64,000 nucleotides of DNA from Macrostomum lignano (taxonomy: Eukaryota): NCBI GenBank assembly GCA_002269645.1, contig NIVC01002211.1:124001-188000 (forward strand), in the 5' to 3' direction. Positions within the stretch are counted from its first letter, which is position 1. Each line of letters starts with the position of its first letter. Below are positions 1 to 64,000 of this stretch, one piece after another. Position numbers and translations under genes: made by a program. Under the pieces are notes generated by a model. That model was not told where the DNA came from. It ran no database searches and was given only the letters and a program-made list of their open reading frames with translations.

Positions 1-875
1 GTGAGCACTGGGTGGGCGGGGCTGTGAGCACTGGGTGGGCGGGGCTGTGAGCACTGAGTCAGTGGGGCTGTGAGCACTGGGTGAGCGGGGCTGTGAGCAC
101 TGGGTGAGCGGGGCTATGAGCACTGGGTGAGCGGGGCTATGAGCACTGGGTGGGCGGGGCTGTGAGCACTGGGTGGGCGGGGCTGTGAGCATTGGGTGAG
201 CGGGGCTGTGAGCACTGGGTGAGCGGGGCTGTGAGCACTGGGTGGGCGGGGCTGTGAGCACTGGGTGAGCGGGCTGTGAGCACTGGGTGGGCGGGGCTGT
301 GAGCATTGGGTGAGCGGGGCTGTGAGCACTGGGTGGGCGGGGCTGTGAGCATTGGGTGAGCGGGGCTGTGAGCACTGGGTGAGCGGGGCTGTGAGCACTG
401 GGTGAGCGGGGCTGTGAGCACTGGGTGAGCGGGGCTGTGAGAACTGGGTGAGCGGGGCTGTGAGCACTGGGTGAGCGGGGCTATGAGCACTGGGTGAGCG
501 GGGCTATGAGCACTGGGTGGGCGGGGCTGTGAGCACTGGGTGGGCGGGGCTGTGAGCATTGGGTGAGCGGGGCTGTGAGCACTGGGTGAGCGGGGCTGTG
601 AGCACTGGGTGGGCGGGGCTGTGAGCACTGGGTGAGCGGGGCTGTGAGCACTGGGTGGGCGGGGCTGTGAGCATTGGGTGAGCGGGGCTGTGAGCACTGG
701 GTGAGCGGGGCTGTGAGCACTTGGTGAGCGGGGCTGTGAGCACTGGGTGGGCGGGGCTGTGCGCATTGGGTGAGCGGGGCTGTGAGCACTGGGTGAGCGG
801 GGCTGTGAGCACTGGGTGAGCGGGGCTGTGAGAACTGGGTGAGCGGGGCTGTGAGCACTGGGTGAGCGGGGCTGT
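1..875. repeat. 23-bp minisatellite (GTGAGCACTGGGTGAGCGGGGCT)n
   Basis: Direct tandem array running off the window edge. Confidence 0.95.
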
Positions 876-1396
876 GAATGAACCAAGACAAACTAAACGT
901 GAAAGACAGATTGGATTAAGGTACAATCAGAAATCAGCCGGCTCTAATTCGATATATATTATAAATGGCTATAAAAACCTGGCTGGTTGCCAAGCGGATT
1001 AAATTGTATAACAATAACCAGGGCAGGCATAAAACTCGTGGCAAAATTTAAATTCAAATATTGAACAAGATTTCTATGTCAAAAATAAACAAAGTTTGTA
1101 GAGCCAAATGGTTTGTTCAGAGGACACAAAAGGTGTAAGTTACGCATCTTGCTACAAAAAACCGAGAGAGATGCAAGAGTAAAAGGCACAGCCAATTCAA
1201 CAAATCAAATCAAATTGCTAGAAAAGTGACACAAAAAATTATGGAATTTCATAATTCGAGGCAAATCAATGATTTTTGCACAATCGGCACTGACACACAG
1301 AAATAGTGAGTGCTCTAAAGAGCAAGTCACAATGTCATTATTGATTTGATTAAACTAAAACGTTTTTATTGAGTTCGATTGGGTGTATTAATAGAA

Positions 1397-2546
1397 GCCC
1401 GGTTGCTATGCAGCAAAGATGACACAAATCCCGGTTGCTATGCAGCAAAGATGACACAAATCCCGGTTGCTATGCAGCAAAGACAACAGAAATCCCCCAG
1501 TTGCTCAGCAAAGATAACAGAAATCCCGGTTGCTCAGCAAAGATAACAGAAATCCTGTTGCTATGCAGCAAAGACAACAGAAATCCCCCAGTTGCTATGC
1601 AGCAAAGACAATAGAAATATCCGGTTGCTATGCAGCAAAGATAACAGAAATCCCGGTTGCTATGCAGCAAAGACAACAGAAATCCCGGTTGCTCAGCAAA
1701 GTTAACAGAAATCCCGGTTGCTATGCAGCAAAGACAACAGAAATCCCGGTTGCTCAGCAAAGATAACAGAAATCCGGTTGCTATGCAGCAAAGACAACAG
1801 AAATCCCCCAGTTGCTATGCAGCAAAGACAACAGAAATCCCCCAGTTGCTATGCAGCAAAGACAACAGAAATCCCAGTTGCTATGCAGCAAAGACAACAG
1901 AAATCCCCCAGTTGCTATGCAGCAAAGACAATAGAAATATCCGGTTGCTATGCAGCAAAGATAACAGAAATCCCCCAGTTGCTATGCAGCAAAGACAATA
2001 GAAATATCCGGTTGCTATGCAGCAAAGATAACAGAAATCCCCCAGTTGCTATGCAGCAAAGACAACAGAAATCCCCCAGTTGCTATGCAGCAAAGACAAT
2101 AGAAATATCCGGTTGCTATGCAGCAAAGATAACAGAAATCCTGTTGCTATGCAGCAAAGACAACAGAAATCCCGGTTGCTCAGCAAAGATAACAGAAATC
2201 CCGGTTGCTATGCAGCAAAGACAACAGAAATCCCCCAGTTGCTATGCAGCAAAGACAACAGAAATCCCGGTTGCTATGCAGCAAAGACAACAGAAATCCC
2301 CCAGTTGCTATGCAGCAAAGACAACAGAAATCCCCCAGTTGCTATGCAGCAAAGACAACAGAAATCCCCCAGTTGCTATGCAGCAAAGACAACAGAAATC
2401 CCGGTTGCTATGCAGCAAAGACAACAGAAATCCCCCAGTTGCTATGCAGCAAAGACAATAGAAATATCCGGTTGCTACGCAGCAAAGATAATAGAAATCC
2501 CGGTTGCTATGCAGCAAAGACGACACAAATACCGGTTGCTATGCAG
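1397..2546. repeat. ~30-34-bp minisatellite (ATCCCGGTTGCTATGCAGCAAAGACAACAGAA)n
   Basis: Tandem array with length variants. Confidence 0.95.
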
Positions 2547-2993
2547 TTACAATGCAATCAAATTTAAACAAAGCGTGATTCTACGGGAAAATATCAACAT
2601 GTAAAGATTTCTATCGAAAAAAAATTATCCTGAAAAGTTGTAAAACTGGTTAATTTGTTCTCTGAAGCACGCAGGATTATCGAAAAACCGCCTTCAAGTT
2701 CGCAGTGGCCATGGCAGTTCGTCTGGAAAAAGAGAGAAAATGAGTGAGCGGTAAAAAAATAGAATTAGCATAACGCTATCCAGTTAAATTATTATCGAAT
2801 TATTCGATGCCGTATTTTCTAACCGAACCTGGGGTTTCTGTGGGCATTAAAGCACTAGAAAATATGCCTTTGGGGTGAATATTCACTGCATTTAGCAGCT
2901 CGTATGATTGACTGCATTTGCATCGATGAGCGAGCAATAGTATTGAATTTTCACTATGTATTTCGTGAAACTAATTCTGCAATATTTATATTC

Positions 2994-4069
2994 ACCCAGC
3001 GCTCACAGCCATACTCATCCCATACTCAGAGCAGCTCACTCCATACTCACCCAGCTCACGCCATACTCACCCAGCTCACCCCATACTCACCCAGCTCACC
3101 CCATACTCATCCAGCTCACCCCAAACTCAGAGCAGCTCACCCCATACTCATCCAGCTCACCCCATACTCAGAGCAGCTCACCCCATACTCATCCAGCTCA
3201 CCCCATACTCATCCAGCTCACCCTATACTCACCCAGCTCACGCCATACTCACCCAGCTCACGCCATACTCACCCAGCTCACGCCATACTTACCTAGCTCA
3301 CGCCATACTCATCCAGCTCACCCCTTACGCCCTTACTCAGCGCAGCTCACCCCACACTCACCCAGTTCACCCCTTACTCAGCGCAGCTCACCCCATACTC
3401 ACCCAGCTCACCCCATACTCAGCGCAGCTCACCCCACACTCACCCAGCTCACCCCTTACTCAGCGCAGCTCACCCCATACTCACCCAGCTCACCCCTTAC
3501 TCAGCGCAGCTCACCCCACACTCACCCAGCTCACCCCATACTCACCCAGCTCACCCCATACTCACCCAGCTCACCCCTTACTCAGCGCAGCTCACCCCAC
3601 ACTCACCCAGCTCACCCCTTACTCAGCGCAGCTCACCCCATACTCACCCAGCTCACCCCATACTCATCCAGCTCACCCCATACTCACCCAGCTCACCCCA
3701 TACTCACCCAGCTCACCCCATACTCACCCAGCTCACCCCATACTCATCCAGCTCACACCATTATCACCCAGCTCACCCCATACTCACCCAGCTCACCCCA
3801 TACTCACCCAGCTCACCCCATACTCATCCAGCTCACCCCATACTCATCCAGCTCACCCCATACTCATCCAGCTCACCCCATACTCAGAGCAGCTCACCCC
3901 ACACTCACCCAGCTCACCCCATACTCAGAGCAGCTCACCCCACACTCACCCAGCTCACCCCATACTCAGAGCAGCTCACCCCACACTCACCCAGCTTACC
4001 CCTTACTCAGCGCAGCTCACCCCACACTCACCCAGCTCTCCCCTTACTCAGCGCAGCTCACCCAGCTCA
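2994..4069. repeat. 20-bp minisatellite (CCCAGCTCACCCCATACTCA)n abutting the acyl-CoA synthetase stop codon
   Basis: Tandem array. Confidence 0.95.
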
Positions 4070-7000
4070 CTAGTGCAGTGAGTCACGCAGGAACCTGCGC
4101 AGTATTTTGCCGCTAGGGTTCCTGGGAATCGAGTCGGTGAAGACCACGCCGCCGTCCAGCCGCTTGTACTTGGTGACCCGGTCGGCCACGTAGGACTTGA
4201 CCTCCTCGGCAGTCAGTTGCACCCCAGGCCGGGGCACCACAAAGGCGCAGGGCAGCTCGCCGGCCCGCTCGTCGGGCCTGCCAATGATGGCGCAATCCTG
4301 CACGGACGGGTGGTTCAGCAGGATGTCCTCCAGCTCGGCCGGAGCCACCTGGCTGCCCTTGACTTTGATCAGCTCCTTGACTCGGTCCACGATTCTATGG
4401 GGCGGGTTGGCGCGAGAGGAGAGGGAGGATAGAAAGAGGGAAGGTTGGAGATGAAGGGAGGGAGATGAAGGGAAGTGGGTGAAAGAGGTAGGTGAAGTGA
4501 GGGATATGAAGGGAAAGAGAATGCGAGTGAAAGGTGAGTAAAGGGACGTAGATGGATGGTGTTAAAGGAGAAAGGGAGGGAGAGAGGAGGATGAAGGGAG
4601 GCGTGTGAAAAGAGAGAGAATAAAGGGAGGGAGGATGAATGGGAGGGAGGATGAAGGGAGGGAGGATGAGAGAGAGGATGAAGGGAGGGTGAAGGGAGGT
4701 GGATGAAGGAAAAGGGAGGGTGAAGGGAGGAAAGATGAAGGGAGGTGGATAAAGGGAGGTGAATGAAGGGGAAAAATAGAAGGAGGTGATAACTGAAGTT
4801 AGGGGATGGAAGAGAATGCAGTGAGACAGGATACAGGATGGACAAAGGAAGGATAAAGGGCAATAGATGAAGGAAGATAGATTTGAATATTTTTAAGCAC
4901 AACCAATCGTACAAGCTTTATTTAAAAATTTAGGAAAAAAATTCGCATATCGCCTACTTGAAGTAGCCGAACTCGTCGTACACGGCAATATCCCCAGTAT
5001 GAAACCAGCCGTCCTCGCGAATACAATCTCTAGTAGCCTTCTCGTTGTTCAGATAGCCCAGCATCACCTGCGGCCCCTTGACAACCAGCTCGCCCTCCTG
5101 CCCAGGGCCGACGTCCTGCCCGGTAACGACGTTGACGACCCTGGTGAGCTGGTTGCACACGGGCGCTCCGATCTGGCCCAGAGTGCTGGCTGGCCTCTCG
5201 CCCAGCGGCTGGGGCCCGTGCGTGATTGGCGAAGTCTCCGTCAGGCCGTACACTGGCGATGGGTGCGCGGGGCCGAGTGTGCTCTTTTGTAAGAACGCCA
5301 TCCCTACAACCCCACCATCCCTACAACCCCACCATCCCTACAACCCCACCATCCCTACAACCCTACTATCCCTGCAACCCTACCATCCCTACAACCCTAC
5401 CATCCCTACAACCCTACTATCCCTACAACCCCACCATCCCTACAACCCTGCCATCCCTACAGCCTTACCATCCCTACAGCCTTACCATCCCTACAGCCTT
5501 ACCATCCCTACAGCCTTACCATCCCTACAGCCTTACCATCCCTACAGCCTTATTATCCCTACAACCCTACCATAACTACAATCGTACCATCCCTACAACC
5601 CCACCATCCCTACAACCCTACTATCCCTGCAACCCTGCCATCCCTGCAACCCTACCATCCCTACAACCCCACCATCCCTGCAACCCTACCATCCCTACAG
5701 CCTTACCATCCCTACAGCCTTACCATTCCTACAACCCCACCATCCCTACAACCCTACCATCCCTACAACCCCACCATCCCTACAACCCTGCCATCTCTAC
5801 AGCCTTACCATCCCTACAGCCTTACCATTCCTACAACCCCACCATCCCTACAACCCTACCATCCCTACAATCCTACTATCCCTACAACCCCACCATCCCT
5901 ACAACCCTGCCATCCCTACAGCCTTACCATCCCTACAGCCTTACCATCCCTACAACCCTACTATCCCTACAACCCCACCATCCCTACAACCCTGCCATCC
6001 CTACAGCCTTACCATCCCTACAGCCTTACCATCCCTACAACCCTACTATCACTACAACCCCACCATCCTTACAACCCTACCCTCCCTACAACCCTACCCT
6101 CCCTACAGCCCCATCGCTACATTTACAGCTCCTCACCCAATCCCCAGCTCATCCCTATCTTGCCACCAAGCAGCACAGAGAGGCGGCAGGTCACTCACGC
6201 TGCTGCAGCTCGATGTCCACCCCGTAGCGAGTCTTGAACATGTCCACAAGGCGCAGCTGAATCTCCGGGCCAAGCGGCGCCGCGGCGCTGTAGATCTGGC
6301 GCACGGAGGACAGGTTGTACCGCTCCGACAGCGGGTGCTGAAGCAGGAACAGCACCAACGGCGGCACCAGATGCATCACGTTGATCCCGTGCTCTTCTAC
6401 TGCTCGTAGAAAGGTCTCGGGTTCGAATTTGCGCATTAGAACGGTTGCGCAACCGGTGTGCAGAGCTTGGCCGACCATAGCCTAGGGATTTCCATTGTGG
6501 GGATGGAATTGTAGGGATGGGGTTGTAGGGATGGAATTGTAGGGATGGGGTTTTAGGGATGGGGTTGTAGGGATAGGGTTGTAGGGATGGGGTTGTAGGG
6601 ATGGGGTTGTATGGATGGGGTTGTAGGGATGGGGTTGTAGGGATGGGGTTGTAGGGATGGGGTTGTAGGGATGGGTTTGTAGGGATGGAATTGTAGGGAT
6701 GGAATTGTAGGGATGGGGTTTTAGGGATGGGGTTGTAGGGATAGGGTTGTAGGGATGGGGTTGTAGGGATGGGGTTGTAGGGATGGGGTTGTAGGGATGG
6801 TGAGGTTATAGGGATGGAGTTGTAGGGATGGGGTTGTAGGGATGGTGAGGTTGTAGGGATGGGGTTGTAGGGATGGGGTTGTAGGGATGGGGTTGTAGGA
6901 ATGGAATTGTAGGGATGGGGTTTTAGGGATGGGGTTGTAGGGATGGGGTTGTAGGGATGGTGAGGTTATAGGGATGGAGTTGTAGGGATGGGGTTGTAGG

Positions 7001-8481
7001 GATGGTGAGGTTGTAGGGATGGGGTTGTAGGGATGGTGAGGTTGTAGGGATGGGGTTGTAGGGATGGGGTTGTAGGGATGGGGTTGTAGGGATGGGATTG
7101 TAGGGATGGTGAGGTTGTAGGGATGGGGTTGTAGGGATGGGGTTGTAGGGATGGGGTTGTCGTGATGGTGGGGTTGTAGGGATCGGGCTGTAGGTATGTG
7201 GATCGGACTTAAGTAAAGGTTATGAGATTCATTTAAAATACAAATATACAGTGAGAATCGCAACTGCAATGTTTGCCTCTCACCTGACCGTAAATATGAT
7301 AGAACGGCAGCACTCCCAGATACGGGCCGGACATGACGGGCGGTCGCACTGTGCGATTGTACTGCAGCAGGTTAATGCAGATGTTACTGTGGCTCAGCTG
7401 CACTCCCTTGGGCAGGCCTGTGGTGCCGCTGCTGTAGGGTAGAATGGCCACGCGTTTCGACGGGTCCAGCTGCCAGTCGTCAAGGCTGCGCGGACCGTCG
7501 GAGTCGACCAGCAGCTCGTCAAAGTGATGCGCACCGGACATAAGCTTGTCAACGACGTAGATGTCCTTGGGACAGCGGAGCGGTAGTGTACAATTGAAGC
7601 ACAGTTGGAGGAGGAATAGAGTACATTGAGGGCCGGAGCTGGTGGAGACAGTCCATGACCCCGTGTGTACATTGAGGGGCAGAGTTGTTAGGGACAGTCT
7701 ATGGCCCCGTGTGTACACTGAGGGGCAGAGTTGTTAGGGACAGTCTATGGCCGCGTGTGTACATTGAGGGGCAGAGTTGTTAGGGACAGTCTATGGCCCC
7801 GTGTGTACACTGAGGGGCAGAAATGTTGGGAACAGTCTATGGCTGGGTGTGTACATTGAGGGGCAGAGTTGTTGGGGACAGTCTATAGCCGCGTGTGTAC
7901 ATTGCAGTGAATACACAGTGAATACATGTACACAGAATGGAGTTGGCAACAGAGCAGCCTCTCCCCTCACCTTCACGCAGCCGGCCTCTTTGGCAGCTTT
8001 GGCGGCAATCTCGAATTTATCGGCCTGAGTAACAACAGCCACGGCGCCGGAATGACGCAGCTGATAAGCCAGCTCGCTGGCCGTAAAATTCGGATTAGCC
8101 AGTGTCAAAGTAGCGCCAGCGATCATGCCGCCTAATTGGGCCAGCACGAACTCCGGGCAGTTGTGCAGGAACAGCGCCAGAACGGCGCCATCAACGATGC
8201 CGTGACGTGCCAGGCCGCCGGCGGCGTTCAACGAAAGGTCGCGAACGTCGGCGAGGGTCAGTACTCGGTGGCTGCCACCATCGTCATTTTCCGTCCGCGC
8301 CGAGACGTCGATTAGCGCCGGGCGGTTGGGAGCCTCGTCAACGCGACTAAGCGTCAAGCTAGGATATCCGAGAAGGCTGTTGAGCTCAGAGGCAGGGATA
8401 TCCGGCACAGGGCTGTGGATGATCCGGCGCTGTCGAATGGGATCCGCTTTACTGTAGGACTGATTAGCAGGAATAACCGGC

Positions 8482-8580
<99 letters not shown>

Positions 8581-8723
8581 CATCAGCTCACCGCTGATTG
8601 CTGCTGACGCTGCTGACTGCCACCGCTTGCTGCTGCGCTGGAGCTGCCGCTGCACCAACGCCGCGTAACCAGCCGCATGGTCGCGGACGTCGTCCTGCTG
8701 ACTAAAGAGACTCGACCAGGCAT
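4070..8723 (-). CDS. 4-coumarate-CoA ligase / firefly-luciferase-like acyl-CoA synthetase (ANL adenylating enzyme), 6 exons, ~601 aa
   Basis: Exons (minus): 8723-8592, 8459-7971, 7565-7284, 6481-6199, 5252-4958, 4394-4070. All introns are GT-AG with compatible phases; CDS 1806 nt. Motifs: YSSGTTGLPKGV (P-loop), LPFYHIYG, YGLTETSP, GELVVKGPQVMLGY, GWFHTGD, IVDRVKELIKVKG, PRNPSGKILRR. Alternative in-frame ATG at 8678. Confidence 0.93.
4414..4870. repeat. Purine-rich low-complexity intronic tract (GGAG/GAAG)
   Basis: Composition. Confidence 0.8.
5298..6112. repeat. 17-bp minisatellite (CTACAACCCCACCATCC)n, intronic
   Basis: Tandem array; 17-aa periodicity in the shadow ORFs. Confidence 0.93.
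6498..7190. repeat. 14-bp minisatellite (GTAGGGATGGGGTT)n, intronic
   Basis: Tandem array; near reverse complement of the 17-bp array. Confidence 0.93.
7616..7900. repeat. 46-bp minisatellite, intronic
   Basis: AGAGTTGTTAGGGACAG recurs at 7681 and 7727, etc. Confidence 0.85.
8481..8580. repeat. (GACA)n microsatellite
   Basis: Direct reading. Confidence 0.97.
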
Positions 8724-8822
8724 TCCCTGTTTAGTTTGGCTCGATTTGCTGCAGCAAAATTATTTGGTTGAAAAGTATTCGGGGCTGCAGCAGAAATTAG
8801 CGGGATATCCACAAAGCATTAG

Positions 8823-9502
8823 TAGCGGCACTCAATGATGGACTGAGCGGAGGGTAGCGGCACTCAATGATGGACTGAGCGGAGGGTAGCGGCACTCAAT
8901 GATGGACTGAGCAGAGGGTAGCGGCACTCAATGATGGACTGAGCGGAGGGTAGCGGCACTCAATGATGGACTGAGCGGAGGGTAGCGGCACTCAATGATG
9001 GACTGAGCGGAGGTTAGCGGCACTCAATGATGGACTGAGTGGAGGGTAGCGGCACTCAATGATGGACTGAGCGGAGGGTAGCGGCACTCAATGATGGACT
9101 GAGCGGAGGTTAGCGGCACTCAATGATGGACTGAGTGGAGGGCAGCGGCACTCAATGATGGACTGAGCGGAGGGTAGCGGCACTCAATGATGGACTGAGC
9201 GGAGGCTAGCGGCACTCAATGATGGACTGAGCGGAGGCTAGCGGCACTCAATGATGGACTGAGCGGAGGGTAGCGGCACTCAATGATGGACTGAGCGGAG
9301 GTTAGCGGCACTCAATGATGGACTGAGCGGAGGTTAGCGGCACTCAATGATGGACTGAGTGGAGGGTAGCGGCACTCAATGATGGACTGAGCGGAGGGTA
9401 GCGGCACTCAATGATGGACTGAGCGGAGGGTAGCGGCACTCAATGATGGACTGAGCGGAGGGTAGCGGCACTCAATGATGGACTGAGCGGAGGGTAGCGG
9501 CT
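8823..9502. repeat. 32-bp minisatellite (TAGCGGCACTCAATGATGGACTGAGCGGAGGG)n, ~21 copies
   Basis: Near-identical head-to-tail units without spacers. Confidence 0.95.
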
Positions 9503-10228
9503 AAAAAGACGACTTAGCCATAAAAAGGAAAAAGTTCAAAGTTCTAAAGTGCTTTTGTAAGAATAATATAAAAAAATAGTCGGGATATATATATGAATGG
9601 GTAGAGCATTACTTACTTGAATAGGCGCATAATACATAACAGTAAAAACCTGATTAAAAAATAAGGATTTTCTTACATAGAAAAATACCAAGCAGTCTTA
9701 AGCTGATGCAGTATGTATTAAAAGGGCACGCACACGGATTCGTCTATATTGAAAGGTAAAATTGTTATAAAATGCTGGCCTAAAAGTGGCATACTTTTTG
9801 GCAATAAATGAGTAAAATATTTGCTCAAATAGCAAATACTGAGCATGAGGACATGTACACAGCGCTTTTTAATAATATTTTTTTGCCAAAATAAACTATT
9901 CTTAACATCTATCAAATAGTAGGGGTCAAAGATAAATGGCTGTGTTTAATAAGTACATTTTGCTTTCTAGGAAAGCAACTAACGAATCCTGCGTTAGTAA
10001 ATATGACTTATACTTGTATATGGAATTAGTCGACTCCAGATTTGAAACTGTAACAGTTTATCAACGCCGAAATTACATTCAAAGTACCCAGTACAAAATT
10101 TGTTCACTTGCGGTAGCCGCAAAATAGCAACCTAGCTATTTAACTGGAGTATTGCTATTAATAAGTTATATGTAAAAATCTCAGCCAATTTAATCAATTC
10201 AGCCATTGAAAGTTCGATGCATATTTAT

Positions 10229-12067
10229 TTAATAATAATGTCCGCCTCTTTGATCTCTACCGCCGCGACCAGATTGCCCGCCTCTTTGAACTCTACCGCC
10301 GCGAGCAGATTGCCATTCTCTTTGATCTCCGCCGCTGCGAGCAGATTGCCATTCTCTTTGATCTCTACCGCCGCGAGCAGATTGCCATTCTCTTTGATCT
10401 CCGCCGCTGCGAGCAGATTGCCATTCTCTTTGATCTCTGCCGCCGCGAGCAGATTGCCATTCTCTTTGATCTCTACCGCCGTGAGCAGATTGCCATTCTC
10501 TTTGATCTCTACCGCCGTGAGCAGATTGCCATTCTCTTTGATCTCTACCGCCGTGAGCAGATTGCCCGCCTCTTTGATCTCTACCGCCGCGAGCAGATCG
10601 CCAGCGAGAAGATTGCCCGCCTCTTTGATCTCTACCGCCGCGAGCAGATTGCCATTCTCTCTGATCTCCGCCGCTGCGAGCAGATTGCCATTCTCTCTGA
10701 TCTCCGCCGCTGCGAGCAGATTGCCATTCTCTCTGATCTCTGCCGCCGCGAGCAGATTGCCATTCTCTTTGATCTCTACCGCCGCGAGCAGATTGTCCGC
10801 CTCTTTGATCACCGCCGCCGCGAGCAGATGGTTTGCCTCCTCGGTCTTTTTGATGTTTACCGCCCTGACTCAACTGCTTCCGAGCGCCGTTACTCTGATT
10901 CCAAAGTTGGCATTCCGAAATCTCTTCAGCCTGCGACAGCCAATTGCACCAGATATTCGAGCTGGTCTCCATAGCAACCCGGTCGCCAATGACAACAATA
11001 CAACGTCTCGCTCGCGTAAAGAGAACTTCAAAATCCGACTGCTCAGCATCAGACAACAAGCTATTGGCATCTGCATGTACAATGACAAAGTCGGTCTCGA
11101 GACCACGGAATTCATCAACGCTAGCCACCTGAACATCCCGAAGGTGCAAGGATTGGCCAACCCGATCGGACGCACCTGACAGTGTCAGGACGGCAATGGC
11201 TTCCAAAGATTCAGTTTCCAGTAGAACAGCGAGAACCCGGTCAATCAGCTCGATAGATGAAGCTGCCGAGCCTTCATCGCAGTTGATAAAGCAGACAGCG
11301 GGAAAAACCATCGGCGGCGGCAGGGTGGGCGGCGGCGCCGGCATCTCGAGTGCCGGCCAGCTGAAGCATCGGCTGGGCAGGCTGGCCAGTTCCGGCCGCA
11401 TCCGGTGCTGCACAGTCAGCGCCAGGGCGTTCGACGTCGTTGCCGCCGCCACCGCTAGCCGATGGTCAGTTCCCAGCAGCACGACACGCCTGGAGCATCG
11501 GGCCAGAGCGCAGAGCGCGGCCGACTCGGGCGACTCGTTTGCATCGTCAATCAGCGCCAAGGAAAACCGGACGTCGTACAAGCCGCCAATCGACGTCGAC
11601 AACGCCAGAATCACGTCGGCGGAGCGCAGAAGGCGCTGCTGCATCGTCTGGCTGTCGTTTAAACTGTCGTCATCCGTGCCGAACTCTTCCAGGCGTCGAC
11701 GTTGGATTTGCGCGTCGATTGTCAGATCGGCGACGTCGGGAGCGACGAGGCCAGACGATGGCAGGCGGAGCAGCAGTAGGCACGGAGCGGCGAGGCGCAG
11801 CCGTCGAGCCAGACTGTCGAGAGCGGCGTCGGACTGGGCGCAGAGGAAAATCGGCAGAAACGATGCCGCCGCCGCCGCCGCCGCCGCCGCCGCCCGGCAG
11901 ACGATGCTGACGGCCAGCGCGGACTTTCCCGTGCCCGGCGGCCCGCCGATGAACAGCAGGCCTGGATCCGGTTTCGAACTCAGGACGACTGCCAGCGCGG
12001 CCCGTTGCGAGGCGTCGAGTCGCTCTAAATCTGCGTCGATATCCGCGCTTAGCGACACAGCTTTCTG
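10229..12067 (-). CDS. Terminal exon: UPF1/SEN1-like SF1B helicase core (degenerate) plus 12-aa RGG/W repeat tail
   Basis: LDASQRAAL (Q motif), LFIGGPPGTGKS (Walker A, 11944-11921), LIDDA (Walker B-like), LTVQHRM, VASVDEFRGLE, FTRARR, then (ARGGRDQREWQS)-type repeats up to TAA at 10229. Acceptor TCCAAAACAG lies just after the intronic GAT array. Confidence 0.85.
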   Translation of the reverse strand, partial: QKAVSLSADIDADLERLDASQRAALAVVLSSKPDPGLLFIGGPPGTGKSALAVSIVCRAAAAAAAAAASFLPIFLCAQSDAALDSLARRLRLAAPCLLLLRLPSSGLVAPDVADLTIDAQIQRRRLEEFGTDDDSLNDSQTMQQRLLRSADVILALSTSIGGLYDVRFSLALIDDANESPESAALCALARCSRRVVLLGTDHRLAVAAATTSNALALTVQHRMRPELASLPSRCFSWPALEMPAPPPTLPPPMVFPAVCFINCDEGSAASSIELIDRVLAVLLETESLEAIAVLTLSGASDRVGQSLHLRDVQVASVDEFRGLETDFVIVHADANSLLSDAEQSDFEVLFTRARRCIVVIGDRVAMETSSNIWCNWLSQAEEISECQLWNQSNGARKQLSQGGKHQKDRGGKPSARGGGDQRGGQSARGGRDQREWQSARGGRDQREWQSARSGGDQREWQSARSGGDQREWQSARGGRDQRGGQSSRWRSARGGRDQRGGQSAHGGRDQREWQSAHGGRDQREWQSAHGGRDQREWQSARGGRDQREWQSARSGGDQREWQSARGGRDQREWQSARSGGDQREWQSARGGRVQRGGQSGRGGRDQRGGHYY

Positions 12068-12133
12068 CTGTTTTGGAGCAAGGATAGGGAATAGGATTAT
12101 GAGGATGAGGATGAGGTTGATCATGATGATGAT

Positions 12134-12168
<35 letters not shown>

Positions 12169-12202
12169 GAGAATGGTGAGGATGATAATAATTATGATAA
12201 TA

Positions 12203-12234
<32 letters not shown>

Positions 12235-12268
12235 GAGAATGGTGAGGATGATAATAATTATGATAATA

Positions 12269-12300
<32 letters not shown>

Positions 12301-12497
12301 GAGAATGGTGAGGATGATAATAATGATGATAATAATGATAATGATGATGATGATGATGATGATGAAGAGAATGGTGAGGATGATAATAATTATGATAATA
12401 ATGATGATGATGGTGATGATGATGATGATGATCATGATGATGATGATGAAGAGAATGGTGAGGATGATAATAATTATGATAATAATGATGATGATGG

Positions 12498-12528
<31 letters not shown>

Positions 12529-12562
12529 GAGAATGGTGAGGATGATAATAATTATGATAATA

Positions 12563-12594
<32 letters not shown>

Positions 12595-12733
12595 GAGAAT
12601 GGTGAGGATGATAATAATGATGATAATAATGATGATAATAATGATGATGATGATGATGATGAAGAGAATGGTGAGGATGATAATAATTATGATAATAATG
12701 ATGATGATGATGATGATGATGATTATGATGATA

Positions 12734-12799
<66 letters not shown>

Positions 12800-15700
12800 A
12801 TGATGATAATGATGATGATGATGAAGAGGATAAACGAGGTAAAGATAGGGATAAGTATGCTGCAGCAACGTGTCCAAAGATGCACTATTACGAGCTATCA
12901 ACTCAAGCCGCGGTCTCACGCACTCTAAGAGCGACGGTTTCTGCGAGCCACCGAGTCACGTGACCCGTGCACTCGAAGCGGGCCAGCGGCGACTCTTTCG
13001 GGTGGCCCCGCGGATCAGCCAGCAGATCGAGCGCTCGCTTCAACAGTCGATCGTTGCCAATATTCTCCTCGTTGTCAGCAGCCCGGAGGCAGCGTCTCAG
13101 AGCGTCAAACACTTCCCTGTAGCTGTCGATGCCACCCGCAGGAGGTTCGCGCAGCTGCCAGCAGCCGCCGCCCTGCCAACAAGCCGGCAGCGTTGTTAGG
13201 AGGCAGCCGCGCGAGTCCAAGCCGCGCAGACAGACCAAGGCTCGACCGTCGTCCAGACGCCGACAGGCGACAACTTGAACAAGGCAGCAGAAGCCGCCAG
13301 CCGAAGTCGCCGATGCCAGCAGCAGCGACATAAACCGGCCTGGGCGCGGCTGATGTCGCTGCCAGTCAATCGGCGCCCGACTTGTCAGCCAAAACTCCGA
13401 CAGTTCGTTAGCGGGATTCGCAGGCTCGACAGTCTCCGCCGGCACCGACCGGTCGGACTCCCAGCTGTCAGCCGACAGGCCGGATGATTGACAGCCGCTC
13501 AGAAACCCCTGACAGGCCAGCGAGGCCTGGTGCCGCAGATACCGATGCACCGGCGTCAGCGGCGACACCCTAGTAGATTCCGTCAACATCGGCAGTAGAA
13601 GTTGTTCAGCAAATCTCTGTGCTACGGCAGGCGAACTGGCGGCAACGTGGAGCAGCGGCCACCAGCAGTGCCAGGCGCCGGCAACGTCCAGCAGCTCGGC
13701 GGTGGAAGCTTCGGCTAGCGATAAAAGCGACGACAGCAGACGGTCAGCGGTGGCGTCGGCAGCCAGGCGTCGCAGCGATGTGAACAGTTCCAGTAGCCCT
13801 GCAGACGGCTGGTCTCCGAACCTGACGGAAGCTGGGTCGAAGAACAGCTGAGCGACAATCTTGTCGATGTCGGCCAGAGCTGAGGCTGGCAGCGGCCTCG
13901 GAGCCGCCAGCAAATGCAGACGGTCTAGCAGGGCCCGCAGGCGGTCTGGCACCGAGCCAAGCTCCGACGGTGGCCACGCGCGCAGCGAGTCGATGAACAA
14001 GCGAGGCGAGGCAAAGGCGACGGCCGCGTCCAGGCACTGCAGCGTCGGAGTCGGCGAAGGCATTGAATCGTGGGACGGCGGCTGCAGCAGCATCGGGTCG
14101 ACGAACTCGTTGACTGCGTGAGCCAGTTGGGGCCGGTTGGGAGCTGGGAACTCGACCTGGGCAGAAGGAGACGGGAGAGTGCACTGCTGGAGAGGCTAGA
14201 TCTACAGAGGCACTGTCTAGATCTGCAAAACTATTGTCTAGATCTATAAAACCACTGTCTAGATCTACAAAATCACTGTCTAGATCTACAAAATCACTGT
14301 CTAGATCTACAAAATCACTGTCTAGATCTACAAAATCACTGTCTAGATCTACAAAATCACTGTCTAGATCTACAAAATCACTGTCTAGATCTACAAAACC
14401 ACTGTTTAGATCTACAAAATCACTGCCTAGATCTACAAAACTACTGTCTAGATCTGCAAAACGATTGCCTAGATCTATAAAACTACTGTCTAGATCTACA
14501 AAATCACTGTCTAGATCTACAAAACTACTGTCTAGATCTACAAAACTACTGTCTAGATCTACAAAATCACTGTCTAGATCTACAAAATCACTGTCTAGAT
14601 CTACAAAATCACTGTCTAAATCTACAAAATCACTGTCTAGATCTACAAAATCACTGTCTAGATCAACAAAATCACTGTCTAGATCTACAAAATCACTGTC
14701 TAGATCTACAAGATCACTGTCTAGATCTACAAAATCACTGTCTAGATGAGTTGCTCCCACGCAGATCTCACCTGTCGGACATCAGCGGCCCACCAGTTGA
14801 CATCGGCCACATCCAGATAGCCAGTGGCCCGCCCGTCCGCCGGGTCGCCCTGGGCAGACTCGAGCACGAACATCTCGGCCTCAATAAATGGCACCTTCCG
14901 TACCAGCATCCCAGCTTGCGCCCGCCTCCTGTCGCCAGGCAAGTCGAACCGGGTCAGGTCTACGCTGATGGACGTCAGGCCGTCGGGCCCGCCGCCGTCA
15001 TTCAGCCACACAAAAGTGCCCCTGCGATCGCCTTTGTAGAGCTGCAACGAGTGCTCCGATAAGTCCAGGCTGTGTCCCGGACTCAGTCGGTGCTGCCTAC
15101 GGCAGTTGAGCAGGCCGGAGAAGAAAAACGCCCGGACACTGTCCGGAGGCATGTCAGCCCGTTCGCAGATTGTCAGCTGCCGTTGGAACAGCAGGGCGAG
15201 GCACAGCTGGTCTGGCAGACGCAGCAAGAGAAGACTAAACAGAATGTAGGGATTTCAATTGAATTAGACTGGGCTAATCTCTCGCTCAGATCCCTAATCT
15301 CACTCTTAGATCCCTAATCTAACTCTCAGATACCTAATTTTACTCTCAGATACCTAATTTCACTCCCAGATCCCTAATCTCACTCTTAGATCCCTAATCT
15401 CACTCTCAGATACCTAATCTCACTCTCAGATACCTAATTTCACTCTCAGATCCCTAATCTCACTCTCAGATCCCTAATCTCACTCTCAGATCCCTAATCT
15501 CACTCTCAGATACCTAATCTCACTCTTAGATCCCTAATCTCACTCTCAGATACCTAATCTCACTCTCAGATACCTAATTTCACTCTCAGATCCCTAATCT
15601 CACTCTCAGATCCCTAATCTCACTCTCAGATCCCTAATCTCACTCTCAGATCCCTAATTTCACTCTCAGATCCCTAATCTCACTCTTAGATCCCTAATCT

Positions 15701-18700
15701 AACTCTCAGATACCTAATTTTACTCTCAGATACCTAATTTCACTCCCAGATCCCTAATCTCACTCTTAGATCCCTAATCTCACTCTCAGATACCTAATCT
15801 CACTCTCAGATACCTAATTTCACTCTCAGATCCCTAATCTCACTCTCAGATCCCTAATCTCACTCTCAGATCCCTAATCTCACTCTCAGATACCTAATTT
15901 CACTCCCAGATCCCTAATCTCACTCTTAGATCCCTAATCTCACTCTCAGATGCCTAATCTCACTCTCAGATCCCTAATCTCACTCTCAGATCCCTAATCT
16001 CACTTTCAGATGCCTAATCTCACTCTCAGATCCCTAATCTCACTTTAAGATGCCTAATCTCACTCTCAGATCCCTAATCTCACTCTCAGATGCCTAATCT
16101 CACTCTCAGATGCCTAATCTCACTCTCAGATCCCTAATCTCACTCTCAGATGCCTAATATCACTCTCAGATCCCTAATCTCACTTCCCAATCCCTAATCT
16201 CACTGTCAGATCCCTAATCTCACTCTCAGATCCCTAATATCACTGTCAGATCCCTAATCTCACTTCCCAATCTCACTTCCTAATCTCACTCTCAGATCCC
16301 TAATCTCACTTCCCAATCTCTAATCTCACTCTCAGATCCCTAATCACAATCTCAGATCCTTAATATCACTCTCAAATCCCTAATTTCACCCTCAGATCCC
16401 TAATCTCACTCTCAGATCCATAATCTCACTTTCAAATCCCTAATCTCACTCTCAGATCCCTAATCTCACTGTCAGATCCCTAATCTCACTGTCAGATCCC
16501 TAATTTCACTCTCAGATCCCTAATCTCACTCTCAGATCCCTAATCACAATCTCAGATCCTTAATATCACTCTCAAATCCCCAATTTCACCCTCAGATCCC
16601 TAATCTCACTCTCAGATCCCTAATCTCACTTTCAGATCCCTAATCTCACTCTCAGATCCCTAATCTCACTCTCAGATCCCTAATCTCACTTTCAGATCCC
16701 TAATCTCACTCTCAGATCCCTAATCTCACTTTCAGATCCCTAATCTCACTCTGAGATCCCTATTCTCAATTCCCAATCTCTAATTTCTCTCAGATCCCCA
16801 GAATCTTTTCCAGCTCCAATGTCTTGGCTTCATCAGTTAATTGTCACGCCTAAACGCGAGGGAAGTCTCACCTTTTAGAATGCCGCTCCAGACCGCGCAG
16901 CAGGTGGGCCCAGTCGAACTCGGACTGGCCGCGCCGAAAGTACAGCCGCCATCGACAGTCCACGCCGGCCAAGCCGAAAGCTGACCGGTCGTCCGGCCTG
17001 GCGAGCAGGCGCGACTTGTTCAGCGCGTTGAGCACCAGAGGCGCTGGCAGGCCGATCTCGTGGATTGCGATTCGCTGCTGATCGAGACTGAACTTGCCAA
17101 AGTCTACCAGATCGGTGTAGGCGTCCTTGAGCATCGTCCTGCTGTCTGCAGAGTAGGTTTAGGTGGCTCAGATAGTAGGAATGGCACTCAGATAGTAGGA
17201 ATGGCACTCAGATAGTAGGAATGGCACTCAGATAGTAGGAATGGCACTCAGATAGTAAGAATGGCACTCAGATAGTAAGAATGGCACTCAGATAGTAGGA
17301 ATGGCACTCAGATAGTAGGAATGGCACTCAGATAGTAGGAATGGCACTCAGATAGTAGAAATGGCACTCAGATAGTAGGAATGGCACTCAGATAGTAAGA
17401 ATGGCACTCAGATAGTAAGAATGGCACTCAGATAGTAGGAATGGCACTCAGATAGTAGGAATGGCACTCAGATAGTAGGAATGGCACTCAGATAGTAGAA
17501 ATGGCACTCAGATAGTAGATATGGCACTCAGATAGTAAGAATGGCACTCAGATAGTAAGAATGGCACTCAGATAGTAGGAATGGCACTCAAATAGTAGAA
17601 ATGGCACTCAGATAGTAGGAATGGCACTCAGATAGTAGAAATGGCACTCAGATAGTAGAAATGGCACTCAGATAGTAGGAATGGCACTCAGATAGTAGAA
17701 ATGGCACTCAGATAGTAGGAATGGCACTCAGATAGTAGGAATGGCACTCAGATAGTCGGAATGGCACTCAGATAGTAGAAATGGCACTCAGATAGTAGAT
17801 ATGGCACTCAGATAGTAAGAATGGCACTCAGATAGTAAGAATGGCACTCAGATAGTAGGAATGGCACTCAAATAGTAGAAATGGCACTCAGATAGTAGGA
17901 ATGGCACTCAGATAGTAGAAATGGCACTCAGATAGTAGAAATGGCACTCAGATAGTAGGAATGGCACTCAGATAGTAGAAATGGCACTCAGATAGTAGGA
18001 ATGGCACTCAGATAGTAGGAATGGCACTCAGATAGTCGGAATGGCACTCAGATAGTAGAAATGGCACTCAGATAGTAGGAATGGCACTCAGATAGTAGAA
18101 ATGGCACTCAGCTAGTAGGAATGGCACTCAGATAGTAGGAATGGCACTCAGATAGTAGGAATGGCACTCAGATAGTAGGAATGGCACTCAGATAGTAGGA
18201 ATGGCACTCAGATAGTAGGAATGGCACTCAGATAGTAGGAATGGCACTCAGATAGTAGAAATGGCACTCAGATAGTAGGAATGGCACTCAGATAGTAGAA
18301 ATGGCACTCAGATAGTAGGAATGGCACTCAGAAAGTAGGAATGGCACTCAGATAGTAGAAATGGCACTCAGATAGTAGAAATGGCACTCAGATAGTAGGA
18401 ATGGCACTCAGATAGTAGAAATGGCACTCAGATAGTAGGAATGGCACTCAGATAGTAGGAATGGCACTCAGATAGTAGGAATGGCACTCAGATAGTAGAA
18501 ATGGCACTCAGATAGTAGAAATGGCACTCAGATAGTAGGAATGGCACTCAGATAGTAGAAATGGCACTCAGATAGTAGGAATGGCACTTAGGAGTGGCGC
18601 CAAGATGATAGGAGTGGCGCTAAGATGATGGGAGTGGCTGATAGGAGTGGCGCCAAGATGATAGGAGTGGCTGATAGGAGTGGCGCCAAGATGATAGGAG

Positions 18701-21700
18701 TGGCGCCAAGATGATAGGAGTGGCGCCAAGATGATAGGAGTGGCGCCAAGATGATGGGAGTGGCTGATAGGAGTGGCGCCAAGATGATAGGAGTGGCTGA
18801 TAGGAGTGGCGCCAAGATGATAGGAGTGGCGCCAAGATGATAGGAGTGGCGCCAAGATGATAGGAGTGGCGCCAGGATGATAGGAGTGGCGCCAAGACGA
18901 TAGGAAGCCAGTGCTGGCATCTAAGAAAAATTACCTTCCACCTTCCCTCCTCACCTTCCACCTGCTCGCACCGGGCCCGACAGAAATCCCAAGCGAACTG
19001 GAATTTGCAAAACTCGCTGATCCGTCCGAACTCGTGCCGACTGCTCAACAGGTCGACGACAAACTCCGGCCGAACGTTGTCCACCGTGAGGGTCGGATAG
19101 CTATCGTCGTCGGTTTTGGTTGTCGCCGCCGTCGCTCGGGCGGCAACAGCGGCTTTGACAAACAGATCGCTCCGCAGTCTTCGACCTCTCGCGAGCATTC
19201 GCTGCCAGACGAATTCTCTGGGGTTTGCTGCACCTGCTGCCGTCGGCAACCGGAGCTTCGGGTCGATGCTCACCAACTCGCCAGACTTTGCGGCGTCAAC
19301 GGCGCGGGAGAACAGACGGCCGAGTTCACAGCACTGCCAGCAGTCCGGCCCCAGGCTGTCTGCCCAGCTCTTGTACAGAGTGTCGATTTCTGACGTGACA
19401 GCATGAAATTTATTCTGGCTGGCAAAGTGCCGGATAAGATCATTTTTTGTCGGCGGCCTGACAGATGCAGGCACCTCGGCAGCTGGGTAGTGGTACGGCT
19501 CAGCTTGATGCAGAGGCAACAGGTCTGCGGGATGAGGATCCTCAACTCATTATCTTTGCGCTCTTAATTAGAAACATCTTGGCTACTCTATAGAGTACAC
19601 TTCAGCCACTTTTCAAAATAAATTTTAGCCGCTCGTAAGAATACACCTAGGCCACTCTATAAAGTACACTCTTTAAAGTACATCTCCACTACACTTTAGA
19701 GTAAATTTAGCCACTCTTTAAAGTACAACTCGGCCAATCTTTAAAGTACATTTATCCACTCTTTAAAGTACATCTCGACCACTCTTTAAAGTACATCTCG
19801 ACTACTCTTTAAAAGTGCAATTAAACGCTTTTAAAGTACATTTTAGCCTCCTTTTACAGTACATCTCAGACAGCACAGCGAATACACACACAATGATCAA
19901 GCAACTGGGTCTCCTCACCGGGATCCCAGCACACAAAGAATTGATCCCCGTCCAGGTCGGAGCCGGAAATCTCGCTAGGATGCGACCGCGGTCCCCGCAC
20001 CGGGAACACGATGCAGTCCACCAGGTGGTTCAGCGCCGCCAGTCCCGGCTTGTCCTCGTCAGTGACAGCCAGAAGCACCCGAACGTCGCCCAGCAGGTAG
20101 CAGGGACTCTTCGTCACCACAACCTGACCGCGCAGACTCAGCGGCGAGCCGCCGTCAGTGATCCGGACGAAGCATTCGCCGTATTCTAACAGCTGCTCAT
20201 TGGTTTGGTCGCAGACTCCGAACAGGTTGCGGGACAGCGGCACCAGGATGTGCAGGCGGTCGCAGCGTTCAAGCAGCTTCGATTGAAAGCTGGCGAGTCT
20301 GGCGCGCAGAATTTTGTGCCTCTGCGCCATGGCGTCCTGAGATTTTGATGATGTAGGATGAACTGGGAGTCTGGATCCTTCAAGTCAGAACAGACATGAA
20401 TCTCACTAATCACCTGAGAGCCGGACAATGCCTAATGATGAATCTCTCTAATCACCTTAGTGCTAGACAATGCCTAATGATGAATCTCTCTAATCACCTT
20501 GGTGCTAGACAATGCCTAATGATGAATCTCTCTAATCACCTTAGTGCTAGACAATGCCTAATGATGAATCTCTCTAATCACCTTAGTGCTAGACAATGCC
20601 TAATGATGAATCTCTCTAATCACCTTAGTGCTAGACAATGCCTAATGATGAATCTCTCTAATCACCTTAGTGCTAGACAATGCCTAATGATGAATCTCTC
20701 TAATCACCTGAGAGCCGGACAATGCCTAATGATGAATCTCTCTAATCACCTGAGAGCTGGACAATGCCTAATGATGAATCTCTCTAATCACCTGAGAGCT
20801 GGACAATGCCTAATGATGAATCTCTCTAATCACCTGAGAGCCGGACAATGCCTAATGATGAATCTCTCTAATCACCTGAGAGCCGGACAATGCCTAATGA
20901 TGAATCTCTCTAATCACCTGAGAGCCGGACAATGCCTAATGATGAATCTCTCTAATCAACTGAGAGCTGGACAATGCCTAATGATGAATCTCTCTAATCA
21001 CCTGAGAGCTGGACAATGCCTAATGATGAATCTCTCTAATCACCTGAGAGCCAGACAATGCCTAATAATGAATCTGTGTGCCCAGCAACAAAGAATATTC
21101 CACTCACGCTAATCAAGTCGGACCCGGCTGGCGCAGTCAGCGTCTCCTTGTGCATGCGCAGCAGCTGACTTGCCAGAAGGAATTCGCCTCGCCAGCGCAG
21201 CACAGCGATGGCCGCTTCAGGATCCGTTGCCATGCGGCGGAGCCGGTCGAAGTGCTCAGACTGGCGGGCCAGGAAGGCGGAGTCGGGCACGCCCAGGCCT
21301 GAGGGAGGGAGACGATGAGACAAAAGTTACACTTGGCTCTACTTGACTTAAATCACATGGTGCTCTACTCAATCTACCCGGTATTCTACTCAATCTACCC
21401 GGTATTCTACTCAATCTACCCGATATTCTACTTAATCTACCCGATATTCTACCCGGTATTCTACTTAATCTACCCGGTATTCTACTTAATCTACCCGGTA
21501 TTCTACTTAATCTACCCGGTATTCTACTTAATCTACCCGTTTTCTATTCTAGCAAATAGAACAGATATTTTTCCATTGACATACCCGAAAGCAAAGTAAT
21601 AAACTGCCTGTTCAGCTGTCCGAAAGTGTAAGGTCGCGAATATTCGCACAGACTAATTTCCGAGTGCTTTTCGGTTTGAAATTTCAGCATCGACGGTCGA

Positions 21701-24639
21701 ACTAGCATACGCGGCGCCGAGCCGAGACTGCGGTCCTGGGCCAGCACGCCTTTGTAGCCGCGGTAGCGGATCTGGGCGGCGGTTGACAACTTCGATGCTT
21801 AAATTACTTATAAATACCAAATATAGACGGAGTGGGGTGGCTGCAGATAAGGCAGGGAGTGGGGTGGCTGCAGATAAGGCAGGGAGTGGGGTGGCTGCAG
21901 ATAAGGCAGGGAGTGGGGTAGCTGCAGATAAGGCAGGGAGTGGGGTGGCTGCATATAAGGCAGGGAGTGGGGTGGCTGCAGATAAGACAGGGAGTGGGGT
22001 GGTTGCAGATAAAACACGGAGTGGGGTGGCTGCAGATAAGGCAGGGAGTGGGGTGGCTGCAGATAAGGCAGGGAGTGGGGTGGCTGCAGATAAGGCAGGG
22101 AGTGGGGTAGCTGCAGATAAGACAGGGAGTGAGGTGGTTGCAGATAAAACACGGAGTGGGGTGGCTGCATGGAAGGCAGGGAGTGGGGTGGCTGCATATA
22201 AGGCAGGGAGTGGGGTGGTTGCAGATAAAACACGGAGTGGGGTGGCTGCAGGTAAGGCAGAGTTAAGGTTAAATTTGCATTCAGATAGCCGTCCCCTAAC
22301 CTGATAGACGGACGGTAGGGCAGCTTGGCGTGCAGCGGGTCCGTCGCCGTCTGCGCACCCCATGGACGCCAGGAACTCCTCGTCCGTGTCGTCGCCTTCG
22401 CCGAACACACCGGCGCAGATTTGACGAGCCAGCTCTGGACTGACGCTGCCGCAGCCGTCGGTGAAACAACTGCGAGCGTTTTGAATGTCAGCAGCTTCGA
22501 TCAGCCAGTCAGACGGAACCGTCACGTGACTGGGGCGGACAGAGCTGAATAGCAGGCCGATTCTGGCCTGGCGCTTGGGCACGCTTGGGATCGCCTGAGA
22601 ATCACGCGGACGGATTTCAATTCATTTTAAGCATGCTATTTGCAACAGAATTTGCAACTAGATAGTGACTCATTCCGTAAACTAATATGTGACTAGTTCC
22701 GTGAACTGATCAGTGACTCATTTCGTAAGCTAGACAGTGACCCATTCCGTAAGCTAGGCAGTGACTCATTCCGTAAGCTAGACAGTGACCCATTCCGTAA
22801 GCTAGACAGTGACCCATTCCGTAAGCTAGGCAGTGACTCATTCCGTAAGCTAGACAGTGACTCATTCCGTAAGCTAGACAGTGACTCATCAACGAATACA
22901 AGAGAAACTCACTAGAAAGGGATTTACTTAAAATGGGCAAAAATCTCACCTGAAACTCCCCGTGCGAGGCCAACACAGCCTCCGCATCGGAGGCGCCGCC
23001 CTGCCACAGGTAGCACTTGCGCTGCTTCAATCCGCCAGAGCTGCAGCCCAGATATGAGAATTGCTGCCCAGCAACTAGCAGCGAGTTTCCCTCTAGTAGA
23101 AAATGCTCCACAGTCGAGCTGGGCACCCGCTGTTCGAACTGCAACAACAGAAGCCGATCGGGACCTTCAACATCTATCAATCGGTTCTCTACCAACTCCC
23201 AGGACTGTTTGGCGAAGTGCTCCGACACAGTCAGCACCCGGATTCGGTGCCCGCGCTGTCGCCGACTGCTCGACTGATTGTGGAGAAGCGACAACGGTAC
23301 TTTGTTGCCGCAGTCCTGAGCTGACGGAGGCGGATCCACGTAGAAGGCCAGATGATGCAGAATCGACTGCTTGACAGCTGGCTTCTTCTTTTTGGCGCCC
23401 AGCTCGGCGTAGTGCTTCAGCGAGGCCGTTGCTAGGGGAAACTCGCCTTCGATTGCGCTGTTCAGGGATCTTTGGCGGATGAAGGGGATGGGGGTAAATT
23501 GAATAGTTTGATTGACAGCCCTGTCTGATGGACAGTAGTAATTTTCGGCCAGTTATGTACTTTTAATTTTACTCTCTTCTTTCGCTCTGATTACTCACAT
23601 TCCACAGGTACTTCCCATTATTTTTTTCTCATTTCTTATCTATTGCGATTTCCTAATCTTTGCGTCTCATTACTCACGATTCCCTGATTCTCACATCTCA
23701 TCATTCACGATTCCCAAATCATGTATCACCATTCACGATTACCTGATCCTCACGTCTCATCATTCACGATTCCCAAATCATGTATCACCATTCACGATTA
23801 CCTGATCCTCACGTCTCATCATTCACGATTCCCAAATCATGTATCACCATTCACGATTACCTGATCCTCACGTCTCATCATTCACGATTCCCAAATCATG
23901 TATCACCATTCACGATTACCTGATCCTCACGTCTCATCATTCACGATTCCCAAATCATGTATCACCATTCACGATTACCTGATCCTCACGTCTCATCATT
24001 CACGATTCCCAAATCATGTATCACCATTCACGATTACTTGATCCTCACGTCTCATCATTCACGATTCCCAAATCCTCACTTATCGTCATTCACATTTTTA
24101 ATGCTTCGGAGGGTCTCTAGAGCCTAGTTTGTTACAGATAGAAAGTTAAGCAAAGCCGGCTGTGGTTAGTACTTCACGCAGAGCTGCACTCACTTCGCCG
24201 CGGCAGCCAGGCCATCCTCAGTGGAAGCGTCAACAACCAGCCCCATGAGTGGCACCAACAGGTGGTCGCACAGTTCAACGAATTCTTTCACATATTCCTC
24301 GTCAACCGCGGCGTTGAAGTCAACAACTGGACGGCGAATTAGCACGACAAGGGAGCTGCGGTAGAGGGCGACGCTCTCGCCCAGCTGTCCGTCGACAATG
24401 TCGACGTCCGTTCGGCCATGCTCGAGCAGCAAGTCTAGCGCCGAATTGGCGCTGGCAAAATCTGGCGCCATCGACTCCTCTTGGCGCCGAATTTCGGCCA
24501 GAGACGAATCGAAATTTTCGCATCGAGTTCGTCGAATCGTTCGCCGGCGACATCTGCGCAGAGCGTCGGAGTGGCGACACGCGGCCAGCAGACGGTCCTG
24601 AAGCTCTTCAAGGCTGCGACCGCAGAGAATCAGGCGCAT
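10229..24639 (-). CDS. Eukaryotic RNA-dependent RNA polymerase fused to a UPF1-like SF1B helicase and an RGG/Trp repeat tail, 11 exons, ~2144 aa
   Basis: Exons (minus): 24639-24194, 23469-22950, 22594-22301, 21771-21585, 21298-21108, 20336-19919, 19524-18955, 17145-16872, 15234-14772, 14156-12924, 12067-10229. All GT-AG, phases match, total 6435 nt with no internal stop. RdRP motifs reassemble across junctions: ARIGLLFS, FTDGCG, YQ|IRYRGYKG, LLS|GLGVP, TKSPC, SGSDLDGDQFFVCWD. Helicase motifs: GPPGTGKS, QHRM, TRAR. The 5' end is uncertain, and alternative splice sites a few nt away are possible at the 12924/12067 junction. Confidence 0.88.
10235..10830 (-). repeat. 36-bp coding minisatellite (12-aa RGG/W units)
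   Basis: In frame at the 3' end of the helicase exon. Confidence 0.9.
12105..12830. repeat. (GAT/AAT)n trinucleotide array with higher-order GAAGAGAATGGTGAG units, intronic
   Basis: Direct reading; source of the poly-His/Met/Ile ORFs. Confidence 0.95.
14200..14746. repeat. 21-bp minisatellite (TCTAGATCTACAAAATCACTG)n, intronic
   Basis: Tandem array. Confidence 0.95.
15285..16795. repeat. 20-bp minisatellite (CACTCTCAGATCCCTAATCT)n, intronic
   Basis: Tandem array. Confidence 0.95.
17165..18905. repeat. Two abutting 20-bp minisatellites: (ATGGCACTCAGATAGTAGGA)n, then (GGAGTGGCGCCAAGATGATA)n from ~18590
   Basis: Tandem arrays, intronic. Confidence 0.95.
19919..20336 (-). CDS. RdRP catalytic exon (DxDGD at 19958-19944)
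   Basis: Translates VVVTKSPCYLLGDVRVL...VDCIVFPVRGPRSHPSEISGSDLDGDQFFVCWD, the double-psi-barrel active-site signature of cellular (RNAi) RdRPs. Confidence 0.95.
20395..21075. repeat. 42-bp minisatellite, intronic
   Basis: 14-aa periodic shadow ORF MMNLSNHLRAGQCL. Confidence 0.93.
21365..21540. repeat. 21-bp minisatellite (CTACTTAATCTACCCGGTATT)n, intronic
   Basis: Tandem array. Confidence 0.9.
21820..22258. repeat. 27-bp minisatellite (GGAGTGGGGTGGCTGCAGATAAGGCAG)n, intronic
   Basis: Tandem array. Confidence 0.93.
22665..22888. repeat. 24-bp minisatellite (GTGACTCATTCCGTAAGCTAGACA)n, intronic
   Basis: Tandem array. Confidence 0.9.
23690..24075. repeat. 59-bp minisatellite, intronic
   Basis: CATTCACGATTCCCAAATC recurs every 59 nt. 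Confidence 0.9.
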
Positions 24640-24654
24640 GTGGGAGCTGCAAGA

Positions 24655-25250
24655 TGTGGGGATGTAGGGTTTTATGGATGTAGGGATGCAGGGTTTTATC
24701 GATGTAGGGATGTAGGGTTTTATGGGTGTAGGGATGAAGGGTTTTATGGATGTAGGGATGCAGGGTTTTATGGATGTATGGATGTACCATGTAGGGTTTT
24801 ATCGATGTAGGGATTTAGTGTTTTATGGATGTAGGGATGTAGGGTTTTATGGATGTAGGGATGTAGGGTTTATGGATGTAGGGATGTAGGGATGTTTTAT
24901 GGATGTAGGGATGTAGGGATGTTTTTATTGATGTAGGGATGTAGGGTTTATGAATGTAGGGATGTAGGGTTTTATGGATGTAGGGATGTTGGGTTTTTTG
25001 GATGTAGGGATGTAGGGTTTATGGATGTAGGGATGTAGGGTTTTATGGATGTAGGGATGTTGGGTTTTTTGGATGTAGGGATGTAGGGTTTATGGATGTA
25101 GGGATGTAGGGATGTAGTGATGTGGGGATGTAGGATTTTATGCATGTAAGGCAGTAGAAATTGTAGGGTCGTGTAGATGCAGGGATGTAGGTTTGTAAGG
25201 ATGCAGACACGTAAGGTAACGGATGCAGAGCTGTAGGGATGTAGGGCTGT
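24655..25250. repeat. G/T-rich minisatellite (GATGTAGGG / GTTTTATG units)
   Basis: Tandem degenerate array just 5' (minus sense) of the first RdRP exon. Confidence 0.88.
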
Positions 25251-25909
25251 TGACTAAACAATTATAAGCAAAAGCCCAATAATGTTTAGTTTAGCAGCTT
25301 AGATGACACTGATAAAGAAGCAGATAAATAAGTAACAGGTTAGACTACAATGGTTTTAATTAATCATTAAAAATGAATAATTTATCTGTTGCGATTGTGT
25401 TAGACATTATTGCTCAGTATATATTTCCACTCTCTAAATAGAATATCAATGTTTAAACAATTTGAAATTCAAACAAAAACAAACAAAAAACGAAGTCCAA
25501 CACCTAAAGACAAGAGTACCAGGGTAAATAAAACAAATAAAAGTTAGCAACAATATCTGGAAGTGCGGCGAATATTTTTATAACAGGCCGGAAAAAATCA
25601 GCCATTAGGGCAAGTGCGTTACTAAAAAATTGAGATAAAAAATGTTCTAGTCAGAGTATGGAATGTAATAACAATGCCTGGTATTAAGTATATAGCTGCT
25701 TTGTAAATAATACAACTATTGAGACACACTATACTAGCCCACCGTGACTGCTGCTAATGGAATGCTTTCGAATTTTTTTTTATTAAAAAATGAAATTTGC
25801 AAGCAAAACAATTACCTTAAAAAATCGATGAGATGGGAGGCAGAGGTGTATACACTGACAGGGCGGGTGATGTGAGATTCCTCTGTGGCTAACTAACTCT
25901 GATGGGTTA

Positions 25910-26495
25910 GGATGGGCTGTGGGGGATGGGATGGGGCTGTGGGGAGTGGGATGGGGCTTTGGGGGTGGGATGGGGCTGTGAGGGATGGGATGGGGTTGTG
26001 GGGAGTGGGATGGGGCTGTAGGAGGAGTGGGATGGGGCTTTGGGGGATGGGATGGGGCTGTGGGGGATGGGATGGGGCTGTGGGGAGTGGGATGGGGCTG
26101 TGAGGAAGTGGGATGGGGCTGTAGGAGGAGTGGGATGGGGCTTTGGGGGATGGGATGGGGCTGTAGGGGAGTGGGATGGGGCTTTGGGGGAGTGGAATGG
26201 GGCTTTGGGGAGTGAGAAGTGGGATGGGGCTTTAGGGGAGAGGGATGGGGCTGTAGGCGGAGTGGGATGGGGCTGTAGGCGGAGTGGGATGGGGCTGTAG
26301 GCGGAGTGGGATGGGGCTGTAGGGGGAGTGGGATGGGGCTTTAGGGAGGGGGATGGGGCTGTAGGGGGAGTGGGATGGGGCTGTAGGGGGAGTGGGATGG
26401 GGCTGTAGGGGAGTGGGATGGGGCTTTAGGGAGGGGGATGGGGCTGCAGGGGAGTGGGATGGGGATGTAGGGGCAGTGGGATGGGGCTGTGAGGT
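25910..26495. repeat. G-rich minisatellite (GGGATGGGGCTGT..GGAGT)n
   Basis: Tandem degenerate array. Confidence 0.88.
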
Positions 26496-27594
26496 AGGGA
26501 GGGGGCTTATTTGCAGAAAAATGCACAGACCGTGAGATTAATAACACCTGCATAATTATGAGTATAGAGGCGAACATTACACAACATTTCAGCATGCATT
26601 CAAGTTGCAAATCCGATAAAACGATATTAGAGAAAAATTATTTAAAAAAACAAAAGTTAAACTCAGAAACCAAAAAGAGTAAAATAAACTTTAAAGATTG
26701 TTAGACCGCAATATCCAATGTATCAACAGTGAATAAAATTCTCATCAAAGAAAGTAAACAGTTTACAACTGGAAGGCAACCTTAAGTATCAATTGTAAAA
26801 AATAGCTTATTTTATGATTTCACGAAACCGAAACTACTCATGCGATAGTAGTATGTTCAGCAGTTTAAGAGTTCAATTAATCAATAGCTCAATAACGGGG
26901 TTACTTTTGTCATAACCTGGGTCAGATTATTAAATTTGTATTAGAAAATTCATCAAAAATTAACAAAAATTGATAATAAATAATAATATCAAAAAGAAGA
27001 GATTATAAACGTTATTTTCTGACAAGACGAAAGAAATTACATAGCAGAAAGATCGAAAAAGTACAAAGACCGGAATGACTATATCTGTTTCTAATTGACG
27101 GTTTTAAATTAGAAAAAAAGTTGTTTTTAAAAGTCCAAAAGTCCTTACTGTGCTACTAACAGTAAGGAAAAAGGAAAAAAAATCATTAAAAATTCGAAAT
27201 TCCATCAACAAGGCGAAACACAGGGCCAAATTCTCTGTTAATTTTTAAAAAAGGCGCGAAATATTTAGGAAAAACATTAAAACAAATTATGATGTGGCCA
27301 GATTGTGGGAGATTGCGGACTGTACGATCGAGAATGGTTAGAATGTTGTCTACAGCCAGCAAAAAAATTTGATCAGAGAGAGGAAAACTTCGACACCAGA
27401 CTAGAAGTGAAAGCAAAATGGGATTCTTTAATCTGCATTAAGAAAATATTTTCAAAATTAAAAATTGTGTCAGTTGTTAAACGGTACGAGAATTAGGATC
27501 TGGGAGTCTGAATTTATGTAATCGGATTTTCAGCAGCAAATCCAAATAATATATGGGAGATTTATCCAAGGAATATTTAGGAGATTTTATCCAT

Positions 27595-30347
27595 GGGATA
27601 TCCGGGAGATTGTCTATGGTTCCAAATCCATGTGATATCCGGGAGATTGTCTATGGTTCCAAATCCATGTGACATCCGGGAGATTGTCTATGGTTCCAAA
27701 TCCATGTGATATCCGGGAGATTGTCTAAGGTTCCAAATCCATGTGATATCCGGGAGATTGTCTATGGTTCCAAATCCATGTGACATCCGAGAGAGATTGT
27801 CTATGGTTCCAAATCCATGTGATATCCGGGAGATTGTCTATGGATCCAAATCCATGTGACATCCGAGAGAGATTGTCTATGGTTCCAAATCCATGTGATA
27901 TCCGGGAGATTGTCTATGGTTCCAAATCCATGTGATATCCGGGAGATTGTCTATGGTTCCAAATCCATGAGATATCCGGGAGATTGTCTATGGTTCCAAA
28001 TCCATGTGATATCCGGGAGATTGTCTATGGTTCCAAATCCATGGGATATCCGGGAGATTGTCTATGGTTCCAAATCCATGGGATATCCGGGAGATTGTCT
28101 ATGGTTCCAAATCCATGGGATATCCGGGAGATTGTCTATGGTTCCAAATCCATGTGATATCCGGGAGATTGTCTATGGTTCCAAATCCATGGGATATCTG
28201 GGAGATTGTCTAAGGTTCCAAATCCATGGGATATCCGGGAGATTGTCTAAGGTTCCAAATCCATGTGATATCCGGGAGATTGTCTATGGTTCCAAATCCA
28301 TGGGATATCCGGGAGATTGTCTAAGGTTCAAATCCATGTGATATCCGGGAGATTGTCTATGGTTCCAAATCCATGGGATATCCGGGAGATTGTCTATGGT
28401 TCCAAATCCATGGGATATCTGGGAGATTGTCTATGGTTCCAAATCCATGTGATATCCGGGAGATTGTCTATGGTTCCTAATCCATGGGATATCCGGGAGA
28501 TTGTCTATGGTTCCAAATCCATGGGGTATCCGGGAGATTGTCTAAGGTTTCAAATCCATCGGATATCTGGGAGATTGTCTATGGTTCCAAATCCATGGGA
28601 TATCCGGGAGATTGTCTAAGGTTCCAAATCCATGTGATATCCGGGAGATTGTCTAAGGTTCAAATCCATGTGATATCCGGGAGATTGTCTATGGTTCCAA
28701 ATCCATGGGATATCCGGGAGATTGTCTATGGTTCCAAATCCATGGGATTCCGGGAGATTGTCTATGGTTCCAAATCCATGGGATATCCGGGAGATTGTCT
28801 ATGGTTCCAAATCCATGTGACATCCGGGAGATTGTCTATGGTTCCAAATCCATGTGATATCCGGGAGATTGTCTATGGTTCCAAATCCATGTGATATCCG
28901 GGAGATTGTCTATGGTTCCAAATCCATGTGATATCCGGGAGATTGTCTATGGTTCCAAATCCATGTGACATCCGAGAGAGATTGTCTATGGTTCCAAATC
29001 CATGTGATATCCGGGAGATTGTCTATGGTTCCTAATCCATGGGATATCCGGGAGATTGTCTATGGTTCCAAATCCATGGGATATCTGGGAGATTGTCTAT
29101 GGTTCCAAATCCATGTGATATCCGGGAGATTGTCTATGGTTCCTAATCCATGGGATATCTGGGAGATTGTCTATGGTTCCAAATCCATGTGACATCCGAG
29201 AGAGATTGTCTATGGTTCCAAATCCATGGGATATCCGGGAGATTGTCTATGGTTCCAAATCCATGTGATATCCGGGAGATTGTCTAAGGTTCAAATCCAT
29301 GTGATATCCGGGAGATTGTCTATGGTTCCAAATCCATGGGATATCCGGGAGATTGTCTAAGGTTCCTAATCCATGTGATATCCGGGAGATTGTCTATGGT
29401 TCCAAATCCATGGGATATCCGGGAGATTGTCTAAGGTTTCAAATCCATGGGATATCTGGGAGATTGTCTATGGTTCCAAATCCATGGGTTATCCGGGAGA
29501 TTGTCTAAGGTTCCAAATCCATGTGATATCCGGGAGATTGTCTAAGGTTCAAATCCATGTGATATCCGGGAGATTGTCTATGGTTCCAAATCCATGGGAT
29601 ATCCGGGAGATTGTCTATGGTTCCAAATCCATGGGATTCCGGGAGATTGTCTATGGTTCCAAATCCATGGGATATCTGGGAGATTGTCTATGGTTCCAAA
29701 TCCATGTGATATCCGGGAGATTGTCTATGGTTCCAAATCCATGTGATATCCGGGAGATTGTCTATGGTTCCAAATCCATGGGATATCCGGGAGATTGTCT
29801 ATGGTTCCAAATCCATGTGATATCCGGGAGATTGTCTAAGGTTCAAATCCATGTGATATCCGGGAGATTGTCTATGGTTCCAAATCCATGGGATATCCGG
29901 GAGATTGTCTAAGGTTCCAAATCCATGTGATATCCGGGAGATTGTCTATGGTTCCAAATCCATGGGATATCCGGGAGATTGTCTAAGGTTCAAATCCATG
30001 TGATAACCGGGAGATTGTCTATGGTTCCAAATCCATGTGATATCCGGGAGATTGTCTATGGTTCCAAATCCATGTGACATCCGGGAGATTGTCTATGGTT
30101 CCAAATCCATGTGATATCCGGGAGATTGTCTATGGTTCCAAATCCATGTGATATCCGGGAGATTGTCTATGGTTCCAAATCCATGTGATATCCAGGAGAT
30201 TGTCTATGGTTCCAAATCCATGTGATATCCGGGAGATTGTCTATGGTTCCAAATCCATGTGATATCCGGGAGATTGTCTATGGTTCCAAATCCATGGGAT
30301 ATCCGGGAGATTGTCTAAGGTTCCAAATCCACGTGATATCCGGGAGA
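27595..30347. repeat. 37-bp minisatellite (GGGAGATTGTCTATGGTTCCAAATCCATGTGATATCC)n, ~74 copies
   Basis: Period 37 (e.g. 27604, 27641). Confidence 0.96.
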
Positions 30348-30371
30348 TCAACACCCTCACAACAGAGCCAG

Positions 30372-33300
30372 TCACAGCCGCAGCTTCTCCAAGTCAAACA
30401 GCAGGATAACATTGCGCCGCGGGTCGCAGGCGGCAGCCAGACTGTCGGTAACTTCGCACAGGTCGGCCAGCAGGCCAGACTGAGTCTTGAACAGACAGAC
30501 GGCCGCGTCGGCGGTAGCGGCGGCAGCTGTGCCGGCGGCGGACAAATCGAGCGACATCAGACAGCCAGCAGACGAGTCGTTCTCGGCCGATTTCGTGCAA
30601 ACCAACCGGTCGCCAATGGCAACCAGAGCCGGTTGGGCAGCCGACACCAGGCTAACAGACGAGCTGTTGTCGGATTTTGCCGAGGACTCCGATGCCAAGG
30701 GCAACAGGACTGGATTCTTGCCACCCGGATTGGTCACCTCCAGTACTAGAAATTCGTATCTATTCGATTTGCAGCGCAGGGTGGCAACTAGGATGCGAGG
30801 GCCCGGACACCAGGTGAGTCGAACCGGACAGCCCGGGTCAGTCTGGGGCAGGGTGGCCCGGACAGAGTCGTCCGAGCAGGAGAAGATGAACACGCCGATC
30901 CGGGGACAGCAGACAAAGATCAGCTCGCCGTCTGTGGCCGCGTCTTCTGGTCTGCGGGAAGCGGCGAGCTACTGACTACAGCTGCCAGATCTACTGACTA
31001 CAGCTGCCAGATCTACTGACTACAGCTGCCAGATCTACTGACTACAGCTGCCGGATCTACTGACTACAGCTGCCAGATCTACTGACTACAGCTGCCAGAT
31101 CTACTGACTACAGCTGCCAGATCTACTGACTACAGCTGCCAGATCTACTGACTACAGCTGCCGGATCTACTGACTACAGCTGCCAGATCTACTGACTGCA
31201 GCTAAGTTCTACTAACAGGCGCCAGATCTAACAACAGGGGCCAGATCTAACAACAGGGGCCAGATCTAACAACAGGCACCCGATTTAAAAACAGGCGCCA
31301 GATCTAACAACAGGCGCCAGATCTAACAACAGGCACCCGATTTAAAAACAGGCGCTAGATCTAAAAACAGGCACCAGATCTAACAACAGGCGCCAGATAT
31401 CTAACAACAGGTGCCAGATATCTAACAACAGGCACCAGAGCTAACAACAGGCGCTAGATCTAAAAACAGGCACCAGAGCTAACAACAGGCACCAGATCTA
31501 ACAACAGGCGCCAGAAATCTAACAACAGGCACCAGATCTAACAACAGGCGCCAGAAATCTAACAACAGGCGCCAGATCTAACAACAGGCGCCAGATCTAA
31601 CAACAGGCACCCGATTTAAAAACAGGCGCCAGATCTAACAACAGGCACCAGATCTAACAACAGGCGCCAGATCTAACAACAGGCGCCAGATCTAACAACA
31701 GGCACCAGATCTAACAACAGGCGCCAGATCTAACAACAGGCGCCAGATCTAACAACAGTCGGCGCAGACAAACCTGCTAAGCGAATACTTGGCCGACACG
31801 GCCGGGCCGATGCGGCGCTCCGCATAGCCGCTGGGCCACACGGTCAGCAGGCAGCCGTTACGGTTGTCAACTAACAGAAGCCACTCTCGCACCGCGCAGG
31901 CCACCAGCCGGTAAGGATCAATCTTTGGCCCAGTCTCGGCCGGTTCGCCTTTAAACTGCAACTGGTTCAAGAAATTGCCGCCCTGGTTGTACACGCGAAC
32001 GCATTTCACTGGCTGGGTCTCCACGGCGTAGAATTTTCCTAAGAGATGCGTCAGCGACACCGGCCGGCCCTCGGCTTTGAACGTCTGACAGCTGGAGTCA
32101 GTTTCCACTTTGCCGCGGCGCTTCTTTTTACGCGGACGCAGCCTCGATTCCATAGCGACGGCATCCGTCTCCCAGAACTCCAGCTCGTCTCGGTGCGGAG
32201 CCGACGCGACGGCTGCGGGATCGGCGTCTCTGAATTGTTGATCAAAATCGTCGACTAGCGAGGAGCCACCGACGCCGACACCGCCAGAAGTAGGCAGCAT
32301 TGGCGACGGCGTCGCTGACGACGGGGTCGTCGTTCCGACGGCTTCGGCGGAGTTCACGTCGGCCTCGAAGTCGAGGCCGAGACTGCCGAATCCGTCAGCG
32401 TCGGCCGCTTCAATAGCGTAGTCGACAGCGTCAATGAGGTCGTAGAGTCGAGATTGGGCCTCCTCCAGACAGCAGACGGGACCTTCGGGCCCGGCCAGCC
32501 GACCGGACAGGGGCGTCAGCAGGCGGACCAGCCTGACCAGCTCCTCCATGTCCTCCTCCTCTTCCACCGCCTCCGTCTTGTCCGCACCGTTGGTTCTGCC
32601 GCCGTCGGAATCGGCAGTGTCGTCGGTGTCGACGGCGCGCAGAGCCCGGCCGCACTCGTCCAGCAGGTCGTCGAGTTCGCCATGGCCGGCCAGGCGGTCA
32701 AGCACGCGCTGCCGACGGTCCTCCAAGGCGGCGGCCGCTTCGTCGAAAAAAGCAACAGCGGCGGCGCGTTCGCGATTTCGAGCTTCTCCGTTGGCGAGTT
32801 CGGCGAGGCGGCCGACAGCGGCGGCATGGAGGTCAAGCGCCTGCGATGGCGAGGCGAGGGAAGCGCGGAGTTAGACGACAAAAGCTTCAACTTTCCCAGT
32901 GCTAGCCAAAAGCCAAAATAAAAAGACAAACGCAGGAACGCAGATGTGCAACCGACAGCTCAGCTGCAGCCATTGCGCGGCGCATCTGAAGGCTGCGTAA
33001 CGGCTGTTCAGTCCAAGGACTGGGGGGGTCGCCAAACGCACCTTCAATTACCCCAGCTAATGCTGGCACCCATTTTACAGCTGGGTGGAATGAAGCAATG
33101 CAGAGTTAAAGTGTCTCTGAGTGGGTCGAGAATCGAACCCCCGACCTTTCAGTAGTGAGTCCGCCGCTCTAACCACTGGGCTAAAACCCCTACTGTAAAG
33201 CAGCACAATAAAAAAACGCAGTAAAAACGCTAAAGCGTTTACGGAGAATACAGAATAGCACATCTGAAGGTCGGGGAAAATTACTCGTAGATTTTAAAGA

Positions 33301-33577
33301 TGCTGAAAAAGTACATTTGAGGATAAAAGAAAAATACATTTTGGTGCATGATTTAAGATACACAAAATAATGGGATTATAGTAGTATCACTTCATACAAT
33401 GCATATTAGAAGCCAAAATTCGAGTTAAAACAGGTAAAAATGACGCACCTGTTTCCGCAGCTCTCGCCCGTGCCCAGCTAAACAGGTGGGGCAGAGCCGG
33501 CGCGAACAATGCAGACAGTCCGATAGACGGCCAGGCTGACCGCCACGATTGCAGTCTGCGCATTCGTTCATCGCCAT
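30372..33577 (-). CDS. B-box zinc finger + coiled-coil + NHL/beta-propeller-like protein (TRIM-NHL-like, no RING), 3 exons, ~591 aa
   Basis: Exons 33577-33449, 32840-31774, 30951-30372; phases 0 and 2 match; 1776 nt. CxxC...CLHCSRRLCPTCLAGH (B-box-like), then a helical acidic coiled region. The exon 2/3 junction rebuilds an NHL-like repeat, LSR|PEDAATDGELIFVC. Confidence 0.72.
30971..31757. repeat. 22-bp array (ACTGACTACAGCTGCCAGATCT)n followed by 19-bp array (AACAACAGGCGCCAGATCT)n, intronic
   Basis: Tandem arrays sharing GCCAGATCT. Confidence 0.93.
32941..33192 (-). mobile_element. tRNA-derived SINE (family B, longer copy) in intron 1 of the B-box gene
   Basis: Head GGGGTTTTAGCCCAGTGGTTAGAGC...GGTTCGATTC; body shared with the copy at 48750-48915. 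Confidence 0.75.
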
Positions 33578-33755
33578 CGTATTAATAAGTAGTAGAGGCA
33601 GGATATTCTTTAACAACGGCAGGTGTATATTTTTAGTAAAGAAACTATTTCCGATTAGATTTGTTTTCTGCAGGAATAAATGAGAAACATGAAATTACCA
33701 ATGCTCTGGTAGTGCTCTACTAGATTAATCATAATCTTAAGTAACCTTCTATCCC

Positions 33756-34117
33756 TAGGTGGGCCGTAGCCCAGCGGTAGCGCAGCTGCTCTGGTGTGCC
33801 AGCGACCCAGGCTCGATTCCAAGTGCAGTCACATTAATTTGGGGCTGAATTGGAATCTCGGCTTGGCTCTGCTTGTGCAATTAACGGCCTTGAGAGCCAA
33901 CCCCCCAAGACGCAGTGAAGTGTACATGCCTAACGATAATATAAAGTTAGGGCCGCTGTACACTCCTGTGTGATTGTGTGCCTGCGTACGTATCCGCGCG
34001 CTTGTGTGCCTGCTCAGGGGAATCGGCAGAATGGGCCATAATGCCTCTCGCCGGTTGTGTGCCTATGTCGCTTAAAGTGCGCCAGGGTGCACACAACCCC
34101 CCTGTCTCAAATAAAAA
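33756..34117 (+). mobile_element. tRNA-headed SINE with A-rich tail and 13-bp target-site duplication
   Basis: A box TAGCCCAGCGG, B box-like GGCTCGATTCC, tail AAATAAAAA. Direct repeat AACCTTCTATCCC at 33743-33755 and 34118-34130. Confidence 0.8.
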
Positions 34118-37100
34118 AACCTTCTATCCCGACTCTCGCTCCTTAAATTACTGCGACGCAAGTGACTCTGGGGCCATAGAATCGTATCTGAGGCGTATTG
34201 AAGTCGCTGTAGAATCACAGAGTTGCGTCTAGAGCACATCTGCGTCATTTTATGAATTAGAAATGCATTTTGCATTTATAACAGCTTTATTTAGTTTACT
34301 TGTGTTAGTAGAAAGTTAAGCGCTAACACAACGACTCTTGGACGACTCTTTTGCAACTCTGCAACTGATGTGATGCGCTCGTGACTCAACAGCCGCCTCT
34401 CTCCTGTTGTATCTCAGACTGAACAGGTTGAATCAAAGGACACAAGTTCGATTCCTGACATGGCTAAATTTATTTGCAATACTGAACTTGTGCTTAGTAT
34501 TGAGATCAGTTGAAGGGAGTGCTACTTTAAAAAGAATCAGAACGATGTCCATTGTACCATTATAACCAACTACCCTTCACTTCTCTGTTATCCAAGTGAA
34601 AAGAAACCTGTATTTAAAATATGGAATACTGGGCCTATTTTACTCATTTTCTATGCATGATTGTCTAACCTAAGGGAAATAGATACTGTATCAAAAAATC
34701 GAGCCAACTAAGAGCATATAGCATTAGTTTTCTGATGCAGAGCATGGCATTTAAACTAGGTCAACTACATATGGCCACAATTTAGATTCAATGAGGGGCT
34801 AGAAGTATAAATTTTTAATTGAATTTACATAGGCCTACTTTCCTTTTTATTTAAGAAGCATTGTACAATAAGCTATGATGATGTTCCCTATTAGAATAAA
34901 TTTTCAAGCATGGAAATTGGCCAAAATGCACAAATAATTTATTAGTCTCTTATTTAGTATCATTTGCTAGGCTTCTGAACTTAGTGGAATTTGCCATTTA
35001 TTTTCTTAGTTGTAATAGGAATTATCCTATCTAAGTCTGTCACAGGCTACAAAGCTATATCCAATATATTTTTATAATAAAAATATCTAATGAACTATCT
35101 AAACTTGTCAAAAGCAATCAATTTAGGCATATAACCCATTTTCTTTTTTACAAAGGCAATTGCTATATCATGCCACTCTTTTTTCCCTTTTGCTATATCA
35201 CAGTGTATCACTAAAGGGATCTATTTAAAAGTAAGGCAATTGGCCAATTTAACAAATAATATCTTTTAATAGGAATCTAAAAAATAATTAAATAACAAAT
35301 GACTAAATTAAAAGTTGATTTTAACCTAACTCTTAGTATACAAGCCTTATTTATTTATCTACACATGAAATTGACAATAAAAGTAAAATAATTGCTATAT
35401 ATTATTCTAATTATCTAGCTTAGATATATAAATTGCTTTGTAATACTTTGTCAAAATGGTAATTGTATGCATTTTATTTAAAGTACCTTCTTATTTTAAA
35501 TATTTTAAATACCATTTTAGGCCTATTTTTATCTAGACTAGGCCTATACTATGGTTGATGGTGGTTTTATCTGCTGCCAGTTTGTTGCCATTCTTTTGTC
35601 TACAAAAATACAATGCTGTCATTTTGTCTGCCACAAAATATTAAGACTAAGTATGATACTACTAGTACATTTAATATTGAAAATAAATATCTATATATCT
35701 TAAAAAGTACTTATAGTGAAGATAACGAATTCATTACGTAACAAGCACGAGCATACGATCTAAAAAATATTTTCTAAGGGACCTGTAGTATAGGCCTATG
35801 GCTACACGTACACTAGACCAAACTTTTTGTTTGTTATATGAATTTTGTCAGCTGAATATAATTGTTCATAATGAAAATGCATCATCATTGGATGGTGTCA
35901 TAACAATGCTCATAACAGCCAGCTGATCATATTTAACAGCTCTGTCTTGCCGTCTTGGCCTTCAATAATTGCAGCTTCCATCCATCCATCCATCCATATA
36001 TAGTTTCTTTTTTCAATGGATGTTTAAAATTGATATTATGTTTCTTTGAAATATTGCAATAAACAAAATTACGCTTGGAAAAACTGACATCCCACTTTAA
36101 ATAAGCTTTGCTAGCTATGTAGCTATACCTTAACTTTTCTTTTAAAAAGTCATTTTGTCTGCCGGCAGACAAAAAGGCGGCAGACGAAATGACCACACAC
36201 CTATATTATACTTTTTAAATCTATACTTTGATGCTATTATTTAAAATTTTAAGTTTAAAAACAATCTTCAATAGGCTATTAAATATGAAAATGAAATATG
36301 ATCTTAAATATGATAGACCTTATACTAATAATTATTCACTAAATTATTCAAAAATCTATTTTAGTAATAAAAGCCTAACTAAAAACTAATGCCTAGATTC
36401 TATCATCTATAAACTAAAACACAAACAAATCCTATAGTCATAGACCCCTAATTTAGCTTCTAAGGAAATATATTTGGTATATAAAATGCTTAATTCGCAT
36501 AAAAGGCCATTTAAAAAAAATAACTTGACTTAAGTAGGCCTAAGTTTTGTTGCATTATTGATACATCTAGATTCTAACATCTAGGATCCAGTTTTGCATT
36601 TACAAAATAAGCCTACTTTTTTATAAGCAATGAATTTAATAAAATATTAGATTTATAAATATTATATGATAAATTAAACTAGTGACTGAAACTTTTTTTA
36701 AATACTAATTGATCATCAAACTAAGTTTTTGAAACTGACAACCCAATTTTCAAAAACACATTAAAATATAGACATTAAGCTTTATTTTACAATACTTAAA
36801 ATTGGAAAAAATGGAATCAGATTGAACGAAAATAGGTAGTCTTAGTTTAAATAAATGTTACCAGTAATGTCATTCCTAACTGAGGCCTAAGACTCGCCCG
36901 CCCTACAAGCAAGGAAACGGGCAAAGCGAGCGAGTCTAAAATGCGAAAAAATACAGTTGAGATTTAAAATACGATACAGACGCCATCTAGAAAGCTAATA
37001 TAACAAAAAATTCGTCTCAGGTTTATTACTCGGGCTTTATAGACCAGATAAATATCGTGGAACTATGGAAGTTTCTGATCCCATAACTCACTGCACTATT

Positions 37101-38262
37101 CATTTATCCTTTTGTGTGTGTTCTACATGTATTCATTGTGTTCGTGGGCAGGAAGGATCTCATCGGTGTTCATGTACCCATACAGGGCGTTTATGAATGT
37201 GTAGAATGCGTCTGCCTAATTTCCTGTCTAGAGAGAGAGACATTCTAGCTGGTACTATTTTTTATGTGCCCCCTGCATTTTTTTTCATGTACAGTGTACA
37301 GGTTTAGTGTATTAATGAATATTATGGGCAATAAACGCGTCGGATAGCGCAAACATGGTTTCCCACAATCACAAGATAAAGAAATCAAGGCAATATTCCC
37401 TTGTGATCTATAGTCATATAGCCATTAATCTAGACAATGCGTGCACATGTACAGGTAGTTTAAAGAAGCATTAAAATCTTTGCCTAAATAACATGCAGGG
37501 ACAGAGTCCTCAATTGTCAATGAGGAATTTTTAACGGGAAACTACTAATGGGAAAGATTCTGTAGGGAAGAATTTTTGTTGTTGTATAGAATAATAAAGG
37601 ATAACTTTGGACTTCTGAGACTGAAACCTCCTGTGCAGGTCGAAAATGATCGTGTCAGGGGAGTTTTGAATTATAGCGCCAGAAGGAATTCCATAGCCAG
37701 GGGCGCCAAACTGGGACAGAAATGATTTTACATGTATAATGGTGCATGCATGTCAACAAGGATTAATTTATAGTGCTTTGTCCATCGTAATAAACTCTGT
37801 GGCATCGACTACTATCGTCTGTTCTCGTATCCTTGCGATCTACTATAGCCTAAGAGCGTTTTGCCTCATTTATGCTCCATATAAATAGCAATTTTACGTA
37901 GAAACCCCGGAATCGATCGATAGTCAATTGTATAGCTAAGCTAGGGTGGATGTCTAAATTTTATGACAATCACTATTTAATCAGGTGTAATTTCCCATGC
38001 AGTCACAGGAAGTCAGTCTGTGATAAGTTTTGAATTTTCTTTAAAAAGATTCAAAAGCAGAGGAAACACGCACAGGCCACCATAGCTCCCATTGTGTTTG
38101 TTTCCCCCTGCATCAAACTTTATAAAAATATTCTGCCTGCAGATTATTGTTTTACTGCCTTATACCTTAACGAAGAATAATACTCAACACCTTGAATACA
38201 ATAGTACAGTACAGAAAATACATGTAAACGGCAGGAGTCAAGCCGAATGACTCTTAAATCAC

Positions 38263-38463
38263 GGGGCGATTCTCGCGCAGGGCGATTCTCGCGGGGCGAT
38301 TCTCGCGCAGGGCGATTCTCGCGGGGCGATTCTCTCGCGGGGCGATTCTCGCGCAGGGCGATTCTCGCGGGGCGATTCTCGCGCGGGGCGATTCTTTCGC
38401 GGGGCGATTCTCGCGCGGGGCGATTCTCGCGCGGGGCGATTCTCTCGCGGGGCGATTCTCGCG
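38263..38463. repeat. CpG-rich ~15-bp array (GGGGCGATTCTCGCG)n
   Basis: Tandem array. Confidence 0.9.
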
Positions 38464-39644
38464 GGCAGACTGCATTTGAGCCACTTGCATTGAATCCTGA
38501 AATCATAAAATTAACACGAAATTCATTTGATTATCAAACTGAGAAAAATAATCTTTTTTAATCCTGCATTTAAGACACCTGTGATCCTTGAACAGCCAAT
38601 TTTGTTGGGCTTGACAGAGGAGAATATTTTAATTTGAACGATTCCATCCCGCATCGTTTTAAAGACACAAAAAGGATATCTCTACACAAAGGCGAGGTGC
38701 TTGACCTAGCATTGTCAGCGTGAACTGCATGGGCGTAGCCCATTCATCAGAGGATCAGTCCAATCAGCAGCAGGGATAGGAAACACGAGCTAGATCACAG
38801 CCTATATGCTTTTAAAATACGAAGCGAACTTTAGGACAGAATGGAAGACAGCTTGACACTCGATACAGACGCATTCCGATTGGCCACGACGCTGAGCCAT
38901 TGGGTAAAAGCCGTGTGCAATTCATCAATCTAGTATTTAACAGCCGGCACTGAAGCACTTAGGCTACACCAAGAGGCCTTACCTGAGTAATATTAGTTTC
39001 GAGTCTGTCTGCAATATTATACAGCCGGCACTTACGGAATGTAAGTAAATTCTACTCACTAATGCTATAATCATTTGGCATTATAACAGATTTTTTGATA
39101 TTCAATACTTAGCGTGCAGAAAATGCATAGGAAAAAGTGAGTCGATAAAGAGCCAGTGTCCATCATACCGGCTTTTCGTCACGCATGACAAATTATCGTC
39201 AAGGTTCTTGTTATTGAAGAGAGAAGTTGCCACCAATATATGGTTTAGAATTGCGCTAGCATCTGGCAGCGTCAGCCAGCACATTATTTATCACGCGTGG
39301 CACGAAATGCACTAGAAATCACTGAGAGCTGACTTCCTTCCATACAGGAATCGTGAGTATAGGAGTTGAGTCGTTGTGGACAACAGGAAATTCTTAGTGT
39401 GTCTTGGAACTGTGCGCCTCTAGCTCGTATTGGCAGATAGATTCTTGACTAACAATTTACGCCAATCGACTGATTTTAATTGCGCAAATTATACTCCATG
39501 TCGCAATTTTAATTTTTTGACACGTCCGTCAATCATGCCTTCGTTTCCAACAGAACGTTTCCAACAGAACGTTTCCAACAGAACAGAACAAACAACAAAC
39601 CATTTTTTATTTTAGGATTCAATGCAGTTTGCAAAATAAAGTCC

Positions 39645-40140
39645 TCTCCTCTCCTCTCCTCTCTTCTCTTGTCCTGTCCTGTCATCTCCTCTCCTCTCCT
39701 CTCTTCTCTTGTCCTGTCCTGTCATCTCCTCTCCTCTCCTCTCCTCTCCTCTCCTCTCCTCTCCTCTCCTCTCCTCTCCTCTCCTCTCCTCTCCTCTCAT
39801 CTCCTCTCCTTTTCCTCTCCTCTCCTCTCCTCTCCTCTCCTCTCCTCTCTTCTCCTCTCATCTCCTCTCCTTTTCTCTCCTCTTTTCTCCTCTCATCTCC
39901 TCTCCTTTTCTTTCCTCTCCTCTCCTCTCCTCTCCTCTCCTCTCCTCTCCTCTCCTCTCCTCTCCTCTCCTCTCATCTCTTCTCCTTTTCCTCTCCTCTC
40001 CTCTCCTCTCCTCTCCTCTCTTCTCCTCTCATCTCCTCTCCTTTTCTCTCCTCTCCTCTCTCCTCTCATCTCCTCTCCTTTTCTCTCCTCTCCTCTCCTC
40101 TCCTCTCCTCTCCTCTCCTCTCCTCGCCTCTCCCTCTCCC
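39645..40140. repeat. (TCCTC)n microsatellite
   Basis: Direct reading. Confidence 0.96.
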
Positions 40141-40414
40141 CTCTCCCTCTTCCCCCTCTTGCATTTCTCCTATATTCAACTCTTAAGACCTAAACACTTA
40201 TGAAAAGCGTAATTTTCGTCTGAGACGTAAGGAAAGATTCAACGAATATCTTGGAAACTCCGCATCACACAGGGAGAACGCCAGCCAGGAATACATTCAG
40301 CCGCCAGCCTGTGACCTGGGCGTACCGGCAGTGCCCTCGTTCATAAACGAGTGCGTCTGGCGAATTAACATCAACTCCAGTGTGACGGGGACTGCGCCAG
40401 CTCCTGGTGTACCC

Positions 40415-51054
<10,640 letters not shown>

Positions 51055-51139
51055 GGACCGTCAAACTTTAGGGAATTTGCCACTCGGAAATTTCCCAACT
51101 CCCCGGAATATCCGCAAAAGGAGCTACAGCTACAGCAGG

Positions 51140-51500
51140 AAGACGAAGTCACAGAGGGGACACGGGACCAGCTACAGTTAGGTGTCAGCAACAGAGGGGC
51201 GCCAGTCACAGAGGGATTCGGGACCAGCTACAGTTGGGTGTCAGCAACAGAGGGGGCAAACTACAGAGGGGACACGGGACCAGCTACAGTTGGGTGTCAG
51301 CAACAGAGGGGCGCCAGTCACAGAGGGGACACGGGACCAGCTACAGTTGGGTGTCAGCAACAGAGGGGCGCCAGTCACAGAGGGGACACGGGACCAGCTA
51401 CAGTTGGGTGTCAGCAACAGAGGGGCGCCAGTCACAGAGGGGACACGGGACCAGCTACAGTTGGGTGTCAGCAACAGAGGGGGCAAACTACAGAGGTCCC
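51140..51500. repeat. 57-bp minisatellite just downstream of the GPCR stop
   Basis: Period 57. Confidence 0.9.
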
Positions 51501-52454
51501 CAGTGAGCTGGAATAGGCTGCAACAAGTGCATGACTAAACTAAACTTGACGACAGACCCTCTTTAGTAGGTTTGTTAAGGCTGGGAACTCTCCTATACAT
51601 GTAAAATCTGAAGTTACATTGCAAATAATGCGCCCTTATCTGTTGTTGTGATGCGTTGTACTTTAATTGCAACGCACCAAGTCGCGTTCTGCACATTTAA
51701 CAGCAGAAATCCTGACCAAGGCCAGTTACGTTTGGTAATACAAGCTACTGACCACAAGATCTGGTCAATCAACATTGAACAGTTGGTGTACTGTTTCAGG
51801 CACTTGTTCGTACACTCGTGTTTCACGATTTAGAAATAGGATCTCTGCAAGGTTAATCAATGTGCAATATTTACTGGCAAGCTCAAATGCCATAATCTGG
51901 GATGAGTTTAGATATTTAAGGAAGTAAATAAATTTGTTTTCACAGGAGACTTGGCCATCGAAATACTCGTAGTTAACGATTTTATGTCTCTCGATTCATG
52001 TCGCAGTTCTAAAAAATCTGTCATAGTAAATACTTCATTTTTTAAAGAATATTTTTCGCCATTTTCGAGAGAAAAAGTACATTCCTCCAATAGCCCCAGT
52101 CTGTTCACTGGGAATCCTTATTAAAGGCTTGTTATTAAGAACGACATCAGACTTCCCTTTTCTTTAGCTGGGTGAGCCGAAGACGAACTAATGACCATCT
52201 GGAACAGAGTGACATTGTACAGGTGCAGTGCTCGAAGTCTTTTGCACTAAACATGAGTAGCCCAGTTTTATACTGTAGAAAGTATATAAAGGATGGTTGC
52301 AGAAAAACATTATTTTCGGCTCTAACAGAGAATTTGGTGCTGAAATATGCAATATTTACCTGCATATTCTGATCAAGCGAGAAGAGGCTATTGGAGCAGC
52401 AAGCGATGAAGCCGGATCAATTTCAGCCCTGCGTCTGAGTTTAGTTAAGCAGAG

Positions 52455-52535
52455 CAGAGTACAACAGTAACAACAGCAACATCATCAACAACAACAACAA
52501 TAACAGCAACAACAAGAACAATGACAACAAAAAAT

Positions 52536-52583
<48 letters not shown>

Positions 52584-52590
52584 GCAACAT
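52455..52590. repeat. (AAC)n microsatellite
   Basis: Direct reading. Confidence 0.93.
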
Positions 52591-53829
52591 CTGTCGACCT
52601 TTACGGACGACCTGGAGCCCCGGCTCCAGCTCCTGCCCGGCGCTGCGTCTTCGTCGCGGAGGGGAGGCACCCAGACCATCGGGTGTCGAAGAGCGCCGGA
52701 AACCCGGACACACAGTGTCCCATCGGCTAGTACGACCTTACCGATGGTCACTTGGTGGCGCGGCTCCTGCGTTCTCTCGGCTGGGTCCCCATCTGAAGGA
52801 GCCGCACTCCGCAATCAACAGCAACAACAGCAACAAATACAAGAACACATACGAGCGTACAAAAACAAAATAACAGCGGCAACAACTAAAAAACAGCAAC
52901 AGCAAAAACAACAATACGCTGTCGAAATTTATGAAGTTAAATAGCAATAACAGCGCAACAGGGCGCGCCTCAATGCTCTGCACGAAAGCCGCGCTGCCAA
53001 CCGAGTCCGGGACGCCAGCGGCAGCCACAATTGCTGTACAGCTGGTTCAGGTTCAGGTGCAACTGCGGAACTGAGCTGCCCGCGTGTCTCTCGTACTTGT
53101 AAATCTTCAGCAGGATGGCGGCAAACATCGCATCAAATATATGTAGCAACAGCATGTACCAAATTTTCCTAGGAACTGTACGAGTATGAAGAAATCTTTT
53201 CATCCCAAGGCGACAAGGGAGATTTTCAGCTGCTGCTAATATTTCCTTGCTTGCTCTGTTTCCATCGAATGAAATTCACGAAAAAGTCCAAAATAACGGC
53301 TATCTGTCTGGTGCAAAATTGCTACAACAGAAATTGAGTATTCTTGCATCCCGGCTTTTACTCGCACGGCATTCATTGACTGGGCTGATGTAGCTCTGAG
53401 TCTTGAAATGTAGCAGAGTTCGCTCGGAGTAAGCTGAGAAAGTTTTGCAATCCCATGGAATTATGAGAAATTTGACTCACGACATCAGGCTAACTTCTAA
53501 ATTTTCTTTGAACTCTCGAAATGCAGAACATTTATCAACGAACCCAAGTATCTAGGGGCCTCGGAGTCAGCCTTATTAACAATTGTCTTTTCAAAGCTAT
53601 ATAAGAAATCAATGAAACAAATGAAGCAGAGTTGAAGAACGCGCTTCAATGGCCAGCCAATCGTGCCTTTTCCAAGAACTCCCGTGCTCATTTGGCAGAT
53701 TGGACCAGCTATGCACAGACAGTTCAAATCTTACCTGTCAATTGTCAAGTTCTCAAGGGTTGCCTAGGGACTTTGAGTTTTTAGACTCGTTTGTAGTTTG
53801 TTGGAGCGTTGTGGTGACCCAACAACAGA

Positions 53830-54140
53830 GGATCTGGGAGGGCTGCGGTGGCCCAGCAGCTGAGGATCTGGGAGGGTGGCCCAGCAGCTGAGGATCTGGG
53901 AGGGTGGCCCAGCAGCTGAGGATCTGGGAGGGCGGACCAGCAGCTGAGGATCTGGGAGGGCGGACCAGCAGCTGAGGATCTGGGAGGCTGGCCCAGCAGC
54001 TGAGGATCTGGGAGGGCGGACCAGCAACTGAGGATCTGGGAGGGCGGACCAGCAGCTGAAGATCTGGGAGGCTGGCCCAGCAGCTGAGGATCTGGGAGGG
54101 CGGACCAGCAACTGAAGATCTGGGAGGGCGGAGAAGCAGC
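53830..54140. repeat. 28-bp minisatellite (GCCCAGCAGCTGAGGATCTGGGAGGGTG)n, copy 1
   Basis: Tandem array; same unit as 56510-56985. Confidence 0.92.
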
Positions 54141-54762
54141 TGGGAGGGTGAAATATAAAATCACGGAGTTATTTAGGGCTGCAATAGATATAGTCTTGTA
54201 AGATTTAAATTATTCTCAATATAACCTCGTTACGGTCATATTAAAAGAATACTATAATTTTAAATAATATTGTCCATAACGAAAGTGGTAAATTTGAATA
54301 GCTGCTATATGTCTCAATCCGAGAAGCATCATGCTATAGAAAAAGTGTCTGAGCGTTAATTTTGAATAAATGTAACAAAACAACAGTAGCGATATTAATA
54401 ATACGTCGTAGATAATATTGTGGAGAGACTTTTGAATAACAAATAATATACGTGGGAATTAAAAAAACACAGACAGGGAAAACCGAGACATTCTGTCACC
54501 GCCCCAGGGCACTCGCATCTGCCAGGCAAACACTGCATCGCAGATGGAGAAGGTTCCTGAATTCACTAGGCGCACGCAAGTCAACTTTGAGTGTTCGGAA
54601 ATATTCGGGAATATTGATGAAACAGCATGTCTCTGTCCGTCTGTTACTATTACTTGTAGAAAATCTGTAAATAAAACGAAATTAAAAAATAAAACTGCAA
54701 TTAACAAAAATTATGCAGTGACTATTCTGAGATTGTAGTGAAAATTTTGTCAGCATAAAATG

Positions 54763-55785
54763 ATTGGGTCAGGAAGGATTGGGTCAGGAACGAATGGGTC
54801 AGGAAGGAATGGGTCAGGAAGGAGTGGGTCAGGAAGGATTGCGTCAGGAAGGATTGGGTCAGGAAGGATTGGGTCAGGAAGGATTGGGTCAGGAAGGAAT
54901 GGGTCAGGAAGGATTGGGTCAGGAAGGATTGGGTCAGGAAGGAATAGCACAGGAAGGATTGGGTCAGGAAGGAGTGGGTCAGGAAGGATTGGGTCAGGAA
55001 GGATTGGGTCAGGAAGGAGTGGGTCAGGAAGGATTGGGTCAGGAAGGATTGGGTCAGGAAGGATTGGGTCAGGAACGAATGGGTCAGGAAGGAATGGGTC
55101 AGGAAGGAGTGGGTCAGGAAGGATTGGGTCAGGAAGGATTGGGTCAGGAAGGATTGGGTCAGGAACGAATGGGTCAGGAAGGAATGGGTCAGGAAGGAGT
55201 GGGTCAGAAAGGATTGGGTCAGGAAGGATTGGGTCAGGAAGGATTGGGTCAGGAAGGATTGGGTCAGGAAGGATTGGGTCAGGAAGGATTGGGTCAGGAA
55301 GGATTGGGTCAGGAAGGATTGGGTCAGGAAGGATTGGGTCAGGAAGGATTGGGTCAGGAAGGATTGGGTCAGGAAGGATTGGGTCAGGAAGGAGTGGGTC
55401 AGGAAGGATTGGGTCAGGAAGGATTGGGTCAGGAAGGAATAGGACAGGAAGGATTGGGTCAGGAAGGAGTGGGTCAGGAAGGATTGGGTCAGGAAGGAGT
55501 GGGTCAGGAAAGAATGGGTCAGGAAGGATTGGGTCAGGAAGGATTGGGTCAGGAAGGAATAGGACAGGAAGGAATGGGTCAGGAAGGAGTGGGTCAGGAA
55601 AGAATGGGTCAGGAAGGAATGGGTCAGGAGGGAATGGGTCAGGAAGGAATGGGTCAGGAGGGAATGGTTCAGGAAGGAATGGGTCAGGAAGGATTGGGTC
55701 AGGAAGGAATGGGTCAGGAAGGATTGGGTCAGGAAGGATTGGGTCAGGAAGGAATGGGTCAGGAAGGAATGGGTCAGAAAGGGAA
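54763..55785. repeat. 15-bp minisatellite (GGGTCAGGAAGGATT)n
   Basis: Tandem array of about 68 units. Confidence 0.96.
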
Positions 55786-55983
55786 TGAAAAGTTCAAAGG
55801 TTGAAAGTACAATAAACAAGTCAAAAGGTCAAGACGCAGCTGCTGTTCACTTGATAAAAACCAATGTAACCGTATCAAAAAAGGTCAAAAGAGATGAAAT
55901 CTAAATTAAACAACGCAGCACCATCTTAGAGCGTTACAACTGGAAAAGAATAACAAACAAAATTTGGCACCAATTCAATTTCT

Positions 55984-58602
55984 TCAACAATCGGCCGAAG
56001 AACCCGTCACCGACTGGCTAACCGCGCGGTCAGCCGGCGCCAGAAGCGCGGCCGTCTCGGACGCCGCCGCCTCCAGGCCGATCAGGGCGCGCCTGGCCGC
56101 TTCGGCTTGACTCCGCAAGCAGGCGGCCACGGCGGCCCGCAGCTCGACATCGCGACGACGATCGGCTCTGGCGAGCTCCCGTCTGGCCGCCTGCGACACC
56201 GCCTCGAAGTCGAGCTGTCGGCGTTCGACTTCATCTTCAAAAGCCTCGATGTCGGCCGGGCTGGGGCCGGAAGCGGCGGCGCGACCGGCCAGCTCGGCGC
56301 GAATTCGGGCCTCCCGGCGCTTGTTTAGCGCCGTTTCGGCGTCGGAGAGAGCGCGGCGAGCGCGCGCCCGCTCAGTCAGGCAGTCGCGCTGGCTGGCGAG
56401 GCCGTCGTTATGGTCGGCGAGAAGGTCGCAGAGTTCGAGCTCTTCAACTTCAGCTTGGGACGCCTTCGTTGCGATGGAAGGGGACGGGGATAGAGGCGAA
56501 TGTATTAAATGCCCAGCAACTGAGGATCTGGGAGGTGGGCCCAGCAGCTGAGGATCTGGGAGGCTGGCCTAGCAGCTGAGGATTTGGGAGGCTGGCCTAG
56601 CAACTGAGGATCTGGGAGGTGGGCCCAGCAGCTGAGGATCTGGGAGGTGGGCCCAGCAGCTGAGGATTTGGGAGGCTGGCCCAGCAACTGAGGATCTGGG
56701 AGGTGGGCCCAGCAGCTGAGGATCTGGGAGGCTGGCCTAGCAGCTGAGGATTTGGGAGGCTGGCCTAGCAACTGAGGATCTGGAAGGTGGGCCCAGCAGC
56801 TGAGGATCTGGGAGGTGGGCCCAGCAGCTGAGGATCTGGGAGGCTGGCCTAGCAGCTGAGGATTTGGGAGGCTGGCCTAGCAACTGAGGATCTGGGAGGC
56901 TAGCCTAGCAACTGAGGATCTGGGAAGCTGGCCTAGCTGAGGCCAGCTGAGCTGATCCTGAGCTGAGCTGAGGATCTGGGAGGATTAAGGCCAAAAGAGA
57001 TGAAGGAGTACTCATCCTTGCCGCACCTGCAGCTGGCACAAGCTGATAATGGACTGCGCCATGCGGCCCAGTGCGAGTCCTAATTCAGCATTCCGCTGCG
57101 TGCCGGCCAAGCGTCCGAGATTCTCGGCCAGCCGGCCAGTCTGGCTGGCGTAAGTGCGCCTCTGCCCGGCCACGGATTCCAGACAGGCGCGCAGGCGGCC
57201 GAGGCGTCCGGCCGCTTCGTCCAGCTCGTCGTAGCGGTCGGCGAACCACTTGGGAATTCGGATGAGACGGCGAGAGAGCGGGTAGAATTAATTATAAGAG
57301 AAATGCTCGAAAATTTTAAGTCGCCTTATCCTGGCTACTTAAAAGTAAAAAGTTACGCAAATTAACAGAATTTTTGTACATGTATTTATAAAACTCTCAT
57401 CTGTCAAGACATGAGAAAATGGGAAACATATGGCTTTTTTGAGGACCTGGGCCTGTGAGGATCTGCCAAGTAACTGGCTCGTAAGGTTGGAGGTGTGTTG
57501 TCTTCCGTGCAATCGGGCAATCCCGTGCTGCCGTCCCCTGCCCCCTCCTGTGCAGAGCACTCCTTAGGCTCAACCGCAGTGGTCTTAGAGCAGTCAGCAT
57601 GGCCCTCTTCAGGACCCGGTACCTCTATCTGCCACTGCCCTGTCTTCAACAGGGCTAGGCTCACTCACCTCGAGCCAAACCTGGTTCTCCCCCCGACGTT
57701 TGAACGCAAAGAGAGCATAACTCAGGTACCTCAGGGGCACGAAGACAAGCTGAGTTCTTCCCCTACCGCCGGTGAGGAGGACCGAGGCCGACGGGTTCCC
57801 CTGAGGGCTAGCGGAATGGGCGGTCCCCTCCGCTTCCTCGCTGCATCCGCTGGTCGGTGCCCCCTGCAGCTACGAGTAAGTCAGGCCTTCAGCCAGGCTT
57901 GGAGCTGCAGTTCCCCACTTACCTCATCGGGCTCCTCGTCGGCAGCCAGAGCTCCTTGAAGCCCCAGCGCAGCCACCGAGTCGCCGATGGAGGCAGCCAG
58001 AGCTCGAACGGCCCGACGCCGCCGCTGCCGCTCGAAGCCACAGCGGGTTGCCCGTCCCATCCTTCGAGAAAGTCGAGCAACTCCCGGCTGTTCCTCAGGT
58101 CGGGATGGTCGGCGCAGCGCGCCAAAAAGCGCGCCAGGCGGGCTCGGCGCCGATCGGCGAAGCTGACTGACTGCTGGACGGAGGAGTTCGAAGCTTCGCC
58201 CGAGTCGCCGCCACCGCCGCCGAAGATTCGAGCCCGGGCGGCCTCAGCCAGCGGCCGGTCGGGCGGGCGAGCCGGCAGGACGACGCCGAACTTGGCGAAT
58301 CCGTCGTGCAGGCGGCTCCACAGGCTGACGAAGTCGGCGAAACGGCGCCTGATGGAGCCCTCGGAGCTGGCGAACTGCGGCAGGTTGGTCCGGTAGCTGA
58401 CAGTGTACACAGCTTGGGTCGTGTGGCCTCCAGTAGGGACGTCTCCAGGACCAACATGCACAGCGAGAAATTGCTGCTCACCAGTCTCAGAAGTCGCTGG
58501 TGGCGAATTGTTTTGCTGCTTCTCCAGTAGAAGTGTTGGCGGGAGATTCTTTTCTTCATTGGAGACACTTTGGTCAATTGGGCTTGACTCATCTCCGGAC
58601 AT
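55984..58602 (-). CDS. Sorting nexin, PX-BAR type (SNX1/SNX2-like), 3 exons, ~460 aa, with a 1-nt frameshift near 58010
   Basis: Exons 58602-57923, 57248-57027, 56463-55984. PX domain: VYTVSYRT..IRRRFADFVSLWSRL..LPARP..RRRARLARFL..HPDLRNSRELLDFL. The shifted frame gives SIGDSVAAL...DEEPDE|WFADRYDEL, followed by BAR helices. Confidence 0.82.
56510..56985. repeat. 28-bp minisatellite, copy 2, in sorting nexin intron 2
   Basis: Tandem array. Confidence 0.92.
57430..57890 (+). mobile_element. Degenerate LINE 3' fragment related to 44985-45524, in sorting nexin intron 1
   Basis: ICHCPVFNRARLTHLEP aligns with VCHCPFFTRDRLCYLGP. Shared 3' nucleotide motifs: GGGCT(G/A)GCGGAATG and CCCTGCAGCT. Confidence 0.5.
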
Positions 58603-60617
58603 GTTTCAAGTTTTATAAGATCTGGAATTATAATGGGCTCCTAATGTAAATCTTGATAAGATCTTCGCCATTTAAAATGATTATAATACTAACAGGCTGG
58701 TTAATAATGAGTATTGCGCTATGGGATAAACTATAGGATTCGATCTCAGTGGACAACACCAGTTAAGAAAGAGTTTATATGACAGAATAGGTTAAAGAAT
58801 TGTTGTAGGCTTGAATCTCAATTTTTGACACTTTAGAAAGTAAAAGAGAGATAGATTTTTTTTAATAAAATGCATGATTTAGGTTCTAAAAAATAAGAAA
58901 TATAAGATAGACAGAAAGATGAGAGAAATACACTTGGAAATAGCATACATTTGGAAAATTTGAACAACAAAAACACTAGGAATGTTTTCTTGAACATTGA
59001 ATACAAGAAATAATATTATAAAATTCAGTTTTATTTTAAAACATAATATCAAAAAAGTGTTTTCTAGCCTTTAATGGAACGAAAACGGTTAATATTTTTC
59101 AGTTCAAAGTCTTGAGCTATTTTTTTCACTTCAACAGGAGCTTTTGTTACGAAATTAAATTTCGTCGATACGGTAGCTACGAAAATAATGGCCTAGCTTA
59201 CATTTTAAAGTTACAGCTGTTGCTTTAAAAATTGTAACAGTCAAGGTGCAGTATTTGAGTCTGATGTACGAGTAAAATCAATCAGGACCAGTGTACAATA
59301 AGCATTTCTTTTTTGCCAGCTAACTGCTATGCAGTGACACAGAAGCCACGAACGAAGCGACCTGCGATCTTCTAGCTAGCATGTTTTTATATTTAAAGCA
59401 GCTCCATTTGCAAAAGTTAAACTGCGGGAGGAACGCAACTTTTTAATTAAAACAAATCGATAGGAGCTTTATGTAGATGAATTTGTGACTTTTGTTAAAT
59501 AATTCTTCTCAGTCTTGCTGTGTGAATTTTATTGAAAAAATATGTTTTGGAAAATTTTAGTCTAGGACATGGGATGGCTAAATCGTTAAAAGTACATACG
59601 ACTACGAGCGTATCTATAGGCCTAGCCAGTTTTTTTGTAACGATTAATAACGAACCAACATTTAATTGCAAGGTGTCGAAAGGGAACAGCTGCATAAGCG
59701 TAACAATGCACACTTAAAATGCGATTCGATTTTGGGGAAGTAACTGGGTACTGTCGCCATACGCGGACGAGGATTACCAACGTACTACAACGCCAGCTAC
59801 AGGCCGCATTCATTCAATAATTCGTTTTAATAAAAAAGTATTTATGCAGCTTAGCATTGCCCTACTACCACGTTGTTATCAATATTATTTCATGCATATA
59901 ATGAATACATATATTGATAGCGAGGTGAAATCTCCTCCCCCAAATGGAAATTACTGTTATCGCGATAAACATCATCGCGATTTTTATAAATTGCATACAG
60001 CTACGCAACATACATATCGCTATTTCTCCAATTATTTAAAATAAGCAGATTTATGGATCTGATGAATATTGCCAAATACAAAACTGCGTTGATAAAACCA
60101 CCTATTGTTGCCGGAGACTCAAAGGAAGTTTTCTGAACAAGTATTTTCTCTGATCTAGAAGTTATAGTGACAAAATTTCTATACCATATCTCGAATCTTT
60201 TTATTTAGAAATAAGCTATAAATATGGTTACATATGGCGTCATTAACTGCAAAAGTTATTAGTGCACAAAATTAGTACAGTTAAACATGCATATGCAAGC
60301 AGCCACAGAATATTTTAGCATTATTCTCACTTATGTACGTCTTAGGCAAAATATTGGTGTTCTATTGTATTTGTTATATTATGTATTTACATGAATTCAA
60401 AACTAAAATTGTGTACTTATAGTAAAAAGCAAAATAAAGAAACAACATATAAACTTTTGCATAAATTTTTTTCGAAAAAAACTTATTACTGTACAAAAAT
60501 TGTGGCCTGAAATTTTCTAATTTTTAAGCATTCAACTTCTGGCAATAATCAGTTGAGAAAAGTCAGTGTTTTTCAAACGCGATTCAAGCAAAAGTCTTTA
60601 CCAAGTTAGAATGTTTA

Positions 60618-60995
60618 CTAATCGAAATCAAAACCGGACACATAAACCTCCGCGTTACAGTAAATCTTACGAAATCCCAGCATCGCGTCCTCGGTCGATT
60701 TCACTAGCAAGTAACTCTTGGAATCAGTAGCCGATAATTTTGCGTACACTTCCGGAACTTGAAAATCGAGCGTGCACTTAACATTTTTGACTGGTGAAGG
60801 CTGCAGGCAACCTCTGGGACTGCTTGGTAGCTTCCTCGGGATTCGATCTGTAACAAGAAGCGTCTGAGCGTAGGGCTCAACGTCGGGCTTCGAACGCAGG
60901 CAAGCTGCCTTGAGCACTGGCGGCGGTGCAGTAATAGTTGGATAGAATAGCCACAAAAGCAGAAGTATGAAGTTTATATGCAAGTAGGCGCACAT
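60618..60995 (-). CDS. Possible small secreted protein (125 aa, signal-peptide-like N-terminus, several Cys)
   Basis: Non-repetitive ORF MCAYLHINFILLLLWLFYPTITA-PPP..., a GC-richer island in AT-rich DNA. No recognisable family. Confidence 0.4.
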   Translation of the reverse strand: MCAYLHINFILLLLWLFYPTITAPPPVLKAACLRSKPDVEPYAQTLLVTDRIPRKLPSSPRGCLQPSPVKNVKCTLDFQVPEVYAKLSATDSKSYLLVKSTEDAMLGFRKIYCNAEVYVSGFDFD

Positions 60996-63900
60996 CCTTG
61001 TATTCCTTAGCTTTTATTTTTTAAGATTGCGTCTGCCAGAAGTTCTCAGCTTGGTTTTAGATCTTTTCGTCCTAATCGCATGGTTAAAATAACAACTAAA
61101 AAATAGACTATAATTAAGAACACGGAGCAAAAATGACCGCAGAAATGTGTCTCTACCGCAATTAACGTTAGCATAATATAAACCCGCACCATTCGGTACA
61201 CTTCATTTTATCTAATGGCGTTAGAAATCTTCTCAAGCGTACACAGGATAGAGCCGGACGCAACAGACCAATGCTTGATTAAAAAAACTTAAAACATGAT
61301 AAGCACAAACTACATAGTACGAGCACGAGTACAATACTTACCTTGACCTGCGTTCCGTTTGCAGAATGAACAGACAGATTCCATGCAGATGTACAAAAGT
61401 GCAATAAAAGAATAATAAACAACTAAGCATAAATTTGCATTTCTTCGACAACGCCTAGATTGGGCACAGCAAACTGCTATAAACCCATGCAGGCTGTCAA
61501 AAGTTTTTATCCTTGATCTTTTATGCGAGCGTGCAAACCTAAGGAGTAGCTATAGGGTAAAATGAATACCTGTTTACAGCATAGGACAGCAAAAATCTGT
61601 ACAGTTCTAAATCGCTTATTAGAAAAGGCAGTTCTTCCTATAATATCCAGGAAATTATTGGGTCAAACCAAGGTATCGAACTCTTTGCAAAAAATTTCAG
61701 TTAAATATGTACGAGTACCTGTGTACACGTATAATTAAGTCATTCAGTTACTTTTAATGCAAGAAATTCCCATAGAGGGGGTGCTGGGCAGATGAGACCT
61801 TTTTCAGCTACAAACGCCGAGTTATTTATGTGTTATTATAGTTAGTTGTGAGTTACTTGGGCATGATTGAGCGTAAAGGCGTAAAGCTGATTGCACATCG
61901 GATAGATGAGAAGCAACCAAATCAGGGTGTAAGATGGTTCTGTTTTTATGTACCGGTACGAGTGCTACTCGTTAATTGACGCTTTTCTTACCTTCTGTCT
62001 GGAATTCCTAACGACGAGTACGAATGAAGCTGGACTTCATTTTGCTCCGATATTTTTTCAGTTCGTCATTGTCGCAAAGCGAGCTGTGACATTGCTTTTC
62101 ACTGACCCTGAGCACGCACATGCACCTGGTATGTACGATCTGCGGACCCTCCTACTAATATTTCTGAGATTGGCCGTCAAGCACAAAAGAGATACCTATA
62201 AATATTTGAAGTATAGGTGTCTTGCCTGTGGTTGTCTAGAAGTCTTCAATAGAATCGCTGCCACCAATGAAGTACAGGCTTCTTCGATGTCGACTAGAGA
62301 TGGCATGGTAGGTCTCCTAGCGCTGGGCGGTGACCTCTAGCTGGCGGTTTCTTAGAAACTAGTTCTCGTAGCGTAGGTAGTGCTGCCATCAGCTTCGCAG
62401 AGTCGCAGCCTTCGGTGAGGTGCGATAACTAAGACGAGAGAGAAAGTCAAGCACTTCGTGCAGATTTAGCAGTCTTCGAGTAGAAGCGTCCGCAGTCAGC
62501 AGTCCCTGCCGGGCAAGTGCGGGGTTAGAGCGATGGTGCTAGCTTCGGGCGATCTAAGCTGCCCTGCTACTAATAGATAGCAGGAACAATTTGAAGCAGG
62601 CACACGCAAAGTCGGGAGTCTGGAGAGTCAAACTTAGGCTCAAACTTGGCACACAAACTTAGAGACTTGAACTGAGAGAATCTCGGAGGAAGGGCTGAGG
62701 AACGATGAGAGGGGCTGCATTTATAGGGAGAATCGATTGCACCACTTTAGGAAAGACCCCCGCTGAGAGTCACCTCTGACTCTGATGCTAATTTTAGCAA
62801 CAAGCGAGCGGGTTCTGCCTCAGAGGAGGCAAGGGGGTCCGGGCGCACGTGATCTCCCCATAAACGCGAGCCCATGCGTACAATGATGAAATCATTGCAC
62901 TTTGGACTAAAGAAGGAAGAATGCCCTGTCATGTGACTGGTTCACATGACAAGGGGGGAAAGGCCCACAAGTGAAAGCACTCGTGACTTTGGAACCGGAA
63001 AACAGGACAGCACTCCAAATTTGGAGATGCCAAACAGAGAACGAAACAGAGGCAGGCCAGACCAAGCTGTCTGGGCACTGCAAAACGGGAGCACAAGACA
63101 AAAGGGGGCAAACGAGGACAAACAGACAGACAGGCAAACGGGCAATGGACAGGCCAGAGGACAGGCGGGAAGGGACAGGCAACTGCCCAGCGGCAGACAG
63201 AAGCCTGGGGCGAGGGCGAGGGAACCAGCTGACTAGTACGGCGCCTAACTAAATAGCGACTCACTACACATTTTGTGCACGTAAACCCAAACCGCCAAGT
63301 TAGCGTGGTTGCGTCTTCGTTTCAAAGCCAAGCCAATTAGCCAAGACAAAAGCCACGAAAACAAGCATTATGAGCTAAAACAGATATAAAATCATTCTAC
63401 TTATTACATAAGTGAACTTTTGCAAACTGTTTGCAGCTTGTTTAATTTGATATTTAGCGGCTGATTTTGCTTCAGATACTGAAGTCTTAGAGTAAATTAT
63501 AGAAATTCACAATAATAGAATACATTTGTACGGATAATCATCAAATATAATCCTAATTATAGGAAGACCTCTCAATAGGAAGACCTTAGCAACGGTTTGC
63601 TTTGAGTAAAAACAGCATTACGGAGTGGCTGCGCAAAGTGCTCCAATGCGAAGCAAGAACAATGCAATGTTAAGAGCGGTGTTATTGCGTGTGTTGTCAT
63701 CAGGGATACTTATATCGTCCGAGAGGAAACGACACCGGGGCACTGAGTAGGTTGCAGTGGCGAGGTCAACATTGGAGTTTTGTGTTTTTAACCTAATTAA
63801 TATAATTAAGAGCCCTTACGCATCTGAATGCAATCAGCCCCAATCTATAAAAGACAGCATCGGCCACAAATCGTCAACAAACAATTAAGCTGATCGTGAG

Positions 63901-64000
63901 CTGCGGGAATAAATTTCCACGGTGGCAGCAGCAGTCGTTTTTGTCTGCACCGCTGCTACCAACCAGTACGCTGGAATCAACGGCTACCTGTGCGTCCAGA

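Follow-up and report, generated by a model that had tools for sequence, protein, structure and literature searches.

A diverged NHL-propeller gene upstream of the RdRP-helicase gene of Macrostomum lignano

Genes and features of the locus

The window analysed here, a 64,000-nucleotide stretch of Macrostomum lignano contig NIVC01002211.1 (free of mismatches in the nine stretches sampled from 22950 to 33900), carries on its minus strand two neighbouring genes, one encoding an NHL-propeller protein and the other an RdRP fused to a helicase. The NHL-propeller gene (33577..30372) has three exons and the following features:

33668..33673, minus strand: spliced-leader-type 3′ acceptor CTGCAG; the annotated mRNA and CDS and the P0015 frame start directly after it, at 33667
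33449..33577, minus strand: exon 1 (aa 1-43), nearly all of it a Cys-rich zinc finger; donor CAG/GTGCGT
33470..33562, minus strand: putative B-box1-like zinc finger (aa 6-36), C-x2-C-x11-C-x2-C-x4-C-x2-C-x3-H (regular-expression match)
32841..33448, minus strand: intron 1, with a tRNA-like SINE fragment at about 33121-33200
31774..32840, minus strand: exon 2 (aa 44-398 plus 2 nt), with the helical region, acidic linker, basic patch and first propeller blades
32370..32834, minus strand: acidic alpha-helical region (aa 46-200, pI 4.2), candidate coiled coil
32112..32138, minus strand: basic patch RPRKKKRRG (aa 278-286), resembling a classical nuclear localisation signal
30375..32072, minus strand: six-bladed NHL beta-propeller (about aa 300-591), split by intron 2; identified by family profile, AlphaFold and Foldseek
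30952..31773, minus strand: intron 2, with two satellite arrays (19-mer x28, 31214-31758; 22-mer x10.7, 30969-31203)
30372..30951, minus strand: exon 3 (aa 399-591 plus the TGA stop); acceptor CCCGCAG/A

The 1776-nt coding sequence specifies 591 amino acids. Both introns have GT/AG borders and the translation equals that of PAA59930.1 (P0015, BOX15_Mlig008166g2), except that PAA59930.1 reads through 30 residues of 5′ leader, and the three-exon model drawn in the first-pass annotation is therefore borne out. The exon 1 donor junction is identical in the annotated proteins, and ARAGORN finds no tRNA in intron 1. In M. lignano, PAA59930.1 is annotated only as "hypothetical protein". An older 913-aa model (P0017), which omits the zinc-finger exon and joins upstream ORFs without a Pfam match, was rejected.

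The second gene follows downstream on the same strand:

24647..30371, minus strand: intergenic spacer (5725 nt), composed of a 37-mer satellite (27589-30348), a unique AT-rich block of 1.1 kb, a 22-mer satellite (25910-26490), a unique block of 0.76 kb and a 24-mer satellite (24653-25148)
24647..24652, minus strand: TTGCAG, spliced-leader-type 3′ acceptor for the RdRP mRNA, whose exon begins at 24646; the annotated CDS of PAA59929.1 begins at 24645
10229..24645, minus strand: gene for an RdRP and UPF1-like SF1 helicase, rebuilt with 11 exons; ATG at 24639
24645..24194, 23469..22950, 22594..22301, 21771..21585, 21298..21108 and 20336..19919, minus strand: its exons 1-6
19524..18955, 17145..16872, 15234..14772, 14156..12924 and 12067..10229, minus strand: its exons 7-11

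The rebuilt product of 2146 aa matches PAA59929.1 (BOX15_Mlig014113g2) exactly and contains the Pfam domains RdRP (PF05183), AAA_11 and AAA_12. Exon 20336..19919 scores 129.9 bits against PF05183 and encodes DLDGDQFF, with the DxDGD catalytic motif, and the helicase part matches UPF1 at 2.6e-12. When divergent M. lignano RdRP paralogues were sought with the RdRP exon, only the 100%-identical fragment P0037 and fragments, one from the rotifer Adineta, were returned; P0037 aside, all M. lignano RdRP entries returned fall into one 90% cluster, and these entries thus offer no independent paralogous RdRP locus. The RdRP-helicase gene has as its downstream same-strand neighbour an unrelated gene for an AMP-binding enzyme, at a place where the public list calls no gene.

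The locus is present in three genome copies with a common spacer layout and array lengths that differ. Exons diverge by about 0.2% between the copies, with one amino-acid change seen, and the spacer by 1.3-2% in its first unique block and 0.5-1.3% in its second. The low exon divergence relative to the spacer, together with the single amino-acid change, is consistent with constraint. Given that the frame is intact in all three copies and that the exons diverge less than the spacer, a pseudogene was rejected, and we conclude that the NHL-propeller gene of M. lignano truly codes for a protein and is under constraint.

Architecture of the 591-aa protein and its paralogues

Pfam gives no match to the full 591-aa protein at E≤10, the NHL repeat (PF01436) staying below its gathering threshold of 20 bits, and nothing significant for the protein's three pieces; the SAC9_C8D hits of excised N-terminal pieces (E 0.022 for the N-terminal 60 aa, E 0.18 for 204 aa) are non-significant. 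A word-indexed profile search with the alignment of the paralogue family returned nothing, and the single-sequence AlphaFold model of the whole protein was discarded at a pLDDT of 38.

A profile of the paralogue family (A1), searched against the PDB, matches NHL domains only. The top twelve matches, at 1.9e-12 to 5e-8, are all TRIM-NHL domains and include Thin/TRIM32 (1.9e-12), TRIM3 (2.3e-11), TRIM2 (2e-10), TRIM71 (8e-9) and Brat (3e-8); NHL-2's NHL domain (8suc) is matched weakly (E 0.0076). Supplied with the family alignment, AlphaFold predicts a six-bladed propeller of 26 strands (pLDDT 82, pTM 0.85). When this model is submitted to Foldseek, the NHL domains of Thin, Brat, TRIM2 and TRIM71 rank first, with TM scores of 0.61-0.71 for Thin, TRIM2 and TRIM71, at a sequence identity to solved NHL domains of only about 9-15%. 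Family profile, alignment-based model and fold search all uphold the label "NHL-like" of the first-pass annotation; of the two folds that it had named, the NHL fold is recovered by both profile and model, and the B-box gives no significant match. The label "TRIM-NHL-like" is well supported as correct for the C-terminal domain, and the divergence is so strong that single-sequence profile searches miss the TRIM-NHL nature of the protein. The propeller has a net charge of about 0 (pI 6.75), which does not speak for a basic face that binds RNA; RNA binding is neither supported nor excluded by this value.

Among the matches looked up in a set of 1.84 billion representative proteins, all members of the NHL family come from M. 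lignano and no orthologue of the 591-aa gene was found outside this species, making the family so far M. lignano-only. It comprises at least ten 90%-identity clusters, and some of its proteins have several propellers. Paralogue P0003 exceeds the Pfam NHL gathering score (21 vs 20 bits), P0007 reaches 15 bits, and a Pfam NHL match at E≤1 is obtained for 2 of 14 family domains. Regardless of the RdRP question, a whole M. lignano-specific family, which automatic annotation has named "hypothetical" or inconsistently, is thereby recognised as diverged NHL propellers.

The N-terminal part is only suggestive of a TRIM protein. H48, encoded by exon 2, is a possible eighth zinc ligand of the finger, with which the full pattern would end in x3-H-x11-H. 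The ligand spacing fits B-box1 apart from this last spacer, x11 before the last His being outside the usual B-box1 range. Searched against 177,635 PDB sequences, the N-terminus finds TRIM28/KAP1 B-box1 first (E 0.16, all Cys/His aligned) and the B-box-coiled-coil region of TRIM3 second (E 0.17), both non-significant, as is the Pfam match of the N-terminal 60 aa to zf-B_box_Trim66 (E 1.6). Single-sequence AlphaFold places helices at residues 30-59, 65-94, 99-111, 136-157 and 163-191 with low confidence (pLDDT 40-57 over aa 30-191). The helical region contains an FFD-x8-RR motif that also occurs in paralogues. A profile built from the N-terminal helical regions across the family gives no significant match to a TRIM coiled coil in the PDB. 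The earlier labels "B-box-like" and "coiled-coil" thus remain suggestive readings of the sequence: the former agrees with the B-box1-type Cys/His pattern and with TRIM B-box regions being the best PDB matches, none of them significant, and the latter with the predicted helices, not with any TRIM coiled-coil profile. To judge by its sequence pattern, the basic patch may act as a localisation signal.

Could the TRIM-like order of parts be convergent, with exon shuffling having added an unrelated zinc ribbon or treble-clef finger to an NHL propeller? The finger sits in its own small exon and is missing from all of the roughly 30 family paralogues examined, the 591-aa protein being its sole carrier; the non-significance of the B-box profile matches and the x11 spacing also speak for such an origin. 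We nevertheless regard it as improbable, since the N-terminus has TRIM B-box regions as its two best PDB matches, the remaining ligand spacing fits B-box1, the helical region directly follows the finger as it does in TRIMs, and the propeller is nearest to TRIM-NHL proteins rather than to NHLRC2 or bacterial NHL proteins.

A RING finger (C3HC4) is absent, because the protein begins only 5 residues ahead of the B-box1-like finger and the mRNA 5′ end lies at an acceptor site 90 nt upstream of the start codon; the protein contains no other Cys/His cluster. Its predicted parts, from the N-terminus, are a B-box1-like finger, a helical region that is acidic and probably a coiled coil, an acidic linker bearing the basic patch, and the NHL propeller, an order that would amount to a Brat-style TRIM-NHL architecture without a RING. 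A protein of this architecture would not be an E3 ligase; it would probably be a non-catalytic adaptor that multimerises via its helical region and offers its NHL propellers to a ligand, which may be RNA or protein.

Transcription of the locus and the link to RdRP

The stop codon of the NHL-propeller gene and the RdRP ATG are 5.7 kb apart on the same strand. Public annotation places no gene between them, and all listed spacer ORFs of at least 60 aa (at least 100 aa below position 29000) lie within satellite arrays, so that gene models, annotation and ORF list agree with the arrangement described in the first-pass annotation. Two thirds of the spacer (3837 of 5725 nt) consist of tandem satellites in three arrays.

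The trans-splice acceptor motif of M. lignano is [T/C]TNCAG (PMC8629364), and, from the acceptors at their 5′ ends, both mRNAs appear to be spliced-leader trans-spliced. Shared gene-identifier prefixes denote a shared transcriptional unit (PMC5730564). In the L001 copy, where both genes are on one contig, they share such a prefix (PAA80208.1, Mlig008166g3; PAA80209.1, Mlig008166g4), which renders co-transcription of the NHL-propeller and RdRP-helicase genes plausible; the prefixes differ in the window copy (Mlig008166g2 and Mlig014113g2) and in the L003 copy (Mlig003028g1 and Mlig034233g2). Assembled transcriptional units tend to break in repeat-rich operon spacers (PMC8629364), and in the M. 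lignano transcript assembly one read could map to as many as 1000 places (PMC5730564). In line with the operon definition, the two genes are same-strand neighbours that no opposite-strand gene separates. The definition also sets a repeat-adjusted intergenic distance of ≤1 kb (PMC8629364), and the spacer without its tandem repeats is longer (window, 1888 nt; L001, 1786 nt; L003, 1891 nt); these values subtract tandem repeats only, and the published procedure also subtracts transposon-derived sequence.

That the two genes form a functionally linked RNA-silencing cassette, as had been proposed from the sequence, reaches further than the findings and is a reading that we hold to be possible and doubtful at the same time. 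It would entail one spliced-leader-resolved operon in which the NHL protein serves the RdRP-helicase as a cofactor, recruiting, for example, template RNAs or Argonaute complexes in the manner of C. elegans NHL-2 with DRH-3, CSR-1 and HRDE-1. The proposal is in keeping with same-strand neighbours that have nothing between them, with acceptor motifs at both 5′ ends, with one transcriptional-unit prefix for both genes in one copy, with the known RNA binders in the family nearest to the propeller and with M. lignano being the only flatworm among the species surveyed that has RdRP genes (PMC5594548). It is weakened by the repeat-adjusted spacer of more than 1 kb and by the frequency of operons in M. 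lignano, which contain about 15% of its genes (PMC8629364) and are accordingly not specific to shared function. The family paralogues are unlinked to any RdRP: other members are arrayed in tandem, and the 10 kb around them contain no RdRP. Neither co-expression nor interaction data were found, and the gene identifiers are absent from the full texts and from the supplementary tables of three M. lignano expression papers, in supplement texts that are possibly incomplete.

The linkage across copies bears on the same question. The genome of M. lignano is neopolyploid and comprises three subgenomes (PMC10733133), and the three RdRP loci are near-identical neopolyploid duplicates. They consequently provide no evidence of conserved linkage: the NHL-propeller gene is kept beside the RdRP gene in all three copies, a point that the first-pass annotation had asked to be checked at paralogous loci, and with an exon divergence of about 0.2% these recent duplicates are uninformative on conservation. 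Independent conservation is lacking from the cassette proposal in this respect as well as in the lack of any orthologue found outside M. lignano.

The same duplication underlies an account to which we give nearly even chances, namely that a fast-evolving, lineage-specific NHL-family gene came to lie beside the RdRP by chance and that its three-copy adjacency reflects recent genome duplication. Separate transcriptional units are annotated in 2 of the 3 copies, and the unit name shared in the remaining one could come from read-through or from multi-mapping satellite reads, given the multi-mapping tolerated in the assembly; that the RdRP's downstream same-strand neighbour encodes an unrelated AMP-binding enzyme fits this account too. 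A TRIM-NHL-type gene next to an RdRP-helicase is, however, improbable by luck in view of the link between NHL-2 and DRH-3. Moreover, the RdRP mRNA starts at an acceptor with satellite DNA directly upstream, and RdRP transcription must therefore begin some distance upstream.

Taken as a whole, the locus is probably best explained as a RING-less, diverged TRIM-NHL-type gene near an RdRP-helicase gene, with plausible co-transcription and an unproven partnership. A functional partnership of the NHL-propeller protein with the RdRP is an option that we entertain only tentatively. Its most specific form, by analogy with NHL-2 and DRH-3, is unlikely: a single spliced-leader-resolved unit would co-express a RING-less NHL adaptor and an RdRP-UPF1-like helicase, and the propeller would select templates or bridge to Argonautes, so that one locus would encode an RdRP complex.

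Significance and comparison with known systems

Small-RNA amplification by RdRPs has, to our knowledge, a patchy distribution among animals, and outside nematodes hardly any of its cofactors are known. In M. lignano, a flatworm open to transgenesis and RNAi, the upstream neighbour of the RdRP can now be seen as a cryptic TRIM-NHL-type protein, possibly of the same transcription unit, which makes it a concrete candidate cofactor. Should the link to RdRP be coincidental, the finding is an annotation improvement.

The locus resembles the spliced-leader operons of M. lignano (PMC8629364) in its same-strand neighbours, in the [T/C]TNCAG start of the downstream gene, in its repeat-inflated spacer and in one copy being annotated as one unit. 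It differs from them in a tandem-repeat-subtracted spacer of 1.8-1.9 kb as compared with the 1-kb limit, and in the separate units of the other two copies. In C. elegans, NHL-2 is a TRIM-NHL protein that operates with an RdRP module: co-immunoprecipitation recovers it together with DRH-3, CSR-1 and HRDE-1, and it influences 22G-RNAs (PMC6351104). Linkage of the genes is not reported in C. elegans, and DRH-3 is a Dicer-related (RIG-I-like) helicase, unlike the UPF1-like helicase that is fused to the polymerase in M. lignano.

Thin/TRIM32, TRIM2/3 and TRIM71/LIN-41 provide the best profile (1.9e-12 to 8e-9) and fold matches for the propeller. Canonical TRIM-NHL E3 ligases have a RING, and TRIM2/3/71 also a filamin domain; the M. 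lignano protein has neither, and ubiquitin-ligase activity is hence not expected of it. A RING is not universal among accepted TRIM-NHL members, Drosophila Brat (brain tumor) being an example. Brat carries two B-boxes, and its propeller has a basic face that binds RNA, whereas the M. lignano protein has one B-box1-like finger and a propeller net charge of about 0. Neither has a RING, in both the B-box-type finger or fingers would be followed by a helical coiled-coil region and, at the C-terminus, a six-bladed NHL propeller, and the NHL domain of Brat is among the top profile (3e-8) and fold matches of the M. lignano propeller.

A three-exon gene kept in three genome copies

Three open segments of the NHL-like gene join into a 1776-nt coding sequence specifying 591 amino acids:

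33577..33449, minus strand: exon 1, canonical GT/AG splice join
32840..31774, minus strand: exon 2, canonical GT/AG splice join
30951..30372, minus strand: exon 3, canonical GT/AG splice join

The sole match of the protein in a word-indexed database search was a M. lignano "hypothetical protein". Since the splice junctions are identical in the protein records PAA80208.1, PAA59930.1 and PAA71683.1, and the window has no mismatches to NIVC01002211.1 (GCA_002269645.1) over nine sampled stretches, the gene is BOX15_Mlig008166g2. Both our reconstruction and the annotated records agree with the coordinates, exon count and length given in the first-pass annotation. An older 913-aa model, P0017, conflicts with three other annotated models, all of the three-exon structure, and was rejected; it leaves out the zinc-finger exon and attaches exons 2-3 to upstream ORFs without a Pfam match at 40265-40603 and 45099-45524 (minus strand).

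M. lignano is a neopolyploid (PMC10733133), and the three NHL-like/RdRP loci are neopolyploid copies. The reading frame is intact in 3/3 copies. The exons differ at 4 of 1776 nt from each of the two other copies, as against 14-22 of 1097 nt between copies in the first unique spacer block, and one amino-acid difference was seen among the annotated copies; this pattern in the sequence suggests constraint on the gene, though the counts are small. The third copy (L003, 9998-10123) begins MNEC... instead of MAMNEC...; it has no aligned first ATG codon, and the copies thus differ in where translation would start. Fragments resembling tRNA, with a GGTTCGATTCTCGACCCAC box, lie at 33121-33200 (intron 1), 33760-33850 and 48801-48819; they are probably SINE-derived, and ARAGORN found no tRNA anywhere in the window.

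The neighbouring RdRP-helicase gene and possible co-transcription

Pfam places RdRP (PF05183) on four minus-strand ORFs from 23339 to 18620 and AAA_11 and AAA_12 on the ORF 12919..10229, the helicase part being UPF1-like (UPF1, E 2.6e-12). The gene was rebuilt from splice-site candidates with the annotated length, 2146 aa, as the constraint. One of two candidate models equals PAA59929.1 exactly, from first to last residue, which settles the structure: 11 exons spanning 24645 to 10229, and an ATG at 24639. The product is a cellular RdRP fused to a UPF1-like SF1 helicase; ~700 residues without domain assignment separate the two domains, and in the C-terminal tail an in-frame 36-bp tandem array (10246-10829) encodes RGG-rich 'GGRDQREWQSAR' repeats. 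All M. lignano RdRP entries returned belong to one 90% cluster, except the 100%-identical fragment P0037, so that no independent RdRP paralogue offers the comparison of neighbours suggested in the first-pass annotation. Downstream on the same strand, four exon-like ORFs (4070-8519, minus) encode an AMP-binding, acyl-CoA synthetase-like enzyme (PF00501 and PF13193, E 1e-15 to 1e-23), a region where the public annotation returned for the contig lists no gene. A PX-domain ORF (PF00787, E 5.8e-11) at 57919-58602 (minus) probably belongs to a sorting-nexin-like gene as one of its exons.

The NHL-like gene and its position beside the RdRP gene are real. As first reported, its stop at 30372 lies 5.7 kb upstream of the RdRP ATG, and the public annotation calls no gene between them. 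Three satellite arrays make up 3837 of the 5725 nt of spacer, the remainder being AT-rich unique sequence. Most introns of the two genes, like the spacer, hold a satellite array whose repeat unit differs from the others:

Window, 10246-31758: satellite regions
L001 (the NIVC01000593.1 copy), 13176-17063: satellite regions
L003, 12949-20060: satellite regions

Unique blocks are constant while array copy numbers vary strongly between the three subgenome copies (37-mer: 27.6, 74.6, 42.6; 21-22-mer: 25.6, 27.6, 137.6).

Co-transcription of the two genes is plausible. Their annotated 5' ends directly follow CTGCAG (33668, NHL-like) and TTGCAG (24647, RdRP), both of which fit the M. lignano spliced-leader acceptor motif [T/C]TNCAG (PMC8629364). 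The Mlig_3_7 annotation groups transcripts ("transcriptional units") at 95% identity and gives each cluster one name prefix; where a precursor holds several genes, it is divided at its trans-splice and poly(A) sites (PMC5730564). On NIVC01000593.1 the genes are Mlig008166g3 (NHL-like) and Mlig008166g4 (RdRP), a common prefix that implies an assembled transcript spanning both. The satellites are shortest in this copy, and transcriptional units tend to break up in repeat-rich operon spacers (PMC8629364). Against this, the window copy and the third copy carry the genes under different prefixes. The spacer minus tandem repeats is 1.8-1.9 kb in 3/3 copies, with transposon-derived sequence still counted, and so exceeds the operon criterion of 1 kb of repeat-adjusted spacer (PMC8629364). 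Operons hold ~15% of all M. lignano genes (PMC8629364), so that lying in one is by itself a poor sign of a joint function.

The spliced leader ends ...TTGCATG (PMC8629364). From the start of the NHL-like exon at 33667 the frame stays open as far as Met1 (33577-33667, minus), so that the leader AUG would be in frame and would put M plus 30 residues (KTNLIGNSFF...LLLINT) before the zinc finger; for RdRP it is out of frame.

The first-pass annotation had gone further, proposing a functionally linked RNA-silencing or antiviral cassette. Adjacency, the acceptor motifs and the one common prefix favour it, whereas the spacer length, the separate prefixes in two copies and the paralogues speak against it: NHL-like family members located elsewhere are arrayed in tandem, and no RdRP lies within 10 kb of them. 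No NHL-like orthologue outside M. lignano was found by phmmer among 1.84 billion representative proteins, and no expression data for the gene identifiers were found in the papers and supplements searched. A functional partnership with RdRP is an attractive and testable hypothesis, albeit a rather unlikely one.

A C-terminal NHL propeller

Searched by itself, the protein has no Pfam match at E<=10. An exhaustive phmmer search against the same 1.84 billion proteins gave 13 matches: one is a 204-aa copy of its own N-terminus, and the other 12 are restricted to the C-terminal ~290 residues. All ten match clusters looked up come from M. lignano. From 14 non-redundant copies of the domain we built an alignment (A1). 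In the PDB, its profile matched NHL domains and nothing else.

PDB matches of the A1 profile
Thin/TRIM32: E 1.9e-12
TRIM3: E 2.3e-11
TRIM2: E 2e-10
TRIM71: E 8e-9
Brat: E 3e-8
NHLRC2, NHL-2, Mei-P26: weaker

With A1, AlphaFold2 returned a confident all-beta model (pLDDT 82, pTM 0.85, 26 strands), for which the top Foldseek matches were NHL propellers also found by the profile (TM 0.61-0.71), with generic WD40 propellers ranking below them. One paralogue exceeds the Pfam NHL gathering score. The C-terminal domain is thereby established as a six-bladed NHL propeller, a new finding about a protein that the annotation calls hypothetical; the propeller's net charge is about zero.

The family (proteins P0003-P0036) is expanded in M. 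lignano, with tandem same-strand arrays on three contigs, including:

L004 (NIVC01000019.1), 6721-21872: NHL-like family members

Some members have two or three propellers (e.g. P0032, 1068 aa). Their automatic UniProt names are inconsistent (CNH, MMS1_N, RIC1, DUF295, WD repeats, Ig-like), so the family has gone unrecognised.

A possibly TRIM-like N-terminal part

The Cys/His spacing of residues 6-48, C-x2-C-x11-C-x2-C-x4-C-x2-C-x3-H-x11-H, is that of B-box1 ligands but for a last spacer that is too long. In the PDB, the N-terminal 113 residues best match TRIM28 B-box1 (E 0.16, with all Cys/His in register) and, next, the TRIM3 B-box-coiled-coil region (E 0.17); both matches are non-significant, as is the best Pfam B-box model (E 1.6); all agree in direction, making a B-box plausible but unproven from sequence. 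The finger occurs in none of ~30 paralogue sequences. Residues 30-191 are predicted helical at low confidence in a single-sequence AlphaFold model and contain an FFD...RR motif shared with paralogues; a profile of the family's N-terminal helical regions found no TRIM coiled coil in the PDB. The basic patch RPRKKKRRG resembles a nuclear localisation signal and may act as one. A RING is absent: the 5' end of the annotated mRNA, at an acceptor site, lies just 90 nt before Met1.

Of the B-box, coiled coil and NHL propeller originally proposed, the propeller is upheld by profile, AlphaFold2 and Foldseek, while the other two lack significant matches and the TRIM-like N-terminus stays plausible but unproven. 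"TRIM-NHL-like" is a fair description, in the sense of a RING-less, Brat-like architecture, strict membership being shown for the NHL part only.
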